Assembly: GCA_964631145.1 (NCBI GenBank)
Contig: CAZVXT010000001.1
Coordinates: 553,797-617,796 of the forward strand
Reading direction: 5' to 3'
DNA from: an uncultured Candidatus Saccharibacteria bacterium
GTDB lineage: Bacteria; Patescibacteriota; Doudnabacteria; UBA920
DNA length: 64,000 nt
Position numbers and translations under genes: made by a program. This document shows, one piece after another, positions 1-64,000 of this stretch. How positions within the stretch are numbered: the stretch's first letter is position 1; every line of letters begins with the position of its first letter. The notes beneath the pieces were generated by a model that was given only the letters and a program-made list of their open reading frames with translations, did no database searches and was not told the origin of the DNA.

Positions 1-2
1 TT

Positions 3-185
3 GAAAATTTACCAAATCCATACACCGAAAAAGAATTAGATAAAATATGCGAAATTCTTAATAGGAATTTATTTGATGTTCATGTTGAAAAAGAAGCTTA
101 TGAGAAAGCAACCAAACAAGTTGCCGTAAATACTGATATGAGAGCAAAATTATTGGCTATTTTAGGGCAAGCTGAAAAAACATAA
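3..185 (+). CDS. C-terminal fragment of a CDS entering from upstream of the window (hypothetical protein)
   Basis: Open frame 3 from window start to TAA at 183-185 (…AILGQAEKT*), followed by an intrinsic terminator. Confidence 0.3.
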   Translation, partial: ENLPNPYTEKELDKICEILNRNLFDVHVEKEAYEKATKQVAVNTDMRAKLLAILGQAEKT

Positions 186-220
186 AAGGGAAACAGATAT
201 AAGTTTCCCTTTTTTATTTT
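186..220. terminator. Bidirectional rho-independent terminator
   Basis: Hairpin gggaaac/gtttccc then T-run; A-run on the other side serves the convergent minus-strand gene. Confidence 0.55.
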
Positions 221-2153
221 ATAATTCGTAAGTTTGACCAGGATTAATTCCATCATCTAGCGGTGGTGTATATACATCTACTTTGGATTTTGGGATAGGT
301 TGATTCTTAGAATTAGTAAAAGAATTTTCAATAGCACTGGATAAATTATCAACTAATTTTGACTGGCTTTCTGCTTGAACTTGTCTAGCAGTATCCCAAA
401 TATCTGTTTTATTCTTTTTAGGAGGATAAGTTTTTGGACCCTTGTTAAACACTTGCCCTGTATTAACTCTCTTATTAAAACTACTTTTATTATAATTTGG
501 TTTAGGTCCAAAAGAGTTGGAATCTTTATTATATTTACTATCAGAATTATCTTGATTTGATCTTACAAAGTTATTGTCAGGTTTTTTATTGTTAGGTATG
601 GCAAAATTTTTCTGATTCTGATTCTCATTTTGAGGTTGCTTAAATTTTTCTAAAAATTCGGAAGAAATTTGGACGCCAGGCTTAGACTGTTCTTCAATAT
701 CAGTATTTGGCTTTAATAAATCCGAAGCTTTTTCTTGTTGAGGAGAGGAACCATAATTTTGATTCTGTTTATAGTTATTAGGACGAGAATCTTCAGAGCG
801 TGTAAACACTTTCGCAGCTTCTGTGTCATCGCCTACAGAATGCGCAGAAGCTTCATGAAATTCAGCACCCATCCAGCGGCTGATTTTATCCTCAACTTGC
901 TCTCTTGGGTTAGCATACCGCTCCCGGGAAACTTTAATAACTTTGTCAGCATCACCTACTGACCAATTTTCATCAATCATTATAGTTTTAGCAGTAAAAG
1001 GATCGCTCGCAACACCATTAATCATTAACTTCAAAATAATATGAGCTTTGGGCAGATTAACAATATCATTTGGAGTAAATGCAGGAGCAAACTCTGTTTC
1101 CAAAAATTCTGCATCTGCAGCACCAACTCTAAACACCACCATACTTCCTACGTTACCAAACACAGCATCTCGAACTTTATTATTGCCATCAGGTGTTAAC
1201 TGTCCTATATATTGATGTCCCATAATCAAGTTAAGTCTGTATTTTCTAGCTTCACTTAAAATAGTTGCAAAACTGTCAGTAACGAAGTTTTGAAACTCAT
1301 CTACATACAAATAAAAATCTTTACGCTCGTGTTCTGGAATATCCACGCGGGATAAAGCAGCTAATTGTAGCTTTGTAATTATCATTGCCCCAAGCAATGC
1401 AGAGTTGTCTTCCCCTACTTTACCTTTTGATAAATCTAGCAACAGAATTTTTTGATTATCCATAATCTCGCGTAAATCTATAGTAGACTTTGGTTGTCCT
1501 ACAATATTACGAATAACCGCAGAAGATAAAAATTGTCCAACTTTATTTTGAATTGGAGCGACGGCTTCTGTACGGTACTTTTCTGCATAGTTAGCAAATT
1601 CTTCGACCCAAAAAGCCTTAACCATTGGATCTTTAATATTGTCCACAATTTTTTTACGATATTTTTTGTCGACATACATACGGACAATACCAAGCATGGT
1701 ATTGCCAGGGCTATCTAATAAAGCCAATATCGTATTGTTCAAAATATATTCCATACGACTAGACCACATACTAGCCCAAATCTTGGTAAAAACACCCATC
1801 AGCCCAGAAGCAACCAAATGCTTATACTGCGATTGTACAGACTCTAATATATTAAAAGCTATAGGAAACTCTAAATCTGCGGGGTTTACATAGATTACAT
1901 CATTAATACGAGACTTCGGAACATAGTCTAAAATCTTTCTGACAGAATCACCGTGAGGATCTATAAAGCAAATACCTTTTCCATTGCGAATATCCTGCAC
2001 GGCCATATTTTCGAGCAATGTTGTTTTACCCATACCAGACTTACCTATTACATACATGTGCTTTCGACGATCGTCTTCTTTAATACCAAAAGGAACCTGC
2101 TGATTGCGGTAATTTGTTTTTGCGAAAAAATTAATTAGTTCTTTATTATCCAT
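219..2153 (-). CDS. VirD4/TraG/TrwB-like type IV coupling-protein-family ATPase (AAA_10/DUF87-like) with ~220-aa N/Q/K/S-rich low-complexity C-terminal tail
   Basis: Walker A GKSGMGKTT, Walker B-like YLYVDEFQNF, motifs IDPHGDS and MGHQYIGQL typical of TraG/TrwB coupling ATPases; C-terminal third is compositionally biased. Confidence 0.55.
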   Translation of the reverse strand: MDNKELINFFAKTNYRNQQVPFGIKEDDRRKHMYVIGKSGMGKTTLLENMAVQDIRNGKGICFIDPHGDSVRKILDYVPKSRINDVIYVNPADLEFPIAFNILESVQSQYKHLVASGLMGVFTKIWASMWSSRMEYILNNTILALLDSPGNTMLGIVRMYVDKKYRKKIVDNIKDPMVKAFWVEEFANYAEKYRTEAVAPIQNKVGQFLSSAVIRNIVGQPKSTIDLREIMDNQKILLLDLSKGKVGEDNSALLGAMIITKLQLAALSRVDIPEHERKDFYLYVDEFQNFVTDSFATILSEARKYRLNLIMGHQYIGQLTPDGNNKVRDAVFGNVGSMVVFRVGAADAEFLETEFAPAFTPNDIVNLPKAHIILKLMINGVASDPFTAKTIMIDENWSVGDADKVIKVSRERYANPREQVEDKISRWMGAEFHEASAHSVGDDTEAAKVFTRSEDSRPNNYKQNQNYGSSPQQEKASDLLKPNTDIEEQSKPGVQISSEFLEKFKQPQNENQNQKNFAIPNNKKPDNNFVRSNQDNSDSKYNKDSNSFGPKPNYNKSSFNKRVNTGQVFNKGPKTYPPKKNKTDIWDTARQVQAESQSKLVDNLSSAIENSFTNSKNQPIPKSKVDVYTPPLDDGINPGQTYEL

Positions 2154-2168
2154 AATAAATAAAAATAG

Positions 2169-3353
2169 TTAGCCAATTGGCAAATTTGAAGGTGGTTGAA
2201 TCTTCTTCATTTCTAAACTTTCTACATTTGATAGCTGCGAAGGAGTGGTAATAGGAAAATGGAATATCGTAGCTAATTCTTCAGTGTTGAGTATAAATTT
2301 TGGTAACCCTACCCACATACTACGCCCTTTAAAGGCATTAAACAACTCTATCTTTCGTCTTCTAACCCACCAATTAATATAAGGAGCTTCTAATGTTGGA
2401 GAGATGCGATAATCTTTTTTTGGTGAAAATCCAGGTTTAAATCCATTAAAGTTTGCGGAGCCGAATATTTTAAACGGACTCAATACAAGTTTCTTTGCAT
2501 TTTTATTGAAAGATGATTTTAAACCCATATGCAAAAGTCTAATTTTTGTAGCAAATGCCGGTCTTCCCATTTTTGCTTTAATAGCCGTGATTCTTTGTTT
2601 TGTAATATCATCTAATGCCATATACTCTTTACCAGCTGATAATTTTTCGATTTGCTCTTTTGCTTCCGCTTCCCAATCTGCATCATTAACAGGTTGAATA
2701 ATCGTTTGAAGACTATAAATTTCGTTTGCGCTAATGGTCTTAAAAGCTTCAAACAGCGGTGATAATGGGTCAACTAATACATTACTAACTTCTGGTCCGG
2801 TTAATCCTTCAAATTCTCTATAAGTTCTGATTGGAATACTTTGAGATTTTAATAACACAAATTCTGCTGCAAAAATATCATAAGAAGTATCATCCGGGTC
2901 GTATGTAAAATTAGCTAGATAATCTTTCACTTCTGTAATTTCTAAGGTAGGATAGCTTGCGTATAAAGCAGCTTCTACCAAATCTCTTTGCTTTGCTGGA
3001 ATACGAAAAACATATGAAATATAACCACCTAAACTTACTATTTCCATAGATAATTTGAAAACAGTTTTACCTTCTAAATATTTTTCTTGGAAAGTAAAGT
3101 TATCAAGCAAAATATGCAACTGCATCAACACTTGCTCAGCGCTATAAAAACTTGTTGGATTTTCTTTCGGCGGCTTTATCTCTAAAAACACCCACTCGAT
3201 TGTAGATTCATATTGCCCTTGGATCTCATCCATATACATCTGATATAGCAAATAGATTCCAAGTATTACAAAAAAGACAAAACCGCCATGACTAAATACA
3301 AGCCAGGCGATTTTAAGTACATATAAAATATTAGGGAATATGCTAGTGTCCAT
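2169..3353 (-). CDS. Hypothetical protein with N-terminal transmembrane helix, co-oriented with coupling ATPase
   Basis: 394-aa ORF, hydrophobic N-terminus (IAWLVFSHGGFVFFVILGIYLL), 16-nt spacing to downstream ATPase gene. Confidence 0.5.
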   Translation of the reverse strand: MDTSIFPNILYVLKIAWLVFSHGGFVFFVILGIYLLYQMYMDEIQGQYESTIEWVFLEIKPPKENPTSFYSAEQVLMQLHILLDNFTFQEKYLEGKTVFKLSMEIVSLGGYISYVFRIPAKQRDLVEAALYASYPTLEITEVKDYLANFTYDPDDTSYDIFAAEFVLLKSQSIPIRTYREFEGLTGPEVSNVLVDPLSPLFEAFKTISANEIYSLQTIIQPVNDADWEAEAKEQIEKLSAGKEYMALDDITKQRITAIKAKMGRPAFATKIRLLHMGLKSSFNKNAKKLVLSPFKIFGSANFNGFKPGFSPKKDYRISPTLEAPYINWWVRRRKIELFNAFKGRSMWVGLPKFILNTEELATIFHFPITTPSQLSNVESLEMKKIQPPSNLPIG

Positions 3354-3386
3354 TATTTATGTTTGTTTTTATATCAGTTTAAAATA

Positions 3387-4535
3387 TTAGCGTGTAGCCA
3401 AATCGTAAAGATTTTTGCCAACTTTTTTGAAAAGTTTTTTGTTAGATAACCCCACCAAAACTGTATTCTTTTTCACTAAACGCTTTTCTAAAACATGCTT
3501 GATAATCTCATCGCGAGTCATTTCGTGTCCAGATTCTTTAAGAACCTCTACAATAATATCAGAAACAACGCCGGGTTTGTAACCCCATTCGGTTAAGGCG
3601 TAAATACCACGTCCAACCAAAACAAAACGCTTATCTTTGATTAATTTATTATGAACAGTTTCTTTGTAAGCTTTGCGCTTATCAATGCCGTGCTTATTAA
3701 TCAACTCTGTGATCATAGAATAGTGTTCTGGTTTGCCATGATGTTTCATTACCAAATAAGCTTTATCGCCTACATCTTTAGGCTTTATTTCATTCCAGTG
3801 CCCTAAGCCAAATTCTCCAAATGGATTCTTTTTAATGCCAGCGGCGCTTTGAAGGTAATTAAGAACTACTTTAGGAGTTAATTTATCTTGATAGGTTTCA
3901 AAAAACTGAGATTTTTCCAATTTTTTTATGAAAGTATCAGGATCAATTGGCTTACCATGTTCATCTAATAAAGTTTTTGTAGTTTTAACAAATTCTATAA
4001 GAAAATCTTTATCAAAACCAATTTTGCTCCATGATCGCAATACATGCTCATCGCCAGTATGTTCTTCAATTTCTACTATTAACTTAAGCAAAAACTTAAT
4101 GGCATTTACATCACTTTCTGTTTCTGCGCCAAGATAAGTCATTAAAGAATCTTCAGACATAATGCCACCGTGTTCATGAATTGCAGACAAAATTAAATCA
4201 CGAGCTTCGATAAACTCTTCTAATTCTGCAACACCACGCTTAAGGTTCTTTAATAATTCTTTTTCGATTTGGCGAACGCGCTCTCTTGTTAAACCTTGTT
4301 CATCACCAACAGTTTTTAAGGTTTGACTAGATTCTCCCACCAAACCATAACGCTTGGAGAGAATATCTTTTTCTCGATCTTTAAGCGGTCCAAGAATTTT
4401 AGTAACGATTAAGTTAAGTTCAAATTGTTGTAAAGATTCTTTATTGTGAGAATCAATAATTGTATCCAAAATACCCATAAAATCAGTATAATTAAAAGAT
4501 ATTCTGATTATATCATACCATTCTAAAATGGTCAA
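3387..4535 (-). CDS. Sigma-70 region-4-like HTH domain protein (putative regulator)
   Basis: N-terminal DREKDILSKRYGL…LKTVGDEQGLTRERVRQIEKEL matches sigma-70 region 4 / LuxR-type HTH; C-terminal winged-helix-like tail. Confidence 0.4.
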   Translation of the reverse strand: MTILEWYDIIRISFNYTDFMGILDTIIDSHNKESLQQFELNLIVTKILGPLKDREKDILSKRYGLVGESSQTLKTVGDEQGLTRERVRQIEKELLKNLKRGVAELEEFIEARDLILSAIHEHGGIMSEDSLMTYLGAETESDVNAIKFLLKLIVEIEEHTGDEHVLRSWSKIGFDKDFLIEFVKTTKTLLDEHGKPIDPDTFIKKLEKSQFFETYQDKLTPKVVLNYLQSAAGIKKNPFGEFGLGHWNEIKPKDVGDKAYLVMKHHGKPEHYSMITELINKHGIDKRKAYKETVHNKLIKDKRFVLVGRGIYALTEWGYKPGVVSDIIVEVLKESGHEMTRDEIIKHVLEKRLVKKNTVLVGLSNKKLFKKVGKNLYDLATR

Positions 4536-4681
4536 ATAATAAAGTGAAAGAAAATATTATTAAAAGTCCAATATTTCCTAGTATTTTTATTAATATTTGA
4601 TGTATATTCTTAAAAAATTTTATTCAGTATAACACAAAAGCATAAAGTTAAACCTTATGCTTTTGAATATTTTAGATAAAT

Positions 4682-5608
4682 TTATTTAGCTAATTTTCTA
4701 TTTTTCCAGTTTTGCCAGATTACCAAAGTTGGACTAGCAACGAAAATTGAAGAATAAGTTCCAACTGCAATACCAATAAACAAAGCTAGAACGAAATATC
4801 TAATAGTATCACCACCGAACAATAATAAGGCTAGCAATACCAACAACACTGTTAAGCTGGTATTAAGAGACCGAACCAATGTTTGACTAATACTATGATT
4901 AACAATAAATTCTAAGCTTTTGCCTCCATAAACGCGTAAATTTTCGCGAATACGATCGAAAACAATAATTGTATCATGAACAGAGAAACCTAATACTGTT
5001 AACATGGCGGTAACGAACATGCTATCAACTTCTACTTTTAAGTAATGCCCTAAAATTGAAAATACTCCCAAAACAACAAGTAAGTCGTGAAGCAATGCTA
5101 CGATAGCGGCTACACCAAATTGCCAAGAGGATATTGGACGGTTAACCTTACGAAAGGCGTAAGCGATATAGATAATGATACCTATAGAAACCAATAATAA
5201 CTGGTAAATAGCTTTTTTAGTTAACTGCTCCCCTACAACTGGACCGATGGATTCAAATCTTAGTTCTTCGAAGTTACCAAATTTTTCTTTAATTTTTGAA
5301 AGCAAATTATCATGAGCTGATTTTTCCATATCACCTGTTTTGAAAATTATTCCATTATTATCTGTAGGTTGAGTTTGGAATGAGCCTATGTTTTGCTCTG
5401 TAAGAAAAGAATTAAACTGAGCTTGATCAACAGATTTTTCAAATTTAACTTCTGTTACGGTACCACCTTTGAAATCGATACCAAGATTTAATCCATACAC
5501 AGCTAATGAACCAACACCTAAGACTAAGATTGCAATCGATACTGCGATTAAATATTTGTAATAATTTAGTAGCTTCATTTTATTTATTATCCTTGATTTT
5601 AATTCCAA
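4682..5608 (-). CDS. secF: Protein translocase subunit SecF
   Basis: GIDFKGGT motif, six TM helices pattern, directly downstream of secD. Confidence 0.85.
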   Translation of the reverse strand: MELKSRIINKMKLLNYYKYLIAVSIAILVLGVGSLAVYGLNLGIDFKGGTVTEVKFEKSVDQAQFNSFLTEQNIGSFQTQPTDNNGIIFKTGDMEKSAHDNLLSKIKEKFGNFEELRFESIGPVVGEQLTKKAIYQLLLVSIGIIIYIAYAFRKVNRPISSWQFGVAAIVALLHDLLVVLGVFSILGHYLKVEVDSMFVTAMLTVLGFSVHDTIIVFDRIRENLRVYGGKSLEFIVNHSISQTLVRSLNTSLTVLLVLLALLLFGGDTIRYFVLALFIGIAVGTYSSIFVASPTLVIWQNWKNRKLAK

Positions 5609-7070
5609 ATAGCCAAGGATGAGAGAATAGCTTGGCAGTTACAAAGAGTTTAAGTAGAGTTCTAGTTACAGTAATTGCACTAAACATAGAAATTAAGATA
5701 CCGATAGACAAAGTTACAGCAAAACCTTTAATTGATGGGGTACCAAATAAATATAAGATTATAGTTGTAATTAAACTCGATACATTTGAATCTCTAATAG
5801 ACATCCATGCTCTAGCAAATCCATCCTCAATAGCCTTTGGAACGTCTTTGCCAGCACGCAATTCTTCTTTCATACGTTCGAAGATCAAAATATTAGCGTC
5901 TACTGCCATACCGACTGACAAAATGAATCCTGCAATACCAGCCAATGTTAAGGTTACGGGAGCTAATGCACCATTGATTAACATCAAAACCAAATAACTA
6001 AGCAGTGCCATTAAGCCAAAATACCAGCTCACTGTAATTCCTAATAAGAAGAATGCGCCAACTAAGACTACTGCAGTTACCGAAATACCAATTTTAAAGA
6101 TCGCAATAGACATTAATACATACAAAAGCAATGCGGCAACAGCAAGTAATCCTGGAAATCTATAGAAAAAGACCATAAAGAGGGCAACCAATAACAAGCC
6201 TATCAATCCAGCAATAATAGATTTTTGGATTGACTCTTTACCTAAAGTTGCACCAACATTTTGCTGGGAGATTAATTTAATCGGTACTGGCAATGCACCA
6301 GAATTTAAGCGGGTAGCAAATAATTTTGCTTCTTCAGGAGTAAAGTTTCCAGAAACAATAGCTTCGCCATTAGTAATTGCAGTTTGTACAGTTGGAGCAC
6401 TAATTATTTGACCATCCAAAATAATTGCAATTGGCTTTCCAATATTTGCTTTTGTTAAATCAGAAAATAATTGGGTACCTTCATCATCAAATTGCAATTT
6501 TACTACAATTTCTGAAGCTAATTGGCTTTTGCCAGAACTTTGCGCTTCTGCAATTGCCTTCTTCAAATTTTTACCTGATAATTTTGTAGGTATCCAGGCA
6601 GACAAAGGATCTATAACAACTTTTCCATCCGGACCAACTGTTGCATCCTGTGGCTTATTAGGGTCACCTTGAGTTCTAAATTCTAATAAAGGAGTTTGCC
6701 CTATTTGATCAATGGCTTTGTTAATATCAGTAATACCTGGAAGTTCTACAACAATCTGGTCAGTACCTTGTGTTTGAACTACTGGTTCGGATACTCCAAA
6801 ACTATTAACACGACGCTCAACAGTATCTCGAGCCGCTTGCAAGGCTTCACGCTTATCCCCTTCAGCAATATCTTTAAAATCAGCTTGATATACAAGATGT
6901 GCGCCACCTTGCAAATCCAAGCCTAAATGTATACCATATTGCTTGTTAAAATTGATTTTTAGCTTTCTTAAGTCAATTTTACTGCCGCCTGGCCAAACAA
7001 TCCATGCAGTAGCCAGCCCTAAAAGGACTATAAAGACAAAAAGTACTACTCTTTTGTAAAATGCTTTCAT
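5580..7070 (-). CDS. secD: Protein translocase subunit SecD
   Basis: LGLDLQGG motif, periplasmic domain plus C-terminal TM bundle; overlaps secF start. Confidence 0.85.
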   Translation of the reverse strand: MKAFYKRVVLFVFIVLLGLATAWIVWPGGSKIDLRKLKINFNKQYGIHLGLDLQGGAHLVYQADFKDIAEGDKREALQAARDTVERRVNSFGVSEPVVQTQGTDQIVVELPGITDINKAIDQIGQTPLLEFRTQGDPNKPQDATVGPDGKVVIDPLSAWIPTKLSGKNLKKAIAEAQSSGKSQLASEIVVKLQFDDEGTQLFSDLTKANIGKPIAIILDGQIISAPTVQTAITNGEAIVSGNFTPEEAKLFATRLNSGALPVPIKLISQQNVGATLGKESIQKSIIAGLIGLLLVALFMVFFYRFPGLLAVAALLLYVLMSIAIFKIGISVTAVVLVGAFFLLGITVSWYFGLMALLSYLVLMLINGALAPVTLTLAGIAGFILSVGMAVDANILIFERMKEELRAGKDVPKAIEDGFARAWMSIRDSNVSSLITTIILYLFGTPSIKGFAVTLSIGILISMFSAITVTRTLLKLFVTAKLFSHPWLFGIKIKDNK

Positions 7071-7107
7071 TTCTTAATATTTTTTAATTCTTTTGTATTA
7101 TACTAGG

Positions 7108-9669
7108 TTATTTTTGTTTAGCAAAGCCCTTAAAATAGCTATCTACTAATTCTGAATCTCGCTTAATCCAAGCCAAATTTATTCTAATCTTTTCGATAGT
7201 CTGAGCAACTGATTGCTTTTCTGTTTTTAAATATGGTTTAGCGTAATTTTGAAACTCCTTTAGTAGCTCATTAGTGCTAAAATCTCTCGCTCCTTCTATG
7301 ATATAGCCCATTAACTTGCCACCCATAAACATTTCTCTTAGTTGTTTATCTCTTGATTTTATTTCTTGCCACATCAAATGTGAAGTTTTTGAAATTAACA
7401 TCCCATGGATAATAGCAATTGGCAGGTCTTGAGGTCTAACTTGTCCAGAAAAAATAAACTCCAGTACTTGCTTGTATTCTTTTTCTCCTTTAGTTCTTAG
7501 CATTGCCGCTACAAGTTGATTTCGTTCTTCTTGAAGAGTAGCTTTTTTGTATTTATCAAATAGCGTGCTTAAAACTTTATTGTCACTGTAACTTGCTACA
7601 GCTAAAATTGCAGTTTTATGATTCCTATCAATACTTTTATTTTTTTCATACAAACTAAATTGTTTTTTTGCATATTGTTCGACTTCTTTCAGCCCAGCCA
7701 AGCCCGCATTACTAATAGCCAAAGATCTTAAAAGCTTTTGACTATCTGTATCATTCTTTTGGGAATTATATCCAAGCCTTGTTAAGACATTTGCGTACAA
7801 TTGTTTTTTCCAATTTAGAAAACTTTCGTAATATTTCTTATTTGAGGTAAAGAATACTCTTTCAATTTGTGCTAAATTCCCTGATATTTCTGCCCATACA
7901 ATATAACTATCTTCTGTCGCAGATATTTGGTTTACCACTTCCAAATATACGTCAGTTTGCACATATCCAGAAATCGCTAATAAGTACAAATTTCTAATTA
8001 AGGCTAATCTATCGTTAGAACCAATCTGCTTATTTTGCATCGCGCTTACTAATAAAGCAAGATATTTAATTGGGTAGTTTGTTATATAAAAACTTTGTTC
8101 ATTTGGATTGAGCTTAATAAATTTATAATTATTCTCGATATGCAAATGTGATATAGCCTTATTTGCTAAAATCATCCCACTCTGTTTATCATGATCAATT
8201 AACGCCTGCACCGGCACTTGCCATAAAGTTTTATCTTCATTCTTTTGAAGTGTAAAACGCTTTTGTGATAACTCTAACCCCTTTTTAGCATCAGTTATAG
8301 TAATAACTGGGTAACCTTTATCCTGTGTCCAAGCTTTTACTAAAGCAGAAATATTCTTATTAGACACCTTATCAAAAGCAGCCCACAAATCTTCCGAACT
8401 CGTATTTCCATAAGAATGCTTTTTTAAATAAATACGAAGTGCGTCCCGAAAATTATCAGCTCCGATATATCCCGAAATCATGCGCAAAATACTCGCTCCT
8501 TTACTATAAGAAATACCGTCAAATATTTCGCTAATCTCATGCGAGTGCTTAACTTCCACTTCTATTGGATGAGTCGAGAGCAAAGCATCTTCCTTAAGTG
8601 CATAAGACTGTTCTGATAATACAAACTTTGTCCAGAATCTCCACTCTGGAAATAACTCATCTACAACCAAATACGCCATATAGCAGGCGAAGCTTTCATT
8701 TAGCCACAAATGCGTCCACCACTTCATTGTGACCAAATTTCCAAACCACTGATGAACTAATTCGTGAGCAATAACTTCTGCAACTCGCTGTCTATTAATC
8801 AAAGATGTGTGCTTTTCATCTACCAATAAAGCAGTCTCTCTAAAAGTAATAGCGCCCCAATTTTCCATAGCGCCAGCTGCAAAATCTGGAATTGCTAATA
8901 AATCTAAGGTTTTAAGAGGATACTTAATACCAAAATAATTTTCTAAAAACTCTAAGCTTCTCTTTGCCGTCTCTAAACTAAAGGCAGCCAAATTGCTTTT
9001 GCCAGGTGTTGTATGAACTTTAATGACTGTGCCATTTTTAGTCTTTGTTTTAATATGATCTAACTCTCCAATTACGTATGCTAATAAATAGCTCGACATT
9101 TTTGGCGTTGATTCAAAATGCACAATCTTTTTATCCTTGCCTAATTTTTCAATTTTCTTTTCTTGAGTATTAGAAACAACTTGTAAATTTTTTGGAACGA
9201 CAATAGACAAATCGAAAATGGCTTTATGACTAGGCTCATCAAAACATGGAAAAGCCCGTCTTGCATCTGTGGCTTCAAATTGAGTGGTAGCCAAATGCTT
9301 TTCTTTTTTGTCATGAGTATACTTACTTCGATAAAACCCGTGGAGTTTATCATTAATACTTCCTGTAAACTCTATACATAAATTACCTTTTCCAAGTAAG
9401 CTAGTCGCAAATGTCAAAATAACTGTTTCAGAATACTTGTCATACGAAACATCTTTGCAATCTATTTGTTTTTTACCAAACTTAAAAACAGCCGAATTGA
9501 TTTCTATGTCGATACAATGCAAAACTATTTCTTTTGTTTTCTTTTTTATATCTATGTTAATAGCTTCAGATCCACTAAATGTAAAATTTTCTAAATCTGG
9601 GACAATTTGAAGAGTATATCTAATTGGCACCACATGATCTGGCAGCCGGTGATTGTTGGATTGTTTCAT
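7108..9669 (-). CDS. pepN: Aminopeptidase N (M1 family zinc metallopeptidase)
   Basis: GAMEN exopeptidase motif (AAGAMENWG) and HELVHQWFG…E zinc-binding HEXXH-E motif. Confidence 0.85.
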   Translation of the reverse strand: MKQSNNHRLPDHVVPIRYTLQIVPDLENFTFSGSEAINIDIKKKTKEIVLHCIDIEINSAVFKFGKKQIDCKDVSYDKYSETVILTFATSLLGKGNLCIEFTGSINDKLHGFYRSKYTHDKKEKHLATTQFEATDARRAFPCFDEPSHKAIFDLSIVVPKNLQVVSNTQEKKIEKLGKDKKIVHFESTPKMSSYLLAYVIGELDHIKTKTKNGTVIKVHTTPGKSNLAAFSLETAKRSLEFLENYFGIKYPLKTLDLLAIPDFAAGAMENWGAITFRETALLVDEKHTSLINRQRVAEVIAHELVHQWFGNLVTMKWWTHLWLNESFACYMAYLVVDELFPEWRFWTKFVLSEQSYALKEDALLSTHPIEVEVKHSHEISEIFDGISYSKGASILRMISGYIGADNFRDALRIYLKKHSYGNTSSEDLWAAFDKVSNKNISALVKAWTQDKGYPVITITDAKKGLELSQKRFTLQKNEDKTLWQVPVQALIDHDKQSGMILANKAISHLHIENNYKFIKLNPNEQSFYITNYPIKYLALLVSAMQNKQIGSNDRLALIRNLYLLAISGYVQTDVYLEVVNQISATEDSYIVWAEISGNLAQIERVFFTSNKKYYESFLNWKKQLYANVLTRLGYNSQKNDTDSQKLLRSLAISNAGLAGLKEVEQYAKKQFSLYEKNKSIDRNHKTAILAVASYSDNKVLSTLFDKYKKATLQEERNQLVAAMLRTKGEKEYKQVLEFIFSGQVRPQDLPIAIIHGMLISKTSHLMWQEIKSRDKQLREMFMGGKLMGYIIEGARDFSTNELLKEFQNYAKPYLKTEKQSVAQTIEKIRINLAWIKRDSELVDSYFKGFAKQK

Positions 9670-9694
9670 TTTTTTATTATAACAAAAGTATTGC

Positions 9695-10255
9695 TTAAAT
9701 TTTAGAAATTAGTTTTTTTAACTTTTTAAAGTCTTTTAAAATTACAGGCCTTAGCTTAGGGCTATATAAAGGTGCTGCGGGATGATAACTTAAAAAATAC
9801 TGAACGCCATCATGCAAAATAATTTTTCCATGATCGTTTGCCATATTTACTTTCTGGTTTAATAAAGTCATTGCTGATACTGCCCCCAAAATCACAATAA
9901 CTTTTGGACTGATAACTTTTATTTGTTGTTGCAAATGAATTTTACCGTGCTCTATGTCTTCCGGCTTAGGAGTAATGTATGTTTGAGGTAAGTACTTAAC
10001 AGCGCTCGTAATAAAAATATCTTTATCAGAAATTTGAATTTGCTCTAACAAATCTCTAAGCAATTTTCCTGCGCGTCCAATAAACGGCTTACCAGTGATA
10101 GATTCATTTTTCCCAGGTGCTTCACCTACTAGCATTATTTTTGAATTAGCACTTCCCTCCCCTGGAACCAAAATTCCCTTTACTCGATTTAGACAAAACT
10201 TACAAGTTAAAATACTCTTTTGAACTTTTTCCAGTTGTTTTTCTTTTAGACCCAT
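9695..10255 (-). CDS. Uracil-DNA glycosylase, family 4
   Basis: GEAPG motif (LVGEAPGKNE), FeS Cys ligands (CKFCLNR), HPAAPLY C-terminal motif. Confidence 0.8.
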   Translation of the reverse strand: MGLKEKQLEKVQKSILTCKFCLNRVKGILVPGEGSANSKIMLVGEAPGKNESITGKPFIGRAGKLLRDLLEQIQISDKDIFITSAVKYLPQTYITPKPEDIEHGKIHLQQQIKVISPKVIVILGAVSAMTLLNQKVNMANDHGKIILHDGVQYFLSYHPAAPLYSPKLRPVILKDFKKLKKLISKI

Positions 10256-10330
10256 ATTGGTATTTTATCATGAGACATTGACTTGAAAACATATTATTGA
10301 TACCATATGTAGATTTAACTAGGAGGAAAT

Positions 10331-10729
10331 ATGGAAGAAAAAGTTCAAATTATTGTTTTAGCAACTTACCTTAATCCAATTGATGATAATTATGAATGTG
10401 AATTTTATTGCACTGGCAGAAGATTAAACATGGATGAAGTATATAAATTGGGATTAAGCAAACTATATAAAGGCAAGAGCCCGTATTGCCCGGCTTGGTA
10501 TGAAGTTAAGCCTGGTAATAAAATTTATTACAGAAATGTAGATAGAGACAGAAACTTCTATCAGCATATTGAATATACTGTCCCCAAAGATGGGTTTAAA
10601 GAACCAATATCTATTTACGATCTGTTTTCTGTTTTTGCTGGATCATATCAATTTATGTGGCTTACCGAAGAGTGTCAGTATAAAGAAATTAGCAATAAAG
10701 AATTTTTAGAAAAAACCATAGGATTATAA
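10331..10729 (+). CDS. Hypothetical protein
   Basis: 132-aa ORF with GGAGG RBS (aactaggaggaaatatg); no recognised domain. Confidence 0.5.
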   Translation: MEEKVQIIVLATYLNPIDDNYECEFYCTGRRLNMDEVYKLGLSKLYKGKSPYCPAWYEVKPGNKIYYRNVDRDRNFYQHIEYTVPKDGFKEPISIYDLFSVFAGSYQFMWLTEECQYKEISNKEFLEKTIGL

Positions 10730-10730
10730 A

Positions 10731-10768
10731 TCAAAGCCGCAGATAATTCTGCGGCTCTATTTTATTTA
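10731..10768. terminator. Bidirectional intrinsic terminator between secA and upstream + gene
   Basis: Hairpin gccgcagataattctgcggc followed by T-rich tract. Confidence 0.5.
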
Positions 10769-13470
10769 TTTAGATTCTTTTGGTGTTGCTGGGAGTTTAT
10801 TAATCCGCACTTTTTGTACTTCATTCCACTACCGCAAAAACATGGGTCGTTTCTTCCAATAGTTTCACCCCTAGGATCTGCATTAGTATTTTCCATTGCT
10901 GTTTGACCAGCTGCAGTTAGCACAACATTATTTTGGCTTGGTGCTTCAGCCTGCAGTCCTGTAGAAACACGTAAAATGGTACTACTTACCTGCTTATCAA
11001 TTTCTGCCAATAATCTGTTAAATAATCCGTGACCTTCTTTTTTATACTCCACTAATGGATCACGCTGTCCATAACCGCGAAGTCTTACCGAGTCCCGTAA
11101 ATGATCCATAGTATCTAAGTGTTCCATCCACAAAGTATCGATGGCTTGTAAGTTTACCAATCTTCCGATTTGTGCAAATTGTTCTGCACCAAATTCTTGC
11201 AGCTTTTGGTCTAAAGCTTTGTCTATTACTAAATTAATTTCATCTAAGAGTGCAAATTCTTTATCTGCTGCACTATTTACATTAGATAAAATTTGATTAT
11301 AAACTTCATTAGTAATTAGTACAAAAGCTGAAATATCTTTAATACTTTCTTTAACTGCCTCATCTTCATCTAAGCTCTCAAAATAATTTTTGATAATTTG
11401 AGCAACTTGAGATTTTAAAAGTTCTTCAAAAAAAGTTTTAGCATCAAATTGACCATTTTCTAAACCTGGCAAAAACAAACGGCGCTTTTTGTAAATTACA
11501 TTGCGTTGGTGATTTAAGACATCATCAAATTCTAATACGTGTTTGCGAGTGTCAAAGTTTAAGCCTTCTATTTTCTTTTGTGCAGATTCAATAGATCTAG
11601 ACACCATTTTTGCTTCGATTGGCTGATCGTCAGGGATTCGAAGAGTTTCCATAATGCTTTGCATACGAGTACCACCAAAAAGCCTCATTAAGTCGTCTTC
11701 CATAGAAACATAAAATTGGCTATAACCAGGATCACCTTGGCGTCCGCTACGCCCACGAAGCTGGTTATCAATACGGCGAGATTCATGTCTTTCACTACCA
11801 ATAACAGCCAAGCCGCCGCTAGCTTTTACTTTTTCTGCTTCTTCTTTATCAACTGGATTACCTCCGAGTAAAATATCCACACCGCGACCAGCGATGTTAG
11901 TAGCCAAAGTTATTGCACCAGGGCGACCGGCTTGAGCAATAATCTGAGCCTCACGTTCATGATTTTTGGCATTCAAAAGTTCAAACTGCAAACCTTCTTT
12001 TTTTAGAGCATCTGCTAAAATTTCGTTTTTAGCAATACTAACAGTACCAATCAATACTGGCTGTCCATTTTTATGACGCTCTTTTACATCTTTAGCAATA
12101 GCTGCAAACTTTGCGGCTTCATTTTTGTAAACCAAGTCAGCGGCATCTTCTCTTTGCATGCCTTTATTAGTAGGAATTTGATCTACCTCTAATTGATAGA
12201 TTTTGAAAAATTCTTCTTCTTCAGTTTTTGCAGTACCTGTCATACCAGAAAGCCTGCTATACAACCTAAACAAATTTTGAAAAGTAATTGTAGCAAGAGT
12301 TTTGCTTTCTTGCTGAATTTTTACATTTTCTTTTGCTTCAATAGCTTGATGAAGACCTTCGCTATAACGACGTCCAAACATTAATCTTCCGGTAAATTCA
12401 TCAACAATAATGACTTCACCATCTCGAACGACGTAATCTCTATCACGTTTGAATAAAGTTTTAGCACGCAGTGCAGCTTCTATATGATGAAGAGTCTGCG
12501 CACCTTTTGCGGTATCGTAAATGTTACCGACATTTAATATCTTTTCGATTTTATTAATACCATCATCTGTTAAACTTGCAGCCTTATGCTTTTCATCTAC
12601 TGTATAATCTTTTTCTTCTTCTAGCCCAGAAACAAGTTTTGCAAATTGATAATACTTATCTGTTGGATCTGTGTCTGGCTGAGAAATAATTAAGGGCGTG
12701 CGAGCTTCATCAATCAAAATACTGTCAACTTCATCAACAATAGCAAAAAATAATTCGCGTTGACGAAGCTGGCTTGCATGCTGAACCATGTTATCGCGCA
12801 AATAATCAAAACCAAATTCATTATTGGTTCCAAACGTAATATCTGCACGATACGCTTCTTGCCTAGAAACAGGACGCATATGCTTAACATCCAAAACTAA
12901 TCCTTCTGTTTGACTTTCAATTTCTGCAATCTCCTCTGCTTCGGGCATGTATTCTGGGTCATACAAAAAAGAAGCTTCGTGTTGAATGCTGGCAATTGAT
13001 AATCCCAACTTGTGATAAACAGGACCCATCAAACTAGCTTGCCATCGTGCTAAATAGTCGTTAACTGTAACAATATGAGTACCTCTTCCAGAAAGAGCAA
13101 ATAAAGCCAAAGGCAAAGTAGCTGTTAAAGTTTTACCTTCACCAGTTTTCATTTCTGCAATACGGCCTTCAGCCAAAACTAATCCACCTGCAAGCTGGAC
13201 ATCATAATGAAACAATCCAATTGCCCGACGTGCTGCTTCTCTAGTTAAAGCAAAAACTCTGCTTCTAATTGTTTTTAATTCTTTAAAAATTTGATCAGTA
13301 TCAGATACTTGGGATAACTTATTTTTAAATTCAGACATCTCTTCTAAAATCTGCTGATCTGATAATTTCTTTATTTCTTCTTCTAAACTATTAATTTCTT
13401 CAATCTGAGCTTGGTATTTGGTTAAAGGATTGCTCGAACCTCTGGAAAATAAACGTGTAAATATAGACAT
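10762..13470 (-). CDS. secA: Preprotein translocase ATPase SecA
   Basis: DEAD-like motor motifs, C-terminal zinc-binding CFCGSGMKYKKCG; ORF track start 13524 but canonical SecA N-terminus begins at M19 (MSIFTRLF…, 13470). Confidence 0.9.
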   Translation of the reverse strand: MSIFTRLFSRGSSNPLTKYQAQIEEINSLEEEIKKLSDQQILEEMSEFKNKLSQVSDTDQIFKELKTIRSRVFALTREAARRAIGLFHYDVQLAGGLVLAEGRIAEMKTGEGKTLTATLPLALFALSGRGTHIVTVNDYLARWQASLMGPVYHKLGLSIASIQHEASFLYDPEYMPEAEEIAEIESQTEGLVLDVKHMRPVSRQEAYRADITFGTNNEFGFDYLRDNMVQHASQLRQRELFFAIVDEVDSILIDEARTPLIISQPDTDPTDKYYQFAKLVSGLEEEKDYTVDEKHKAASLTDDGINKIEKILNVGNIYDTAKGAQTLHHIEAALRAKTLFKRDRDYVVRDGEVIIVDEFTGRLMFGRRYSEGLHQAIEAKENVKIQQESKTLATITFQNLFRLYSRLSGMTGTAKTEEEEFFKIYQLEVDQIPTNKGMQREDAADLVYKNEAAKFAAIAKDVKERHKNGQPVLIGTVSIAKNEILADALKKEGLQFELLNAKNHEREAQIIAQAGRPGAITLATNIAGRGVDILLGGNPVDKEEAEKVKASGGLAVIGSERHESRRIDNQLRGRSGRQGDPGYSQFYVSMEDDLMRLFGGTRMQSIMETLRIPDDQPIEAKMVSRSIESAQKKIEGLNFDTRKHVLEFDDVLNHQRNVIYKKRRLFLPGLENGQFDAKTFFEELLKSQVAQIIKNYFESLDEDEAVKESIKDISAFVLITNEVYNQILSNVNSAADKEFALLDEINLVIDKALDQKLQEFGAEQFAQIGRLVNLQAIDTLWMEHLDTMDHLRDSVRLRGYGQRDPLVEYKKEGHGLFNRLLAEIDKQVSSTILRVSTGLQAEAPSQNNVVLTAAGQTAMENTNADPRGETIGRNDPCFCGSGMKYKKCGLINSQQHQKNLNK

Positions 13471-13616
13471 AAATATTACCGGAAAACCGGACTTTCTTTT
13501 AAAATTACCAATTAAGTATACCAAATAATATATCAGTGGTCACATAAGTTTATGTTGACATATAGTGAAAAATATGTTACTTTTATATGTCTATCAAGAC
13601 ACAAAGGAGGAAAATT

Positions 13617-14414
13617 ATGATTAAAAAATTATTATTTATTGCGTTGTTGATTGGTTTTACATTTGGTTGTAGTAATAGTGGTAAAAGAGTCGTTAATGTA
13701 AATTCAAATTCGGGAGTGAAAACAGCTACTCCCATCACACCTACTACTAACCCTACTCCAGATCGAAAAGCTGAGCAGGTTAAAGAAGTAAAATATAAAT
13801 GGGACCAAATTATCAATCCCAAAAATCAGTTCCTGGATGAGGTAAAGGGTGTAAAATTTTGCACAATAGAGAATCGCTATCAAGAATTTAAATACTTTTA
13901 TGAAGGTATGCCGAATCCAAAAAATCCAAAAGGGTCATATGGTTACGATTTGGTTACATATCAAGATCTGGATTTAAAACAGGAAGATGTATTAAAAAAA
14001 TACCAAGAATTAACCAAAGAATGGCTGGATGCACTTAAGGCGGAATTTCAAAAGCCAGTTCTTAAAGGTTGTAGTATTGGCGAAGGTGGCACAAGCTATA
14101 GTCAATACACAGACATAACTGCGGAAATTGAAAGTCTCGTCTCAGACTCAGATCAAGCAATTGATTTTATCAAGGCTAAAGAGCTGCGAGATATGTGGCT
14201 TAAAGCCTTCCAAAAAGATATTGCTTTGATTAAAAACGATCCAGAGCAAAAATCTGAATTAGAAGATATTATTAGAAGGGCAACTGAGGATTATAAATTT
14301 GAAGAAAAGGAGCTTTACACAAGCGTAGCTCCAAAAAGCTCTACAAACTCCAACTCCAAAGGCAATTCTAATTCTACAAGCAACTCTAATGTAAATTCAG
14401 CAGTAAATAAATAG
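13617..14414 (+). CDS. Lipoprotein, hypothetical (N/S-rich C-terminal tail)
   Basis: AAAGGAGG RBS then MIKKLLFIALLIGFTFGCSNSG signal peptide with lipobox LIGFTFGC. Confidence 0.65.
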   Translation: MIKKLLFIALLIGFTFGCSNSGKRVVNVNSNSGVKTATPITPTTNPTPDRKAEQVKEVKYKWDQIINPKNQFLDEVKGVKFCTIENRYQEFKYFYEGMPNPKNPKGSYGYDLVTYQDLDLKQEDVLKKYQELTKEWLDALKAEFQKPVLKGCSIGEGGTSYSQYTDITAEIESLVSDSDQAIDFIKAKELRDMWLKAFQKDIALIKNDPEQKSELEDIIRRATEDYKFEEKELYTSVAPKSSTNSNSKGNSNSTSNSNVNSAVNK

Positions 14415-14509
14415 GCTAAATCTAACCGGCAGAAAGTGTTGCCGGTTTTTTCTTGACTATAATATGAAAGTGAATTATAATTTTGAGAATATCTAAAGGA
14501 GGTATTTAT

Positions 14510-14923
14510 ATGGATTTAAGAGAAACCAAACTAACAATAGACCTTAAGGATCTATCATTAAATAGAATATTTGTTAATCCAAAAAGTGAGAAATCCGTTT
14601 TACAGCAATTGATCGAATCCCAAGCATATGGAGATCTACAGCTAGCAGAATATATTGCCAATTTAGAAAATATAGCCCCTAATGATAGTAACGGCATTTT
14701 TATACCAAACTACTTTAGAGACAGCAATATTGATCCCAATGTTTTGACAGGAGAAGTAATAGACGCCGATTATGGCAGCAAGTTATTATTTCCAGAGCAA
14801 AATAATGAAAATATGGGAATTGCTTGTATATATTGGTCCGGTGCTGGTTTATATAAAATCGCCTGGATAACAAATTTTGATTATGGAATATGTTATATGG
14901 TTAAGAACAGTAATCTTGATTAA
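14510..14923 (+). CDS. Hypothetical protein
   Basis: AAAGGAGG RBS 7 nt before ATG at 14510; no recognised domain. Confidence 0.5.
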   Translation: MDLRETKLTIDLKDLSLNRIFVNPKSEKSVLQQLIESQAYGDLQLAEYIANLENIAPNDSNGIFIPNYFRDSNIDPNVLTGEVIDADYGSKLLFPEQNNENMGIACIYWSGAGLYKIAWITNFDYGICYMVKNSNLD

Positions 14924-14943
14924 TTATTCATCAAAAAATTTTA

Positions 14944-14975
14944 AAAGACTGCAATAGATGCAGTCTCTTTTTTAT
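14944..14975. terminator. Bidirectional intrinsic terminator
   Basis: agactgc-aatagat-gcagtct hairpin plus T-run. Confidence 0.55.
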
Positions 14976-15304
14976 TCCCCTCTCTTAAACCAATTGCCAA
15001 TTCTGCGGCGTAAGGATAATTTTTTATCCTTTGCTTTAGCCAACTGTGTGGATATTTTAGGAATAACCAAATCTAAGGCTTGGTAAAAATCATCACCATG
15101 ACTTTCAGCATAATAACCACCTGGGGTAATTTTTATTTCTACCCTGCTAAATTGACCAGAATTATGCTTACTATCTTCTTGTAACTCTACATGAACTTGA
15201 TGCTCAGGTCGCAAATACTTATTTAATATACTTAACTTATCTTCGATACTATCTCTTATTGCATCTGTTAAAGTTGTTCCTGTAGCTGTAATATTTATTG
15301 CCAT
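14972..15304 (-). CDS. hpf: Ribosome hibernation promoting factor / RaiA (short form)
   Basis: MAINITATGTTLTDAIRDSIEDKL…HVELQ…RVEIKITPGG typical of sigma-54 modulation/HPF family. Confidence 0.8.
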   Translation of the reverse strand: MAINITATGTTLTDAIRDSIEDKLSILNKYLRPEHQVHVELQEDSKHNSGQFSRVEIKITPGGYYAESHGDDFYQALDLVIPKISTQLAKAKDKKLSLRRRIGNWFKRGE

Positions 15305-15351
15305 ATTGTTATTTCTCCTTAACTACATTATACCATCAAAATAACAAGATT

Positions 15352-16755
15352 TTAATTTATCAAATTATATGCCAGACGATTAAAATTACCTACCGCCATT
15401 ACTACAACTACATCATTATCATATAACTCTTGGCGTAAAATATGTAGAGCTTGATCTTTGTCAGCTACTAGTCTGGCATTAGGCTGATTTTTGATTATCT
15501 CTTCCAGAACCTGACTGCCTGTAATTGTATGTTCTGGTCTTTTTTCTCTGGCTGGATAGATCTCTGCCAACAAAACCTCATCTGCATTATTAAATGCTTT
15601 GGCTAAATCTGGCAAAACGCTTTGTGTTCGACTAAATGTATGAGGCTCAAATACTGCCCACAACTTTCTGGTTGGAAATCTTTCTTTTAAAGCACTGAGA
15701 GTTTCTCTAATAGCCGTTGGGTGATGAGCATAGTCATCAAATATCAAAATACTATCTCTAGTTCCAACTAACTCCATTCGTCGCTTTACCCCATAATACT
15801 CATCCAAACCATCTTGCACTTGTTCGTGGCTAAAACCTAAAGTGCGAAGCAAACTTATTACCCCTAAAGCATTATAAACATTTATTCCGCCAAATAAATT
15901 TATTTTATATGCTTCTGTTGCTGGTTGTCCATTTACTTTTTTTTCTACATCAAAGCTTGTGTGTGATTCTAAAGTTTGTATATTTTTTGCAACAAAATCT
16001 GCTTCATTTTTTATACCAAATGATACTTGCCCAATATTGTGACCATGCATTATTTTATTAAGTTCACTGCTATCAGAATTATATACAACCAAACCATCAT
16101 CAGGCATCTTTTCGATCATCTGATTTACTTCGCTCACCAACTCATCAAGACTTGCAAACATATCTGGATGATCAAATTCTAAATTATTTAATAAGCAAAT
16201 GTCTGGATCATACTGTGCAAATTTAGGGGTAGGATCATCGTGCAAAGCCTTATACTCATCACCTTCTACAACAAAATAATGACCGTCGCCGACAAAAAAA
16301 TTGCTTTCTTCTTTTTGTAGCACAGCACCAGTCATAAAGGAGCTTTGATCTATGTAATGAAGGGCAACACCAAGCATGCCGCTAGTTGTAGATTTACCAT
16401 GTGTTCCGGCTACCACAATTCTTAATTTGTCATTCATTAAGTTTCTAAGTAGCTCACTAAAAGAATAAAGTCTAATTCCCTGTTCTTCCAACCACATCAC
16501 TTCAGGGTTATTCAAGTCTTCTCCGGCTGATGCTATATAAAAATCAGCGCCGCTATTTTTTATATTTTCTACGTTATAACCTGTAAAATATTGGATCCCA
16601 TATTTATCTAAAACAGATTTAGCAGGATCATATAACTCTTTACTATCACTACCCAAAACTTCATGCCCTAATTCTTTAGCAATACCAGCAACTGCTGACA
16701 TTGCAATTCCACCAATGCCGATAAAATAAATTTTTTCTGTTCCTGTTAAATTCAT
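15352..16755 (-). CDS. murC: UDP-N-acetylmuramate--L-alanine ligase family (MurC/Mpl)
   Basis: N-terminal FIGIGGIAMSAVAGIAKELGHEVLGSD and ATP-binding VAGTHGKSTT Mur-ligase motifs. Confidence 0.7.
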   Translation of the reverse strand: MNLTGTEKIYFIGIGGIAMSAVAGIAKELGHEVLGSDSKELYDPAKSVLDKYGIQYFTGYNVENIKNSGADFYIASAGEDLNNPEVMWLEEQGIRLYSFSELLRNLMNDKLRIVVAGTHGKSTTSGMLGVALHYIDQSSFMTGAVLQKEESNFFVGDGHYFVVEGDEYKALHDDPTPKFAQYDPDICLLNNLEFDHPDMFASLDELVSEVNQMIEKMPDDGLVVYNSDSSELNKIMHGHNIGQVSFGIKNEADFVAKNIQTLESHTSFDVEKKVNGQPATEAYKINLFGGINVYNALGVISLLRTLGFSHEQVQDGLDEYYGVKRRMELVGTRDSILIFDDYAHHPTAIRETLSALKERFPTRKLWAVFEPHTFSRTQSVLPDLAKAFNNADEVLLAEIYPAREKRPEHTITGSQVLEEIIKNQPNARLVADKDQALHILRQELYDNDVVVVMAVGNFNRLAYNLIN

Positions 16756-16756
16756 A

Positions 16757-17785
16757 CTATAAATGCTTTTTAATAATTTGAATTTGCTCTTCGTTGTGAG
16801 CTAAGATCTTTTGCTTATCTGCAATCAACTGCCACATTTGTGGCAAAAACTGCTTTGCTGTGTCTTTCCCTAGTTGATAATAATCTTGGGTTTTGCCAAA
16901 ATCTGTAAAGTGCAAGAAGAAATACTTTTTTAAAAAAGAAATTTTTGGTGCTGGGGGCACTATGAGCAAGTCGCAATTAAAGTTACTATCAGGGTCATGG
17001 TTTTGCTGAGCTTTGATCGCCAAATCCAAAGCTTTGCCCAAAACACCGAATAGGTTATGGCTATTTTTTACCACATCATCAATGGATTGATAGGTTGAAA
17101 AAAAATCAGAGTCAGTTATAAAGTTGCTTAATTTTTCGTTTAATAGCCTAATTGGTTTAGGCCAAAGAATTTTACGAATAGTATTCAACCACGACTTTAA
17201 CACAATTTGCCACTTACTAAACACATGTCTTGTAGCTCGAAGATCTATACCAATAACAATATCTGCACCAGCTGTTTGGCAAACAGAACCCGGAACAATA
17301 CTTAAAATACCCCCGTCAACTAATGATTTATTACCCCATTCAACCGGTTCAAAAATACCAGGCAAAGTAGAAGATGCGCAAATTGCTTTAGCTATATCCC
17401 CATACTGCAAATCCACTTCTTCACCGGAGTTTATATCAGTTGCAATGATCGCAAGTTTAGGATGCACATCTTCAAAATTTTTATTTCTAGTAAACACTCG
17501 TAAGTATTCTTCTACTTTGTGCAAGTTATACAAACCACCGCTGGTTTGACTACGTTCAATCAAGGATGATAAAAATTCTATATCTAGCGCTAAAGCCTGT
17601 TCCTTTAATTGATTCAAACTCCCACATGCAAAACTTCCTGCAACAATAGATGCTCCAGACATTGATGCTATAAAATCTATGGGAAAATTATTTTCCTGTA
17701 GTACTTCTAAAAATCCTATATAAAATACAGAGCGAGTAGATGCACCGCTAAAAGCTAAAGCAATTTTTAATTTAGAACTTTCCAT
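16757..17785 (-). CDS. Patatin-like phospholipase
   Basis: Oxyanion FSGASTRS, GxSxG-like SMSGAS nucleophile elbow, catalytic DGG (LVDGGILS). Confidence 0.65.
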   Translation of the reverse strand: MESSKLKIALAFSGASTRSVFYIGFLEVLQENNFPIDFIASMSGASIVAGSFACGSLNQLKEQALALDIEFLSSLIERSQTSGGLYNLHKVEEYLRVFTRNKNFEDVHPKLAIIATDINSGEEVDLQYGDIAKAICASSTLPGIFEPVEWGNKSLVDGGILSIVPGSVCQTAGADIVIGIDLRATRHVFSKWQIVLKSWLNTIRKILWPKPIRLLNEKLSNFITDSDFFSTYQSIDDVVKNSHNLFGVLGKALDLAIKAQQNHDPDSNFNCDLLIVPPAPKISFLKKYFFLHFTDFGKTQDYYQLGKDTAKQFLPQMWQLIADKQKILAHNEEQIQIIKKHL

Positions 17786-18890
17786 TAAAGATTTTTTCTA
17801 CAATTAATTTTACAATTTTCTGATCAGCATCACTAGGTATAAGTTTTGATATATTGTTTATATATTTATTCTGCCTATCCGAACTTAGTAATAGATTATG
17901 CACTTCTTTAGGTAAATCCACTTCAGACTGATCAGCTATATAAGCGGCTTCCTGTTTGTATAAAAGTTCCGCGTTCTGTTCTTGATGACTTTGTGGCATA
18001 GGCAAAATAATAGCCGGTTTTTTATAAGTTGCCAAGTCAGTAATATTATTAATGCCAGCACGACTGATAATTAAATCAGATACAATATAGGCTTCGTTAA
18101 TCTCTTCTAAAAATTCGCATTGATAATAATTAGCAAATTTAACCTCAGGATTAAGTTTACCTTTACCGGCAATATGAATTATCTGGCAAAATTTTAACAA
18201 TTTTTCCAAGTTTTGCCAAACTAAAACATTTAGACCCATAGCCCCACTACTTCCGCCATTAACCAAAACTACAGGTTTTGAATCTAATAAATTAAAATTA
18301 GTTTTAATTTCTTCTTTAGATAATTTAACTTTAGTGTTTAATCTAGGGTTACCGGTCCAGAATACTTTATTATCTTTTAAATATTTATTACCAATACCCG
18401 ATCCTTGCAAAAAATCACTAGTAGAGTTTTCAAAACTTACCGTAATTAGCTTTGCAATCGTCATGCATAAAATGTTTGATAGACTAGGAACCAAGTCTTG
18501 TTGATGAATCATAACTGGTTTACGTAGAATCCATGCTGCCCACATCAAAGGTACTTGCGCATAACCACCGGCACCTAATATCAGTATTGGTTTATAACTG
18601 AATATCCAAGACAAGCTCTGAAAAAATCCAATTACAAATAAAACTGGAGATAAAAATGTTTGTAAAGAAAAATATCTCCTTAACTTACCGGTGATTATAT
18701 TTTTACTAATATAATTTTCCTTATTAGCAAAAATAGTACCCATGCCATGCTTAACATCTATAACCACTGGTTCAATATTATTATCCAAATCACGAAGAAC
18801 CTTTGCTACAGCAAGCAAAGGAACAATAGGACCAGCAGTTTGCCCACCTGCTAAAAAAATATGTCTTTTTTTATTCATTTTCTGGTTCAT
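17772..18890 (-). CDS. murG: Undecaprenyl-PP-MurNAc-pentapeptide-UDP-GlcNAc GlcNAc transferase (GT28)
   Basis: N-terminal LAGGQTAGPIVPLLAVA (GGTGGH-like) and C-terminal SRAG…KPAILPMPQSHQEQNAELL matching MurG donor-binding region. Confidence 0.7.
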   Translation of the reverse strand: MNQKMNKKRHIFLAGGQTAGPIVPLLAVAKVLRDLDNNIEPVVIDVKHGMGTIFANKENYISKNIITGKLRRYFSLQTFLSPVLFVIGFFQSLSWIFSYKPILILGAGGYAQVPLMWAAWILRKPVMIHQQDLVPSLSNILCMTIAKLITVSFENSTSDFLQGSGIGNKYLKDNKVFWTGNPRLNTKVKLSKEEIKTNFNLLDSKPVVLVNGGSSGAMGLNVLVWQNLEKLLKFCQIIHIAGKGKLNPEVKFANYYQCEFLEEINEAYIVSDLIISRAGINNITDLATYKKPAIILPMPQSHQEQNAELLYKQEAAYIADQSEVDLPKEVHNLLLSSDRQNKYINNISKLIPSDADQKIVKLIVEKIFNGKF

Positions 18891-20082
18891 AAGTTTGACT
18901 GGTAGGTAATTTTATGGAGTTATCACTATCGACTAAAGTCATTGTAGAAGAAGGAGAATTATTGTGAAATGATTTTTCATAACACGACATGGTTAATTGC
19001 GCTGTCTTAACCCAATCAAACATACGAGATCTTTCTATACTTCGTTGTTGCATTTGTTCATGAAAAGGTAAATCGCTAACTAATAGATTAATTTTATCCG
19101 CTATATCCTCTAAATTTAATGGGTCGAAGTATATTGCTGCATTATCATAAACTTCATTAAATACTTCTGTATTAGAAGCCAATACAGGAATTCCATATTG
19201 CATTGCTTCTACTGCAGGTAAACCAAATCCTTCATGTAGTGATGCAGTTATAAAAGCAAAAGCATTTTTATAAAGTGACGATTGAACATCATTATCAGTA
19301 AATCCTGTAAATAATAAATGGTCATTATGCTTGATTAACAAAGATTGATCTTTAATTTCTGGATAATGCGGATCAACCTTTCCAGCAATGACTAAATCCA
19401 AGTCAAACTTATACTTTTCAAGAAATAAATCAAAAGCCTGGCATAAAACAACAATATTTTTTTTACGCTCTAACGTACCAACAAACAACAAGTAAGGTCG
19501 ATTTAAACCATAATTACTTTTCACACTTTCGAAGTCTGCTTCTTCATTACTCTTACGTCCAGGGGCTTCTAAAGTAACAATAATTTTTCGCGGCTCGATA
19601 TTAAGATATTTAACTATTTCATTTTTAGCAGATTCTGTAACTGTGATCACAAACTCAGACTTCCTAGCTGCGAAATTGATAATATATTTATAAATTAAAA
19701 ACTTATAATATGTGCTTTTTTTATGTCCACTAATTTTATGATGCACCATGTCATGAATTGTCACGACAAATTTACCGCGATAAAAAATAGGAACATTAAA
19801 ATTTGGGAAATGCACTAAATCTAATTTATATCGATTAAGTAAACGCACAAATAGTATTTGCTCTTGCCAAGAATAATGCCTATACGGAGCCTCAACTAAC
19901 TGAGCACCTTTTCGCTTTAAAGATTCAATTTCTGAGGAGATGACATTTTCGGGATTATAAAAAATTATAAACTGATGCTTGCTTGCATATAAATCTAGCA
20001 AATGATCAAGCAACTCAAAACTATAGCGCCCTATACCCGCATTCCTTGTTCCACCCATTCTAAAATCAAATCCAATTTTCAT
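18871..20082 (-). CDS. Glycosyltransferase family 4
   Basis: EGFGLPAVEAMQYGIPVLASN GT4 signature. Confidence 0.75.
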   Translation of the reverse strand: MKIGFDFRMGGTRNAGIGRYSFELLDHLLDLYASKHQFIIFYNPENVISSEIESLKRKGAQLVEAPYRHYSWQEQILFVRLLNRYKLDLVHFPNFNVPIFYRGKFVVTIHDMVHHKISGHKKSTYYKFLIYKYIINFAARKSEFVITVTESAKNEIVKYLNIEPRKIIVTLEAPGRKSNEEADFESVKSNYGLNRPYLLFVGTLERKKNIVVLCQAFDLFLEKYKFDLDLVIAGKVDPHYPEIKDQSLLIKHNDHLLFTGFTDNDVQSSLYKNAFAFITASLHEGFGLPAVEAMQYGIPVLASNTEVFNEVYDNAAIYFDPLNLEDIADKINLLVSDLPFHEQMQQRSIERSRMFDWVKTAQLTMSCYEKSFHNNSPSSTMTLVDSDNSIKLPTSQTYEPENE

Positions 20083-20084
20083 AA

Positions 20085-21203
20085 TTAAGATTTATATAAA
20101 CTATTTTTAATAACCTCTACCGTTTTGTCCCAAGAAAATTTAGAAGCTTGCGCTAAACCTTTCATACTTAATTGCTCTCGCAACTGCTTATCGTTTAATA
20201 CTTCATGCAATACTTTTGCAATGTGAGCCGAATTATATGGATCTACTAACAATGCAGACTCTTCGCACACCTCTGGCAAGCTAGAAACATTTGATGTCAC
20301 AACTGGTGTCCCGACTGCCATAGCTTCTAAAACAGGCAAGCCAAAACCTTCAAATATACTTGGCCACACAAAAACTTTTGCCATTTTTATTAACGCAGGC
20401 TTATCTGATTCTGGAACATAACCAAGCAAATGAATTTGTTTGTTTTTTGGACTATTGTTTATCTGAGAGATAACATCATTATAATTCCAGCCAAACTTTC
20501 CCGCAATAACCAAATGCTCATTACCTTGGAGCATGTTAAATGCCTCGATAAGTTTTATTAAGTTTTTGCGTGGCTCTATCGTAGCTACAAATAATAAATA
20601 TTCTTGAGGGAGTAAATATTTATTGCGCACACCACGCATCACGGATTGATCAATATTCGGGCGATATCTATCATGATCAACGCCCAAATGAGCAACTGTA
20701 ATTTTATTGGGATCTACGCCACAGATTTCGACAATTGATTTTTTTGTATATTCGGAAACAGCAATAATTTGATCTGCTCTTTTGCAAAGTTTTTTTATGT
20801 TTACCAGTCTATGCCAAATACGAGATTTTAAAGAATAAAATTCTGGCATTAATAATGGAGACAGGTCATGAATAACCAAAGTTAATTTGGTAGTGCTTCT
20901 TAGAGCAACCAAATTTGGATTCGGCATAAAAACATGATTAGTTTCGCCTGCCAAACTTTCGATTTTTGGAATTCCAAAGATTTTGATTAGAAGATTTAAA
21001 ATTCTATTTGGAATTCGGGTTTGTTTATACTGTGCATTTATAAACTGAAATTGCTCAAAAGTTTTTAAACCAAATCCATTATAAAATAATTTATAAGTGT
21101 TTTGATGATCAGTGGATATCAAGCGTTCTATAACGTTAGTAGTAAAAAATTCCACTCCGCTAAACTCTAAGTTATTTAAACTACGCAAATCTATGGTTAT
21201 CAT
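20085..21203 (-). CDS. Glycosyltransferase family 4
   Basis: EGFGLPVLEAMAVGTPVVTSN GT4 signature. Confidence 0.75.
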   Translation of the reverse strand: MITIDLRSLNNLEFSGVEFFTTNVIERLISTDHQNTYKLFYNGFGLKTFEQFQFINAQYKQTRIPNRILNLLIKIFGIPKIESLAGETNHVFMPNPNLVALRSTTKLTLVIHDLSPLLMPEFYSLKSRIWHRLVNIKKLCKRADQIIAVSEYTKKSIVEICGVDPNKITVAHLGVDHDRYRPNIDQSVMRGVRNKYLLPQEYLLFVATIEPRKNLIKLIEAFNMLQGNEHLVIAGKFGWNYNDVISQINNSPKNKQIHLLGYVPESDKPALIKMAKVFVWPSIFEGFGLPVLEAMAVGTPVVTSNVSSLPEVCEESALLVDPYNSAHIAKVLHEVLNDKQLREQLSMKGLAQASKFSWDKTVEVIKNSLYKS

Positions 21204-22324
21204 AAAGAGTTAAGAATAATCTCCATTAATTTATTTTGAAAATTTTGCTTACTAAATTTTTTTGCATGACCAACCATTACTTCTTTCTTATATTTTTTTA
21301 TATCGAAGTTTAATAACACGTCGCTAAAATGATTATTATTAAAATTGTCCAACAACTCTCCTGTCTGCCCCGATATTACCGTTTCCAAACTACCAGCTTT
21401 TGCTAAGGCGATAGTGGGAGTACCACATGCAGCCGCTTCTAAAGGCATTATTCCAAAATCTTCTATTTGCGGAAAAATAAATGCTTTTGCATTTTGGTAT
21501 TCTGTTTTCAATTCTTCATCAGAAACCCTACCAAGAAATTTAATGGTTGGTCCAGCTATAGATTTTAGATATTCTCCTGCCCTACCAGTGCCCGCAACAT
21601 GCAAGTTTAAACCTAACTTATTACAAACTTTGATTACTAAATCGTGTTCTTTGTATGGCGCCAATCTTCCAGCAATCAAAAAATAATCACGGGAAGGTTG
21701 CTGAGCTGGAACAAAAAAATCTGCATCTACAAATGGATACACTACTTCTGCATTCCTACCATAAAAAGTCTTTATTCTATTTCTAACTTCTATAGAATTA
21801 GCAACAAAAGCATTAACTTTAGCAGCCACCATTAAATCCCATTTTTTTAGCCACCAAAAATAAAATCTTGCTAATGGCTTTGTAATGCTTGGTAATTCAT
21901 TTAAAGCATAATCTTCATCAGTCCATAAAAATCTTGTTGGTGTGTGGCAATAATTAACATGAACAGCTTGACCTTTATTTAAGCCTTTAATATAAGCAGA
22001 ACTCGAGCTAATAATTAGGTCGTAATTGGATAATGAATCGAGTTTTAAAGCTACAGGTATTAAAGGAAATAAAAATTGAAACCGAGGAAACAATTTATAC
22101 AGAGTTTGCAAAATACTATAAATAAAAGTTTTTGGTTTTACTTTTAGAGAATCAATAACCTTTTGCTCACCGGCTAAAGTATAAACCGGGCTATCTGGAA
22201 ATAGTTCTATGATTGCTTCAAAAACACGCTCAGCTCCTCCATACTGGGTAAATGAGTCATGTGCTAGTAAAACTTTTTTTGATAGTAACTCTTGTTTAGT
22301 AATCATCTTGTGGTTTTGTGCCAA
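21200..22324 (-). CDS. Glycosyltransferase family 4
   Basis: EDFGIMPLEAAACGTPTIA GT4-like signature; 4-nt overlap with neighbours (operon). Confidence 0.7.
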   Translation of the reverse strand: MAQNHKMITKQELLSKKVLLAHDSFTQYGGAERVFEAIIELFPDSPVYTLAGEQKVIDSLKVKPKTFIYSILQTLYKLFPRFQFLFPLIPVALKLDSLSNYDLIISSSSAYIKGLNKGQAVHVNYCHTPTRFLWTDEDYALNELPSITKPLARFYFWWLKKWDLMVAAKVNAFVANSIEVRNRIKTFYGRNAEVVYPFVDADFFVPAQQPSRDYFLIAGRLAPYKEHDLVIKVCNKLGLNLHVAGTGRAGEYLKSIAGPTIKFLGRVSDEELKTEYQNAKAFIFPQIEDFGIMPLEAAACGTPTIALAKAGSLETVISGQTGELLDNFNNNHFSDVLLNFDIKKYKKEVMVGHAKKFSKQNFQNKLMEIILNSL

Positions 22325-23738
22325 AGAATAATTGATAAAATGTTTTCACTAAAATTTTTACATCCCACCACAAGTTCCAATGTTCGATGTATAAAGTATT
22401 AAGTTTAATTTCTTCTTCAAATGGTAAATCAGGCCAAGACATTTGAGCTAATTGAGAAACTCCAAATATACCTGGCTTAATGCTAAACATTCTACGGTAA
22501 CGGTTTCGATAACGCTCCACCTCATCAATCACATGGGCGCGTGGACCAACCATACTCATATCCCCCTTCAACACATTCCAAAATTGAGGCAATTCATCCA
22601 ATTTAGATTTGCGCAAAAATCTCCCAACTCTTGTAACTCGAGGATCTTGCTTAATCTTTAAAAATGGACCTTCTGCTCCGCCACGATCATTATTTTCCCA
22701 AAGCTTAATTCGCACCGCCTCTGCATCATTACCACCATACTCATCACCCACACTAAGATGCGTATACATACTACGGAATTTATAAAAACGGAAGTCCTTA
22801 CCTCTTCCACCTCGAGGAGCTGCATATATAACCTTACCAGGGCTATCAAGCTTTATTGCAATGTAAATTGCAAGAAATATTGGGGATGTCAAAACTAAAC
22901 ATGCCCCGCTAGCTAGGATATCAAACAATCTTTTTACCACTTTTCCCCAGCCATCAAGCGGGGTATTTTTTAAGCTAATAACTGATGTTCCTCCTAACTC
23001 TATATATTCGACGCTATTTTTTTGAACATTATAAAAATTTGGAACAAAGCTAAAACCCAATCCTTTATTTCTAGCAAACTCAACCAAGTTGCTACTTTGT
23101 GCATCTGATAAAGAAGGATTAGTCTGCAAGACTTCATCAAAACCTTTCTCGTAATATAAAGCTTCTAATTTTTCTAAAACTTGGTCGCCATAATCCAATT
23201 CTGCAACGACCTTATATCCAAAAGTTTTGTCTCGAAGTCTATTTAAAATATGTTTTGATTGCTCATTAATACCGTTAACGATTATCAATCGGTGTAATCC
23301 ATAACCTCGCTTAAAAAACCACTGCTGGATTAATTTCAAAATTAACCTACCTATCCAAACAAAAACTATTGCAAACAACCAAGTTCCTAAAATAATAAAT
23401 CTAGACGGAAAAATTGTATGATCAAAGAAAAATAAAATAATTACAAACAACAGCCCTAAAGAACTACCCAAACTTATTCTTGAAATTTCAAAAATAAAAC
23501 CACGAGTTCCTTTTAAATTATATAAACCTAATAATGCATACCCTAAAATTAAAACCGGAATAATCATCAACAACACTTTTATAAATTGAAGCAAAGGTAA
23601 AGTATAAGCTACTGGACCAACTAATTGCGATTGCTGTAAATGTATTCTTAAATAAAAGGCAGCGATTCCAGCTAAAAACAAAAAAAAGACATCAGCTGGG
23701 ACAGATAATAAATTAAATACAAGTTCTGATTTCTTCAT
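22296..23738 (-). CDS. Undecaprenyl-phosphate sugar phosphotransferase (WbaP/bacterial sugar transferase family)
   Basis: N-terminal TM helices and C-terminal KLDELPQFWNVLKGDMSMVGPRA signature. Confidence 0.85.
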   Translation of the reverse strand: MKKSELVFNLLSVPADVFFLFLAGIAAFYLRIHLQQSQLVGPVAYTLPLLQFIKVLLMIIPVLILGYALLGLYNLKGTRGFIFEISRISLGSSLGLLFVIILFFFDHTIFPSRFIILGTWLFAIVFVWIGRLILKLIQQWFFKRGYGLHRLIIVNGINEQSKHILNRLRDKTFGYKVVAELDYGDQVLEKLEALYYEKGFDEVLQTNPSLSDAQSSNLVEFARNKGLGFSFVPNFYNVQKNSVEYIELGGTSVISLKNTPLDGWGKVVKRLFDILASGACLVLTSPIFLAIYIAIKLDSPGKVIYAAPRGGRGKDFRFYKFRSMYTHLSVGDEYGGNDAEAVRIKLWENNDRGGAEGPFLKIKQDPRVTRVGRFLRKSKLDELPQFWNVLKGDMSMVGPRAHVIDEVERYRNRYRRMFSIKPGIFGVSQLAQMSWPDLPFEEEIKLNTLYIEHWNLWWDVKILVKTFYQLFFGTKPQDDY

Positions 23739-23821
23739 ACTTTTATTATAGCAGTTTAAATAATTAAGAAAAAACTTAACTATTTGACAAAATGTAATAA
23801 TTTCTTTATAATTTGAAGGCT

Positions 23822-24212
23822 TTAAGCAAGTCGAGCGATTACTTCCTATTTTAGGTCATGCGCGGTAAATCCACGAATATATTTAATACTAATTACTGCT
23901 CATAATCTAAAATAGGAAGAGGAAAGTCCGAACACTTAGTTTGAAAGATTCATATGAGCTTTTAAACAATGGTAACGGGTAACACCCGTCGAGGGCAACC
24001 TTAGAGATGCGAGCAGAGACGCTGTCTTCAGCAATGAAGCAGCTTCCCAAATTTATTTGGGAAGAGCCGCTATGGCAACACAGCGGGTGAAACGGCTAAA
24101 TTCTTATCAAAGTGCAATGCCAAATTTGGTAGGCAGCACGAGATTATTGGCAACAATAATCCTAGATAGATTATCGCTTAGAAACAAAATTCGGCTTACG
24201 AGCTTGCTTAGA
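23822..24212 (+). ncRNA. rnpB: RNase P RNA (bacterial)
   Basis: GAGGAAAGUCCGAAC (P4 5' strand) and ACAAAAUUCGGCUUACGAGC (P4 3' strand) conserved blocks; P1 helix taagcaagt/gcttgctta closes the ends. Confidence 0.85.
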
Positions 24213-24294
24213 GCTAAAATAAAAACACACGAAATTTTAACATGAGTTATTTTTTTCGCGTGTTTTTAATTTACAAAATTGTTTAGGAGGAAAA

Positions 24295-24513
24295 ATGTTT
24301 GCAAAAGATTTTTATAAAACACAAACCAAGTCATCTAAAAGTTTAATTGGAAGAGAGATCTCAGTCATCCTTTCTAATACCATTGCCAGTAGTTGTGTTA
24401 TCAATGAAAAGCTACAAAACGAATTAGGAAGACAAATTAACACAATCCCCGACTCTTGTTCAGAAACAGAGAAAATGATTTATATCAATTCGGTATTAGC
24501 GTTGTTTAAATAA
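24295..24513 (+). CDS. Small hypothetical protein (72 aa)
   Basis: TAGGAGG RBS 6 nt upstream of ATG. Confidence 0.4.
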   Translation: MFAKDFYKTQTKSSKSLIGREISVILSNTIASSCVINEKLQNELGRQINTIPDSCSETEKMIYINSVLALFK

Positions 24514-24527
24514 GGAGAGAATACAAC

Positions 24528-24695
24528 ATGACAGAAGAGCTTGAGATAACAAAAATAATAGCAAGTAATAACCATTACAAACATTTTCATGCGAAAGATA
24601 GTTCTTATACACTAAAAGATCGAGTAGATGACTTCATAGAAGAAGCAAAAAAAGGTTATAAAATAATTATTACTTCGCACGCTTTTTTTTGCTGA
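24528..24695 (+). CDS. Small hypothetical protein (55 aa), below ORF-track threshold
   Basis: AAGGAGAG RBS then ATG at 24528; MTEELEITKIIASNNHYKHF… ends TGA 24693-24695. Confidence 0.3.
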   Translation: MTEELEITKIIASNNHYKHFHAKDSSYTLKDRVDDFIEEAKKGYKIIITSHAFFC

Positions 24696-24835
24696 TAAAT
24701 GCACATACCATACGGAGTATCACTTAAGCATATTCTACGATAAGATCCCCATTACAAACGGAGGAAGAAGGTTCGTTCAGTAATCAAGTTAATTGTGCGT
24801 TCTTTTGGACAGCTAAAGTTTATAAATAAAAGATA

Positions 24836-24864
24836 AAGCGGTTGAAAATCAACCGCTTTTTTAT
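24836..24864. terminator. Bidirectional intrinsic terminator downstream of uppS
   Basis: gcggttg-aaaat-caaccgc hairpin flanked by A-run and T-run. Confidence 0.6.
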
Positions 24865-25550
24865 TTGCCAAATCTTCGCTGCCTTAAACTTAATTCGTTT
24901 AATGCTAAATTAAATTCATTTTTAGTAAATTCTGGCCATAATTTTTCTGTAAAATAAAATTGACTATTAGCTGTTAGCCACATCATAAACCCAGCAGACC
25001 AATGCGGTTGCCCACCTGTACGGATGACCAAATCTACATCAGGTAGATCCCCTGTCCACAATACTTTACGCAAATCAACATTTTCTATATTACGTTTTTG
25101 CTTAAGCGCATTAATTGCAGACAGCATCTCCCTTTGACCGTCATAAACAAATAGTATAGTTAAAATGTATTTAGAAAATTTTTCGGTTTGAGAAATTATA
25201 TTTTCTATAGATTGAATGACATTTTTATCTTTAATAAAATCTCTCCACTCACCTACTAAATTAAATTTAACTTTACGCTCAATAAAACTTTTTAACAACT
25301 TAGGATTTTCTAATTCATTTGCCAAAAGCTTTAACAAAAACTCCACTTCAATTTTAGAACGTTTTTTTAAATTATCATATGAAGCTGCCCAAAAAGTAAT
25401 ATGGCTAACTTTATTATCAAATGCAGCATAAGCAATTTCCCAAAATCTCTTCACACCTTCTTCGTGACCTTGCCATGGCAAAAAATGCTGGACTTTTGCC
25501 CAGCGTCTATTGCCATCAGGAATTATTGCTATATGCTTTGAATTATCCAT
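24861..25550 (-). CDS. uppS: Undecaprenyl pyrophosphate synthase (isoprenyl transferase)
   Basis: HIAIIPDGNRRWAK catalytic motif and C-terminal RFG. Confidence 0.85.
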   Translation of the reverse strand: MDNSKHIAIIPDGNRRWAKVQHFLPWQGHEEGVKRFWEIAYAAFDNKVSHITFWAASYDNLKKRSKIEVEFLLKLLANELENPKLLKSFIERKVKFNLVGEWRDFIKDKNVIQSIENIISQTEKFSKYILTILFVYDGQREMLSAINALKQKRNIENVDLRKVLWTGDLPDVDLVIRTGGQPHWSAGFMMWLTANSQFYFTEKLWPEFTKNEFNLALNELSLRQRRFGK

Positions 25551-25974
25551 TATTTTTGTTTCTCTCAGAACTTATATCTACTTGTCTTTCTAAACGGTTT
25601 AAAATCTGTTTAATTTCTTTTAATGAAGCAAATTCTTGCTCAATTTCATCCTCAGTTTTTTCTGCTAAAACTTTTTCTTTTCTTAATCCTGAAATTAAAA
25701 TTTCATTACCTATAAAACTAGAAACAAAGACGCCAGAAAAAAGCAATATCACAAAACCAATAATAAAAGACAATGGACCGTCCCACCATAAAATATCGCT
25801 TAAGTTGATTAGAGATTCGCTTTGCACATAAATCGTAACTAGTGCATCAGCAGTATGCCAAATTCCCCGCCAAATCAAAACCACGCCAATACTAACAATA
25901 ATTCCGTATAGAAATGGATGATGACTTAAATAATAACGTATCGGATTTTCTATTTTTTCAAAAATCTTACTCAT
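25543..25974 (-). CDS. Hypothetical membrane protein, translationally coupled to uppS
   Basis: Two predicted TM helices; 8-nt overlap with uppS start. Confidence 0.45.
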   Translation of the reverse strand: MSKIFEKIENPIRYYLSHHPFLYGIIVSIGVVLIWRGIWHTADALVTIYVQSESLINLSDILWWDGPLSFIIGFVILLFSGVFVSSFIGNEILISGLRKEKVLAEKTEDEIEQEFASLKEIKQILNRLERQVDISSERNKNNG

Positions 25975-25978
25975 CTAA

Positions 25979-26473
25979 TTACTCCCAAACCTCGTCTGCA
26001 CTTGGACCATAAATTGAAGGAACCTTTCCGCCCGCAGCGCGCAAATAAGCAGCTAGTTGTCCACGATGATGAATGGTGTCAAAAAGCATACCAAGAAGAG
26101 CAGAAGATCTTGTTCCTTCATCCCCATAAAAATTAAAAGGCTTTTCTAATTCTGATTCATCTATATTGTTAAGAGCTGATAAAAATTTTTCGTTTATTTC
26201 GTCCAATATTTTTGCTCCGCCAATACCATCCTCAAAAGGTTCTACTTTTGCATAAACGTCTTTCCACTCTTCCATTTCAAGTGCCTTATCTCTACTCAAA
26301 AATAATTCTAAAGTACCGAGTTCTCCAATAATCGCAAGTGCTAAATCTTTGGCGTTTCTAGATTTTTCATCTGGCTTATAAGACATTCCTGATGCAGGTA
26401 TATTGGCAATTACTCTAGAAAAAGTTGCTAATTCTTTAGTAAAATACTTAATTAGTTCTTGTTTTGTTAACAT
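25979..26473 (-). CDS. DinB/YfiT-like (DinB_2 superfamily) protein
   Basis: C-terminal FDTIHHRGQLAAYLRAAG four-helix-bundle His motif. Confidence 0.6.
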   Translation of the reverse strand: MLTKQELIKYFTKELATFSRVIANIPASGMSYKPDEKSRNAKDLALAIIGELGTLELFLSRDKALEMEEWKDVYAKVEPFEDGIGGAKILDEINEKFLSALNNIDESELEKPFNFYGDEGTRSSALLGMLFDTIHHRGQLAAYLRAAGGKVPSIYGPSADEVWE

Positions 26474-26535
26474 AATCTATAAATTAATTATAGATACATT
26501 TTATCATTTTCCTACATTTGGGTAAAATTATTATA

Positions 26536-27306
26536 ATGAATCAAATATTGCTAATTAATAAACCTGTCGCAAAAACACCTCTAGAAGTTATTCATTTTGT
26601 TAAAGAAAAAATTAAAAAGTTTAAAAATGAAAAATTTACTTATGCTGGCAGATTAGACCCTATGGCAGAAGGTTTGCTTTTACTTTTATATGGACAAAAT
26701 TTGCACAATAAAAATAACTTTCTAAATCTTAATAAGGAATACCAAGCTCAAATCGTATTAGGAATCAACACAGATAGCTACGATGCACTTGGTCTACCAA
26801 CACTGATTAGTAAACAATGCTATGATACAGATCAAATTAAAAATAGTTTATTAAATTATATAGGAAACATTTCTTTACAACTCCCCCCTTACAGCTCAAA
26901 GCCTGTTAATGGCAAACCTTTATTCTGGTGGGCACAAAATAATAAACTAAACGATATTGAAATACCAATAGCCACCACTCAAATTTTTGATATAAAAGAT
27001 ATAAAATTTGAAGTCTTACCATTTTATATTGTTAAAGATTATATAATAAAAACTGCTTCCCAAGTAAATGGCGATTTCAGACAAACCCAAATTATTGATC
27101 ATTGGCAAAATTTTAACTTACCATCAGAACAAAAGCTACAAATTATAAACTTCACAATCTCTTGCAGTAGCGGTACTTATATTAGAAGCATTGCAAACAA
27201 AGTCGGCATAGAACTTGATAGCGGAGCATTTTTATTAAAATTAAAACGAACCAAAATTGGTCCGTATAATTTAGAGCAAGCTATAGATATAAACTTACTG
27301 AGTTAA
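26536..27306 (+). CDS. truB: tRNA pseudouridine(55) synthase
   Basis: INKPVAKTPLEV…AGRLDPMAEGLLLLLYG catalytic Asp motif; ATG at 26536 preferred over TTG 26518. Confidence 0.75.
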   Translation: MNQILLINKPVAKTPLEVIHFVKEKIKKFKNEKFTYAGRLDPMAEGLLLLLYGQNLHNKNNFLNLNKEYQAQIVLGINTDSYDALGLPTLISKQCYDTDQIKNSLLNYIGNISLQLPPYSSKPVNGKPLFWWAQNNKLNDIEIPIATTQIFDIKDIKFEVLPFYIVKDYIIKTASQVNGDFRQTQIIDHWQNFNLPSEQKLQIINFTISCSSGTYIRSIANKVGIELDSGAFLLKLKRTKIGPYNLEQAIDINLLS

Positions 27307-27669
27307 CTGCAACACATCTTGCGGTTTAATTTGTTCAATCTGCTGTGGAGATACCCCTGCACCAGAAAGAAGTGCTTTAAATAATAAATAAGTTCCCAGC
27401 ATCGATATGGTAGTAAAAATTATGCAATATAAAGCAACTCGTTTTGCATCGTCTTCAGATTTAAAATACAACCAAACTGCTATTAAATACCCCAATGGTG
27501 GAGCAAATAAAGACAGCATATAACTCCATCGTTTAATTCCGGAGCTTAAACTGTTACTATTTGCATTTGCCAAAGCATTTTCCATTAAAGCAGCTACATT
27601 GATATTTTTATCTTCTTTTATAAGCTCCTGATATTCACCTACTAAATTAGATAGTTTTTTCTCATCCAT
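27295..27669 (-). CDS. Hypothetical membrane protein
   Basis: 124-aa ORF with two hydrophobic helices. Confidence 0.4.
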   Translation of the reverse strand: MDEKKLSNLVGEYQELIKEDKNINVAALMENALANANSNSLSSGIKRWSYMLSLFAPPLGYLIAVWLYFKSEDDAKRVALYCIIFTTISMLGTYLLFKALLSGAGVSPQQIEQIKPQDVLQLTQ

Positions 27670-27673
27670 AGTT

Positions 27674-28249
27674 TTATTTTTTAATTGCTACTGTTGTTTC
27701 TTCAAATTTTTCTATAACTTCCCAAGTTGGAGAATTATTTAGCTCCTCGAAGAACTGATCACTAGTGCGGCTTGTTAAATGATTATTGCCACAAAATAAT
27801 ATACCACCATGCTTTAACAACCTTTGATAATGTGGTAAAAATTCATAGTGAATTTGAAATCCATCAAAAAAAATAAAATCAAAACTATCTTCCGGTAAGT
27901 CGCCCAACACTTCTTCTGCAACTTCGAATAAAATTGTATAGTTGCTATTTTCTGTATACTTTGAAATAAATTTCTGAGAAGACTTCCAATGCTCTTCATT
28001 TTTCTCTATAGAAATTATTTCTGCTTCAGGGCAAGTCTGTAATAGCAAAGTCGTAATAAAACCTGTACCTGTACCTATTTCTAGAATATTCTGAGGCTTG
28101 TATTTCCGGCAATAATTAACGAGCTTATTATATGATTGATAAGGATGGGCGCTGCAATTATGCTCTGCAACATGTGCCCTAGCTTGTACGAATAAATCTT
28201 CAAAATTGATCATATAATATATTTTTACATTTTTTTGAACCAATAACAA
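27674..28249 (-). CDS. Class I SAM-dependent (O-)methyltransferase
   Basis: ILEIGTGTGFITTLL motif I, FDFIFFDG motif. Confidence 0.65.
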   Translation of the reverse strand: MLLVQKNVKIYYMINFEDLFVQARAHVAEHNCSAHPYQSYNKLVNYCRKYKPQNILEIGTGTGFITTLLLQTCPEAEIISIEKNEEHWKSSQKFISKYTENSNYTILFEVAEEVLGDLPEDSFDFIFFDGFQIHYEFLPHYQRLLKHGGILFCGNNHLTSRTSDQFFEELNNSPTWEVIEKFEETTVAIKK

Positions 28250-28317
28250 TTAACCATTGATTTATTTAAGACATTTAATTATAATACCCAAACTAAAACA
28301 ATATTTTCGGAGGAAAA

Positions 28318-28899
28318 ATGAAACAAAAAGAGTACAAATTTTGTCCTTTATGTGGAAAGAACTTGCAAAACATTCTTTGCGAAAACGAATTTTATTTAGG
28401 ATGCATAGATATAATGGAGTGTGGATTTATACACTGGGATCAACCAAAATTAGTGGTAGCTGTTTTAATACCAATTTTTTCAGATAACGTGAATATAAAC
28501 ATCCCTAACCAAAATATGGTTAAGCATAATGGCATTGTTTTGATAAAAAGAAAGATACCGCCATTTCCTGGAAAATGGTGCTTACCAAGAGGTTTTGTAA
28601 AAAGGCATAGTCATCCAAAGGCAGAAGGTTCGCGAGAAGCATTAGAAGAAACTGGTTTAATCACCAGAGTAGAAAAGATTGCCGCCGTGTGCAACCCAAT
28701 GCCGGGTGAAATTAACAACATGACCATCACTTTTATTTCAAGAATTGTTGGTGGAAAACTGCAAGCTGGTGACGACGCAGCAGAAGTAGGAATTTTCGCA
28801 GATAATAATTTACCAGAGTTATGTTTTAGATCTGACAAGCAAATTATAAAAGACTGGTTTGGTGGCAGATATGGAACACTTACAGGTGAAGATTTATAA
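28318..28899 (+). CDS. NUDIX hydrolase with N-terminal zinc ribbon (NudC-like)
   Basis: CPLCGKNL…C…C ribbon then NUDIX box GKWCLPRGFVKRHSHPKAEGSREALEETGL. Confidence 0.65.
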   Translation: MKQKEYKFCPLCGKNLQNILCENEFYLGCIDIMECGFIHWDQPKLVVAVLIPIFSDNVNINIPNQNMVKHNGIVLIKRKIPPFPGKWCLPRGFVKRHSHPKAEGSREALEETGLITRVEKIAAVCNPMPGEINNMTITFISRIVGGKLQAGDDAAEVGIFADNNLPELCFRSDKQIIKDWFGGRYGTLTGEDL

Positions 28900-28939
28900 A
28901 TTAAAATAGACCAATAAGGTCTATTTATTTTTTTACAAA

Positions 28940-29344
28940 TTATTTACTAGCTGGCAAACTTTCGCATGCCTCGCCATCTTTATCACCATCTAACCTATTA
29001 GTATCTTTACTTACACCGCCTGCATTGGTAAAGAATTTTTGAGCTTCTACTTTAGTAGTAAAATCGTCACAATTATACTCGTCTGTTGGTTTGCCCTTAG
29101 AACTATCAGTAACCACATTACCCTCTTTGTCACGCAAAACTTTTGATTGCGCAACCCCTTGACCAGAAAGCAACTTGCCCAAATCCCAGTCATTATTTGT
29201 TGCCTCTAAACCCAAAGCTCCCAATAAAATTACAATAATAATTCCTACAATCCCTTTAGCAGCCTTGCGGCTCCCGCTCCCAGAAAAATCAGTCGCGCGA
29301 TCTTTAACTTTACCTACAACTTCTTTAATATCGTTTTGATTCAT
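28940..29344 (-). CDS. Excalibur calcium-binding domain protein with N-terminal membrane anchor
   Basis: C-terminal YNCDDFTTKVEAQKFF…DGDKDGEACE (DxDxDGxxCE) Excalibur signature. Confidence 0.65.
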   Translation of the reverse strand: MNQNDIKEVVGKVKDRATDFSGSGSRKAAKGIVGIIIVILLGALGLEATNNDWDLGKLLSGQGVAQSKVLRDKEGNVVTDSSKGKPTDEYNCDDFTTKVEAQKFFTNAGGVSKDTNRLDGDKDGEACESLPASK

Positions 29345-29533
29345 AAATTTAGATATAAAAATATAATGCTATAGCAATAACTAAGAGAACAATAATAACC
29401 GCTAAACGGATTTTTTTATTGCCTCGTGCTTGTTGTATATCCATGTATTTTTTTACTTAATTATTTATATTATACCATATTGACAGTATTAGAAAAACTT
29501 TATAATATATTAAGATTAATTCTAGGAGGAAGC

Positions 29534-29725
29534 ATGGACCAATCAACAATAATGCTATTGAACTTTATTTCATGGTTAATTATCTTTACATTTAAATCAG
29601 TAATAATTTATTTGGTTTTAAAAGTTACTATAAAATTAATTACTATCTTCATTGCAAAAATTGCAATGTATAGCGAAGGGTATAAAAACCGAGTAACAAG
29701 ATCAAGGGCAAATAAAATTGAATGA
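29534..29725 (+). CDS. Small membrane protein (63 aa)
   Basis: TAGGAGGAAGC RBS before ATG 29534; two hydrophobic helices. Confidence 0.4.
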   Translation: MDQSTIMLLNFISWLIIFTFKSVIIYLVLKVTIKLITIFIAKIAMYSEGYKNRVTRSRANKIE

Positions 29726-29773
29726 AAAATAAAATCGGAATTTACTTCCGATTTTTATTTAGTTTATGATTTA

Positions 29774-30280
29774 CTATTTAGCAGAGTAAATAACAACACC
29801 TTTTTCTAAAACTTCTTCAATAAAATTATTATTGCCAAATAAAGGTGTGATATTATCCCCATCCCAAAGTCCAAACAAAAATATAGATTCTCCACAATCC
29901 CAATCACTGCAACCTATCCACTGACTTTTAAATACAGACGACTTAGACCGATCCGCATTCATAGTTAGCGGATATAACATAATGTTTTCACCCGGAGCAA
30001 TGAGACCATTGCATTTAGCACAAATCAGAAAATTATTTTTAATATAATCTACTACATAAGGACCACAAAACGGACTATTTGGATTTGAAGAATACATCTT
30101 TCCTAAAATATAAACATCATACTTTTGGTTATTTTTGTGACCACATTCAAAATCTTTATACCCTGATGCTTCTATAATTTTTATATAAGCATCTGAGCAT
30201 TTTATGAATTTAGTTTCTGCCTGAGATTGACTACTAGTATGATTTTTTACACCATCATTACTTTCAATAATACCGTTCAC
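29774..30280 (-). CDS. Hypothetical Cys-rich protein
   Basis: 168-aa ORF with 11 Cys; no recognised domain. Confidence 0.4.
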   Translation of the reverse strand: MNGIIESNDGVKNHTSSQSQAETKFIKCSDAYIKIIEASGYKDFECGHKNNQKYDVYILGKMYSSNPNSPFCGPYVVDYIKNNFLICAKCNGLIAPGENIMLYPLTMNADRSKSSVFKSQWIGCSDWDCGESIFLFGLWDGDNITPLFGNNNFIEEVLEKGVVIYSAK

Positions 30281-30472
30281 ACTTTTAGATACAGTAATTT
30301 TACTTCTTAAAAATACAACTTATACATTATAATAAGCATGAATAGCATAGAAGCACTCCAATCAAATATAACATTTAAGTTTCCTCCTAAAATATTTTAA
30401 TAAAGTATATTAAAAATTGAACGTCCTGTCAATGACTCTATGTATAAAAAAACTTATTTTTCTTACGTGTTT

Positions 30473-30895
30473 TTATAACTCTTTTGACAATGATTGCAAA
30501 ACTTTAATAACAGACACAATGTCTGATGTTTTGTGACTACTAAGCAAAGCTGAGCTTAACTCAGTAGCCCTAAGCAATCCTTCTTCTAACAACCTTTTAC
30601 CACCGGAGGCTAATAATACATAACTAGCCCGAGCGTCGCGGCTATCAGATTGCTTTTTTACCATGCCAATTTTCTCCATGGGTAATAATATTCTAGTAAC
30701 CCCAGAAGCAGTTAAGCCTATCTGCTCTGCCAAATCTGTGCGACGCAATTTATTATCTTCCGCTTCAGAAAGCGCAAGCAAAATCATAAATTCAACCATA
30801 CTAAGTCCACCTAAAGAGTTATCAAACTTTCTAGTAAGAATATATTGCAATTTAAATAAGTGAAAAAAGAGTTTTATTCTATCTGATGTGTTCAT
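30473..30895 (-). CDS. MarR family transcriptional regulator
   Basis: Winged-helix region LAEQIGLTASGVTRILLPMEKIGMVKKQSDSRDARASYVLLASGGKRLL. Confidence 0.75.
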   Translation of the reverse strand: MNTSDRIKLFFHLFKLQYILTRKFDNSLGGLSMVEFMILLALSEAEDNKLRRTDLAEQIGLTASGVTRILLPMEKIGMVKKQSDSRDARASYVLLASGGKRLLEEGLLRATELSSALLSSHKTSDIVSVIKVLQSLSKEL

Positions 30896-30903
30896 ACTAT
30901 TTG

Positions 30904-30942
30904 ATTAATATTTGATATATCAAGTATATATCAAATATTAAT
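30904..30942. promoter_or_regulatory. Perfect 17-5-17 inverted repeat upstream of marR (candidate MarR operator)
   Basis: attaatatttgatatat-caagt-atatatcaaatattaat, 9 nt upstream of marR start codon. Confidence 0.5.
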
Positions 30943-30985
30943 TAGAGTCAATAGTTCTAACATTATCAATTCGATGGATCAATTC

Positions 30986-31573
30986 TTAAGTTGTGATAGT
31001 TGGATTATTAGAATATCCAGGATGATGAGTTTGCATAACATTCCATATAGACTGGTGATCCCCCGCTTGGATGCCAGAAATAACCTCTTTTAAGACATGC
31101 AAAGAATTATTTTCTCTTTTAAGGTCTTCTGCTTTGTGGTCCGGATTATGTTTTGATGAATAATAATCTATCTCAAAGTCATTTCCAAAAACTATATCAA
31201 AAATATATTTAGTCCTATTCAAGTGGTCATCTGAGGTTACTACAGCAATATTGCGCCAATTATTTGGTAAGCAAAAATCTACCTTACTAAAATATGCATT
31301 ACCTAAAGTGTCTTTAGAGTGATTTTCTTCTAAAATAAAATCTGGATTAATGCCTAATTCTACAGCATATTTCTTCATAGCAAGAGCTTCGGAACAAACA
31401 GGATTTTCTGTAAGTCTATAGGACCACAAACCAGACATTAAAATTTTATTCGCTAATTGTTGCTCAAAAAGTTCAAATCCCTTTCTTACCCTCAAACAAG
31501 AATCGTTAGGCAAACTACCGTCGCTGTTTATACCCCTACCCAAAACTATAATGACATCATATTTATAATTCAT
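30986..31573 (-). CDS. DUF218 (YdcF/ElyC/SanA) family protein
   Basis: YDVIIVLGRGINSDGS…RVRKGFELF…KILMSGL typical DUF218 core. Confidence 0.6.
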   Translation of the reverse strand: MNYKYDVIIVLGRGINSDGSLPNDSCLRVRKGFELFEQQLANKILMSGLWSYRLTENPVCSEALAMKKYAVELGINPDFILEENHSKDTLGNAYFSKVDFCLPNNWRNIAVVTSDDHLNRTKYIFDIVFGNDFEIDYYSSKHNPDHKAEDLKRENNSLHVLKEVISGIQAGDHQSIWNVMQTHHPGYSNNPTITT

Positions 31574-31707
31574 ATCATAATTATATCAATATTATTCAAG
31601 CCTGCTAATAATTTGTTATTATGCCACCGCTTTGACATTTTGGCAAAAATAAAGTAAACTTCATAAAGTATGATTTATTGAATAAAACTTGACGGAGGAA
31701 GTATTGC

Positions 31708-32145
31708 ATGTTTTTGTACCCAGAAATAACCCCAGAATTTACAATTTTACACATTCAAGATAAAGTTATCGACAATCAAATTAGCTCTGGATTATTACAC
31801 CAGACCTTGCTGGATATGACTACAAAATTAGAACATGATTTATATATAGAGCTAATTAACGTTCCTGAATTGTGCGATTCGGCAATTGGAGCACTCATGG
31901 TAGTGGGCTCAATAATTAACAAATTGGGATACAGCTTATATATTTCAAATCCTAATAAATATATTTTAAATAGATTTTTACAAACAGGCTTAACTAATTT
32001 GGTAAAAATTACTTATAGATCTTACAATTACACGATCTTTTTACCTTTAGAATTGAAAGCAGATTTAAATGAAGATTTTATAAATATAGCTTTTCAAAAT
32101 ATATTTCAACTCCCGGTCCAGCAAACAAGCAATATGATAAATTAA
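31708..32145 (+). CDS. STAS domain protein (anti-sigma-factor antagonist-like)
   Basis: GGAGG RBS; LYIELINVPELCDSAIGALMVVGSIINKLGYSLYISNPNKYILNRFLQTGLTNLVKI resembles SpoIIAA/STAS fold. Confidence 0.45.
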   Translation: MFLYPEITPEFTILHIQDKVIDNQISSGLLHQTLLDMTTKLEHDLYIELINVPELCDSAIGALMVVGSIINKLGYSLYISNPNKYILNRFLQTGLTNLVKITYRSYNYTIFLPLELKADLNEDFINIAFQNIFQLPVQQTSNMIN

Positions 32146-32157
32146 ATATATTCAAAA

Positions 32158-32190
32158 AACCCTTGTGTTAAACAAGGGTTTTTATTTATT
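32158..32190. terminator. Bidirectional intrinsic terminator
   Basis: cccttgt-gttaa-acaaggg hairpin plus T-run. Confidence 0.6.
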
Positions 32191-32778
32191 ATTTTTGCAA
32201 ATATAATTTAAATAATTTTTTTTATTAGGCTTAAACTCTTCAGAATATAAAATTTCAAAATTATTATCTGCTAATAATTTTTCTAATTCTTGACGAGAGT
32301 AAAAACTAAATAGTCTAGGTTCCGAAACCTTTGTTGAAGTGCGATATTCTTGTTTATCGCCCTCTATCATTCCTATCCCAAAAATCCCTTTTGGTTTTAA
32401 TACTCTTCTTACTTCTTGAAGTGCAAATGTAATTTGTTCTTTGCTTACGTGCAGCAAAGAAGTGTAAGCCCATACTCCATCAAAAGAATTATTATCAAAG
32501 GGTAAATTTAAAAAATCCGCAACTTCTGCATCTAATCCTCTAGTGCGCGCCAACCTAACCATTTCTTCTGAAGCATCTATACACACAACTTCTTTACTGT
32601 TCTGTTTTAAAATTAATCCATCCCTACCTGGACCACAACCAACATCTAATATTTTTTTACTAGAAGCATTAATAAAATAATCAAAAAATGTTTTTGGAAA
32701 TCTTTCCCAAAAATCTACAGTCTCTTGATCATACTGCTCTGCAAAATTGTTGTATGCCTTTATTGTTTGGCTATCCAT
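32182..32778 (-). CDS. Class I SAM-dependent methyltransferase
   Basis: ILDVGCGPGRDGLIL motif I; internal ATG at 32778 removes overlap with upstream gene. Confidence 0.65.
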   Translation of the reverse strand: MDSQTIKAYNNFAEQYDQETVDFWERFPKTFFDYFINASSKKILDVGCGPGRDGLILKQNSKEVVCIDASEEMVRLARTRGLDAEVADFLNLPFDNNSFDGVWAYTSLLHVSKEQITFALQEVRRVLKPKGIFGIGMIEGDKQEYRTSTKVSEPRLFSFYSRQELEKLLADNNFEILYSEEFKPNKKNYLNYICKNNK

Positions 32779-32786
32779 AGCAGTGA

Positions 32787-33296
32787 TTATAAATAATAAG
32801 GTAAAATACACTCGCTCCTATTAAAGCAACATGGACGTCTTTTACCCATTTTTAATTTTGAGTGCGTAATGTTAATTCTACGCTTTCTAGTTTCTGGATT
32901 TTTTGTAGAATCTATCCACCTAATCCAATCCCATCTCGCCATAGGAGTAATATCATTCCACAACTTCTTAACTTCTAAATCTTTGTTTAATTCTACTTTC
33001 AAGTCTTTAGGAACTTCAGGTTCGGTCCAATCTTTAACAACCTCTAATTCAATATTTGCTAAATGTGCTGGCTTTAACTTTACAGAACTTGCTAGTTTTT
33101 TATCTAGAACCAAAAAATGCCCACCCTTACCATCTGGCTCTAAAGGCTTTTGAATTGTTTGATTATTAATGACAGCACTGACCATAACCATACCTCTCGA
33201 AGGCATTTTAGCGCTAACCGATTTTGGCAAAACAAAAATCTGTATATCACTATTATTATAATTAGTTAATTTAGTTTGAAATTTAATTTTAGACAT
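32787..33296 (-). CDS. DUF1905 / YdeI-OmpD-associated family protein
   Basis: C-terminal WDWIRWIDSTKNPETRKRRINITHSKLKMGKRRP matches YdeI-type helical tail. Confidence 0.5.
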   Translation of the reverse strand: MSKIKFQTKLTNYNNSDIQIFVLPKSVSAKMPSRGMVMVSAVINNQTIQKPLEPDGKGGHFLVLDKKLASSVKLKPAHLANIELEVVKDWTEPEVPKDLKVELNKDLEVKKLWNDITPMARWDWIRWIDSTKNPETRKRRINITHSKLKMGKRRPCCFNRSECILPYYL

Positions 33297-33299
33297 AAA

Positions 33300-33959
33300 C
33301 TATAGTATGGTTAATAAATCTTTTAAGTTTGTAATAGTACAATCCACCTCATTACTTTCAATAAGCCCATCTTCATTTTTGTACCAAATAGTTTTCATTC
33401 CTAACAATCGCGCTGGAAGCAATCCTCTTTCTACATTATCATCAATCATTATAGAAGTATCAAATTCCGCCCCAACTCCAGACAAAACAGTTTTAAAAAT
33501 TTCAGGATTAGGTTTATCAACTCCTAAATGTCCTGACATATCGGCTGTATGCAAAAATTGCAATAGCCCTGCAGATTCTAATTTATTTTTTGCGACAACA
33601 GACTGATTGGCAATGATACCTAGTTTATATTTTTTAGATAATTGTTGCAAGGTCTCAAATGCTTCCATCCTTATAGGTTGGTCGTAATATTGTGGGGCGT
33701 TTGTATAAGAAGACTTTAAATCAAGCAAGGCATTTTCAATATTATTAGAATTTACAAATATTTTTATAACATTTTCATCCAAAGATCCATCCATAGCACT
33801 TGCCCTCTTCCATTGTTGCTTAATATCATCCATGGTCAGATTAAAAGAATATTTTTGAATTATAGATAAATCATTTTTTTGTCTCCAATTCAAAAAACTA
33901 GATTCGTCTATTAATACTCCCCCGACATCAAAAAATAACCATTTAATACTTTCAAACAT
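33300..33959 (-). CDS. HAD-superfamily hydrolase
   Basis: Motif I FFDVGGVL, motif III/IV …MIDDN. Confidence 0.65.
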   Translation of the reverse strand: MFESIKWLFFDVGGVLIDESSFLNWRQKNDLSIIQKYSFNLTMDDIKQQWKRASAMDGSLDENVIKIFVNSNNIENALLDLKSSYTNAPQYYDQPIRMEAFETLQQLSKKYKLGIIANQSVVAKNKLESAGLLQFLHTADMSGHLGVDKPNPEIFKTVLSGVGAEFDTSIMIDDNVERGLLPARLLGMKTIWYKNEDGLIESNEVDCTITNLKDLLTIL

Positions 33960-34055
33960 TTAGATAGATTTATTAGTTTCAATTGATATTAGTATAACAA
34001 AACTTTCAATTAATCAAATTTAAAAGCACAACTGACTAGTTGTGTTATAAACTTT

Positions 34056-34556
34056 CTAAAAATTTTCTTTATCCCAAATTAAAATAGAATAAATGCCAAT
34101 TATCAAAGCTCCCACTGCTATTAATATCGCTGAAAAAAAGAAAATGTTACTCACTAAATAAGTAGACTGCAGTAAATTTAATCTAAATAATATTTGATTC
34201 CAATCATGAGAATCAACATCTCCTGTTAATAAAGGCAATCTCATCGCCAAAGCATCGCCTGCATAAACAGAAACATTAATTAAATTAATAGCTGTCCAAT
34301 AAATCATTATAACCACTGCTTCCCATTGTTGCCGTGCAAACAAAAAGTATCCAGCACAAATTAACGGCACTAAAATTTGCAATACTGATCCTCCTAGTAT
34401 TGTCATAAACTCGCCAAACAACATAAAAATTACATGACCTGCTTCATGGAATAGCAAATCTACATTATCTATAAAATGCCATGACAGCGATGTGTTTGCA
34501 TAATACAGAACATAGATAAATCCAAAAATAATGACTAAGAGTTTAAATATTTTCAT
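34056..34556 (-). CDS. Polytopic membrane protein with intramembrane HExxH (putative M50-like zinc metalloprotease)
   Basis: LLFHEAGHVIFMLFG within a hydrophobic segment; five predicted TM helices. Confidence 0.3.
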   Translation of the reverse strand: MKIFKLLVIIFGFIYVLYYANTSLSWHFIDNVDLLFHEAGHVIFMLFGEFMTILGGSVLQILVPLICAGYFLFARQQWEAVVIMIYWTAINLINVSVYAGDALAMRLPLLTGDVDSHDWNQILFRLNLLQSTYLVSNIFFFSAILIAVGALIIGIYSILIWDKENF

Positions 34557-34659
34557 ATTATTATTTTACCAAACAATTATCTTATAAACTTATGAGAAAA
34601 CTTATACTTGACATTTATATTTATATATGATATAATATCGAAAAATAGGAGGAATTTTT

Positions 34660-34986
34660 ATGAAAACTATTATCCACATCGACGATGATGAAACTTGGAG
34701 AAATTGGGTTGCTTATATTTTAGATAAAGCTGGGTATAAGCTATCATCTTTTAATAACATTAAAGATGCTAATGATTTTATATCTCAAAATGATATTTCT
34801 TTGGTGATCACAGATGGCAACATTGAGTCTGATAATGATGGTTATATTTTGGCAAAAGACTTGTATGAAAGTAAAAATAATGTTTTGCTTTTATCTGGTA
34901 AACACTACGAAAATATACCATTAATAAAAAAACTAGGATTTAATGAAAATAGTTTTTTGCAAATAGTTAAAAACATAATAGAATGA
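34660..34986 (+). CDS. Single-domain response-regulator receiver (CheY-like), orphan
   Basis: GGAGG RBS; IIHIDDDE acidic pocket, LVITDGNIESDNDG phospho-Asp region, LLLSGK. Confidence 0.45.
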   Translation: MKTIIHIDDDETWRNWVAYILDKAGYKLSSFNNIKDANDFISQNDISLVITDGNIESDNDGYILAKDLYESKNNVLLLSGKHYENIPLIKKLGFNENSFLQIVKNIIE

Positions 34987-35345
34987 GACAATGCTCATTC
35001 TTTTTTTATAAAAATTGATTTCATTTTATAAATGCATTAAGAGCATTAATCTTTTATTGACAAATTACCATTCCTATAATAAAGTAGTTAGTTATCTTAA
35101 TTGATAACATAAAAATAAGGAGTGTCATAAATATATGGTTCTTGAAGGCAAAATGAAATTAACATTAGAAGAGTTAATTGAAACTTTAACTAATGATGGA
35201 TAAATCCAAAAAATGTTTGAATTTGTTCGCTACCTTGAAAGATACGGCGAAACTTACGGAAAAGTCAGAGATCAACATAGAGTTGTATCGATAACAGCGC
35301 ACAATAATAGTTAAGTAGATTAAATCGGTAATGCAAGTATAAAAA

Positions 35346-35378
35346 TAAGGCGATAAATTTTATCGCCTTTTTATTTTA
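35346..35378. terminator. Bidirectional intrinsic terminator
   Basis: aggcgata-aattt-tatcgcct hairpin with flanking A/T runs. Confidence 0.6.
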
Positions 35379-35984
35379 TACAACTATTTTTAAAATATCT
35401 AAAGAAATTAAATCGATTCTTAATTGTTCTGCACTTTTATATAATAACGGCATATACCCAATTTTATCTGCACCTCTCAAAGATTGTGGAGAATCGTCAA
35501 TAAAAACTAATTCAGAAGGAGAAACTCCCAATTTATCAAATAACACTTGATAAGCTTGTGGATCGGGTTTTTGAAAACCAATTTCTGCAGATATCAAAAA
35601 AGTATCAAAGTGTTTATCCAAACCTTCTTCCTTTAAAAAAATTCCATTGCTACGAGTATTATTACTTAATAAACCGACTTTTAGTCCAGATTGCTTTAGT
35701 TTCTCTACTATATCAATTACTTGTTGGTTTATTTCCGCTTTACCATTTTCAACTAAATAATCTACAACATTTTTAAAATATTGTTCTTTATTAATTTGCT
35801 TAAGAATAATCTCCCACAATTCCCTATAAGAAATATCTCCTAGATTTGATAACTTGTTATGCTCAAAATAAACCGATTTTAAATCGTCTAAAGGAAAATT
35901 AATTATGCGTGAAATATCAGGAATCATCGGTTTGTGCATACTAATTACTCCCCCATAATCAAATCCCACAGCTTTTATATTCAT
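35376..35984 (-). CDS. HAD-superfamily hydrolase (beta-phosphoglucomutase-like)
   Basis: Motif I VGFDYGGVI, GLLSNN, FIDDS. Confidence 0.65.
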   Translation of the reverse strand: MNIKAVGFDYGGVISMHKPMIPDISRIINFPLDDLKSVYFEHNKLSNLGDISYRELWEIILKQINKEQYFKNVVDYLVENGKAEINQQVIDIVEKLKQSGLKVGLLSNNTRSNGIFLKEEGLDKHFDTFLISAEIGFQKPDPQAYQVLFDKLGVSPSELVFIDDSPQSLRGADKIGYMPLLYKSAEQLRIDLISLDILKIVV

Positions 35985-36091
35985 GATGTTATTTTATCAA
36001 ATCCCTACATTTTCTAAAAATAAACCAGAATTGACTTAATTATCATAATAGTATATAATTCTATGAAATTTTAAATTGGAGGATTTGAAAA

Positions 36092-36664
36092 ATGGACATA
36101 TCAAGTATTACAAATATTCAACGAAGCCTAAATTTTACAGAAAGAATAATAAATATTTTACAATGGTTATCAATTGTAGGTATATTAACCGGAATTGTTA
36201 ATTTTATTTTATATTTACCGCTGGGATACTTTTTTCTACCATGGTGGACCATTATTGCTTTTTGTGCAATGTTTATAGCAATGACGATTCTAGGTGTTCA
36301 AAAGTCACATATAAACACTGCACGTATAAATATAGATGGTAAAATAACCATTATAAAAGCCGAGGTAACGCTGTTTGATATTGAAAATATCGAAAGCAAG
36401 CTAAATCTTAGCAATAAAAATAAGGAAGAAAAGTTAAGAATAATCACAGAAGCGCTCGATACCTTACAACAAGTATTGAAAGCTAACTCTTTTTTAGAAA
36501 TTTTTAACAAGAAAAAAGTAAAAATACCAGAGGTTGTAAAAACAGTGGTTCCGCAAAATACATTAAACTTAATCCATCAATATGAAGAAGGTGAAATATC
36601 TGTGGTATATATGCATCACCATGTTAGTGGAGTTAAAGAAATATTTAAAAAATTATATACATAA
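36092..36664 (+). CDS. Hypothetical membrane protein
   Basis: GGAGGA RBS; two N-terminal TM helices then coiled-coil-like region. Confidence 0.45.
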   Translation: MDISSITNIQRSLNFTERIINILQWLSIVGILTGIVNFILYLPLGYFFLPWWTIIAFCAMFIAMTILGVQKSHINTARINIDGKITIIKAEVTLFDIENIESKLNLSNKNKEEKLRIITEALDTLQQVLKANSFLEIFNKKKVKIPEVVKTVVPQNTLNLIHQYEEGEISVVYMHHHVSGVKEIFKKLYT

Positions 36665-36785
36665 TAAAATATATCATAGAGCATATAAGCTCTATTTTTT
36701 GTATATTTTTTAGTAAAAAATAAACATCAATATAATATTTTTAAAAATTAAAAAGCACTCTTATTTCAAAAGTGCTTTATTGTTA

Positions 36786-37616
36786 TCAAAAAGTTTGCAA
36801 AGTTATTCTTGCATCAAGATTTGGAGTGCGAGATATAGATTTCTTTCTTTGATTCTGCCTTTTTATCTTTGTGCGTAAATACTTGGCAATTTTTTTATTA
36901 TATTCATCTATATTATTCTTATAATCAAATGTCCAAAAGAGATTATCAAGAATTTTGCCATGCCTTGCGGCAATTTTTGCCGAAGTTAATTTACTGGTGC
37001 AAAATTTGCCATTTACCGTAAAACGCATACATTTGGACCTCTTATCAAACCTAAGTCCGGGCTTATCAAAGACAAAACCGAACGTTAAGTTATTCCAATT
37101 CTCTTTCCAAACAGCATGGTCATAAGGAATATGTAAATCGAAAAAGAACATAACTATTACTTCGACAACATAACCCGGCCACCCACATTCGGCAGCGCCA
37201 TATGGTGTAATCATTCCAAAATTTTTATTCCTACCTAATATTTTTTTAAATGCTGGCAAAGCCGCTGTCGAGTTATAAGCAGCATTAACAAAGTGTATCG
37301 GGTAAGAATATTTGCCTAGTAATTTTGCCAAATCTACATAAGTAATAACACGAAATTGTTCTTCAACGGTAAAAGTCCATCCTTCCGAATTTCCATAACC
37401 CATATAGATCAGCATTAATGGCTCATCTGGTTTTTGTAATTCCAATCTTTGTTCAAGCTGTTTAATAATTTCTTGAGTATCCAAACTCCCTAAGATGACG
37501 TAAATGTCTTCTTCGTTTAAGTTTGTATGCTCAGTCAGTTTGTCTTTTGTTCTTATAGCCGCATTAGGTAGCATATCTTTACTATCTATGCCGCCAATAA
37601 TAATCGCTTTAGACAT
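36786..37616 (-). CDS. Hypothetical protein
   Basis: 276-aa ORF with TAGGAGG RBS; no confident domain. Confidence 0.45.
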   Translation of the reverse strand: MSKAIIIGGIDSKDMLPNAAIRTKDKLTEHTNLNEEDIYVILGSLDTQEIIKQLEQRLELQKPDEPLMLIYMGYGNSEGWTFTVEEQFRVITYVDLAKLLGKYSYPIHFVNAAYNSTAALPAFKKILGRNKNFGMITPYGAAECGWPGYVVEVIVMFFFDLHIPYDHAVWKENWNNLTFGFVFDKPGLRFDKRSKCMRFTVNGKFCTSKLTSAKIAARHGKILDNLFWTFDYKNNIDEYNKKIAKYLRTKIKRQNQRKKSISRTPNLDARITLQTF

Positions 37617-37776
37617 ATTTTTCCTCCTAATATATTCAAAATATTCTTTTAAAGAACAGATTATTATAGCGAATATTTAAGGGCTTGTCAAAGCATGGAG
37701 AATTTATACGGATGAATTAAAGTAAATATTTATTATTAAATAAATACCAATACAAAAAAATCGCTATGAAGGCGAT

Positions 37777-37977
37777 TTAATGTGCGGCTCTCAACTTTGC
37801 TGCTTTTTCAACAACCTTTCTTTGATCTCTGTTTGCTTCCTTTACCACCTTTTCTATGACTTTTTTCTTATAAGACGATGAGGCATCATGAGAGAACCTA
37901 GAAAATTTGCTTTGCTTTATTTTATTTACCTTACCGCTAGTACCAAATATTTTATTTAAAAAATCCATCATATTCAT
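37777..37977 (-). CDS. Small basic protein (66 aa), translationally coupled to zeta-like kinase
   Basis: ATGA overlap with upstream gene; K/R-rich helical sequence. Confidence 0.4.
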   Translation of the reverse strand: MNMMDFLNKIFGTSGKVNKIKQSKFSRFSHDASSSYKKKVIEKVVKEANRDQRKVVEKAAKLRAAH

Positions 37978-38675
37978 TCGATTAATTTTCTAAGCTCGTC
38001 TTCATTATAAAAAATGTCTAGATGATTGTCAATATTTTCAATATCTAATCTTGTCTTACCAATATCATTATCATAATCTTTAATTACTAAATTTAACCTG
38101 ATTTGATGTCCAAAATCATTTTTTAACTTATTGACATTATTTTTTGAGGAGACAAAACCATTAATAAAAGCATCTTTTGTAATGTTTCTTCCTTCTAATA
38201 ATTCTCGATCTTGTGTGAACTTCCAAGCTATTATCGGATCCTGATACAAATAATATATTTCAATATAATTTCTGTATCGTAAACTTAACTCAATATTAGA
38301 TTTAGCAACAACGTAATTTGCCATTGTACCATCCAATACAAAGTTTTGATTATTTTTTAAAACAAAGTTATAAATTTCTGAAACACCAATACTTATTGCA
38401 TTTTGAAATAAATAAGCATTTGTACCATTATATATTTCAGAGGGCAAAGTATTTCTAATTTCATCCGGATCAATTCTCACCACACCATCACCTAGTTCTT
38501 TAATCAAATCTTTTGAAAATTCAGTTTTACCTGCACCTGGTGAACCAGCCATAAATACTGAAGCTGGCTTATCATCCGGTAAATAAATTTTTACATTAGC
38601 AAATTTATTAATTAAATCGTTTTTAGACTTACGAATATGTTTCGCTGCTTGCTTAGATAATTCTTCATCTTTCAT
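37974..38675 (-). CDS. Zeta-toxin-like P-loop kinase family protein
   Basis: VFMAGSPGAGKTEFSK Walker A, downstream RIDPDEIR and VLDGTM resembling PF06414; start moved to MKDEEL (38675) because the longer ORF overlaps tRNA-Trp. Confidence 0.5.
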   Translation of the reverse strand: MKDEELSKQAAKHIRKSKNDLINKFANVKIYLPDDKPASVFMAGSPGAGKTEFSKDLIKELGDGVVRIDPDEIRNTLPSEIYNGTNAYLFQNAISIGVSEIYNFVLKNNQNFVLDGTMANYVVAKSNIELSLRYRNYIEIYYLYQDPIIAWKFTQDRELLEGRNITKDAFINGFVSSKNNVNKLKNDFGHQIRLNLVIKDYDNDIGKTRLDIENIDNHLDIFYNEDELRKLIE

Positions 38676-38716
38676 AAACTCATCATAACAAAAAACCGCC
38701 TTCACGGCGATTTTTG

Positions 38717-38790
38717 TGGCAGGGGCTGTAGGAATCGAACCTACGCAAATGGTTTTGGAGACCATTGTACTACCATTATACGAAGCCCCC
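38717..38790 (-). tRNA. tRNA-Trp (anticodon CCA)
   Basis: Cloverleaf: GGGGGCT acceptor, anticodon loop CTCCAAA, T-arm GTAGGTTCGATTCCTAC, CCA encoded. Confidence 0.85.
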
Positions 38791-38842
38791 TGGTTTTTTA
38801 ATTATATCAAACAGCCCTTCCGAACTCGAAAGGGCCAATTGA

Positions 38843-38998
38843 TTACTTAGTTTCTTTATGCAAAGTTTGCTTGCGGCAACGGTTGCAATATTTCTTGATT
38901 TCTAGTCTGGCTTGAGTGTTCTTTTTATTCTTACGAGTTGCGTAATTTAAATTGTGACACTCAGTACATTCCATATCAATACGACGGTCTTGTGACAT
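38843..38998 (-). CDS. rpmG: 50S ribosomal protein L33
   Basis: [51 protein letters not shown]; CxxC…CxxC zinc ribbon; below ORF-track size cut-off. Confidence 0.8.
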
Positions 38999-39103
38999 AG
39001 TAGCTTCTTAATTTCTTAATTAAATGTGTCCCATGCAGGCAAATGTTAAACCTAGAATATTCTAGAGTTAGCATAAGCCAACATGATTGCTTAGATTAAA
39101 TTT

Positions 39104-39179
39104 CTGGAGCCGGCTGTCGGACTCGAACCGACCACCTACGGTTTACAAAACCGTTGCTCTACCGGATGAGCTAAGCCGG
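39104..39179 (-). tRNA. tRNA-Thr (anticodon UGU)
   Basis: GCCGGCTTAGCTCA… D-arm, anticodon loop TTTGTAA, T-arm GGTCGGTTCGAGTCCGACA, CCA encoded. Confidence 0.8.
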
Positions 39180-39461
39180 CACGACTCTTATAAAATTTAC
39201 TAAATTATTGTACCAGGTTTGACAAGTTTTGTCCAATCTTTTATGATTAGACGGTCTCACACATCTAAGAACTGCAAACAGTTACGAATAGCGGCAAAAA
39301 CACCCGTACCTCTATCTCCCACTCAATCCATAGGAGGAATCCGATTTTACCACTCCACATCAATCTAAACAGGGCAAGTCGGGCTCACATTTTTCTACAC
39401 CAAAAGCATTGCTTTTGGTTTTATTTTTTGCTAAAATCAATTCAATTTGTAGGAGGTAAAT

Positions 39462-39959
39462 ATGAATTTTATTGATAATTTTTTAGATAAAATATTTGAT
39501 CAGTTAGCTTTGCAAGCCAGCAATGCCAAACTAATCTTAAAACAGTTTTCTGCCAAAAATCTTGGTATTATTTGTGGAGGCAAAAACCCAAATTTTGATC
39601 AAGATCCAAAGCATCGCATTGTTGGCGTATGGACATATTGTTCAAACTGCAAATGGTTTGGTTTTACAGACGTAATAGACCCATGGTCATACAATAGTCA
39701 TTCTGATTGCGAAAATTGCTATGCCAGAATAGATTATTCGCCCAGACAAATTTTTGGTTTTAGCCTAGCTTACATAAACATGAAGCACCAAATTTTGTCC
39801 CAAAGACCAAGCAACAAAAACAAGTTAATGACCTTTGCAAAATGTTTATGGCAAAGCAGAACCACAGAAGAAATTCCTGAGCATCAAGAAGGCAAAACAT
39901 GGTCAGAATTAGAAAGAGACGCTGTATTAAAAATTAGCGTGGCGTGGCTACTTCAATAA
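39462..39959 (+). CDS. Hypothetical Cys-rich protein
   Basis: TAGGAGG RBS; CSNCKWFGF…CENCY zinc-ribbon-like pairs; opposite orientation to flanking tRNA genes. Confidence 0.45.
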   Translation: MNFIDNFLDKIFDQLALQASNAKLILKQFSAKNLGIICGGKNPNFDQDPKHRIVGVWTYCSNCKWFGFTDVIDPWSYNSHSDCENCYARIDYSPRQIFGFSLAYINMKHQILSQRPSNKNKLMTFAKCLWQSRTTEEIPEHQEGKTWSELERDAVLKISVAWLLQ

Positions 39960-39966
39960 ACCTTAA

Positions 39967-39994
39967 ACACGGAAGTTATCCGTGTTTTTTTATT
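39967..39994 (+). terminator. Intrinsic terminator
   Basis: acacgga-agtta-tccgtgt hairpin followed by T7. Confidence 0.65.
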
Positions 39995-40028
39995 AAAACA
40001 AAAACAGCCTGGCGAGACTGTCTTTGTT

Positions 40029-40115
40029 TGGTGGGCAGGACAGGATTCGAACCTGTGAAGGCACAAGGCCGGCTGATTTACAGTCAGCTGCGTTTGACCG
40101 CTTCGCTACCTACCC
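40029..40115 (-). tRNA. tRNA-Tyr (anticodon GUA, long variable arm)
   Basis: GGGTAGG acceptor, anticodon loop CTGTAAA, extended variable arm, T-arm CAGGTTCGAATCCTG, CCA encoded. Confidence 0.8.
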
Positions 40116-40124
40116 ATATTTTTC

Positions 40125-40200
40125 TGGAGCCGTTGTCCGGGATCGAACCGGAGACCTTCTCCTTACCATGGAGATGCTCTACCGACTGAGCTACAACGGC
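40125..40200 (-). tRNA. tRNA-Thr (anticodon GGU)
   Basis: GCCGTTGTAGCTCAGTCGGTAGAGCA, anticodon loop ATGGTAA, T-arm GGTTCGATCCC, CCA encoded. Confidence 0.8.
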
Positions 40201-40301
40201 AAACTACTTGAAAATATTTATAAGGCTTAGGCTACAAAAGTTAATAAATAGGAATATATTAACTTAATAATATTACTAAAATATCTATAATTTTTCAAGT
40301 A

Positions 40302-41072
40302 CTAATTAGGATTTTTTGATTCTAATTCAAATTTATAGTCTTGGTACTTTTTATTGTTTGGGTCCAATGATAATGCAGTGCTTATAGAATTAATTGCCGA
40401 GGCAAATTCGCCTAGCCCACTTTGTGCCAAAGCCAAATTAAAGAATCTACCAGGGTTACTATTATCCAAATCAACAGCTCTTTGATAGCTAGAAACAGAC
40501 TTAGAAAAATCTTTAACATGCAAACTTACCAGCCCGAGCCTTGCCCAATAGCTCACTTCTGTTGGAGCGTGATTAGTTAAATACTCGTACAAAGGAACTG
40601 CTTCATCAAACTTCTTTTCTTTGATGTAATATTGTCCTAACAAATCATAATTTACGAAGTTTTTAGGATTTTTGCGAATTTGCTGAATATAATATCCCTC
40701 ATCCTTAACTAAAATAGCAAATTTATCTTGTTCTTTTTCGGTTCCCAAAATCTTTTTAAAGTTATAGCGGACTTTAGGTCCAGGTTTAAGACCTTTTGCT
40801 TCTAATAAAAATTGGGTTAATTTATGAAAAATTACAACAAAAAAATTCTTAGTTTTAGAAAAACTAATGAACGGCAATCCTTTGGACCTAAGTGTTTTGT
40901 CTAAAGAATGACTCACTGCAATGTTAGAGCTAACATTCTTAGTCTCAACGTTGGCAGTGGCTTCTGGGAGTTTACGCAAAAACCACACCACCAATCCAAG
41001 TACAGATAATATAAATACTAAATTAAAAATTAAATTAAAGGCCAACACAAATAAATTTAAAAATAGAGTCAA
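40302..41072 (-). CDS. Tetratricopeptide-repeat protein with N-terminal TM anchor
   Basis: Hydrophobic N-terminus; repeated W-LG-Y/ A-x-x-Y-x-x-A TPR-like units. Confidence 0.55.
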   Translation of the reverse strand: MTLFLNLFVLAFNLIFNLVFILSVLGLVVWFLRKLPEATANVETKNVSSNIAVSHSLDKTLRSKGLPFISFSKTKNFFVVIFHKLTQFLLEAKGLKPGPKVRYNFKKILGTEKEQDKFAILVKDEGYYIQQIRKNPKNFVNYDLLGQYYIKEKKFDEAVPLYEYLTNHAPTEVSYWARLGLVSLHVKDFSKSVSSYQRAVDLDNSNPGRFFNLALAQSGLGEFASAINSISTALSLDPNNKKYQDYKFELESKNPN

Positions 41073-41101
41073 AATTAGGTTTTGACTCTATTATTATAAC
41101 A

Positions 41102-41686
41102 TTAACTACCAAGGATAAATCTAGAAAATCTGCGAACCTGAATATTTTCGCCCATTTTTCCTGTTGCTTCACCAAGAAGTTCTGCAACTGTTTTTGAACT
41201 ATCTTTAACGTAAGGTTGATTTAGAAGACAAACTTCTTCGAAATACTTCTGGACTTTACCTTCTAGCATTTTTTCTAAGATGTCAGCAGGTTTATCACCA
41301 GCCTGTTCTTTGTAGATTTCTTTTTCTTTTTCTACAACTTCACTAGGAACTTGTTCGCTAGAAACATACAAAGGATTACTTGCTGCAATATGCAATGCCA
41401 AACCTTTTGCTAGTTCTTTAAAATCTTCTGTGCGAGCCACAAAGTCTGTCTCACAGTTAAGCTCCACCAATGCTCCAATACGTCCGCCAGCATGAATATA
41501 ACTTTCGATCACACCTTCGTTGGCGATGCGATCAGCTTTTTTAGCTTGCTTTGCCAAACCTTTTTTACGCAAAATTTCTAAAGCTTTATCTTGATCACCA
41601 CCAGCTTCTTCTAAAGCTTCTTTTACATCTACAATTCCAGCTCCAGTTTGTTCGCGCAAGGATTTTAATAAATTGTTATCAGCCAT
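41102..41686 (-). CDS. tsf: Elongation factor Ts (short form)
   Basis: N-terminal UBA-like LLKSLREQTGAGIVDVKEALEEAGGDQDKALEILRKKG. Confidence 0.85.
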   Translation of the reverse strand: MADNNLLKSLREQTGAGIVDVKEALEEAGGDQDKALEILRKKGLAKQAKKADRIANEGVIESYIHAGGRIGALVELNCETDFVARTEDFKELAKGLALHIAASNPLYVSSEQVPSEVVEKEKEIYKEQAGDKPADILEKMLEGKVQKYFEEVCLLNQPYVKDSSKTVAELLGEATGKMGENIQVRRFSRFILGS

Positions 41687-41742
41687 AAATTTAATTTAAA
41701 TTAATTTTTTATTTTGCCTTAATAGGTTTAAAACTTGATTGA

Positions 41743-42447
41743 TTATTGCTTTGCATTAACTGCACTGCTACGACCTTCTGCAATAGCATCCGCAATAATA
41801 CCGGTAATCAAAGTAACAGCGTGACTAGAATCGTCATTTGCTGGAATTGGATAATTAACCAAATCTGGGTTTGTATTAGTATCTGTTATAGCAATTACAG
41901 GTACTTTCATTTTGCGAGCTTCTGCCAAAGCAATATCATCATGATGAATATCAACAATAAATACAGCTTGTGGGGTGCGCTTCATTTCTTTAATACCTTC
42001 AAAAAGTTGAGTTAACTTTTCAATTTCACGTTCGATAAGCAAACGTTCTTTTTTGGTATACTTTACATCAAAATCTGCAGAAGCTTTTTGTTGTTCTAAT
42101 TTTTCTAGCTTACGAACTGTTTTTTGAATAGTTCTGAAGTTAGTAAAAGTTCCACCTAACCAACGTAAGTTTACATACGGCATGCCAATCTTAGATGCTT
42201 GTGCTTTTACAATATCGCGAGCTTGGCGCTTTGTGCCTATAAATAAAATGTTACCGCCAGCTTTTGCAATATCACCAGCAAACTTTGCAGCCTTTTCTAA
42301 AGCTGTTTTGGTTTTTTCTAAATCAATGATATGTACATTATTGCGGGTCGCAAAAATATACTGCTTCATTTTTGGATTCCAGCGGGAAGCCTTATGCCCA
42401 AAGTGAGCACCGCTTTTTAGCAACTCTAAAAGACTAATATCTTTCAT
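41743..42447 (-). CDS. rpsB: 30S ribosomal protein S2
   Basis: LLKSGAHFGHKASRWNPKM N-terminal signature. Confidence 0.9.
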   Translation of the reverse strand: MKDISLLELLKSGAHFGHKASRWNPKMKQYIFATRNNVHIIDLEKTKTALEKAAKFAGDIAKAGGNILFIGTKRQARDIVKAQASKIGMPYVNLRWLGGTFTNFRTIQKTVRKLEKLEQQKASADFDVKYTKKERLLIEREIEKLTQLFEGIKEMKRTPQAVFIVDIHHDDIALAEARKMKVPVIAITDTNTNPDLVNYPIPANDDSSHAVTLITGIIADAIAEGRSSAVNAKQ

Positions 42448-42619
42448 GTTGTTATCCTTTCACACCTATTTCGCGTCCGGTTTTATCTCTAGTAAGAGCC
42501 ATAAAACTGCAGGATAACTGCGAAATATGTTTAATTAATACAAAAAAAGTATAACAAACCTTGACTATTTTGGCAAGGGCGGGTATAATTACCAAAGCAT
42601 AAACCTTGATTATTTTTAT

Positions 42620-42883
42620 ATGAAAACAGGAATTCACCCAAAATATAACGACACTGTACAAGTAGCTTGTGCATGTGGCAACAAATTTACAACTGGTTCA
42701 GTTTTATCTCAAATCGATACTGAAATCTGCAGCAATTGTCATCCGTTTTATACTGGAAAGCAAAAGATTTTAGATACTACTGGTAATGTTGACCGCTTTA
42801 GTAAGCGTCGTGCTGCTGGAGAAAAAGCTTTGGCAGAAAAGAAAGAAAAAAAGCCTCGTAAAGCTCGCGTTGCAAAAGCTTAA
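42620..42883 (+). CDS. rpmE: 50S ribosomal protein L31 with Lys-rich C-terminal extension
   Basis: [23 protein letters not shown]…[12 protein letters not shown]; extra ~20 aa K/A-rich tail. Confidence 0.8.
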
Positions 42884-42896
42884 CAAATACTTAAAA

Positions 42897-42923
42897 AAGA
42901 CCCATTTTCGGGTCTTTTTTTAT
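42897..42923 (+). terminator. Intrinsic terminator after rpmE
   Basis: agaccc-attttc-gggtc hairpin plus T8. Confidence 0.7.
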
Positions 42924-43008
42924 TCCCTGCTTATATTCTCAACTATTGACATTTTATTAAATTTATGATATGATATCATCATAAAATCAAAAAAAATTGG
43001 AGGAAACT

Positions 43009-43620
43009 ATGAGTAAAGATACTAAAGACTTTTTAGGATTTATGGGGTTAATTATTGGAATGATTTTGCTATCAGCAATTTTAACTGCAATATTTGGAGA
43101 TGGGATCATCAACATGATTGGCAGTTTAATTGTGTTATATGCTATAGTAGCCATCCCATGCCTGCTAATAGCGTTTGTCAGCCTGTTTGTATTTGTCAAA
43201 AAAGGCAATTACACCAATGGCAAAGAAACTCTACGTCGAGCATTTTTAATTAGTTTATTCTTTGTTTCATTTCATCTCGTTTTTAGCTGGCATTTAGGTC
43301 AACTAAAAAATGAATTTGATGCAAAAAGCTGGAACTGCAACGAAGACAGCATCAATGCTGTTTACGAATGCAACGGTAATCTTGATGAAATTATTTATCG
43401 TCGCAATATAACGATGAATAATTCTCACTTCATTAATGTTGGCAGTTGGTGGACAAATGGTTTAATCAATACCCGGTTTATGGCACACATCTTTGTGCCA
43501 GGAATCAAATGGATTAAAGATTGGTATTATGCTAAGCCGAAAGTTACAAAACCAATAAACAACTCAAAAATGACAAATTCAGAATCAAAAAATGAATCTG
43601 GCAAATGTGCCGGATGTTAA
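43009..43620 (+). CDS. Hypothetical membrane protein
   Basis: GGAGG RBS before ATG 43009; three N-terminal TM helices, Cys-containing extracytoplasmic domain. Confidence 0.45.
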   Translation: MSKDTKDFLGFMGLIIGMILLSAILTAIFGDGIINMIGSLIVLYAIVAIPCLLIAFVSLFVFVKKGNYTNGKETLRRAFLISLFFVSFHLVFSWHLGQLKNEFDAKSWNCNEDSINAVYECNGNLDEIIYRRNITMNNSHFINVGSWWTNGLINTRFMAHIFVPGIKWIKDWYYAKPKVTKPINNSKMTNSESKNESGKCAGC

Positions 43621-43721
43621 CAAACTTTGGGCACGAGACACACTCTCCTCTGCCCTTTTTTATTTACTTTATTCTTTTATAAGCCTTGTTTTAGGCTTTT
43701 TTTAATGGTAAAATAAACATT

Positions 43722-44792
43722 ATGAATCCTGCATTTATACAAATTTTAGAAGAATATCACAAACTAACTAACGAGCTCAGCTCTGGTGAAAATGTAGATA
43801 TTGCTAAACTCGGCAAGCGTCAAGCCGAGCTTTTGCCAGTGGTACAGAAAATTGAGGCACTTCAAAAAATGCAGAGCGATATAGAAGGCAATAAAGAATT
43901 TCTCGACAGCGATGATGAGCAAATGAAAAACATGGCTGCAGAAGAAATCAAAGAGCTGGAGTCAAAAATTATAGAAGTTACTGATCAAATTGAAGAGCTT
44001 CTTTTGCCAAAAGACCCAAACGATGATAAAAATTGTATCTTAGAAATGCGTGCTGGCGCTGGTGGCGACGAAAGTAGCTTGTTTGCAGCAGAAATGTTTC
44101 GAGCCTATTCAAAATATGCAGAAAGCCAAGGCTGGAGCACAAAAATTGTTTCTAGTTCCCGTAGCGATAGCGGTGGCTTTAAAGAAGTGATTTTTGAAAT
44201 TACCGGACGAAGCAGTGGGCAAAGTATGCCTTATTCAAAATTTAAATATGAATCTGGTGTACACAGAGTACAGCGTGTTCCCGAAACAGAAAAAAATGGT
44301 CGTGTACACACCTCAACTATTACTGTCGCTGTAATGCCAGAGCTTAAAGAAAGCGATTATCAAATTGATCCTAAAGATTTAAAGATAGAAGCCACAACCT
44401 CTTCTGGCGCTGGCGGACAAAGTGTTAACACTACATATAGTGCTATTCGTATTGTTCACATCCCTACAGGCATTGTGGCTACATGTCAGGACGAACGCAG
44501 TCAAGCTCAAAATAAAGAAAAAGCGCTAGCAGTAATTCGCGCTCGCGTTTCTAGCTACTACCGCGAGATTGAAGAAGCCAAGCTTACTGCTAATCGCCGT
44601 AGCCAAATTGGGACTGGTGATAGAAGTGAAAAAATCCGCACTTACAATTTCCCACAAGATCGTGTAACTGACCACAGAATAAATAAAAACTTTAATCAGA
44701 TTAGCCTTATCATGGAAGGAGAATTTGAAGATATTATTAGTAGTATCCAAAAAGCTGAAATCGAACTTAAAAAAGAAAACCTAGCCAAGTAA
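43722..44792 (+). CDS. prfA: Peptide chain release factor 1
   Basis: GGQ motif ([23 protein letters not shown]) and RF1-type P-x-T region (RVPETE). Confidence 0.85.
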
Positions 44793-45607
44793 TGACTATC
44801 TCTGAAGTTTTTAAAAAATATAATAATATCGAAGTTGAGCTGCTTTTAGAAAAAGTTTTAAAGCTATCTAAAGAGCAGCTTTTTGTTAATCACAAACAAG
44901 TATTAACGGCAAAGCAGGTAGATAAATTGACACGACTTGCTCATGAGAGAGTTAAGGGCAAGCCAATAGCTTATATTTTAGGATACAAACATTTTTATGG
45001 ACTAAAATTTAAGGTCAATAAAAACACTCTTATCCCCCGTCCAGAAAGCGAATGGCTGGTAGATAGAGCTATTAGCCATATTAAAAAGAATAGAGGCAGA
45101 GCTCTTAATATTGCAGATATCGGCACAGGTTCTGGCTGCTTGATAATTAGCACTGCCCATACTGCAGGTAATGATAAAATTAAATACTACGCTTCAGACA
45201 TAAGTTTAGAAGCTCTTAAAATTGCAAAGTATAACAGTCAAATACATCATGCAAATATTTCTTTTAAACATTCAGATTTATTATCAGGATATAAACAAAA
45301 ATTTGATTTAATATTTGCCAATCTCCCCTATGTTCCATTATCTTCTTACCAAAATTTAAAAGAAGGTTTAAAATATGAGCCTCGGAACGCAATTACCACC
45401 GAAGATGAAGTTTGGAAAATTTATAATAGATTTTTAGATCAAGCATCTAATAAACTTAATGCTAATGGCGTTATACTTTTTGAAATTGATCCTCTGCAAA
45501 AACCAATTTTAGGTAAAGAAATAAAAAAAAGAGTACCTGGAGCAAAAATTAAATTTGCTAAAGATATTCAGGGTTTATGGAGATACTGTGAGGTAAAAGC
45601 TGGTTAA
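44792..45607 (+). CDS. prmC: Release factor glutamine N5-methyltransferase
   Basis: IADIGTGSGCL SAM motif and NLPY (NPPY variant); overlaps prfA stop. Confidence 0.75.
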   Translation: MTISEVFKKYNNIEVELLLEKVLKLSKEQLFVNHKQVLTAKQVDKLTRLAHERVKGKPIAYILGYKHFYGLKFKVNKNTLIPRPESEWLVDRAISHIKKNRGRALNIADIGTGSGCLIISTAHTAGNDKIKYYASDISLEALKIAKYNSQIHHANISFKHSDLLSGYKQKFDLIFANLPYVPLSSYQNLKEGLKYEPRNAITTEDEVWKIYNRFLDQASNKLNANGVILFEIDPLQKPILGKEIKKRVPGAKIKFAKDIQGLWRYCEVKAG

Positions 45608-45633
45608 AATTATGTAAATTTTTAGGAGGAAAT

Positions 45634-45987
45634 ATGCAAGTTGTTATAAGCAAGCCGTTCATCAAATCCACTATAGGTTACTGGGGACAATTTATAATAG
45701 CGATAATAGCTGCCGTAATTAAATTTTTCTTTAATATAGATGTTTATACCATATCAATAATTGCTTCTTTTACTGCAGGAGTTATAAATTTTTATTATCA
45801 ACTACAATCTAAACATAGCATAAGCGATAGTCTTAGTAATTCGTTTTTTAAAATAGGTAAACTTTTTACTTTAATTATGGCTTTACTGATAGCTATATTA
45901 GATCCAATTCATAACTGCATAGACATGCTGCTATGGGTAACCGCGGCATACTTGCTAATTTATCTATTTCAAAAACCGCCTAAATAA
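45634..45987 (+). CDS. Hypothetical small membrane protein
   Basis: TAGGAGG RBS; three hydrophobic helices. Confidence 0.45.
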   Translation: MQVVISKPFIKSTIGYWGQFIIAIIAAVIKFFFNIDVYTISIIASFTAGVINFYYQLQSKHSISDSLSNSFFKIGKLFTLIMALLIAILDPIHNCIDMLLWVTAAYLLIYLFQKPPK

Positions 45988-46005
45988 ATAGGCGGTTTAT
46001 TTTAT
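45974..46005. terminator. Bidirectional intrinsic terminator
   Basis: ccgcct-aaataaata-ggcgg hairpin plus T-run. Confidence 0.55.
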
Positions 46006-46008
46006 ATA

Positions 46009-46662
46009 TTATTTAGTTTCTTCAGTTTCTGGCTTTTCTTCTGGACCAACCGCAGCAGCTACTGCAGCGGCTTCATCAACCTCAGAAGCTAAGTCAGCTT
46101 CAACATCGCGAGGTTCCTGAACTTTAGCAACTACTTCGTCTGCTTCTGCTTTAATCTTAACTTTACCACTAACTTTAATATCTTTAACTTCTACAACATC
46201 ATCAAAGGAAGCTAATTTAGAAATATCAACTTCTAAATGCTGAGGCAAGTCACCTGGTAAACATTCAACTTCAACTTCAGATAAAACTTTTACCAAAGTT
46301 CCACCAAAAGCTTTTACAGCATGGGATTCACCGATAAATTCTAAAGGAATATTAGCAGTAATTTCTTCATCCATACGAACTTCTAAAAAGTCTACATGAA
46401 TAGGTTCTGTGGTTAAATAATGCGCTTGAACATCTTGAATCAAAACATTCTTGATATCACCGTTTGGTAAAACCAAACCAATGATAGTGCTTTCACCAGC
46501 TTTACGCAAAACTTTAGTGAAATCAATTAAGTTAACGCTAAGGTGTTGGTTTTGTACACCATGTCCATACAATTCTGCAGGAATTAAACCTTGGCGGTAT
46601 AAGCCTTTAGCAGTACGAGTGCTAAGCTCTCTAGTATTTGCTTGTAAACTAATCTTTTCCAT
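46009..46662 (-). CDS. rplY: 50S ribosomal protein L25 / general stress protein Ctc form
   Basis: RTAKGLYRQGLIPAELYG…HVDFLEV L25 core plus acidic C-terminal extension. Confidence 0.8.
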   Translation of the reverse strand: MEKISLQANTRELSTRTAKGLYRQGLIPAELYGHGVQNQHLSVNLIDFTKVLRKAGESTIIGLVLPNGDIKNVLIQDVQAHYLTTEPIHVDFLEVRMDEEITANIPLEFIGESHAVKAFGGTLVKVLSEVEVECLPGDLPQHLEVDISKLASFDDVVEVKDIKVSGKVKIKAEADEVVAKVQEPRDVEADLASEVDEAAAVAAAVGPEEKPETEETK

Positions 46663-46664
46663 GT

Positions 46665-46973
46665 TTATAGTTTAGTAATTTCCACTTCAGTAAACGCCTG
46701 GCGATGACCGATCTTGCGACGGTACTTGCTTTTTGGCCTATACTTTAACACATGAATTTTATCACCACGACCTTGGTTTAAAATTTTTGCTTCAACTGAT
46801 TTACCTGACAAAAATGGGGTTCCTACCTCATAATCTTTTTCAGAGAAAACAGCTAAAACATCAGAAAAACTGATTGTATCACCGATTTCACCGGCTAGTT
46901 TTTCTACTTGAATTTTATCACCTTTGGCAACCATATATTGCTTACCACCGGTTTGAATAACTGCTAATGACAT
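46665..46973 (-). CDS. rplU: 50S ribosomal protein L21
   Basis: MSLAVIQTGGKQYMVAKGDKIQVEKL. Confidence 0.85.
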   Translation of the reverse strand: MSLAVIQTGGKQYMVAKGDKIQVEKLAGEIGDTISFSDVLAVFSEKDYEVGTPFLSGKSVEAKILNQGRGDKIHVLKYRPKSKYRRKIGHRQAFTEVEITKL

Positions 46974-47084
46974 AAAAATAAAGGTTTTATAAAATTTAAA
47001 TCAATACTTGGATATTTTATCTAACTTTGGCTGGTTTGTCAACAAAAAATTAAAATTATAAGGTTTTAACTAGTGCAAATTGGA

Positions 47085-48131
47085 CTAATGAAGGCTTGTG
47101 CTTAAAATTGTGTCCAAATCAGAGTATTTGAGTTCAAAACCCAAAATTTGGCTAATTTTTGAGTTATCAGCCACGGTTATAGTGGCATCCCCTTCACGAC
47201 GCGGAGATATTTGTACTGGTATAACCTTACCTAAAAATTTTTCTGTAGCGCTTAATATCTGCTTTACAGAATATCCCGAACTAGCCCCAATATTAAATAT
47301 TTGATGCTTTAATTGCTCCATTTTTGGCAAAACAGCACTGTGAGCCCTTGCAATATCCAAAACATGAACATAGTCCCTAATACCTGTACCGTCCGGAGTT
47401 GAGTAATCATCGCCCAGAATATTTAAGTATGGCAAATTGCCACTCGCTACTTCATTGAGCTGAGTTAACAAATGGCTTTTATGGGAAGAATATATAGTTT
47501 TATCAAAATCAGAACCACAAGCATTAAAATATCTAAATATAACTGCGTTAAGCGGGGTAAATTTTGTATAATATTCTATAATTTTCTCACATATCAACTT
47601 TGAATAACCATAAGGATCCAAAGGATTTGTTAAAGCACTTTCGTTGATAGGCATATCTTTCTGAATACCATAAACTGCTGCTGTAGATGAAAAAATAATA
47701 TTATTTACTGCTGCATTATGCATGACTGATAACAAATTCTGGGTTGCGACTGCATTATTCTTAAGATACCAATCAGGTTTTTCTACAGACTCGCCAACTT
47801 CAATACTGGCAGCCAAATGGATAACAGCATTAATCTTGTGTTCTAAAAAAATTCTATTTAAAATACTCAAATCCAACAAATCACCTTGGACAAATTTAGC
47901 TTTAGTATCTAGGTTCTCGGCTTTTCCAGTAGATAAGTTGTCCAAAATAATTACATCATAGCCATCTTTAATTAACTGCCTAACTACATGAGAGCCAATA
48001 TAACCAGCCCCACCGGTAACCAAAACAGTTGATTTAATAGACTGCCCTTGATTTTGAGCTTGAGTCACCAAGCGAGTTAACTGCTCAAGCTGTGGATCGA
48101 TTGTTAAAACTTTATTTAGTATTTGAGACAT
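47085..48131 (-). CDS. galE: UDP-glucose 4-epimerase with ~33-aa N-terminal extension
   Basis: VLVTGGAGYIGSH Rossmann motif, YxxxK; ORF-track start at 48164 is TTG, first ATG is 48131. Confidence 0.8.
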   Translation of the reverse strand: MSQILNKVLTIDPQLEQLTRLVTQAQNQGQSIKSTVLVTGGAGYIGSHVVRQLIKDGYDVIILDNLSTGKAENLDTKAKFVQGDLLDLSILNRIFLEHKINAVIHLAASIEVGESVEKPDWYLKNNAVATQNLLSVMHNAAVNNIIFSSTAAVYGIQKDMPINESALTNPLDPYGYSKLICEKIIEYYTKFTPLNAVIFRYFNACGSDFDKTIYSSHKSHLLTQLNEVASGNLPYLNILGDDYSTPDGTGIRDYVHVLDIARAHSAVLPKMEQLKHQIFNIGASSGYSVKQILSATEKFLGKVIPVQISPRREGDATITVADNSKISQILGFELKYSDLDTILSTSLH

Positions 48132-48268
48132 ATTGTTTTTATTATATCTCTTGATTAACAACAAAACAAATTGTTGATTTATATATAATTATAAACACTT
48201 TGCATTATATTTATTTTACGCAAAATAAAAACTCCTCACATAAAGTAAGGAGTCTTTATTTAAATGAC

Positions 48269-50260
48269 TTATGCTTTGATAAAAGCCATAAGAGCATTAC
48301 GCTTGCGCAAAACTACAAATCCTGCGGTAATTAAGCCGGCAAAGATTGCTGCAGATGTAGCAGCACTACCAGTCTTAGGAGCTACAAAGATTTGCTTACC
48401 TGGAATGTTAACAATTACAGTATTACCATAAGTGTTAGAAATCTTGTAAGTCAAATTTTGAGCTAGACTATTTTTGACACGAACTTTAAAGGTTTTAGTA
48501 ACAGTCTCACCTGCACGAATAGTTACGCTTGGGTAAGTAAGTACAGAACCACTTAAAGTTGCACCATTTGCTTCGATCAAGTCTGCAAGTGGTAACACTT
48601 GAGACAAATCATCGCGGATTACATAATTTACTGCATCACCAGTACCAGTATTGGTAGTAGTAAGAGTAAATGTTACAAAATCTTCGCGAGAAGCATCAGT
48701 AGTAGTAGCATCAACGTTTTTAGTATCGTTGAAAGCACGCTTAGAAAGAACAATATTTGGTTGACCTGGGTTAACAACTACAGTAACAGTTACGTCAGCA
48801 GGGTCATTAACTGGACCAACATTGTCAGCTGCAGCGTAAGCAATGTTGCGGATATAAGTATTTCCAGCAGCAGTTACGGTTGCAGAGAAAGTAATTTGTT
48901 TGCTTTGACCAGGGTTCATAGAACCTAAGATCAAATTACGAGTTGTAGTGTAAGTTACACCATCAACACGAACAGTAGCGGTATCTAAGTTTAATCCTGC
49001 AGGAATAACGTCATCAAATCTTGTGTTTGTTAAGACGGTATTACCAGTATTGGTAACAGTAACTTGATAAGTTACACGTTCACCAGTTTTTGCTGAAACA
49101 ACTTCATTGTAACCAGTTCCAGTAGTATCATTTTTAACTACTTTAGCAATAGAAATTGCAGGATTACCAGGGTTTACAACAGGGTTTACAGTTACTAAAG
49201 CAGTATCAGAAACAGAAGCTGTATTAGTACCCTTAGCAGTAGCGGTGTTTACCAAACTACCAGAAGTAGCAACAGTCTTTGAGTTATAAACAATAACTTT
49301 TTCTTGACCAACTTGCATATCACCAAGGCTAATAGCACCTGGGATTACACTTGATGATGTAATACCATCAATGGTCGCAGTACCAGTTTCGAAATTTACA
49401 CCAGCAGCACCAGTATCAGACAAAACAACGTTTTGTGCTACTACAGAACCAGTATTCTTTACAGCGATGCGATATTGAACACGTTCGTTTTGGTTAACTG
49501 CTACAGAATCAGCAAAAGCTGAATTCTTATCTAAACTACGAACTTGCTTGTTGATGCTTAAAGTAGTGTCTGAAGGAGTAGTTGTACCAGTAACTTTAAA
49601 TTTAAAGCTTAGGAACATACTAAATTCGAAACAAGACTTCATATCACCAAGAGTATAAGTAGAATTACCTATATTCAAAGCACCTTTACCAGCAACTGGA
49701 GCACCTTTGTAGTCATATACATAACCACTATTTGGCACTATTTCCAATTTAGCGTTTGCTGGAGTGTGGATAGTAAAGCTTTGAGTAACAGTGTTAGTGT
49801 TATCACCTTTGAAGGTCACACTAATTTTGTGTTGTGATCCAACAGTAGTATCTGTTACTGTGCTAATTTTTACATTCTTAGCAGTAGTTATAGCTGGGTC
49901 AAGGTTATTAGCTGCACCATTGTGAATGTACATCAATGCAACACCTTGTTGACCAACACCTAGATCCAAACCATTGCTCCAATCAGCAGCAGAAGTTGAG
50001 AACTGAGGGTTTTGTACGTCTAAAGCAGCATCAATTGCTGGAAAGTCCATACACTGAGGAGTATTACTATCAGTGTAAATTACCGGCCAATAGTTTAAGG
50101 TTGGCACAACTGGTGGGTTTTGACAGTTTTCTGCAGAAGTATGGATATTGGTTACCTGCGGAATTGCAAATAAAACAACAGCCAAACCAACAACAGCGAT
50201 TAAACTACCAAATAAACCAAGTTTAGCAAATGAGCGACTTTGGAAAATGTTCTTTAGCAT
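48269..50260 (-). CDS. DUF11-repeat surface protein with N-terminal signal anchor and C-terminal APKTG-TM-basic sorting-like signal
   Basis: Repeats such as RVQYRIAVKNTGSVVAQNVVLSD / RVTYQVTVTNTGNTVLTN / FVTFTLTTTNTGTGDAVNY; C-terminus VAPKTGSAATSAAIFAGLITAGFVVLRKRN. Confidence 0.6.
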   Translation of the reverse strand: MLKNIFQSRSFAKLGLFGSLIAVVGLAVVLFAIPQVTNIHTSAENCQNPPVVPTLNYWPVIYTDSNTPQCMDFPAIDAALDVQNPQFSTSAADWSNGLDLGVGQQGVALMYIHNGAANNLDPAITTAKNVKISTVTDTTVGSQHKISVTFKGDNTNTVTQSFTIHTPANAKLEIVPNSGYVYDYKGAPVAGKGALNIGNSTYTLGDMKSCFEFSMFLSFKFKVTGTTTPSDTTLSINKQVRSLDKNSAFADSVAVNQNERVQYRIAVKNTGSVVAQNVVLSDTGAAGVNFETGTATIDGITSSSVIPGAISLGDMQVGQEKVIVYNSKTVATSGSLVNTATAKGTNTASVSDTALVTVNPVVNPGNPAISIAKVVKNDTTGTGYNEVVSAKTGERVTYQVTVTNTGNTVLTNTRFDDVIPAGLNLDTATVRVDGVTYTTTRNLILGSMNPGQSKQITFSATVTAAGNTYIRNIAYAAADNVGPVNDPADVTVTVVVNPGQPNIVLSKRAFNDTKNVDATTTDASREDFVTFTLTTTNTGTGDAVNYVIRDDLSQVLPLADLIEANGATLSGSVLTYPSVTIRAGETVTKTFKVRVKNSLAQNLTYKISNTYGNTVIVNIPGKQIFVAPKTGSAATSAAIFAGLITAGFVVLRKRNALMAFIKA

Positions 50261-50524
50261 TTTCTTAATTCTCTCCCAAAATATTAATAATTTAATATTT
50301 TGATTAATTAATCTGTTGATTTACCCAACCTTTGCCGGCTGTAAATAAATCATATAAGTATACTTTATTTTTACTATTTTGTCAATATTTATAATCGGTG
50401 ATTGGTCATAAATATAACCAAAATAACAAAAAATGGCTTAATTTAGCCATTTTATGAGATAATTATATCCATTATTATATAGTTTGACAAGTCGGTTAAT
50501 TACTAGATTTATAATATTTTTATA

Positions 50525-50710
50525 TTAAATACCTGAATAAATAACACCTTTAAATTCGTTATTAACGATTAAAGGGATTCCTTTAAAAGCTTTAACCTGT
50601 TGAGCCAATCTTTGCACAGTACAAGCATGTTTTCTACCTGTAGCACAGTGGGCACAAAGTCTGCTTAATTTATTTATAATATCTCGTTTTGTTAATTCTA
50701 ATTCTGACAT
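50525..50710 (-). CDS. Small Cys-containing protein co-transcribed downstream of lexA
   Basis: 12-nt spacing after lexA stop; CAHCATGRKHAC motif. Confidence 0.4.
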   Translation of the reverse strand: MSELELTKRDIINKLSRLCAHCATGRKHACTVQRLAQQVKAFKGIPLIVNNEFKGVIYSGI

Positions 50711-50722
50711 ATATTTCTAATA

Positions 50723-51334
50723 TTATTCTAAGTTTCTAATTACCCCTACAACCTTACCCTGGATCATCCACTCTTCTTTGGGGTAAATATTTTGATAATC
50801 CGGGTTTTCGGCTTTTAAGTAAGCCCGGTTTTTAATTTGCACGAACCTTTTAACTGTTGCTTCGTCGTGCAGCAAAGCAACTACGATATCATTATTTTTT
50901 GCTTCTTTTGTTGGTCTGACAATTACCAAATCTCCTTCATGGATGCCGGCATTAATCATACTGTCTCCCCTAACTCTCAATAAAAATACATCTCGCCTAC
51001 CTTTGATAAATGTTTGAGGTAAATTTATCCAGTCTTCTATAAACTCTTCTGCTAAATGAGGACTACCCGCTTGTACTGATCCCAAAATAGGAACCCGGAT
51101 TAAACCTTTTTCTAAGCTATCATTTAAACTATTAAGAACTTGAATACCTCTTGCTTTACCGCTGGTCTTTATATAGCCACCTTCTTCTAATGCAGATAAT
51201 AATTTCGCTACAGCATTTTTAGATTTTACTTCTAAATGATTTGCCATTTCTGATAACGATGGAGGTAAATTATAATCTCTAATTTGTGAGACTATAAATT
51301 TTAATAATTGTTTTTGTCTGTCTGTTAGGCTCAT
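50723..51334 (-). CDS. lexA: LexA repressor
   Basis: N-terminal wHTH, cleavage-site region VQAGSP, Ser-Lys dyad (VRGDSMINAGI…VKRF). Confidence 0.85.
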   Translation of the reverse strand: MSLTDRQKQLLKFIVSQIRDYNLPPSLSEMANHLEVKSKNAVAKLLSALEEGGYIKTSGKARGIQVLNSLNDSLEKGLIRVPILGSVQAGSPHLAEEFIEDWINLPQTFIKGRRDVFLLRVRGDSMINAGIHEGDLVIVRPTKEAKNNDIVVALLHDEATVKRFVQIKNRAYLKAENPDYQNIYPKEEWMIQGKVVGVIRNLE

Positions 51335-51345
51335 ATATTTATTCT

Positions 51346-51363
51346 TAATCTATTTATAGATTA
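51346..51363. promoter_or_regulatory. 18-bp perfect palindrome upstream of lexA (candidate SOS/LexA operator)
   Basis: TAATCTAT-tt-ATAGATTA 12 nt upstream of lexA start; adjacent cGTTCGTAC element. Confidence 0.4.
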
Positions 51364-51438
51364 TACGTTCGTACACCCAATGTCAATATGTAAAAAACAA
51401 GGCAAATTTGCCTTGTTTAATAATTTATCCACAATTAT

Positions 51439-51669
51439 TTATGATAGTAAATATTTTAAGAATCCTATTAATGTATCAATAACAGTTTTAAGAACTGGAA
51501 TTGATGAAGGCAGTAATACAACTAAAAGAATTAAGTATATAAAATTCTTTTTCAGAACTTGAATTACAGAATAAACCAATAATCCAGCAATAATAAAAGG
51601 GATGACTGGGCGAATAAACTCTGGAAAAATATTGAGGATGCTATTATAAATATCTATTAAAGCTGTCAT
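51439..51669 (-). CDS. Small membrane protein (76 aa)
   Basis: Two hydrophobic helices; same strand as lexA. Confidence 0.35.
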   Translation of the reverse strand: MTALIDIYNSILNIFPEFIRPVIPFIIAGLLVYSVIQVLKKNFIYLILLVVLLPSSIPVLKTVIDTLIGFLKYLLS

Positions 51670-51677
51670 AAATTTAT

Positions 51678-52241
51678 TTAAATTGCTAATGATATATTTG
51701 GGTAGTCAAATATATCTTTTATGAATCTATCAAAAGTATCCTTTCTATCCTGAAATTCTTGCTGCGACATAACAGTGTAATTAATTTCTGTGTTAACTAG
51801 TTCACTATATTTTGTTATAAAATCTCCAAGCTTATTGTTATGCTTTCCTACCAATAAAATATCTACAGGCAAATTAGGTTGCATTACAAAAATTCCTGAT
51901 AAAACAATTTGCTTATAAGAACCAGTGGTTTTGATCCCTGCTAGCAAAGGATCTATGGTAGAAGATAATACATTATTAGTTTTCTGTAATTCCGTCTTTA
52001 TATTCTTTATCAAACCGCTATTAGAATTAACCTGATAAAACAACTCTTCTTCTTTATTAGAAGTTAATAGTAATTGATGATAAGCCAAACTTTTAAGTGC
52101 GCTAATAATTTGAGGTTTTGGACGACCAATGATAGTAACCAACTCCCCCGCGGCGTAAGCTCGGGGTACTGAAAATAGCATGTAAGTCAACAAATCTGTC
52201 TGAACTTCAGATTCTAAAATTTTTGATAAAATAGCTAACAT
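51678..52241 (-). CDS. Hypothetical protein
   Basis: ORF-track start 52343 overlaps the divergent gene; internal ATG at 52241 (MLAILSKIL…) gives a clean divergent promoter region. Confidence 0.45.
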   Translation of the reverse strand: MLAILSKILESEVQTDLLTYMLFSVPRAYAAGELVTIIGRPKPQIISALKSLAYHQLLLTSNKEEELFYQVNSNSGLIKNIKTELQKTNNVLSSTIDPLLAGIKTTGSYKQIVLSGIFVMQPNLPVDILLVGKHNNKLGDFITKYSELVNTEINYTVMSQQEFQDRKDTFDRFIKDIFDYPNISLAI

Positions 52242-52307
52242 ATTACTAATATTATACCATGTGGTGTTCCCACTCTGAATAAATGATATAATGAATATAA
52301 GAATAAT

Positions 52308-54341
52308 ATGAACCAAACAGAAACACAAGTTGTAAAAATCCACTTAGGAGATAACAAACAAACTAGCAGTTTTATATATACTTTGGCTGATTCTATCGAA
52401 GAAACTGGTGTAGAAATATACCTAGTTTGTGAATTACCTTTATTTAACCCCGCAGCAAGCAATGATTGCCAAAAAATCGCAGAAGCTATCGCTGGCTCTC
52501 TTCGCCGTAGCTATTCTAAAGCAGGAAAGATTAACATATTTGAAAATGCACTTTCTGCAATCAATGAAGAATTAGGAAAATTAATTAACATAGGCAAAAC
52601 TCACTGGCTAGGAAAGCTTAATGCTATTGTAGCGGCAAAACAAAATGACATATTAAGCATTTCTTCTGTGGGAAAAGTGTCTTCCCTATTATACCGAGAT
52701 AACGAATTTGTCTCTGTATCAGAAAGCACAAATTCTACACAACACTTAAAAACATTTGAAAACTTCTCTGAAGGTAAATTAAGACTAGGAGATATTTTAG
52801 TTCTATCCACATCTCAACTATTTAATCACATTTCTGCAGATAGAATTAAAAAACTACTTTCAAAAAGCGATCTACCAACTGTTGCCGATACAGTTATAAA
52901 TTTGCTTCAAGATGAACTTGGACCAGATGTTGCCTGTGCCACTATTTTTGCGGCTCAAGTTGAAGCTGGATCCATAGTTGATGAAGAGGTGGAATTGCAG
53001 CAATATTTAGACAATCAAAAAATTGAAGCACCGTCTACGATGTCTCAGGTAAAGCAACTGGTGCCTACAAAAACATGGGAATCTCTTGGTACTGCAAAAA
53101 AAATATCTCAAAATATATGGCAAGATGTTTATAAAAAATATCTAAAGCCAAGCTATTGGAAAAGTTTAGTAAACAATAGCGGCAAAACTTTGCAGGTTGT
53201 TCAAAATAGACTGTCCAGCACAGCTAGCAAAGTTAAACCATCAACAGTTTCTAACAATATCAGCAACTATAGCAAACAGAAAAAAATATTTTTTGCTTCT
53301 GCATTAATATTACTTATTGTTTTAGGCGCAAATATTACAATTAACAAAATTAAGTCTAACAAAAATAATACAATTGCGGCTTATGATTCTCAAATTTCTA
53401 ATATAGAAAAGCTAATTAATGACAGCAATGCGGCACTATTATACGATAATCAATCTCAAGCCGGCGATTTATATAACCAGATCAAAGATTTGTTAAATTT
53501 ACCTGAAGATAAGTTATCTAGCGAACAGCTGAGTAAATATCAATCGTTAAAATCCCAAGCAGACGAACTTAACAAAAAAATTACCAAAACAGATAGTGTG
53601 GATGTTTCGGAGATCGGTAGCTTAAGCAATAGCAATAACTTAATAAACTTAAGTAATTATCTAGCAACGGAAACCAACCGTACAATAGTTAGCTACAATA
53701 AAACCACAAAGAAGATAGAAGACAATACTTTAAAGTTAAGCGAAAGTGTAGTGGCTAGCGTCGCCTTGCAAAACAATCTGGCAGCAGTTTATACAGGTAA
53801 TGATATAGTTTTGTGGTCGCCTTCTGATGGAATTATTAAAGGTAGGTTTAGCGATAACTTACCATCAAAAAATGATTTCGGTGGAATCACAACATATAGC
53901 ACTAATAATAAAGTCTATTTTATAGACAAAAATTCAGGTGAAGTAAAAAGCTTAGCCCCTTCATCAACTGGTTTTTCTAATTTAACAACCTCCTTTAGCG
54001 ACCCAAGATTAAAATCTGCAAATAGTATTGCCATCGATAGTAATATTTACTTTATTTCTGGCGGAAAGGTAATTAAATTTAATTCAGGTAAAGAACAAAC
54101 CTTTAATGCTGCGGTTTCTAATCTACCGGACAGTGCAAAGATTTACACTTCTGTTGGAGCACAAAGAATTTATATCCTAAATCCACAAAGCAAGCAGTTG
54201 ACCATTCTTAACAAGGATGGAACCCTAGTTAAAAGCATCTCTAGCGACAAGTTTAGCGACCTAAAAGACTTTGCGATAGATGAAAAAAATAACACAGCTT
54301 ATATATTAAGCGGCACAAGTTTGTTAAAAGTATCATTATAA
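52308..54341 (+). CDS. PP2C-like (PPM-family-like) domain protein with central TM helix and C-terminal repeat-rich extracytoplasmic domain
   Basis: GDILVLSTSQLFNHIS and DVACATIFAAQV resemble PPM motifs 8 and 11; TM IFFASALILLIVLGANITI; C-terminal repeated hydrophobic-Y-F/I-I strands. Confidence 0.4.
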   Translation: MNQTETQVVKIHLGDNKQTSSFIYTLADSIEETGVEIYLVCELPLFNPAASNDCQKIAEAIAGSLRRSYSKAGKINIFENALSAINEELGKLINIGKTHWLGKLNAIVAAKQNDILSISSVGKVSSLLYRDNEFVSVSESTNSTQHLKTFENFSEGKLRLGDILVLSTSQLFNHISADRIKKLLSKSDLPTVADTVINLLQDELGPDVACATIFAAQVEAGSIVDEEVELQQYLDNQKIEAPSTMSQVKQLVPTKTWESLGTAKKISQNIWQDVYKKYLKPSYWKSLVNNSGKTLQVVQNRLSSTASKVKPSTVSNNISNYSKQKKIFFASALILLIVLGANITINKIKSNKNNTIAAYDSQISNIEKLINDSNAALLYDNQSQAGDLYNQIKDLLNLPEDKLSSEQLSKYQSLKSQADELNKKITKTDSVDVSEIGSLSNSNNLINLSNYLATETNRTIVSYNKTTKKIEDNTLKLSESVVASVALQNNLAAVYTGNDIVLWSPSDGIIKGRFSDNLPSKNDFGGITTYSTNNKVYFIDKNSGEVKSLAPSSTGFSNLTTSFSDPRLKSANSIAIDSNIYFISGGKVIKFNSGKEQTFNAAVSNLPDSAKIYTSVGAQRIYILNPQSKQLTILNKDGTLVKSISSDKFSDLKDFAIDEKNNTAYILSGTSLLKVSL

Positions 54342-54407
54342 AATAAAACCCAGCCTTGACTCGGGCTTTATTTTATGGTAATTTTATAAAAATTTCAGGA
54401 GGCATTT

Positions 54408-55001
54408 ATGAGAGAACAACCGCATACAGATATTACTGATGTAATGCTAGTTAATGGATATAAGACATTAAAAGCAATGCTATTATTTAATTATTTTACT
54501 GTTGGGCAAGTGTGCGAACATGCACAAGTTACCAGTGACTTTGTTAATCTTGTAATACAAGATTTTTCATTAGCTCAATATTTTCAACACTACGAAGAAA
54601 ATGATAATCCACTTGATTCGGAATATGTATTATCAAGTCAGGGCTGGAATGAAATATTTCAAATATCTGAAAATATGTATAACAACCAAATTTTAGTGCA
54701 TAGCACTTTAAATAGATTAGTAACTAAAGGCTTAATAAATGTTTATCCAGCCAACGATGAAACAATCATTGAAAGCCTAAAAATGACAGAAATTACTTTA
54801 GATGAATGTTTCAAATCTGATAAAAAATCGGTTAAAGAATTTAAATTAAGTGTTGCTAAATTTTATCTTGATTCATTAATCAATCATACAAAAGGTATTC
54901 AGGTTCTTGAACCTGAAAAACCAGATGTTCAAGAACTGGCAAAAAAAGTGAATCAGTGTATAAAAAAATTTCAAGAATATTCTGAAACATTAGCACAATA
55001 A
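54408..55001 (+). CDS. Hypothetical protein
   Basis: CAGGAGG RBS; 197 aa, no domain. Confidence 0.45.
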   Translation: MREQPHTDITDVMLVNGYKTLKAMLLFNYFTVGQVCEHAQVTSDFVNLVIQDFSLAQYFQHYEENDNPLDSEYVLSSQGWNEIFQISENMYNNQILVHSTLNRLVTKGLINVYPANDETIIESLKMTEITLDECFKSDKKSVKEFKLSVAKFYLDSLINHTKGIQVLEPEKPDVQELAKKVNQCIKKFQEYSETLAQ

Positions 55002-55003
55002 AA

Positions 55004-55035
55004 ATAGACCTCTACATGTAGAGGTCTTTTATTTT
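55004..55035. terminator. Bidirectional intrinsic terminator
   Basis: 22-nt perfect palindrome agacctctacatgtagaggtct plus T-run. Confidence 0.65.
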
Positions 55036-55448
55036 CAACATTCTGATAACATTGTCGAAATTTTTAGGTCTTTTATAATTCTATCAAAATCTATACCAAA
55101 AACAATTGAACTTATATCTTCCGCATCGCTTGTGCTTTTATTTTTAGCATACTCATAGCTAACTTTTTGTTTCCACCCACACGCACAATCCCATACAAAT
55201 TCGAAATCATAAATTGTTATGATTTTAAATTTATTACTTGGCAATAAAATATATTTATCAGCAAAAATAATTCTTTTTTCTCTAAAGTCATAAGGTAAAA
55301 ACAAGGCTTCTTCTTCAGTCAAAAAATCAGCGTTCTCTGCCATATAAATTTTTCCGCAAACACACTCTGCATCTTCTACCATAGAAGACAAAAAATCAAA
55401 CTCTTCCAAAACTTCTTTAATTTCTTCAAATGTTAAATTTTGAATCAT
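55035..55448 (-). CDS. Hypothetical protein
   Basis: 137-aa ORF; Cys pairs CVCGK…CACGW. Confidence 0.4.
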   Translation of the reverse strand: MIQNLTFEEIKEVLEEFDFLSSMVEDAECVCGKIYMAENADFLTEEEALFLPYDFREKRIIFADKYILLPSNKFKIITIYDFEFVWDCACGWKQKVSYEYAKNKSTSDAEDISSIVFGIDFDRIIKDLKISTMLSEC

Positions 55449-55564
55449 TATTAATATCCCCCGTTTTATATTTTGAATAAATAATACAGCAACTGTGCAG
55501 CCATGTAAAGCTTGACGCTAGACATAGTTAAACCTATAATACTTAAAAAATACGGAGGAGATTT

Positions 55565-56155
55565 ATGAACATAGAGAAGGTTTTTACATATGATACTTTG
55601 CAAGTTGATTTATATACGGTTCTACATATATCTCTAGGTATGAAAAAAGTTTCAACAGGATTGATATATGAGATAACCACTATACATATGCCAAGAATTG
55701 CCGGACTACTTAATCCGTTTCAAGATTATTTTGAGCCCAATTTTTGCTTTAATGAATTTAGGTTTATTGAAAGAACTATCACAAATCCACGAGTGATGGA
55801 AATAGCTCGAAATAACATATGGAATGATCACATATCACGTCCTAGAATTTTTAGACGTTTGATTAGGCAAAAGTTATGGATGAGCTTAGAGCAAAGTGAA
55901 GACAGATATAAGCAAGCGTGCTTAGCATTAAATGAACTAATTTCAAAAGTAGAAAATTCTGAAAAAAGCCAGCAATTAATAGCTCAAAATATTTTCTCAC
56001 TAATAAGCAGTAAAATTAAATTCCTAGAAGACATTGAAGCCGAGTTTAAAATTCTCTACAAAGATGCCATGCAAAACCCTCAATCTAAGCATTATAAAGA
56101 CTGGTGTAATAAAGTAATTTTTCAAAGAAAAATAAATATAATTACACCATTTTAG
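55565..56155 (+). CDS. Hypothetical protein
   Basis: CGGAGGAG RBS; 196 aa. Confidence 0.45.
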   Translation: MNIEKVFTYDTLQVDLYTVLHISLGMKKVSTGLIYEITTIHMPRIAGLLNPFQDYFEPNFCFNEFRFIERTITNPRVMEIARNNIWNDHISRPRIFRRLIRQKLWMSLEQSEDRYKQACLALNELISKVENSEKSQQLIAQNIFSLISSKIKFLEDIEAEFKILYKDAMQNPQSKHYKDWCNKVIFQRKINIITPF

Positions 56156-56161
56156 AATAAT

Positions 56162-56194
56162 AAAAAAACTCCCAATTAAGGGAGTCTTTTTTAT
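56162..56194. terminator. Bidirectional intrinsic terminator
   Basis: actccc-aattaa-gggagt hairpin with A7/T8 flanks. Confidence 0.65.
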
Positions 56195-56203
56195 TTGAAA
56201 CTA

Positions 56204-56608
56204 TTATTTCAAGTTTACAGTAGCACCAGCTTCTTCTAATTTCTTTTTCAATTCTTCAGCTTCAGCTTTTGGAGCACCTTCTTTAACTACTTGAGGAGCG
56301 CCATCTACCATGTCTTTAGCTTCTTTTAAGCCTAGACCAGTAACTTCACGTACTACTTTAATAACATTGATTTTGTTATCACCAGCAGATACTAATTCAA
56401 CGTTAAATTCGTCTTTTTCTTCTGCTGCTGCAGCGCCTGCACCCGCAGGCATAGCACCCATCATCATAGGAGCTGCTGCTGACACACCAAATTTATCTTC
56501 TAGAACTTTTACTAATTCAGAAAGTTCTAATACAGACAATTTTTCTATTTGACCTACTAAGTCTGCAAATTTTGCAGGAACTTCTACAGTCTTGTTTTCT
56601 TCTGACAT
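56204..56608 (-). CDS. rplL: 50S ribosomal protein L7/L12
   Basis: N-terminal dimerisation helix, Ala/Gly-rich hinge, C-terminal [24 protein letters not shown]. Confidence 0.9.
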
Positions 56609-56632
56609 TATTATATAAATTAATTAATAAAA

Positions 56633-57148
56633 TTATTTTTGAGCAACGGCATTAAGCACATTGATCAAACCACGAATGTTTCCAGCAAGAACATTTACGA
56701 AGCCAGAAACAGGAGCATTGATTGTACCAACGAGTTTTGCTCGTAGTTCGTCTTTGCTTGGAAGATCAGCCAAAGCCATCATCTGTGTACTATCTGCAAA
56801 TTTACCATCAACAACACCGCTCAAAATATTAATAGTTTTAATATCTTTGGAGATGTTTTTGATTATACGTGCAGGAGCTACCTCGTCTTGCTCTGAAACA
56901 GATAAAATCACAGGTAATTTATAATCTAATTCAGAAACTTGAATACCTTTTGCTTCAAAAGCTTTTTTGATCAAAGGAATTTTATAAACTTTTGCCTTTA
57001 CCCCTTCGCTACCCAAAGCACGACGAAGCTTATCCATTTCGACTACTGTAGTACCCCGGTATTCCGCTAACACTATAGATTTTGCAGATTCCAAACGAGA
57101 TGTTAACTCTTGGAAGTCTTGTTCTTTTTGTTGTCTTGTTTTTGCCAT
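56633..57148 (-). CDS. rplJ: 50S ribosomal protein L10
   Basis: MAKTRQQKEQDFQELTSRLESAKSIVLAEYRGTTVVEMDKLRR. Confidence 0.85.
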   Translation of the reverse strand: MAKTRQQKEQDFQELTSRLESAKSIVLAEYRGTTVVEMDKLRRALGSEGVKAKVYKIPLIKKAFEAKGIQVSELDYKLPVILSVSEQDEVAPARIIKNISKDIKTINILSGVVDGKFADSTQMMALADLPSKDELRAKLVGTINAPVSGFVNVLAGNIRGLINVLNAVAQK

Positions 57149-57210
57149 ATATTTCTTTCACTCTATAAAATACAGAGTATAATATCCGACCTTTTAACTG
57201 CATATCCGAA

Positions 57211-57234
57211 AATAAAAAACTCGGTTTCCCGAGC
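57211..57234 (-). promoter_or_regulatory. Terminator-like hairpin in rplJ leader (candidate L10 autoregulatory attenuator)
   Basis: On minus strand GCTCGG-GAAA-CCGAG followed by UUUUUUAUUUU, ~65 nt upstream of rplJ start, with no minus-strand gene ending there. Confidence 0.4.
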
Positions 57235-57369
57235 CAAATTATAATTACACTTTCTTTAAAAGGTGTAAAATATAATGTTCCTCGGTGGGCTTCTAACAAA
57301 TTTGATAGAATTTAAAGCCGTTTGGCCACCAACTGTCTTTGGATATTTAGTTAATAGTATTATACTACA

Positions 57370-57398
57370 TTGACTAAATTTGTCAAAACTGCTAAATT
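57370..57398 (+). promoter_or_regulatory. Sigma-70-type promoter with overlapping palindrome
   Basis: TTGACT-17 nt-TAAATT; palindrome TTGAC-TAAATTT-GTCAA overlaps -35. Confidence 0.4.
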
Positions 57399-57430
57399 AG
57401 CAAAAGATTTATTAGGGGGTATCTATACAT

Positions 57431-57763
57431 ATGGAAGGTGAAATACTGCTCCAACCTGAAGGCTCTGGGGTGCAATTAACTACTAGAAATTTATTTTTTA
57501 GTGCAGACTACATAATTAAAGGTTTTTGCTTTGAAAACCAAGACCATCACATGATTCTATGCTTTTTAAGCAAACTTGCTGGGAGAAAAGCTATAAAAAA
57601 ATTATTAGAACATGGGGTGATTAACGAATCTTTTGCTATAAAATTTGAAGAATATATTAAAAATTCAAATATTTCTGAATCTGAAAATGTTTATGATGAT
57701 ATACCATTTTATTGGGATAAAAAAAATTTAGTCCCCGAACAAAGATCAGAGTCTGTGCATTAA
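57431..57763 (+). CDS. Hypothetical protein
   Basis: GGGGG RBS; 110 aa. Confidence 0.45.
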   Translation: MEGEILLQPEGSGVQLTTRNLFFSADYIIKGFCFENQDHHMILCFLSKLAGRKAIKKLLEHGVINESFAIKFEEYIKNSNISESENVYDDIPFYWDKKNLVPEQRSESVH

Positions 57764-57774
57764 AATTATAAAAA

Positions 57775-57811
57775 TTTAAAAGCGACGAAATTTCGTCGCT
57801 TTATTTTTATA
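57775..57811. terminator. Bidirectional intrinsic terminator
   Basis: agcgacg-aaattt-cgtcgct hairpin plus T-run. Confidence 0.65.
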
Positions 57812-57815
57812 ACAA

Positions 57816-58295
57816 TTATTTACCCACCCAAGGATTACCATCATCGACACCACTATAAACACCAGAGGCTTTATTATTACGATCTATAACTTCTTGCTTT
57901 GCTTGCTTTGCGATTCTTTCCATATCCTCATAATCTAAAACTGGAAAATTACTCATTTTTTGAGCTGCCTCCCAAGCCAGGTTGAAGCCAACTTTCCAAT
58001 CTGGATTGTTTTGAGTAAAGCTCTCTTCTTTTAAAGCTTCTATTAAATCTTCTTTTACTCGCTCTATTCTATCTTCGGATACCTCATTATGATTTTGAGA
58101 AAGTGAGGATCTAAGTGCTTCGGAGTTTATAGCTAAAGCTGGGTTGATATCTTTTGCTGCTTGAGCGTAGTTATCTACTGCTTCTTTAGACCAAGCCTCG
58201 GACATTTCCTTTTCTTCTACTGTTCCCTCTTGACTCATTTGGTGCAAGTCTTCTATATCTGATCTTGCCCCATTAAATTTATCGAATTCACTCAT
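57816..58295 (-). CDS. Acidic hypothetical protein
   Basis: 159 aa, strongly acidic, helical. Confidence 0.45.
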   Translation of the reverse strand: MSEFDKFNGARSDIEDLHQMSQEGTVEEKEMSEAWSKEAVDNYAQAAKDINPALAINSEALRSSLSQNHNEVSEDRIERVKEDLIEALKEESFTQNNPDWKVGFNLAWEAAQKMSNFPVLDYEDMERIAKQAKQEVIDRNNKASGVYSGVDDGNPWVGK

Positions 58296-58394
58296 AATTT
58301 ATATATTAATTACTTTTATTATAACTTTTTTATAAAAATGGTTTTCCACAGCTTAATTAAAAAGAGCAATATTCCTATTGCTCTATTTTGGACT

Positions 58395-58679
58395 TCAAAG
58401 ATCAAGGCTTTGAAAGTCATGATTTGGTTTTGTGCTTTGCCACAAGATTGTGATCAAAGCCGCAACGCTCAACAACCCGAAAAGGATCAAAGTCAAAACT
58501 CCGGCTTGAGTTGCAAATTCTTCACCAAATCTTTGCATTGCGAGCAATGTCATAATGTCTTGAATTGGCGATGGAATTGTTTGTCCAGGACCAGCAATGA
58601 TGTGCTGAATCCATGCCACCAGAAAATTGGCAGCAAACAATGCAATGCTCAAAATTTTCCAATCAAAAATTTCTTTCAT
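58395..58679 (-). CDS. Hypothetical membrane protein
   Basis: AGGAGG RBS (rc of cctcct at 58686); two TM helices; preferred over overlapping + ORF. Confidence 0.4.
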   Translation of the reverse strand: MKEIFDWKILSIALFAANFLVAWIQHIIAGPGQTIPSPIQDIMTLLAMQRFGEEFATQAGVLTLILFGLLSVAALITILWQSTKPNHDFQSLDL

Positions 58680-58749
58680 TTTAACCTCCTATTTAAAAAT
58701 TTTAATACGATAATAAAGTTTAGGCAAATAAATTAACAGGTAATTTAAT

Positions 58750-58914
58750 TTACCATCTCTGACGACCAACTTTTCGTTGTTCGCGAAATTTTAATGTTTT
58801 ATTTTTATCATGAACCCGTCGCTCTCGACGCTTTTGCCTAGATTCGTTTTTAGATGCAACTGCATCAAAATTTGGATCCAAAGCTTTTATTTCGTTAGAG
58901 ACAGATAGCATCAT
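58750..58914 (-). CDS. rpsU: 30S ribosomal protein S21-like
   Basis: MLSVSNEIKALDPNFDAVASK…RQKRRERR…KTLKFREQRKVGRQRW aligns with S21 pattern; longer ORF to 58962 would abut the tRNA-like element. Confidence 0.35.
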   Translation of the reverse strand: MMLSVSNEIKALDPNFDAVASKNESRQKRRERRVHDKNKTLKFREQRKVGRQRW

Positions 58915-58965
58915 ATGTTCGCACCAGCCCTTGCTGATTAAGCTTTTTCTTATTTTTTTCATAAG

Positions 58966-59035
58966 GCACTAACAGGAATTGAACCTGTTATTCTAGATTA
59001 CTAGTCTAGCATATGTCCATTTGTACTTTAGCGCC
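58966..59035 (-). tRNA. tRNA-like element with AGU anticodon (possible tRNA-Thr(AGU) or pseudo-tRNA)
   Basis: Acceptor GGCGCTA/TAGTGCC, 3-bp D-stem, perfect anticodon stem CTAGA/TCTAG with loop CUAGUAA, T-arm ACAGG-TTCAATT-CCTGT; no CCA encoded. Confidence 0.35.
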
Positions 59036-59192
59036 AATATTCAATTTTGGAAGCACTACTTTTTGTAATACTCTCAAAAAAGAAGTGGTGTTGTATGCAG
59101 TTCTAAAATCTTTTCTCTAATTTTAGATCCATACCGGCACCACAGCCGAACTTGTTTTGGGACTTACACCCCCGGATCAGTTTCCGGATGCA

Positions 59193-59546
59193 TTACCAAC
59201 ATCTCGTATAAAACACAGTGTTGGTTGCCGTTGGTTGCTCGAAAGACATTTTGCTTTCCCACCACGAACCAAACGCCTTGCAGTAGCCAAGTTTTTTGAG
59301 ACGCTTATCACGCTCAGCAACTACAGCTTCTGATCTACGCTTGGCAGTGGTATAAAGCTTACCTTCCGAGTCCGTGCACTCACCGTTAGAATCAAATCTA
59401 CCAGGTGCAGGGCAATCTTCAACTCCGCTGCGAAACTCCTCCCACAAATCAGCCACTGCTTTTTGGGCAGCAAAATGATTTGCAAAAGTATTTCCAACGA
59501 CAACAATAGCGGCAAAAACAACGATAACAGCAATAATAGTTTTCAT
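59193..59546 (-). CDS. Secreted Cys-rich hypothetical protein
   Basis: GGAGG RBS; signal peptide MKTIIAVIVVFAAIVVVGNTFA; six Cys; locally elevated G+C. Confidence 0.45.
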   Translation of the reverse strand: MKTIIAVIVVFAAIVVVGNTFANHFAAQKAVADLWEEFRSGVEDCPAPGRFDSNGECTDSEGKLYTTAKRRSEAVVAERDKRLKKLGYCKAFGSWWESKMSFEQPTATNTVFYTRCW

Positions 59547-59586
59547 AATTTTATTTTCCTCTTTTTTATTTTTTATTTTAGACCAA

Positions 59587-59742
59587 TGGAGATGGCGGGA
59601 ATCGAACCCGCATCCAAGAATTTTAATACCTATTTATGCAGATTCAACTAAGTTTGCAGTCCTTAGTAACGCAAGTCCTTCTCGTGGTTGGTTATCCTTA
59701 CTTTCTACCCGGCTAAAATCCCTGTCGAAGCCTGTCACCCCC
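59587..59742 (-). ncRNA. ssrA: tmRNA-like gene (ssrA), unusually short (~156 nt), CCA not encoded
   Basis: 5' GGGGGUGACAGGCUUCGACAGGGAUUU matches the tmRNA 5' consensus; 3' GCGGGUUCGAUUCCCGCCAUCUCCA forms T-arm plus acceptor; G3-U70 Ala identity pair present; candidate tag ORF GCA AAC UUA GUU GAA UCU GCA UAA. Confidence 0.5.
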
Positions 59743-59789
59743 TTACCAATTTCCGAAATTTCTTTATAAAGCAATTCCGAAAAAAAGTG

Positions 59790-59822
59790 CGAAGCTAAAC
59801 AGCTTCGCAAGATATTAACCGT
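59790..59822 (-). terminator. Intrinsic terminator downstream of HicB-like gene
   Basis: On minus strand gcgaagc-uguuua-gcuucgc followed by U7. Confidence 0.6.
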
Positions 59823-59826
59823 GATG

Positions 59827-60525
59827 TTAATACCTGATTCTAAACTCTGCCCTTAAACCTAAGATTTGATTGAGATAATCTAAAGGTTCTACATCTACTG
59901 GCTTATCATAGACCAGCACAAACTGATCACTACGAACCATGGATGCTGGCTTGTTTTTTACCACAGCCATCATCCCTTTTTGCCTCTGACGACAAACACT
60001 ACAATCCCCATAACATCCATAAACTACAGTCATCACCATGTCATCAAGCACAGCAATCTGTCTAGAATTTTCCCATCCTGGGACAGTGATTAACCCAATC
60101 ACATTCCAGTCTTTTGAGTATGCCGCTGTTTGCAAGGAAATTTGCTTATCCCAAGCCTTCCTTTCAAGTTTTAGATTATACATTTCCCGTTTAAAATTAA
60201 TATTACGGACCAAAGATTGCAATGCCAGTTCTTCACTTCTACCAATTCCTCTACTTTGTTCAAACTCCAAACACTTTGCTAAATAAATTTTTCCCGAAGG
60301 CAAATCGTGAGTATTATAAGTAACAGTTAATTCTTCTGCACTATAAAGTCTATCTGGCATATCAGCAAAATATTCAGCATCTATAAATTCTTCAACTTTA
60401 TTTTGTAAATCTTTTTGAGCGTCTTCAATATTTTTACCTAATCCAAAAACGGTTGGAAACTGTTTGCATGTAGAGATAAATCCTTCTGAGGTTTTGGTGT
60501 TTCTTACGGTTCAAATTGTTTTCAT
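59827..60525 (-). pseudogene. HicB-like N-terminal domain protein interrupted by an in-frame TGA at codon 5 (ORF track reports only 59827..60360)
   Basis: GGAGG RBS 5 nt before ATG 60523-60525; reading MKTI*TVRNTKTSEGFISTCKQFPTVFGLGKNIEDAQKDLQNKVEEFIDAEYFAD continues in frame into MPDRLY…; the 55 codons between are stop-free and resemble a HicB/UPF0150 fold. Confidence 0.45.
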
Positions 60526-60581
60526 AATGCCTCCAAAAATTTGTAATTTTTATTTTTCCAAACAAACGAATATTCACTTGC
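60519..60581 (-). repeat. Promoter/5'-leader repeat copy A (shared with 61873..61940)
   Basis: 35-nt identical core ttttatttttccaaacaaacgaatattcacttgct plus shared ttcataat…cctcca SD region. Confidence 0.6.
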
Positions 60582-60620
60582 TGGGAAAAATTCCCAAAGT
60601 CACGTGCTTTGGGTTAATGA

Positions 60621-60962
60621 CTAATCATCATAGTCATAGTTTAAGTAAGTGTAATTTTCATCGCAATCCGAGACAGGAAAACCAAAATCTCTTAACTTTT
60701 GCTCATCCATTATTGGATAATCAAAAAGTTCAGCAATTGGAAATATCCTTGGGGTTACTACGTCCATCTCTTGCACATGTAATAACTCTTGATGAGAAGT
60801 GCTGGTGCAATAACAACCACACTTTTCTGTATCATCCCAAGTTAGATTATCAGCAACAAAGCTAACAATCGACTTTCTAATAGATTCCAGACTTTCATCT
60901 GGAGCTTCGACAGTATGATAGTTATTTTGACCATACTCCTTTAATACAATCATTAGTTTCAT
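60621..60962 (-). CDS. Hypothetical protein
   Basis: AGGAGGG RBS before ATG at 60962 (MKLMIVLKEYGQ…); preferred over overlapping + ORF. Confidence 0.4.
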   Translation of the reverse strand: MKLMIVLKEYGQNNYHTVEAPDESLESIRKSIVSFVADNLTWDDTEKCGCYCTSTSHQELLHVQEMDVVTPRIFPIAELFDYPIMDEQKLRDFGFPVSDCDENYTYLNYDYDD

Positions 60963-61122
60963 AGCCCTCCTATATAACTTTTTTCTGTTACTTGCTAATT
61001 CGCCGGTCAGCATATAAATTAGTCAAGTGTCCTAAAAGTTTTTTCCCTCTTTTTTAATCGACGTAAACACATCGACTAAAAAAGAGGTGCGAAGTTTTTT
61101 AGGCTTCGCATAAGTTTTCAAG

Positions 61123-61332
61123 TTAATAGAATTTCTTATCTTTAAAAGTGTTTATACTGCCGCCCCAATCGTCCTTTAACCATCCAATATACATACCGAG
61201 CTTAATAGCATCTGCTGTAGATATTGAATCAGGGACTTGGATATGATAACCACCTTTATTAAACGAAATATCTCCTTTAACTTTTAATGTTAAATCTACG
61301 AGTCGGGATAATGCCCAGTCAGGATTAAACAT
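61123..61332 (-). CDS. Hypothetical small protein (69 aa)
   Basis: GGAGGT RBS before MFNPDWALSRL…; intrinsic terminator downstream. Confidence 0.4.
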   Translation of the reverse strand: MFNPDWALSRLVDLTLKVKGDISFNKGGYHIQVPDSISTADAIKLGMYIGWLKDDWGGSINTFKDKKFY

Positions 61333-61469
61333 AATACCTCCACTACTTTCTTCTGTCTCTCGCTTACACACCAAAAGGCATTATGCAAGTCGAGTGTCCG
61401 GAAAGAACCTAATTACAAGTATAATTACTTGGACCATAGTTTAGTTTTGGTATTATGAACACCTTTTGT

Positions 61470-61661
61470 TTACTTATTGATTACTAATATAAACAACTCT
61501 CGTAAACAATATACTGCTACACCAACCATTAAAATCATAAATAAAGTTAGCATAATCATTTGTCCAGTATCGTGATTTGCTGCGGCTTCTTTGGAAGCTG
61601 TAGCTACAGCCACACACCCAACAGTTGAAATAATACACCCCAATATATAAAAAATCTTCAT
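61470..61661 (-). CDS. Small hydrophobic membrane peptide (63 aa)
   Basis: GAGGAGG RBS before MKIFYILGCIISTVGCVAVA…; two TM segments. Confidence 0.4.
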   Translation of the reverse strand: MKIFYILGCIISTVGCVAVATASKEAAANHDTGQMIMLTLFMILMVGVAVYCLRELFILVINK

Positions 61662-61746
61662 AAATCCTCCTCGATATAATCCCAATTTTTAAAAGACTAA
61701 ACAGTTAATCTTCTAAAAAAGAGGTGCAATATTAATTGCACAGGTG

Positions 61747-61878
61747 TTATAACACACGAATAAATCGTGCACACTCAGCGGCAATTGCCGGACCATAAGT
61801 GTTATATAAATGAGCAAAGCTCAATGAACCTACTACAATAAGCATGGCTCCCAATAATACTTCTACAATAAATTTCAT
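61747..61878 (-). CDS. Small hydrophobic peptide (43 aa) driven by repeat copy B
   Basis: GGAGG RBS before MKFIVEVLLGAMLIVVGSLSFAHLYNTYGPAIAAECARFIRVL; stem-loop terminator follows. Confidence 0.4.
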   Translation of the reverse strand: MKFIVEVLLGAMLIVVGSLSFAHLYNTYGPAIAAECARFIRVL

Positions 61879-61940
61879 AATTTCCTCCAGATTTTTTATT
61901 TAAAATTTTATTTTTCCAAACAAACGAATATTCACTTGCT
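61873..61940 (-). repeat. Promoter/5'-leader repeat copy B
   Basis: Same 35-nt core as 60547..60581 plus SD region. Confidence 0.6.
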
Positions 61941-62232
61941 TAGAAAAATGGCAAATCAAGTTTGCCGAGGTTTTTTGTCCCATTTACAATAGCGTGGAAC
62001 AAGTCTTTGGATAGTTCGACCATGCGCGCGGTAGCGAACAGTCCTAGTATCACATTTCGGACAACCGCAGTGTTCGTCTTCCAACTTGGCTGCGGCAACT
62101 TTAGGTGCGACATAAATGGTTATTTTTATGTTCATCATTTAAAGTATATTGCGGTCTCGCCTTGGTTTATAAACTATCGGCTAAATAATTTTTCTTTCCC
62201 CAAGATCCCCGCACTGTTTTTTTGAAACTTGC

Positions 62233-62478
62233 TTAGGCAGCAGCAACGGTTACTTTCTTCGCAGGTTTTCGTTTGAACTCTTGTCGCTTTTTATGAAGCT
62301 TCATAAGAGAATCATAACGATCACCCGCTCGATACCGCCGCGCGTCGGCATGGCTAACGATATTAGCTGCAGTTGCCGCGTTTAATTGAGCATCGATGCC
62401 AGCAAACTTCAATTTTGGTCTATGTTGAACCATATAAGCTAATTCAACTTCAACCAATTTTTCGATTTTGGTTATCAT
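62233..62478 (-). CDS. Hypothetical basic protein (81 aa)
   Basis: AGGAGG RBS; locally elevated G+C; 5'-UTR hairpin ccacc/ggtgg precedes the RBS. Confidence 0.4.
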   Translation of the reverse strand: MITKIEKLVEVELAYMVQHRPKLKFAGIDAQLNAATAANIVSHADARRYRAGDRYDSLMKLHKKRQEFKRKPAKKVTVAAA

Positions 62479-63059
62479 TATCTTTTCCTCCTATATAACC
62501 CACCAGCCACGGTGGTTTTATTTATTTTTATTTTCTTTTTCGAGATGACGAATTTACACTCATCCCCTCAAAAAAGGAGCCCAACTTAAAGTTGAGCATA
62601 AGTATGTGTTAGATGCTTTCCACAGCACCCTGCTGTAATTGGAGTTACAGCTTTCGCTTCCACTGCAGAGGAACCGCATTTTGTCTGACCTTCTCAGAAG
62701 ATGTCTTGCATAGACAATCCCAGCATCAATTTTTATCAAAATGATGACTTACACAAAATAGATTTTGACTAGACCTAGGAGTATATATATAGTTCATTAC
62801 CTTAGGGCAATAAAAGGCATTCTAGTATGCCACCTGACTTCCGAAGAACGAAGTCATTGGTCTAAGATATATACTTAATCAGGGTTATTTTGCAAAATTG
62901 CAAAAGTGACACGCAACCCTCCTAAATATTTTTAGCGTTCTATTTTAGATCGCCTATTTTAATTTTCAAATTTTGAAAACTAGAATAGACGGATGATTTA
63001 AGTTTGAAGTTTAAATCACCTCAATAAAATTTGTCTTGCGACATAAATTACCTCCTTTG

Positions 63060-63760
63060 ATAAAAATTTCCTATACGCTAGGATTACTTAGCGCCGGCGC
63101 GACCCAAGCCGGTAATCTGCTGCCCCTCCCATGGGGGTCGATATGGTCTTTATCGACATAGTCTTTTGGGTCTTGGGTAGACCGTTAGGTTTGCAGCCCG
63201 CTTTCGCGAGGAGCTTGTCCCCTAACCGGGCAAGCTCTTGGCGGCTTAAGCCGCTCAAGTCTGTCATATTTTTCAATTTTTTCTGTTCAGCTAAGTTTGT
63301 AACTCAACTGAACAGTTTGGGTGCTGAGCTGGTGGCTCATTGTTAACACCGCAGTCTGAAAATTTTCTTGTCACCTATTGTAACGAACTTTTTACAAAGC
63401 TTTGTCCAATAGGATCTCGCCATCACCGTTCTTGCGCGAGACTTTACGGATTTACGGTTGACCCAGATCTTGGGTTGTCAGTTACTCGTTTTCAGACGAA
63501 CCGGCAAAAATAAAGATTACTTTATCCCCGCCGGCCCGTCTGCAAAGTTGTAAGCTGGTGCTTAAACTAGCAAGCTAGTCTAAACATCTCTACAGTCGGG
63601 CGGACATATTAAAAAGCTGTAATCTTTGAATTAGATAACAACCTTTACAAGACCAACTCGCTGTGTGGCAAGTATTTATATGATTATTAGCCCCGTAATA
63701 GAGGCACTCCTGCCTACCAGCGATGTTCCTTTAATTTCTTAATGGAAACTAGCCGTAAAA
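63060..63760. other. ORF-free, G+C-enriched, stem-loop-dense region (candidate large structured RNA of unknown class)
   Basis: No ORF above 71 aa in any frame over ~1.5 kb (62480-64000); many perfect 5-8 bp hairpins such as CTGTTCAG…CTGAACAG, GAGCTTG…CAAGCTC, GCGGCttaaGCCGC, TCTCGC…GCGAGA. Confidence 0.25.
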
Positions 63761-64000
63761 GATTGTTATTTACTTTTCAAAATTTCAGCTTACAAAAGTA
63801 TTATACACGAATAATTATTTTTGTCAAGAAGTTTTAACAAAATTTTGTATATTTTTCTTTAAACATTGTTTTTATTAAGTATTTTGTAATAAATTATTGA
63901 TATTTTATATAAACATAATAAGATAAATCATGTAATTATTTGTTTTGGATAAAAATAAAAAAGCATCAATTGCTTTTGTAGAGTAAATCTACTTTGCAGT

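Follow-up and report, generated by a model that had tools for sequence, protein, structure and literature searches.

A coupling-protein-like ATPase and its DUF8128 membrane partner form a conserved operon with a sigma region 4 gene in ultrasmall Patescibacteria

The coupling proteins TrwB (R388), TraD (F, SXT), VirD4 and DotL have a P-loop, Walker A and B motifs and the Pfam domains TrwB_AAD_bind and TraG-D_C, all of which they have in common with the ATPase described here, and in TraD and DotL a C-terminal extension binds partners. Our ATPase differs from these proteins in that its polypeptide has no N-terminal transmembrane domain, in that anchoring appears to be the task of a second protein, of 394 aa and bearing a VirB4-like domain, and in that the pair is chromosomal, with no relaxase or T4SS genes nearby and with an ATPase core conserved above the level of SecD/SecF. 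A precedent has been proposed in pIP501, where the T4CP TraJ, like the ATPase of our pair, lacks a membrane domain of its own and would be anchored by the separate membrane protein TraI (PMC12857230). TraI is small and has two membrane helices and, as described, no large cytoplasmic domain (PMC12857230), unlike the DUF8128 protein encoded here. For the membrane protein itself, the known proteins for comparison are the N-terminal domain of VirB4 (TrwK), TrsD of pGO1/pSK41 and EccE of the ESX type VII systems.

The window (the whole stretch of DNA analyzed, 64,000 nucleotides from an uncultured Candidatus Saccharibacteria bacterium) contains three co-oriented genes, as the original prediction claimed, and we confirmed all three ORFs. 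In order of transcription we refer to them as SIG, MEM and ATPase, and their features in window coordinates are as follows:

4507-4535, minus strand: candidate sigma-70-like promoter, TTGACC-N17-TATAAT, its -10 extended by a TG, ahead of the first gene
3387-4535, minus strand: third ORF with a TTG start, 382 aa
3387-4478, minus strand: SIG from its likely true start, ATG 4478, 363 aa
4236-4385, minus strand: SIG sigma region 4, about aa 32-81
3585-3764, minus strand: SIG HARE-HTH winged helix, aa 239-298; a second winged-helix region extends as far as the C-terminus
2169-3353, minus strand: MEM, DUF8128 protein, 394 aa, N-terminal hydrophobic helix plus cytoplasmic alpha/beta domain
3234-3329, minus strand: single hydrophobic N-terminal segment of MEM, aa 9-40
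2253-2288, minus strand: conserved C-terminal motif of MEM, NTEELATIFHFP
2172-2207, minus strand: conserved C-terminal motif of MEM, KKIQPPSNLPIG
219-2153, minus strand: ATPase ORF, 644 aa
834-2153, minus strand: ATPase core, aa 1-440, coupling-protein-like P-loop ATPase
219-833, minus strand: ATPase tail, aa 441-644 plus stop codon, about 204 aa, low-complexity, N/K/S/P/Q-rich
318-404, minus strand: conserved "IW.TA" helix motif of the tail, aa 584-612, from the homologue alignment
222-248, minus strand: conserved C-terminal motif of the tail, INPGQTYEL, from the homologue alignment
184-213, no strand assigned: bidirectional intrinsic-terminator-like hairpin, 11-bp stem with T-runs on both sides

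A 363-aa database protein matches SIG at exact length and 100% identity, and homologs are 360-365 aa long; judged from sequence, translation most likely begins at ATG 4478 and not at TTG 4535. The promoter candidate is inside the TTG extension of the third ORF and is the best in nucleotides 1-4750 (an 11/12 match), although it is by quality and position only that it is a candidate, because promoter-like sites in total did not exceed shuffled expectation. Directly 3′ of the ATPase stop codon is the terminator-like hairpin, and together the two sites frame the three genes as a single operon, with a GC content of 0.32-0.35 and a composition uniform with the flanks. This operon is conserved across ultrasmall Patescibacteria. 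Of 76 evaluable Patescibacterial loci, 51 had the ATPase gene directly after MEM, mostly with 0-50 nt spacing (the two were non-adjacent in the other 25), SIG was followed by MEM in 56/72, and the order is kept across deep Patescibacterial lineages, the family reaching 576 or more species genomes and forming 3,014 clusters when grouped at 50% identity. The three genes are therefore co-conserved across related loci, and the 394-aa protein, which had been put forward as the partner of the ATPase, is a genuine one.

That the ATPase is coupling-protein-like, as had been proposed, is borne out by its matches to TrwB_AAD_bind (43.5 bits, gathering score 20.5) and TraG-D_C (28.9 bits, gathering score 22), and by a Walker A motif, GKSGMGKT (aa 37-44, nt 2022-2045), and a Walker B motif, YLYVDE (aa 281-286, nt 1296-1313), that line up with those of TrwB. 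Among PDB sequences it matched TrwB and DotL only. The NCBIfam TraD and VirD4-like CD1115 models also matched, all far below their cut-offs, and with Pfam scores above and NCBIfam equivalog/subfamily scores far below cut-off the protein is a member of the T4CP superfamily that belongs to no named subfamily. Walker A begins at residue 37, and a hydropathy scan found no transmembrane segment (no window at KD19 ≥ 1.6). Coupling proteins have an all-alpha domain inserted in the nucleotide-binding domain; here the Pfam alignment spans aa 25-345 and aa 100-220 are predicted to be helical, while the AF2 model of the ATPase as a whole had a low pLDDT (42.7). Median identity of the core was 68.5% across 20 loci vs. 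52-55% for SecD/SecF, and conservation above that of SecD/SecF is unusual for a conjugation-derived gene.

An FtsK/SpoIIIE identity was rejected, since the ATPase had no FtsK_SpoIIIE (PF01580) match in Pfam at E ≤ 1; a phmmer search of the window with E. coli FtsK, an insensitive test, also gave no match. With the neighbors co-conserved as well, the housekeeping counter-case raised in the original prediction, an FtsK-like ATPase beside genes that are not co-conserved, did not hold. The prediction was right that the protein ends in a low-complexity tail (about 204 aa rather than about 220; N 13.7%, K 11.8%, S 10.8%, P 8.3%, Q 8.3%), but this is no oddity of the one gene: 23/23 aligned homologs carry such a tail, 122-251 aa in length and containing two conserved motifs, making the tail a family-wide trait.

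MEM had been considered a protein of no recognizable family, which is no longer so. A database protein identical to it (P0001, 100%) carries a pre-annotation as PF26449, i.e., DUF8128, as do nearly all the MEM homologs listed; MEM was unmatched in our own Pfam scan, in which the copy of Pfam lacks the PF26449 model. The cytoplasmic domain of MEM resembles in fold the VirB4 N-terminal domain, a similarity that is structural only, and the second-best fold match is EccE, one of the membrane subunits of the complex that secretes proteins in ESX type VII systems. A PDB sequence search with the MEM family profile found no match, hhalign of DUF8128 against TrsD, TrsE and Embleya VirB4 gave probabilities below 0.5%, and sequence profiles likewise revealed no similarity to TrwK, TrsD or TrsE. 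DUF8128 also differs from VirB4 in that the partner ATPase of MEM is T4CP-like rather than VirB4-like, and a gene cluster of Embleya holds a separate true VirB4 beside its DUF8128-bearing T4CP.

Taken as a pair, MEM and the ATPase look like one T4CP-like machine split into two polypeptides. Their genes are 15 nt apart in the window and in the same frame, and some Patescibacteria have the two modules fused. In a fused protein of 956 aa (P0495) DUF8128 occupies residues 2-420 and TrwB_AAD_bind residues 447-759; the junction is spanned by clean DNA and the 90%-identity cluster of this protein is found on four contigs (ENA, JGI two, Logan). The phage-family profile phrog_5156 is matched by the ATPase at positions 391-811 (E 4.6e-61) and by MEM at positions 62-204 (E 5.3e-10). 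Fusions of a DUF8128-like region and a T4CP-like ATPase in the same module order occur on actinobacterial plasmids (Embleya/Streptomyces T4CPs of 812-819 aa), Bacillus plasmids (a B. subtilis protein of 913 aa) and in phage SPO1 (gp27.4, 906 aa, phrog_5156), and a haloarchaeal (Natrinema) plasmid has a pair split exactly as MEM and the ATPase are. Identity of the ATPase to these relatives is 24-32%. A DUF8128 profile of 98 sequences detected the N-terminal region of the B. subtilis protein (hhalign probability 98.1%, E 7.6e-14), the separate upstream ORF of Natrinema (97%, E 1.1e-10), the N-terminal regions of the Streptomycetaceae T4CPs (86.5%, E 4.6e-6) and SPO1 gp27.4 (81%), with all controls (reversed, shuffled and five unrelated T4SS proteins) below 0.5%. 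The N-terminal segment of the SPO1, Bacillus and Natrinema versions is not strongly hydrophobic, unlike that of MEM.

In three of the four mobile elements a MOB_C (Replic_Relax) relaxase (PF13814; PMC5357655) is the next gene, whereas in Patescibacteria the module lacks a relaxase and follows the sigma-4/HARE-HTH gene. The Embleya order is PrgI, VirB4-like, DUF8128-bearing T4CP, Replic_Relax and NlpC/P60; the B. subtilis plasmid has the DUF8128-bearing T4CP followed by Replic_Relax, TcpE and an ATPase; SPO1 gp27.3 resembles Replic_Relax; and next to the Natrinema pair we saw no relaxase. T4SS genes (VirB4-like, PrgI or TcpE) are nearby in the Embleya and Bacillus plasmids, i.e., 2/4. The original prediction of a translocation module, a secretion component or an uncharacterized ATPase system was correct as to coupling-protein likeness, but the DUF8128 family, the VirB4-like fold and the fused homologs in plasmids and SPO1 identify a split coupling protein and not an uncharacterized system. 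Coupling proteins themselves are already known, and the pair is a split, chromosomally fixed variant of them; an epibiont secretion component is a possible reading.

What does such a machine do? We consider it probable that the pair is a split T4CP-like machine, a membrane-tethered motor that moves DNA or nucleoprotein and whose conjugative role has been altered. DUF8128 would tether a hexameric ATPase to the membrane and, to judge from the fusion junction, its conserved C-terminal peptide, EELAT.FHFP...PP.NLP, would lead into the N-terminus of the ATPase or dock there. The tail motifs may recruit a partner or substrate, and the motor would drive DNA or nucleoprotein toward a membrane conduit, most likely the chromosomal monoderm-type T4SS found elsewhere in the genome of most Patescibacteria. 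The loss of the relaxase and the fixation of the pair in a housekeeping neighborhood, behind secA-secDF, lead us to infer that the ancestral conjugative role has changed. The prediction that no relaxase or VirB genes lie nearby was upheld for the 23 window ORFs scanned with Pfam (some 40 others were judged by eye at most), none of which belonged to VirB4, relaxase or other T4SS families, and in 80 related loci we found no VirB4, relaxase or T4SS gene within 6 kb of DUF8128, the relaxase HMM being a weak one built on three sequences. Patescibacterial T4SSs are of the MPF_FATA class, and a set of 2,918 genomes from Patescibacteria yielded 5,713 VirD4-like T4CPs, of which just 148 are near virB4 (PMC12102498).

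Against this reading stand the absence of T4SS and relaxase genes from the ORFs and loci scanned, the strong conservation of the ATPase core, the purely structural likeness of MEM to VirB4, the 25 loci without adjacency and two further observations, the first of them from Southlakia epibionticum ML1, in which SEML1_0294 (Sigma70_r4 plus HARE-HTH) is followed by SEML1_0293 (TrwB_AAD_bind), the same gene order as SIG and the ATPase. Both belong to families marked as core and as enriched in Patescibacteria. SEML1_0293 is 921 aa long with its ATPase domain from near residue 400, apparently the fused DUF8128-ATPase form in place of separate MEM and ATPase proteins, and it is non-essential even though the T4SS of S. 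epibionticum is essential, indicating that it is dispensable for the essential function of that T4SS. Secondly, the DUF8128-ATPase module is also present in SPO1, which is a lytic phage and has no T4SS, implying that the motor can work without a T4SS.

Could the split coupling protein instead have been recruited to a core cellular job as a T4SS-independent housekeeping DNA translocase, acting in DNA uptake during natural transformation, in membrane chromosome/dimer segregation (FtsK-like) or in DNA export? We regard this as rather unlikely, although the 68.5% identity of the core relative to SecD/SecF, the breadth of the family within Patescibacteria, a neighborhood of housekeeping rather than T4SS genes (PMC12102498) and the fact that relatives partner with nickases, one of them in a phage that lacks a T4SS, would all suit it. 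Non-essentiality in co-culture also fits a competence-like role, as comEC is dispensable too. However, nothing in the window or the related loci tied the pair directly to ComEC, to pili or to division genes, FtsK is reported in Saccharibacteria, and S. epibionticum has a second TraM-recognition ATPase, SEML1_0142, which is essential.

It is improbable that the anchor and ATPase are a Sec-linked accessory that recruits particular proteins, e.g., epibiont effectors, or energizes their export. The reading draws on SecD and SecF being upstream on the same strand within 6 kb in 29/57 loci (with SecA further upstream in 10) and directly preceding DUF8128 in loci that lack the sigma-like gene, as well as on the fold match to EccE, which partners the FtsK-like ATPase EccC, and on the ability of some T4CPs to recruit protein substrates. 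Yet the close relatives outside Patescibacteria adjoin DNA-processing genes (the MOB_C relaxase, 3/4) and not secretion substrates, the three genes are linked to one another more tightly than to secDF, a synteny that may reflect no more than conserved housekeeping order, and no chaperone or effector signal was seen.

An anti-phage defense module or a decaying integrated mobile element is very improbable: despite PADLOC matches of the ATPase to mad8 of the MADS system (E 1.8e-16) and of SIG to MzaA (E 2.1e-9), and relatives on plasmids and phages, these are single-protein matches, that to MzaA covering generic sigma region 4 only, DUF8128 has no PADLOC match, no further component of MADS or MZA turned up in the vicinity, there is no adjacent integrase, relaxase or other defense gene, the composition is that of the flanks, the two S. 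epibionticum genes carry the label "core family", and deep conservation of order with an ATPase above the SecDF level is the opposite of patchy, fast-evolving islands or remnants.

There remains the first gene of the operon, predicted to be a sigma-region-4-like regulator. Region 4 is indeed present (Sigma70_r4, 42.4 bits, cut-off 24.1), and SIG also matches HARE-HTH (44.6 bits) in two stretches. It aligns to RpoS/RpoD region 4 in 67 PDB sequences, with coverage of region 4 only, the NCBIfam sigma models match it by their C-terminal ends only and far below their cut-offs, and Pfam gave no Sigma70_r2 match at E ≤ 1. A complete sigma factor is ruled out because no region 2 was detected; SIG, co-transcribed with the other two genes, is part of a sigma factor (region 4) joined to HARE-HTH domains of the winged-helix type. 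It is probably not, however, a simple regulator or subunit of the ATPase, because in S. epibionticum its apparent counterpart is essential whereas the adjacent, apparently fused ATPase gene is dispensable. Most likely it is a factor that associates with RNA polymerase or binds DNA and that has its own essential role.

Three co-oriented open reading frames take up positions 219-4535 of the minus strand, so the gene arrangement given in the original prediction is real. The gaps within the trio are 33 nt and 15 nt, and we read it as a three-gene operon, whose candidate promoter and terminator come from consensus scans and are not proof. The features are as follows.

Start at 4478, minus strand: sigma-like protein (SIG), 363 aa
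2169-3353, minus strand: DUF8128 membrane protein
219-2153, minus strand: ATPase with a C-terminal tail
184-213, both strands: bidirectional terminator-like hairpin, directly 3′ of the last stop codon of the trio

The ATG at 4478 is most likely the SIG start because a 363-aa database protein is 100% identical and homologs are 360-365 aa long; the TTG extension to 4535 holds the region's best promoter-like match (TTGACC-17-TATAAT with TG). The GC content of the window is 31-38%, housekeeping genes flank the trio on both sides, and homologs of the window are found in Patescibacteria (CPR) assemblies, many of them labelled Doudnabacteria.

The membrane protein, which had been thought to have no recognizable family, belongs to DUF8128: our local Pfam copy gave no match for it, and an identical database protein was already annotated with PF26449. 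It has a single N-terminal hydrophobic helix and two conserved C-terminal motifs, EELAT.FHFP and KK.QPP.NLP. The domain content of its downstream neighbor is equally plain, with a Walker A motif at residues 37-44, a Walker B motif at residues 281-286, and Pfam matches to TrwB_AAD_bind (43.5 bits) and TraG-D_C (28.9 bits) that both exceed their gathering scores, while a DUF87/HerA match falls slightly under its own. Pfam gave no FtsK_SpoIIIE match, which speaks against the housekeeping FtsK family as the ATPase's true home. The NCBIfam matches were to TraD and VirD4-like models, all well under cut-offs, and TrwB and DotL were the only solved structures matched by the ATPase sequence. From these Pfam, NCBIfam and PDB sequence matches we infer that the ATPase is a coupling-protein-like motor, and this part of the earlier interpretation stands. 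Canonical coupling proteins carry an N-terminal membrane domain, whereas the window ATPase does not, and hydropathy analysis found no hydrophobic segment in it. An AF2 model of its core, built with 24 close homologs (78-88% identical), had a pLDDT of 42.7 and was unusable.

Comparison of relatives indicates that the DUF8128 protein and the ATPase are one machine, of which split and fused forms are equivalents. At least 576 species genomes contain relatives according to a genome scan, the matches listed including Doudna-, Uhr-, Magasanik-, Falkow-, Buchanan-, Moran-, Terry- and Andersenbacteria, Paceibacterota and Minisyncoccia, and an exhaustive profile search gave 3,014 clusters at 50% identity. 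The linkage of the two genes is conserved: among 80 sampled loci the ATPase lies directly downstream of DUF8128 in 51 of the 76 that could be evaluated. A database protein of 956 aa (P0495) is a natural fusion, with DUF8128 at residues 2-420 and TrwB_AAD_bind at 447-759; its DUF8128 end, 'PTNLPIEG', continues directly as the ATPase start, 'LFAKTNFR', and members of its cluster occur on four contigs from three archives, where the DNA across the junction is clean. An independent profile, phrog_5156 (824 positions), matches the ATPase at 391-811 (E 4.6e-61) and DUF8128 at positions 62-204 (E 5.3e-10). Adjacency, fusion and joint profile coverage thus uphold the proposal that the membrane protein is the partner of the ATPase. 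A second apparent fusion, at locus L015, was rejected: its junction contains a stretch of N, read as X in translation, and the uninterrupted frame may be artefactual.

Some DUF8128 genes have no adjacent ATPase (loci L025, L027, L036, L044, L061 and others; L019, L039, L042, L046 and L076). The next gene is then YceG/MltG, as in several sampled Paceibacterota-type loci, or a glycosyltransferase with DUF4012; at L039, the one locus checked, a GT4 glycosyltransferase and a large DUF4012 protein come after DUF8128. Both kinds of neighbor have cell-envelope functions. Decay of the DUF8128 C-terminal motif at such loci was ruled out, as the motif persists.

The tail of the ATPase is 204 aa long and rich in N, K, S, P and Q. 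It had been regarded as an oddity of this VirD4-like gene, a view that does not survive comparison, since all 23 aligned homologs have tails (122-251 aa) of variable composition that keep two motifs, an 'NPIW.TA' helix and a terminal 'LKPGE.H.L/F'. The disordered tail is thus a family trait. In some lineages a treble-clef zinc-finger-like segment replaces the 'PGE' terminal motif, as with the Pfam domain zf_Tbcl_2 at about 8020-8110 of L015 and the CxxC motifs in the ATPase C-termini of L078 and L079. Tracking of SIG adjacency by the C-terminal motif was ruled out, the motif being present with and without an adjacent SIG.

What kind of protein is DUF8128? Foldseek placed TrwK chains at 10 of its 12 best matches (probability 0.99-1.00). 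Because DUF8128 is without a P-loop, we assign the modeled match to the VirB4 N-terminal domain, an assignment made from Foldseek output that does not show aligned residue ranges. Profile comparisons gave no sequence-level signal between DUF8128 and VirB4 or the pSK41 proteins TrsD and TrsE, and the DUF8128 profile matched none of the PDB sequences.

Relatives are also carried by mobile elements. A tblastn search with the ATPase core gave matches in 714 plasmid and 33 phage records. Plain HMMER with DUF8128 gave no match among plasmid ORFs; its plasmid relatives were detectable by profile-profile comparison only, with a broadened 98-sequence alignment as the hhalign profile. DUF8128 homology was found in the N-terminal region or the upstream partner of four mobile-element relatives.

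Streptomycetaceae type IV coupling protein (T4CP) N-terminal regions, fused: local probability 86.5%, E 4.6e-6; global 94.7%
Bacillus subtilis plasmid protein of 913 aa, fused: probability 98.1%, E 7.6e-14
Natrinema ORF of 395 aa that overlaps the start of a TraM-recognition ATPase gene, split: probability 97%, E 1.1e-10
Phage SPO1 gp27.4, fused: probability 81%, E 1.2e-5

Reversed and shuffled control sequences scored at most 15, and unrelated type IV secretion system (T4SS) proteins had less than 0.5% probability. The N-terminal region of a Bradyrhizobium T4CP was ruled out as DUF8128-like on comparison. In Embleya the gene order is PrgI, VirB4-like ATPase, DUF8128-bearing T4CP, Replic_Relax and NlpC/P60, and on the Bacillus plasmid it is DUF8128-bearing T4CP, Replic_Relax, TcpE and ATPase. 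In the lytic phage SPO1 the module (2747-6284 of locus L095) consists of gp27.4, a fused DUF8128-like and T4CP-like ATPase, followed by gp27.3, which is annotated 'replication initiation by nicking' and shares 27% identity with Replic_Relax of Embleya; a partition protein precedes gp27.4, and the phage sigma factor gp28 is 2.4 kb off. The Replic_Relax family (PF13814) is that of the MOB_C relaxases (PMC5357655), and the ancestral context was therefore a DNA-processing and transfer module. These relationships argue firmly for a mobile-element ancestry of DUF8128 and the ATPase.

The Patescibacterial neighborhood is of another kind. Among the scanned window ORFs Pfam found neither a relaxase nor VirB4 nor any other T4SS family, and none was found near DUF8128 in the 80 loci, where relaxases were sought with a weak MOB_C mini-HMM. 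Single-sequence phmmer with T4SS, relaxase and FtsK proteins gave no matches among window ORFs, TrsK missing even the window ATPase, and this result is of little weight. Instead, a same-strand block of secA ... secD-secF-(SIG)-DUF8128-ATPase, whose sec part is at 4682-13524 in the window, recurs across distant Patescibacterial lineages (loci L003-L081). SecDF is upstream of DUF8128 within 6 kb in 29 of 57 loci, and directly upstream where SIG is missing. This synteny may reflect function or only a conserved housekeeping order. With the window as reference, median identities over 20 loci were 68.5% for the ATPase core, 54.6% for SecD, 52.0% for SecF, 41.4% for SIG and 30.1% for DUF8128; the motor is more strongly constrained than SecDF.

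SIG combines sigma region 4 with two HARE-HTH stretches. Region 2 was not found by Pfam, NCBIfam or PDB sequence searches, so SIG falls short of a full sigma factor. In 56 of 72 loci it is the gene before DUF8128, and on four contigs it stands before the fused gene. The locus appears homologous to one in Southlakia epibionticum, where a literature table calls SEML1_0294, which has the same two domains as SIG, essential at all three time points. Directly downstream, SEML1_0293 (921 aa, TrwB_AAD_bind at 402-719, N-terminal family putatively DUF8128) is called non-essential in the same table; its normalized reads drop from 5,817 to 1,372, and other non-essential genes fall similarly. This difference points to a core role of the sigma-like protein's own, probably with RNA polymerase or DNA. 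The table also has a second 'TraM recognition domain' ATPase, SEML1_0142 (1,019 aa, essential), whose P-loop domain is grouped with that of an FtsK structure, and Patescibacteria therefore have at least two distinct T4CP/FtsK-like motors.

Is the DUF8128/ATPase pair, then, simply the coupling component of a T4SS? If it were such a protein encoded at a distance, our findings would be a useful annotation and not a surprise. Against so simple a role, the T4SS of S. epibionticum is essential and yet the fused ATPase gene is dispensable, SPO1 carries the fused module yet has no T4SS, and the ATPase is conserved at housekeeping level. We conclude that the pair is a split, chromosomally fixed coupling-protein variant with a VirB4-like anchor domain. 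By analogy with pIP501 TraI/TraJ, where tethering of the coupling protein by a separate protein has been proposed, DUF8128 would tether the ATPase to the membrane; the ATPase might act as a hexameric motor on DNA or nucleoprotein, with the tail motifs recruiting a partner or substrate, and the conduit could be the Patescibacterial T4SS or something else. A wider joint reading strikes us as rather unlikely: that Patescibacteria have in this pair a DNA motor fixed in the chromosome and independent of any T4SS (for example, the missing energizer of DNA uptake or of exchange with the host), derived from a plasmid/phage 'DUF8128-T4CP + MOB_C nickase' module, with the VirB4-like domain marking an ancestral VirB4/coupling-protein link and with the tail and the essential sigma-4/HARE-HTH protein giving DNA or RNA-polymerase targeting.

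The orphan ATPase itself was already known: a survey of 2,918 Patescibacterial genomes counted 5,713 VirD4-like T4CPs, only 148 of them near virB4, and its authors suggested that orphan T4CPs might be exapted, leaving their role open (PMC12102498). Our literature search for DUF8128 or PF26449 found no paper on the family or on its pairing with the ATPase, and relative to the searchable literature the partner, its fold, the split/fused relationship and the MOB_C ancestry are new. Patescibacteria account for much of bacterial diversity and have other cells as their habitat; their thousands of orphan coupling-protein genes gain a defined partner, and DUF8128 a probable fold, that of the VirB4 N-terminal domain. 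A T4CP lineage with a VirB4-like N-terminal domain also bears on the divergence of VirB4 and VirD4. Since the apparently homologous locus (SEML1_0293/0294) lies in the genetically tractable S. epibionticum, the uptake and transfer of DNA, coupling to the T4SS and association with RNA polymerase can be tested directly.

Elsewhere in the window we noted the following.

23823-24214, plus strand: bacterial class A RNase P RNA, 112 bits, in an ORF-free gap
37974-38765, minus strand: zeta-toxin-family kinase ORF, E 6e-32
48269-50260, minus strand: DUF11-repeat surface protein, 663 aa, with a 'PKTGS' motif and hydrophobic tail at its end
57204-57360, minus strand: ribosomal protein L10 leader, upstream of ORFs read by eye as L10 and L7/L12
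59584-59742, minus strand: tmRNA match of only 159 nt, Rfam 60.9 bits, whole model spanned

ARAGORN called no tmRNA at 59584-59742; the RNA there may be reduced or permuted. The longest reading frame of the kinase overlaps tRNA-Trp (38717-38790), so its true start is probably an internal Met, and the end of the surface protein resembles a sortase sorting signal. The ORF run at 51439-56155, including a 677-aa protein at 52308-54341, gave no Pfam match among those scanned and adjoins an ORF read by eye as LexA-like. At 60400-64000 there are few long ORFs, and the GC content (0.34-0.38) is above that of the rest of the window.

Follow-up and report, generated by a model that had tools for sequence, protein, structure and literature searches.

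Two overlapping genes on the minus strand of the 64,000-nucleotide stretch of DNA analysed here (the window) specify a kinase of the zeta-toxin family followed by a small basic protein, and a conserved promoter for the second gene is predicted within the codons of the first. The pair is read as a horizontally mobile cassette, complete in its two genes, that acts like a toxin-first type II toxin-antitoxin system with a separately transcribed antitoxin, a reading to which a probability of roughly 60% is assigned. It is favoured because the genomic context varies, copies occur on a plasmid and on a viral contig, kinase genes inactivated by nonsense codons and an orphan partner gene exist, and the partner evolves faster than the kinase; together with the compact linkage of two genes, these are generic marks of type II systems. 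The initial annotation of the region had offered three options, namely a non-canonical toxin-antitoxin pair, an abortive-infection-like pair and a small-molecule kinase with a chaperone, of which the comparative evidence favours the first.

The kinase gene

The first gene (37974..38675, minus strand) codes for a putative toxin of 233 amino acids, a P-loop kinase assigned to the Zeta_toxin family through Pfam, invariant alignment columns, a PDB profile, an AF2 model and Foldseek. It matches PF06414 over profile positions 9–180 of 199 with 111.6 bits (E-value=4.3e-32), the cut-off (gathering score) being 22.3 bits; this profile check had been suggested in the initial annotation, whose call of a zeta-toxin fold was borne out. 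The start, an ATG at 38675, was set by alignment with 32 homologues. The mechanically called and annotated ORF of 263 amino acids, with its start at 38765, extends into the neighbouring tRNA-Trp gene. The extent first given for the pair (37777–38795) is correct at its lower end, while its upper bound takes in the tRNA and lies beyond the true kinase start.

The protein contains a Walker A motif (GSPGAGKTE, residues 44–52), a RIDPD motif in which D71 is the counterpart of the catalytic base of PezT (D66) and of zeta D67, a DGT motif with T117, and two further key residues, R157 and R163. Across the 33 sequences of the kinase alignment, Walker A, RIDxD, DGT and the two arginines are invariant. 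The PDB profile matches are PezT (the best), zeta and Ng zeta1, and in the profile alignment K50, D71 and T117 fall on K45, D66 and the GT threonine of PezT. The AF2 model (pLDDT 93.4) gave PezT and zeta chains as the top eight Foldseek matches in the PDB (E-values 6e-10 to 1e-8, TMq 0.63–0.73). The family, the fold and the conservation of the catalytic residues can be regarded as established.

One functional residue departs from the zeta pattern. Arg120 of zeta contacts the UDP phosphates (PMC3062530); the corresponding column holds A119 in the window kinase and A, S, F or V across its family. Because this UDP-phosphate-binding arginine is not conserved, the UNAG-kinase mechanism is not simply transferable to these proteins. 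The family is large: it comprises 2389 protein clusters, is very abundant in Patescibacteria (2389 matches), and accounts for at least 575 loci in the species genomes of GTDB.

The missing arginine, this abundance and weaker fold and sequence matches to polynucleotide kinases and PSTK would all suit a non-toxic small-molecule or polynucleotide kinase, with the small protein as its regulatory subunit, chaperone or specificity factor in an accessory metabolic or repair module. Such a role appears unlikely, since toxins (PezT, zeta, AvrRxo1 and Ng zeta1) make up all of the top fold and sequence matches, no operon partner or pathway context is conserved, and predicted promoter strength is asymmetric in favour of the partner. 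The mobile elements, duplicate copies, nonsense-inactivated kinases and orphan partner gene described below also speak against it.

The small downstream protein

The second gene (37777..37977, minus strand) specifies a small basic helical protein of 66 amino acids, the putative antitoxin, recognised from the ORF call, its conservation downstream of the kinase and an AF2 model. Its start codon overlaps the kinase stop codon (ATGA), and the product has a pI of 10.4 and a lysine plus arginine content of 26%, so that the K/R-rich overlapping ORF of the initial annotation is confirmed, and as a conserved partner. A homologous ORF of 47–73 amino acids lies 3' of the kinase in approximately 78 of the 79 checkable loci (76 listed, plus L003 and L023, which were seen by eye), mostly with the ATGA overlap. 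These loci come from Patescibacteria, Gammaproteobacteria and Bacteroidota, and include a plasmid and a viral contig; the remaining one (L079) carries only a 37-amino-acid ORF at the partner position, possibly frameshifted. Conservation of the pair was the other check that had been proposed, along with two outcomes that would count against the pair, a grouping with housekeeping kinases and an unconserved small ORF; neither of them came true.

Members of the partner family have in common the motif F[SF]xF..[AS]S..EKKK....k[AS]NxDQxxL, in which Gln52 is the sole invariant residue. A profile built from the genomic neighbours of the kinase produced 176 matches in one search and 838 cluster representatives in another, nearly all of them standalone proteins of 42–77 amino acids. 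As a single-sequence query the small ORF of the window matched only itself, and Pfam held no match, as might be expected of a chance ORF in AT-rich DNA beside an orphan zeta toxin. That explanation is refuted by the homologues found at the same position across phyla, with their invariant glutamine and common motif, and by the family that the profile searches brought together.

The partner also lacked a match in NCBIfam, PADLOC and PHROG. Nothing was found when its profile was searched against the PDB or its model was submitted to Foldseek, and no similarity to the PDB chains of epsilon, PezA, ng_epsilon1 or Arc1 was detected at E≤10. One weak match to AbiEi (E-value=0.006) was judged to be noise.

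The AF2 model (pLDDT 83.5) consists of two short helices and one long one, with a basic, disordered N-terminal linker. Given a median pI of 10 in the family, with 97% of its members above pI 9, the partner could equally well be suited to binding nucleic acids. Together with the basic linker, this would fit a mainly DNA- or RNA-binding, omega-like regulator that represses transcription or translation of the kinase without binding the kinase protein. We consider such a regulator very unlikely: neither a helix-turn-helix nor a ribbon-helix-helix is predicted in the model, DNA-binding families in Pfam and the PDB are unmatched, and no upstream operator or promoter is conserved that could be its target. 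Moreover, the tight co-divergence of the two proteins (mirror-tree r=0.70, Mantel p=0.001) better suits a protein-protein partner. The partner is the faster-diverging of the two (p-distance 0.70 versus 0.54 for the kinase), and its conservation, its co-divergence with the kinase and its exclusive linkage to it are established. A role as phospho-acceptor substrate of the kinase was ruled out, since the one invariant residue of the family is the glutamine, with no Ser, Thr or Tyr conserved throughout.

Promoters and terminators

The most informative feature of the locus, absent from the initial annotation, is a conserved predicted promoter inside the kinase gene. A site agreeing with the sigma-70 consensus at 12 of 12 positions (TTGACA-17 nt-TATAAT; 38004..38032, minus strand) lies within kinase codons 215–224, its -10 hexamer ending 26 nt before the partner ATG. 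The hexamers occupy the same kinase codons, with the 17-nt spacer, in all 78 loci compared, and score at least 10/12 in 59 of them; among 154 control windows inside the kinase gene, none reached this score. Synonymous sites at the hexamers are strongly biased (p=7e-20, 2e-11 and 7e-19), so that constraint on the -35 and -10 hexamers at the level of the DNA can be taken as established. Conservation by position (T1.0 T.92 G.99 A1.0 C.65 A.72 for the -35, and T1.0 A.96 T.74 A.85 A.28 T.91 for the -10 hexamer) is, as far as sequence goes, the profile of a sigma-70 site, and the site probably serves as the dedicated promoter of the small gene. A good embedded promoter is missing in approximately 10 of the 78 loci, mostly from Gammaproteobacteria, and in the Shewanella plasmid copy.

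Perfect TTGACA-17-TATAAT matches number 6 in the 64-kb window, 0.3 being expected. Several of the other matches in the window (perfect or 11/12) lie 24–47 nt ahead of ORF starts.

The sequence 5' of the kinase is of a different character. In 72 loci no strong promoter was found there, the best site scoring 10/12 (once) and the mode being 8; in the window, no promoter-like site was found on the minus strand from 38979 to 38032. The tRNA-Trp gene (anticodon CCA; 38717..38790, minus strand; ARAGORN, Rfam tRNA 65.6 bits), which belongs to the upstream context and is outside the cassette, ends 41 nt before the kinase ATG, in agreement with the approximately 40 nt first reported. Directly 3' of it the terminator scan revealed an intrinsic-terminator-like hairpin with A-tract, GC stem and U-tract (38687..38713, minus strand), with a predicted RNA fold of -12.3 kcal/mol (z=-3.2). 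From the U-run to the kinase ATG there are only some 12–14 nt, too few for the kinase to have its own promoter there. A second terminator-like hairpin with a U-run (37751..37778, minus strand; terminator scan; -11 kcal/mol, z=-2.6) closes the cassette, its stem overlapping the partner stop codon.

Proposed mode of action

From these features a mode of action can be proposed. The first gene would specify an active kinase of the zeta/PezT fold, whose phosphorylation of a nucleotide-containing metabolite (UDP-GlcNAc and NAD are the precedents) may be what poisons the cell. The second would specify the basic, all-helical protein of approximately 60 amino acids that binds the kinase and blocks it. 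Two routes could keep this protein in excess: translational coupling to the kinase via the ATGA overlap, and transcription from the near-consensus sigma-70 promoter predicted in the final 60 nt of the upstream ORF. Lacking a strong promoter, the kinase gene would in the window be transcribed only by read-through of the tRNA-Trp terminator.

Genomic context and mobility

Upstream of the tRNA-Trp gene, the window carries rpmG (38843-38998, minus strand; Ribosomal_L33, E-value=1.9e-19). The initial annotation had the pair inserted after tRNA-Trp in the place of secE-nusG, for which no support was obtained: no att-like direct repeats of the tRNA gene were found, and only in 4 of 60 other loci is the pair directly adjacent to a tRNA, the tRNAs being different ones. 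Adjacency to a tRNA was on these grounds rejected as a feature of the family. Close relatives without the pair were sought through exact matches to the window L33, and only the genome itself was returned.

The surroundings of the cassette vary from locus to locus. No neighbour family is common to more than 5 of 80 loci, and the 145 immediate neighbours scanned matched 145 different Pfam families. The idea of a third conserved gene or of a regulator upstream was accordingly rejected, and the lack of a conserved third gene can be regarded as established. The pair is found on the Shewanella plasmid pSA70-4, where it adjoins integrase genes, and on an IMG/VR viral contig, and one MAG harbours two copies of the cassette (L024 and L038). 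In two loci (L003 and L031) the kinase gene contains one nonsense codon and the partner gene is intact; in MAGs, such codons could be assembly errors. In a further locus (L085) the kinase is absent and the partner gene, with 67% identity to that of the window, is an orphan.

Anti-phage abortive infection may be the role of the cassette. Shut-off of host transcription would allow a short-lived partner to decay and release the kinase, and a partner with a strong promoter to itself would be an obvious means of sensing such a shut-off. The commonest families among immediate neighbours belong to restriction-modification and conflict systems (ResIII in 4 loci, SWI2_SNF2 in 4, MmeI in 2, Type ISP in 2 and AEP-TOTE in 1), and the plasmid and viral-contig copies point the same way. 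Defence genes, however, adjoin only some 5–8% of the loci, the neighbours being mostly ordinary housekeeping genes, and the PADLOC models gave no match at the locus. A defensive role, which would refine the toxin-antitoxin reading functionally and is not an exclusive alternative to it, is thus rather doubtful.

Novelty and significance

Few toxins of toxin-antitoxin systems hit cell-wall or nucleotide metabolism; the zeta/PezT kinases are among them, which are also of interest as leads for antibacterials. One large clade of these kinases has a conserved downstream partner in place of an upstream antitoxin. A literature search of incomplete coverage returned no report of a downstream partner for this clade, and a search for COG4185 found nothing. 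Tentatively, the cassettes may constitute a large, undescribed, cross-phylum family of toxin-antitoxin and possibly abortive-infection systems, in which antitoxins of a new class, approximately 60 amino acids long, restrain a zeta-fold kinase. Equally tentatively, the supply of antitoxin would be hard-wired, from Patescibacteria to Gammaproteobacteria, by a sigma-70 promoter in the toxin codons.

Many 'orphan' zeta toxins were listed in a 2023 survey that looked at upstream genes alone (PMC10532202); if our reading is true, the undescribed family would account for a part of them. Among bacteria of the candidate phyla radiation this family would then be the principal zeta-type system, and its substrate may be another than UDP-GlcNAc. 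Few recognisable conflict or addiction modules abound in the reduced genomes of Patescibacteria, and the cassette, on the toxin-antitoxin reading, is one of them. The partner proteins, with 838 cluster representatives, constitute a new family of candidate antitoxins, and the predicted promoter written within conserved codons across phyla is a clear case of overlapping constraint. The cassette suggests a simple model of a toxin-first module in which no autoregulatory DNA-binding domain would be needed to keep the antitoxin in excess.

Comparison with known systems

The closest relatives of the kinase are in the epsilon/zeta and PezA/PezT systems of Streptococcus (PDB accession numbers 1GVN, 3Q8X and 2P5T), which have the same kinase fold and Pfam family; the Walker A lysine, the catalytic aspartate and the threonine of the (E/D)GT motif are kept in the window kinase, although it is only some 16–18% identical to PezT and zeta. 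Epsilon, like the window partner, is a small helical protein without a recognisable DNA-binding domain, but in sequence the partner is unrelated to epsilon (PF08998) or PezA. The partner gene here follows that of the kinase, the reverse of the order in those systems; as the initial annotation had correctly observed, no epsilon-type antitoxin precedes the kinase, that position being taken by the tRNA and the terminator, with no epsilon- or PezA-type gene. No omega or HTH autoregulator was recognised either, and the predicted embedded, constitutive-looking promoter is found instead.

Zeta_toxin proteins with a partner that is neither epsilon nor PezA are known from the non-canonical PezAT pair Rv0366c-Rv0367c of M. 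tuberculosis and from the ParD_like.Zeta_toxin pairs in TASmania (PMC6362051, PMC6504116). In these the antitoxin is upstream and ParD-like, whereas the window partner is downstream and in no described family.

In AvrRxo1:Arc1 of Xanthomonas (PMC4938570; PDB accession number 4Z8U) the antitoxin of a zeta-fold kinase is likewise encoded downstream, the kinase gene being followed immediately and in the same direction by that of a small helical partner. AvrRxo1, an NAD kinase of approximately 420 amino acids with a type III secretion N-terminus, differs in size from the 233-amino-acid window kinase, of which it is a second-tier fold match (E-value=1e-5, versus 6e-10 for PezT). Arc1 proteins have 81–121 amino acids and the motif KExFD(x25-27)(Y/L)ExxYY (PMC4938570), which is absent from the partner family of 47–73 amino acids; the Arc1 PDB chains, as noted, were unmatched. 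The AvrRxo1 toxin gene is sometimes inactivated beside an intact partner gene (PMC4938570), a pattern of decay resembling that of L003 and L031.

The toxin-first order is common to the cassette and to mqsRA, and a promoter of the antitoxin's own is predicted here from sequence constraint. The promoters of mqsA lie within the mqsR coding sequence, and higBA is another toxin-first type II system with antitoxin-specific promoters. In mqsRA the antitoxin-specific promoters bring about constitutive expression of mqsA, uncoupled from that of mqsR (PMC6918082). The proteins of mqsRA and higBA are unrelated to those of the cassette, the toxins being RNases and the antitoxins DNA-binding proteins of the HTH or zinc-finger type.

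Gene arrangement

rpmG, tRNA-Trp, the kinase gene and the small ORF all lie on the minus strand. The first of these (38843-38998, identified by its Ribosomal_L33 match) is followed on that strand by a strong hairpin (predicted fold -20.2 kcal/mol), the tRNA-Trp gene (38717-38790, by tRNA detection) and a terminator-like hairpin set between an A tract and a U tract (38687-38713; -12.3 kcal/mol). The 233-amino acid kinase ORF (37974-38675) opens with the ATG at 38675 and ends at 37974, where its stop codon is held in an ATGA that also supplies the start of a 66-amino acid ORF (37777-37977). A hairpin with a U-run (37751-37778), recovered by terminator scanning and RNA folding, closes this small ORF. 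The initial annotation had described this arrangement, and the mapped kinase, tRNA-Trp and ATGA-overlapping ORF show that the observation was correct, but its upper coordinate was not, as the range takes in the tRNA. A mechanical ORF list and the public protein record for the kinase (P0001, 263 AA) both start the gene at 38765, within tRNA-Trp. In an alignment with 32 homologues the ATG at 38675 proves to be the true start and, on that basis, the extra 30 N-terminal residues of P0001 (38676-38765, minus strand) are a mis-annotation.

The small partner protein

A single-sequence search with the small protein returned no match besides itself. The DNA following the kinase stop codon was therefore inspected in 80 genomic loci encoding relatives of the kinase (40-56% identity), drawn from many Patescibacteria lineages, Gammaproteobacteria, Betaproteobacteria, Bacteroidota and others. 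In 76 of the 80 loci an ORF encoding 47-73 amino acids begins no more than a few bases from the kinase stop, the ATGA overlap being the commonest arrangement, and two more (L003 and L023) likewise carry a downstream small ORF. At L038 the contig ends and the downstream region is absent, while L079 has merely a 37-amino acid ORF, possibly frameshifted. The earlier suggestion that the ORF is a real partner of the kinase is thus borne out, the homologous ORF being kept across Patescibacteria, Gammaproteobacteria, Betaproteobacteria and Bacteroidota.

Alignment of 77 partner proteins revealed the motif F[SF]xF..[AS]S..EKKK....k[AS]NxDQxxL and one invariant glutamine (Q52 in the window protein). 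Turned into a profile, the alignment retrieved 176 proteins from a word-indexed database, all labelled "hypothetical" and all lacking a Pfam domain. A second profile (A3), built from the window protein and matches from this search, yielded 838 cluster representatives when searched exhaustively, nearly all standalone proteins of 42-77 residues. No relatives of the family were found in Pfam, PHROG or PDB. The family is uniformly basic (median pI 10). The AlphaFold model of the window protein (pLDDT 83.5) begins with a short helix and a basic disordered linker; a second short helix then spans the FSxF motif, and NxDQ lies on a single long helix. Foldseek found nothing similar to the model. A subclade of partners has a Cys-rich C-terminal tail, such as CQFCDCK or CCQCCGCK (L008, L027, L029 and L045; also L004, L035, L056, L059 and L063), which may serve in metal binding or as a degradation tag. 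A single cysteine near the C-terminus is seen in many others, and the window partner has no Cys tail.

The kinase

The initial annotation proposed a P-loop kinase of the zeta-toxin fold and a profile search with PF06414; the kinase indeed matches Zeta_toxin (111.6 bits, E=4.3e-32). None of the curated NCBIfam and PADLOC models claims it. Its homologues form 2389 clusters, the named ones mostly from Patescibacteria and labelled "zeta toxin family protein". Among 33 aligned kinase sequences the Walker A motif GSPGAGKTE, RIDxD (D69, D71), DGT (D115, T117) and residues R157, E158 and R163 are invariant. Searched by profile against PDB sequences, the kinase found PezT at the top (8e-7), then Pnkp1, gonococcal zeta1 and zeta; in the PezT alignment K50 corresponds to K45, D71 to the catalytic D66, and T117 to the GT threonine. 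AlphaFold modelled the kinase with high confidence (pLDDT 93.4), and the best eight Foldseek matches of the model in the PDB are chains of PezT and zeta (E=6e-10 to 1e-8, TM 0.6-0.73), with AvrRxo1 and gonococcal zeta1 next (about 1e-5) and polynucleotide kinases ranking after them. The protein is a bona fide zeta-superfamily kinase and is catalytically intact. In zeta, Arg120 touches the UDP phosphates (PMC3062530); its position is Ala119 in the window kinase and the column is variable across the family. Since this UNAG-binding arginine is replaced, UDP-GlcNAc cannot be assumed to be the substrate.

A conserved predicted promoter within the kinase gene

A perfect predicted sigma-70 promoter, TTGACA-17-TATAAT, lies inside the kinase ORF (38032-38004, minus strand), its -10 hexamer ending 26 nt 5' of the ATG of the small ORF. 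The 64-kb window holds six perfect promoters (TTGACA-16/17-TATAAT) against 0.3 expected from shuffles, and 17 matches of at least 11/12 against 5.8 expected; several of the other perfect or 11/12 matches lie 24-47 nt 5' of ORF starts, among them the one at 37691-37663, ahead of the gene that follows the cassette. The organism, whose genome is low in GC, thus seems to use unusually near-consensus sigma-70 promoters.

Of 77 loci, 57 had a match of at least 10/12 in the 85 nt leading up to the small ORF, whereas none of 154 control windows within the same kinase genes scored as high. Aligned by codon, the kinase genes always have the -35 hexamer across codons 215-217 (two final bases of 215, all of 216, first base of 217) and the -10 hexamer in codons 223-224; all 78 loci share a 17-nt spacer, though kinase residues 217-222 vary. 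Synonymous sites are strongly biased to the promoter consensus: codon 215 ends in T in 72/78 sequences (background 0.43, p=7e-20), Asp216 is GAC in 50/75 (0.29, p=2e-11) and Thr224 is ACT in 38/41 (0.27, p=7e-19). Conservation by position (TTGACA: 1.0, 0.92, 0.99, 1.0, 0.65 and 0.72; TATAAT: 1.0, 0.96, 0.74, 0.85, 0.28 and 0.91) follows the pattern of information content in sigma-70 sites. Matches are poor in about ten loci, most of them gammaproteobacterial, and in the copy on the Shewanella plasmid. At 72 loci the 145 nt preceding the kinase start contain no strong promoter; the best score there was 10/12 (once) and the mode 8. In the window the kinase ATG lies some 12-14 nt past the U-run of the tRNA-Trp terminator. 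These patterns lead us to infer strong, independent transcription of the partner, with the kinase relying on weak or read-through transcription.

Genomic context of the cassette

All-against-all clustering of ORFs from the 80 loci and the window left the kinase alone as a common neighbourhood member, the next neighbour family occurring in five loci, and the 145 immediate neighbours scanned matched 145 different Pfam families. The commonest class was restriction-modification/conflict (ResIII and SWI2_SNF2 helicases in four loci each, MmeI and Type ISP enzymes in two each). Such neighbours, an AEP-TOTE protein among them, occur at L001, L018, L023 and others, in all at fewer than 10% of loci. 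The pair is carried beside integrase genes on Shewanella putrefaciens plasmid pSA70-4, where the record calls the partner a hypothetical protein, and by an IMG/VR viral contig, where it adjoins tape-measure-like and M23-peptidase-like proteins; two copies (L024, L038) reside in one Doudnabacteria MAG. Single in-frame stops break the kinase at L003 (about 4150, directly 3' of the P-loop, GAGKT*) and L031 (about 4528) with the partner ORFs intact; the stops may reflect true inactivation of the toxin or errors in MAG assembly. An orphan partner gene (L085, 6001-6192; 67% identity to the window partner) has no kinase remnant nearby; it follows an NYN-domain gene and precedes an unrelated 273-amino acid ORF and recJ. 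Pairwise distances of kinase and partner are correlated (r=0.70, Mantel p=0.001), the partner diverging more (0.70 versus 0.54).

The pair acts as a self-contained and mobile cassette. Variable context, mobility, apparent kinase decay and co-divergence are classic population-genetic signatures of toxin-antitoxin modules, and they argue against a housekeeping enzyme. Together with the conserved partner they favour a putative non-canonical toxin-antitoxin pair, one of the options initially proposed; this is the best-supported reading, at a probability of about 0.6.

The further idea that the cassette took the place of secE-nusG by insertion at tRNA-Trp found no support: no att-like repeat was detected at the cassette, its GC content resembles that of its surroundings, and a tRNA directly flanks it in only 4 of 60 other loci, with differing tRNAs. 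No close relative without the pair was retrieved. A tRNA-Trp gene does lie some 1-3.5 kb from the cassette, not adjacent, at L030 (3799-3870), L043 (3999-4070) and L057 (8120-8193), which is above expectation for a single-copy tRNA; two of these loci are closely related, two have the tRNA on the opposite strand, and its placement relative to the cassette is unlike that in the window.

Relationship to known systems

While the kinase belongs to the Zeta_toxin superfamily, the pair falls outside epsilon/zeta-PezAT as defined, because its putative antitoxin is not upstream and is unrelated to epsilon and PezA, and one UNAG-binding arginine is missing. Neither is it an AvrRxo1:Arc1 module, since the partner lacks the Arc1 motif and the kinase is of a different clade. 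Two architectural precedents do exist. In AvrRxo1:Arc1 the antitoxin is downstream of a zeta-fold kinase and toxin pseudogenes keep arc1 intact (PMC4938570), and in mqsRA antitoxin-specific promoters give constitutive mqsA expression uncoupled from mqsR (PMC6918082). A 2023 PezAT survey sought partners of "orphan" zeta toxins among upstream genes only (PMC10532202), and in TASmania the partners given for Zeta_toxin are HTH_3, ParD_like and Phage_integrase, the partner gene coming first in the pairs named (PMC6504116). Our literature search, which was incomplete, found no description of the downstream partner or the embedded promoter, though an earlier one may exist.

The cassette would be a toxin-first, type II-like module. 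Its kinase would be the toxic component, acting through ATP-dependent phosphorylation of a nucleotide-containing metabolite, and the small helical protein a stoichiometric inhibitor. The embedded promoter would maintain the partner in excess, with the ATGA overlap adding translational coupling on a bicistronic message. Should the partner be the shorter-lived of the two proteins, the kinase would be released when the cassette is lost or transcription is blocked.

Other features of the window

The cassette is followed downstream by a series of accessory genes (HAD hydrolases, a methyltransferase, MarR and DUF218). The next gene (36786-37616, minus strand; 276 AA) has no family match apart from a faint one to Peptidase_C25 (E=0.05), possesses its own perfect TTGACA-17-TATAAT (37691-37663, minus strand) and is not kept beside the cassette in other loci. 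Further on, two paralogous-looking HAD-family hydrolase genes (35376-35984 and 33300-33959, minus strand) have between them a response regulator consisting only of a receiver domain (34660-34986, plus strand). On the other side, a 165-amino acid Cys-/Trp-rich ORF without a Pfam match (39462-39959, plus strand) lies between a tRNA-Thr/Tyr pair and the tRNA-Thr-rpmG-tRNA-Trp group, on the opposite strand, interrupting a tRNA and ribosomal-protein cluster that is usually compact.

Follow-up and report, generated by a model that had tools for sequence, protein, structure and literature searches.

A candidate self-regulated lexA operon encoding a conserved CCHC-motif mini-protein in Doudnabacteria-like Patescibacteria

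LexA systems in other bacteria and in this locus

The autoregulation of lexA is textbook biology. In Bacillus, the DinR/LexA repressor recognizes the Gram-positive Cheo box CGAACRNRYGTTYC, a GAAC-N4-GTTC dyad flanked by C and G, and the corresponding cyanobacterial LexA box is RGTACNNNDGTWCB. Small genes are found beside lexA in several bacteria: sulA downstream of it in Pseudomonas, and yneA, sosA, chiZ and divS in Gram-positives. The checkpoint gene sda of Bacillus is under DnaA-box control. The Patescibacteria, so far uncultured, live as episymbionts with a minimal complement of genes, and we know of no account of how they arrest the cell cycle after DNA damage. Their LexA motif and regulon were reportedly inferred by comparative genomics by Sanchez-Osuna, Barbe and Erill in 2017. 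A paper citing that study lists it among the cases of direct-repeat LexA motifs (PMC7739468). Both the 2017 study and the present work deal with this superphylum and its LexA, and the direct-repeat motif attributed to the former by the citing paper contrasts with the inverted repeat described here.

The window analyzed here, by which we mean the whole 64-kb stretch of DNA, has a G+C content of 29-36%. Its lexA gene lies on the minus strand (50723-51334) and encodes a protein of 203 amino acids, composed of a winged-helix DNA-binding domain and a self-cleaving S24 domain. Pfam recognizes both, as PF01726 (LexA_DNA_bind; E = 4.7e-15, residues 2-63) and PF00717 (Peptidase_S24; E = 7.2e-34), and with the NCBIfam equivalog TIGR00498 'lexA' the protein scores 200.9 bits, the cut-off being 110.95. 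In an alignment to the solved structures 8s7g and 3k2z, the Ala-Gly cleavage site (VQAG), the serine motif (GDSM) and the lysine motif (TVKRF) were all matched. No variation was found among 42 distinct orthologues at the cleavage-site residues A89 and G90, or at S124 and K162. The recognition helix, SKNAVAKL, probably differs from the Bacillus and E. coli helices; its residues S38, K39, N40 and K44 are invariant in the same 42 orthologues, in agreement with the invariant box described below. Across the related loci LexA is 77-92% identical, recognition helix included.

When the window was compared with either of two related loci (L001 and L003), LexA was 85-86% identical, the ribosomal proteins L10 and L7/L12 were 74-82% identical, and other neighbors 36-59%. 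Judged by these identities, LexA is slower-evolving than ribosomal proteins in these reduced genomes, which is a new observation.

The locus resembles the autoregulated lexA of Bacillus and cyanobacteria in its domain organization, in its catalytic residues, and in the presence over the lexA promoter of an N4 dyad with an AC-N4-GT core. In our reading this is a system of the usual sort, in which lexA regulates itself through a lineage variant of the operator. We consider it likely that lexA and a 61-aa mini gene form a two-gene, self-repressed SOS operon, that a conserved 16-mer in the promoter is its operator, and that a nearby palindrome, to which the first-pass annotation had drawn attention, is not.

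The mini-protein and its linkage to lexA

Downstream of lexA, on the same minus strand, lies a gene for a protein of 61 amino acids (50525-50710). The description of this protein in the first-pass annotation was correct: exactly 12 nt separate its start from the lexA stop codon, and it includes CAHCATGRKHAC. Within it are a CxxC-x5-HxC motif (C19, C22, H28, C30) and a C-terminal beta-hairpin, GIPLIVNNEFKG. Among 5.8 billion proteins it has 33 homologues, which are 59-85 aa long. When 1.84 billion cluster representatives were searched with a profile, just 18 were true members, all of mini-protein size, indicating that the family is narrow; two long profile matches (P0052 and P0053) proved to be translated repeats and were rejected as relatives. 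The mini-protein occurs in Doudnabacteria-like Patescibacteria alone. Its relatives in 46 species genomes all belong to metagenome-assembled genomes labelled Patescibacteria, Doudnabacteria or "Saccharibacteria". It is encoded on a further 33 metagenome contigs, none of them viral. A phage origin was rejected, there being no relative on viral contigs.

The small ORF is a genuine gene, as the conserved homologues and a third-position bias in divergence show. In pairwise comparison of 48 distinct mini-gene sequences, the three codon positions diverged by 0.16/0.07/0.62 for the C-terminal block and by 0.35/0.21/0.56 for the N-terminal block; on this pattern, the mini gene is under purifying selection. 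Residues invariant in the 33 homologues include L18-C19-A20-H21-C22, H28, C30, G44, P46-L-I-V-N50, F53 and G55, the conserved motif of the C-terminal hairpin region being G(V/I)PLIVNNEFKG and the hairpin itself GVPLIVNNEFKG. In distant members C19, C22, H28 and C30 are retained and H21 is lost, so that CxxC-x5-HxC is the likely metal site, and the residues involved suggest that the protein probably binds zinc via this CCHC site. AlphaFold2, run with the family alignment, predicted a small fold with confidence (pLDDT 84), consisting of a helix (3-16), a short CxxC helix, a second long helix (31-40) and a beta-hairpin (45-57). Its net charge, +2 to +7 in the family, makes it a basic protein, and it contains no hydrophobic stretch of membrane-spanning length.

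Searches for a relative of known function gave no lead. Pfam and NCBIfam yielded no match at E <= 0.01 to 0.1, and their profiles did not place the protein in the SulA (PF03846), DinI (PF06183), YebG or YneA-type LysM families. Nothing among the PDB sequences was better than E = 0.03, and the fold search revealed no similarity to a solved structure, known SOS small proteins included. Like sulA, yneA, sosA, chiZ and divS, the mini gene is small and tied to lexA, and its joint de-repression with lexA would be expected. It differs from them in that its product shows no sequence or fold similarity to any of theirs and carries a CCHC metal motif, which is not known from those proteins. The Gram-positive lexA-linked inhibitors are, moreover, membrane-anchored, unlike the mini-protein with its lack of a hydrophobic segment.

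The linkage of the two genes was examined in the 46 species genomes, in metagenome loci and in a distant family member (P0048). Wherever the sequence extended far enough, the gene immediately upstream of the mini gene was lexA, on the same strand. The spacer in the window (TATTAGAAATAT; 50711-50722, minus strand) is 12 nt long, too short for a promoter or a terminator, and a gap of 2-30 nt separates the two genes in the majority of related loci. There is no conspicuous additional promoter between the genes, and terminators flank the operon; the one that ends it is an intrinsic terminator (50430-50453, minus strand) with a 9-pair stem, AAAATGGCT...AGCCATTTT, and a T-rich tail behind it. The co-transcription of the two genes suggested earlier thus fits the layout of every locus in which it could be judged. 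Where the gap is longer it contains an insert, which may be a gene for a 23S-rRNA-IVS-type four-helix protein, for a GIY-YIG nuclease or for an uncharacterized protein of 123-128 aa, or else a short, G+C-rich, non-coding sequence. In two loci (L038 and L044), a PD-(D/E)XK (GxxExxY) gene has been inserted between the promoter and lexA. The survival of the lexA-mini pair through these insertions, selfish genes among them, argues for functional coupling.

What might the mini-protein do? We regard it as a promising candidate for a novel effector of the damage response. That its role could be that of a checkpoint protein is a first guess, made with low confidence by extension from the small genes found beside lexA elsewhere; it is a guess by analogy, since neither a homologue of known function nor a matching fold turned up for the protein. 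An alternative is that the mini-protein acts on LexA or RecA as a partner, be it a co-repressor or a modulator of cleavage, in the manner of DinI or of gp7 of phage GIL01. This alternative has to be taken seriously, since production of the two proteins is always joint: the mini gene invariably shares an mRNA with lexA, and the mini-protein would therefore be produced at basal level too. Such shared basal expression would fit a LexA partner as well as an effector. The basic character of the mini-protein also speaks for a partner, and the unusual constraint on LexA (85-86% identity, against 74-82% for L10 and L7/L12) would fit a protein with an additional binding partner. On the other hand, the mini-protein resembles neither DinI nor RecX nor any other known modulator, and at 44-78% identity among relatives it evolves much faster than LexA. 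We hold a LexA or RecA partner to be the less likely reading, and retain the damage-induced effector as our best guess.

The lexA promoter and its candidate operator

The region upstream of lexA begins with the end of an ORF for a 76-aa membrane protein (51439-51669, minus strand). A DnaA-box 9-mer (TGTGGATAAC site; 51425-51433, minus strand) starts 5 nt past the stop codon of this ORF; it reads TGTGGATAA in the direction of lexA and TTATCCACA on the plus strand, and matches at nine of nine positions. It is followed by the terminator of the 76-aa ORF (51395-51418, minus strand), a hairpin, CAAGGCAAATTTGCCTTG, with a subsequent TTTTTT. Counterpart hairpins are present upstream of lexA in orthologous loci, and the terminator in the window is predicted to insulate the lexA promoter from the upstream gene.

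The DnaA box thus lies beyond the terminator, about 40 nt upstream of the -35 element. Two exact copies of it exist in the window. In about 550 kb of related loci there are some 80 exact DnaA boxes, almost all of them just upstream of the lexA promoter and on the same strand, and nearly every related locus has the box at this place. A replication origin at this position was considered and rejected: there is no local cluster of DnaA boxes and no GC-skew switch, and hence the region is not oriC. The arrangement resembles that of Bacillus sda in that a conserved, perfect DnaA box lies just upstream of the promoter and a very small protein is encoded. It differs from sda in that a single DnaA box is predicted, about 40 nt before the -35 and on the far side of a terminator, and in that LexA boxes are present as well.

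The promoter itself has a -35 element TTGACA (51381-51386, minus strand) and a -10 region at 51358-51365 on the same strand, in which either TATAAT (51365-51360, 15-nt spacer) or TAATCT (51363-51358, 17-nt spacer) may serve as the hexamer; the 17-nt spacer reads TTGGGTGTACGAACGTA. We collected the DNA upstream of lexA from all loci and aligned 39 non-redundant promoters on their -35. The resulting consensus is TTGACA-nnn-GGTG(A/T)ACG-nnn-GTATA(C)TAT, with GTATACTAT as the consensus of the orthologous -10. TTGAC is invariant in the 39 promoters, and TTGAC, GGTG, ACG and GTATA as a set are invariant or nearly so, while the surrounding sequence varies. The conserved GGTG.ACG block and the G preceding TATA fall outside the positions of the promoter consensus.

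These blocks belong to a 16-mer, GTGTAC-GAAC-GTATAA (51361-51376, minus strand; 51359-51378 for the 20-mer with flanks), which occupies the promoter spacer and overlaps the -10; the stretch of the window that corresponds to the aligned consensus reads GGGTGTACGAACGTATAATC. The first-pass annotation had noted GTTCGTAC as a separate element next to the palindrome, and this sequence is indeed found at 51367-51374, where it forms part of the conserved 16-mer seen from the other strand. The family consensus is an inverted-repeat dyad, GGT(G/A)(A/T)AC-N4-GT(A/T)(T/C)ACC. About half of the related loci have a second copy of the box, often perfectly symmetric, as in GGTAAAC-N4-GTTTACC, GGTGTAC-GTCG-GTACACC and TGAAC-N4-GTACA. 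At the promoter, the consensus of the clade is GTGAAC-N4-GTATAC, and at the second sites it is GGTAAAC-N4-GTTTACC. The position of the second copy depends on the lineage: 43, 28 or about 50 nt upstream of the first box, or 21 or 34 nt downstream of it. In loci with an upstream second box, the DnaA 9-mer begins 14-15 nt before the 20-mer that holds it.

A position weight matrix built from the box sites gave a single match in the 64-kb window, at 22.9 bits, all other positions reaching 8 bits or less. Among related loci (323 kb and 226 kb), all sites that scored 11 bits or more were located at lexA promoters, with the exception of a weak match of 14.4 bits within a coding region (L011 and L013). 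Strong box matches were thus confined to lexA promoters in about 610 kb scanned in total, and the exact degenerate pattern likewise occurred in the related loci at lexA promoters alone. Relaxed matches in the window were at or below chance (12 observed against 17.6 expected). Neither the window nor the 84 related loci contain recA, uvrA, uvrB, dinB, recN, ssb or genes for polymerase IV/V.

From its position, its dyad symmetry and its resemblance to known boxes, we infer that the box belongs to LexA, and the 16-mer is probably the operator that switches lexA. The AC-N4-GT core with GAAC, GTAC or AAAC half-sites places it in the class of Gram-positive and cyanobacterial LexA boxes, and on these features the candidate operator is a lineage variant of the known GAAC-N4-GTTC / GTAC-N4-GTWC class. 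The site in the window, GTAC-GAAC-GTAT, differs from the Cheo box at three of eight core positions and does not count as one; it agrees with the cyanobacterial core GTAC-N4-GTWC at seven of eight (GTAC-N4-GTAT), and in most orthologues the left half is GAAC or AAAC. The clade box departs from the Cheo and cyanobacterial boxes in having outer GGT...ACC instead of C...G, and in tolerating G/A and A/T at inner positions (GTGAAC, GTGTAC, GTAAAC). Also unlike the Bacillus and cyanobacterial boxes, it has its place between the -35 and the -10, with which it is fused.

It may be asked whether the 16-mer is instead the operator of some other regulator, or a conserved promoter spacer, with the LexA of this clade binding elsewhere, for example to a direct-repeat motif such as the citing paper attributes to the 2017 Patescibacteria study (PMC7739468). 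The right half of the box coincides with the -10, and its conservation could partly reflect promoter constraint. In addition, some second copies also serve the upstream gene as a terminator hairpin and may be conserved for that role. Against this, the hairpins among the second copies do not depart from the box consensus when they vary, in contrast to the freely varying ordinary terminators that other loci, the window included, have at this position, and several second copies are not terminators at all (L003, L006, L021, L031 and L042). The inner bases of the second copies are inverted and not direct repeats (GTAAAC/GTTTAC, GTGTAC/GTACAC), and the 16-mer has the size, the symmetry and the AC-N4-GT core of the commonest class of LexA boxes and occurs at lexA promoters only. 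We consider it unlikely, for these reasons, that the 16-mer serves anything other than LexA.

The palindrome is an inverted repeat, TAATCTATTTATAGATTA, at 51346-51363, which spans the -10 and the predicted start site. It had been described as an 18-bp perfect palindrome; the 8-bp arms are indeed perfect, but the TT at its center is not self-complementary, so that the element, TAATCTAT-TT-ATAGATTA, is an 8+2+8 inverted repeat. Its distance from lexA, given as 12 nt, needs correction, since it ends 11 nt before the ATG. Among the 39 promoters, that of the window alone has 8-bp arms. In composition-matched shuffles of the 33 nt from the -10 to the ATG, a repeat of this quality had a p of about 0.02. 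A local inverted repeat beating such shuffles at p <= 0.05 was present in 3 of the 39 orthologous promoters, which is the chance rate. In the window as a whole there were 42 inverted repeats whose arms measured 8 bp or more and whose loops did not exceed 4 nt, against 13.5 +/- 4.2 in shuffles, and most of them were terminators. The inner CTAT and ATAG of the arms overlap the -10 and a weakly conserved "ATA" near the predicted start, and this coincidence explains part of the symmetry.

The repeat could be a genome-specific site for another DNA-binding protein, or a recently acquired auxiliary operator on top of LexA control, as its perfect arms over the start site and its low local p might suggest. 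A near-copy matching at 16 of 18 positions is found in a divergent intergenic region (26473-26490). Such near-matches in the window are, however, close to what chance would give (5 against 1.6 expected, with 5 reached in 2 of 100 shuffles), the palindrome was seen once and is not conserved, and AT-rich DNA of the TATA type easily yields inverted repeats; we thus regard this as very unlikely. That the palindrome is the lineage-specific LexA operator is barely credible and was rejected: although it sits over the -10 and the predicted start site, the classic location for a repressor, and is locally somewhat improbable by chance, it is missing from all 84 related loci (including 0 of 51 in the palindrome search) despite the conservation of LexA and its recognition helix there, the closest relative (L005, LexA 90% identical) has unrelated sequence at its position, palindromes are not in excess at the corresponding place of orthologous promoters, its half-site is unlike the conserved box, and the window holds no second copy and no enrichment of half-sites, TAATCTAT occurring 11 times against 6.1 +/- 2.1 expected, with two of the 11 in the palindrome itself. 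The palindrome is probably incidental, a genome-specific by-product of AT-rich -10 and start-site sequence, or at most a genome-specific addition. The earlier proposal of a lineage-specific LexA operator ahead of lexA therefore holds in a changed form: such a candidate exists, as the 16-mer conserved in 39 promoters, while the palindrome chosen for the role is unique to this genome.

Proposed regulation of the operon and its significance

Our findings can be combined into a model based on the 16-mer as the operator. Transcription of lexA would start from a sigma-70-type promoter with its -35 TTGACA at 51386-51381, and the 16-bp dyad GTGTAC-N4-GTATAA fills the spacer and the -10 of this promoter. 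A LexA dimer bound to the dyad would block RNA polymerase. Upon DNA damage, RecA filaments would trigger the self-cleavage of LexA between Ala89 and Gly90 via Ser124 and Lys162, all of which are present in the protein. Cleavage would free the promoter, and new LexA and mini-protein would then be made from one mRNA, which is predicted to end at the terminator at 50453-50430. The mini-protein would be a soluble, basic, cytoplasmic checkpoint protein or modulator, with a damage-induced effector of the operon as the best guess, and its invariant C-terminal hairpin may bind a highly conserved partner.

It is tempting to speculate further that in Doudnabacteria-like Patescibacteria the LexA system has been cut down to approximately this one operon, in which an exceptionally conserved LexA would sense DNA damage by way of its box and the status of replication by way of the neighboring DnaA box, and the main output would be a new class of cytoplasmic CCHC zinc mini-protein able to halt division or replication. 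We consider this extended scheme rather improbable as a whole. If it is true, the mini-protein would represent a checkpoint effector of the SOS response with no relationship to SulA, YneA, SidA or other known ones.

Besides the slow evolution of LexA, two features of the locus are new: a narrow, strongly conserved family of 60-aa zinc-motif proteins, tied to lexA in every genome that carries the mini-protein, and a perfect DnaA box conserved beside the lexA promoter. The operon offers a clonable candidate and a defined DNA site for the study of the damage response in Patescibacteria.

Conservation of LexA and insertions in its operon

Comparison of the window with two related loci that also carry lexA and the downstream mini gene (L001 and L003) revealed 85-86% identity for LexA (50723-51334). 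Identity is lower for two ribosomal proteins, at 74-76% for L10 and 80-82% for L7/L12, and the neighbouring genes fall far below, at 36-59%. Across 42 orthologues, 84 of the 203 LexA residues are invariant. For a transcription factor, such strong conservation is unusual.

In several relatives, extra genes have entered the lexA operon, some of them lying between lexA and the mini gene, which encodes the 61-aa CxxC-x5-HxC protein, and the others between the promoter and lexA. Insertions were found in L005 (2617-2988), L042 (2582-2968), L047 (1724-2107), in the gap between lexA and the mini gene of L037, L039, L041 and L045, and also in L038, L036, L044 and L046. The inserted genes encode 23S-rRNA-IVS-type four-helix proteins, a GIY-YIG nuclease and PD-(D/E)XK (GxxExxY) proteins, and a recurrent inserted protein of 123-128 aa gave no Pfam match. 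In L011-L015 and L028/L031, lexA is separated from the mini gene by G+C-rich non-coding inserts of 160-206 nt, that of L028 being internally repeated. In appearance they resemble small elements that are either mobile or structured.

RNA genes and other features of the window

On the minus strand, Rfam detected a tmRNA of only 159 nt (59584-59742, 60.9 bits) and a tRNA (58964-59035, 48.2 bits), neither of which was called by ARAGORN. The tmRNA retains both tRNA-like ends, with about 88 nt in place of the 300 nt of the model, and most pseudoknots thus appear to be missing. A Zeta-toxin-family ORF (37974-38765) overlaps tRNA-Trp (38717-38790) at its listed start, and the real start is probably located further downstream. 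Positions 219-2153, at the window's left end, hold an ORF that encodes domains of type IV secretion coupling proteins (TrwB/TraG-like). The palindrome noted upstream of lexA by the first-pass annotation has a near-copy with 16 of 18 positions matching, TAATCTATAAATTAATTA, at 26473-26490, in the intergenic region that separates truB from a divergently oriented, unannotated gene. Given the AT-rich DNA, this similarity is probably due to chance.

Elements upstream of the lexA promoter

In several related loci (L036, L038-L041, L044-L047, L024, L025 and L029), the gene upstream of lexA, encoding a 77-aa protein, has a terminator hairpin whose sequence is that of a perfect copy of the predicted LexA box, for example GGTAAAC-N4-GTTTACC, followed by a T-run. 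A single hairpin element may therefore combine the roles of terminator and second operator.

In the window, the intergenic region a short distance upstream of the lexA promoter contains a perfect DnaA box (51425-51433), which reads TTATCCACA on the plus strand and TGTGGATAA(C) in the direction of lexA. The region was ruled out as an origin of replication, since both a skew switch and a cluster of boxes are absent. The DnaA box is kept in nearly all related loci, occupying the same position in L001-L050 and L056-L081, and in loci with an upstream second LexA box it starts 14-15 nt before the 20-mer containing that box. This conservation and placement suggest a DnaA input into the expression of lexA and the mini gene.
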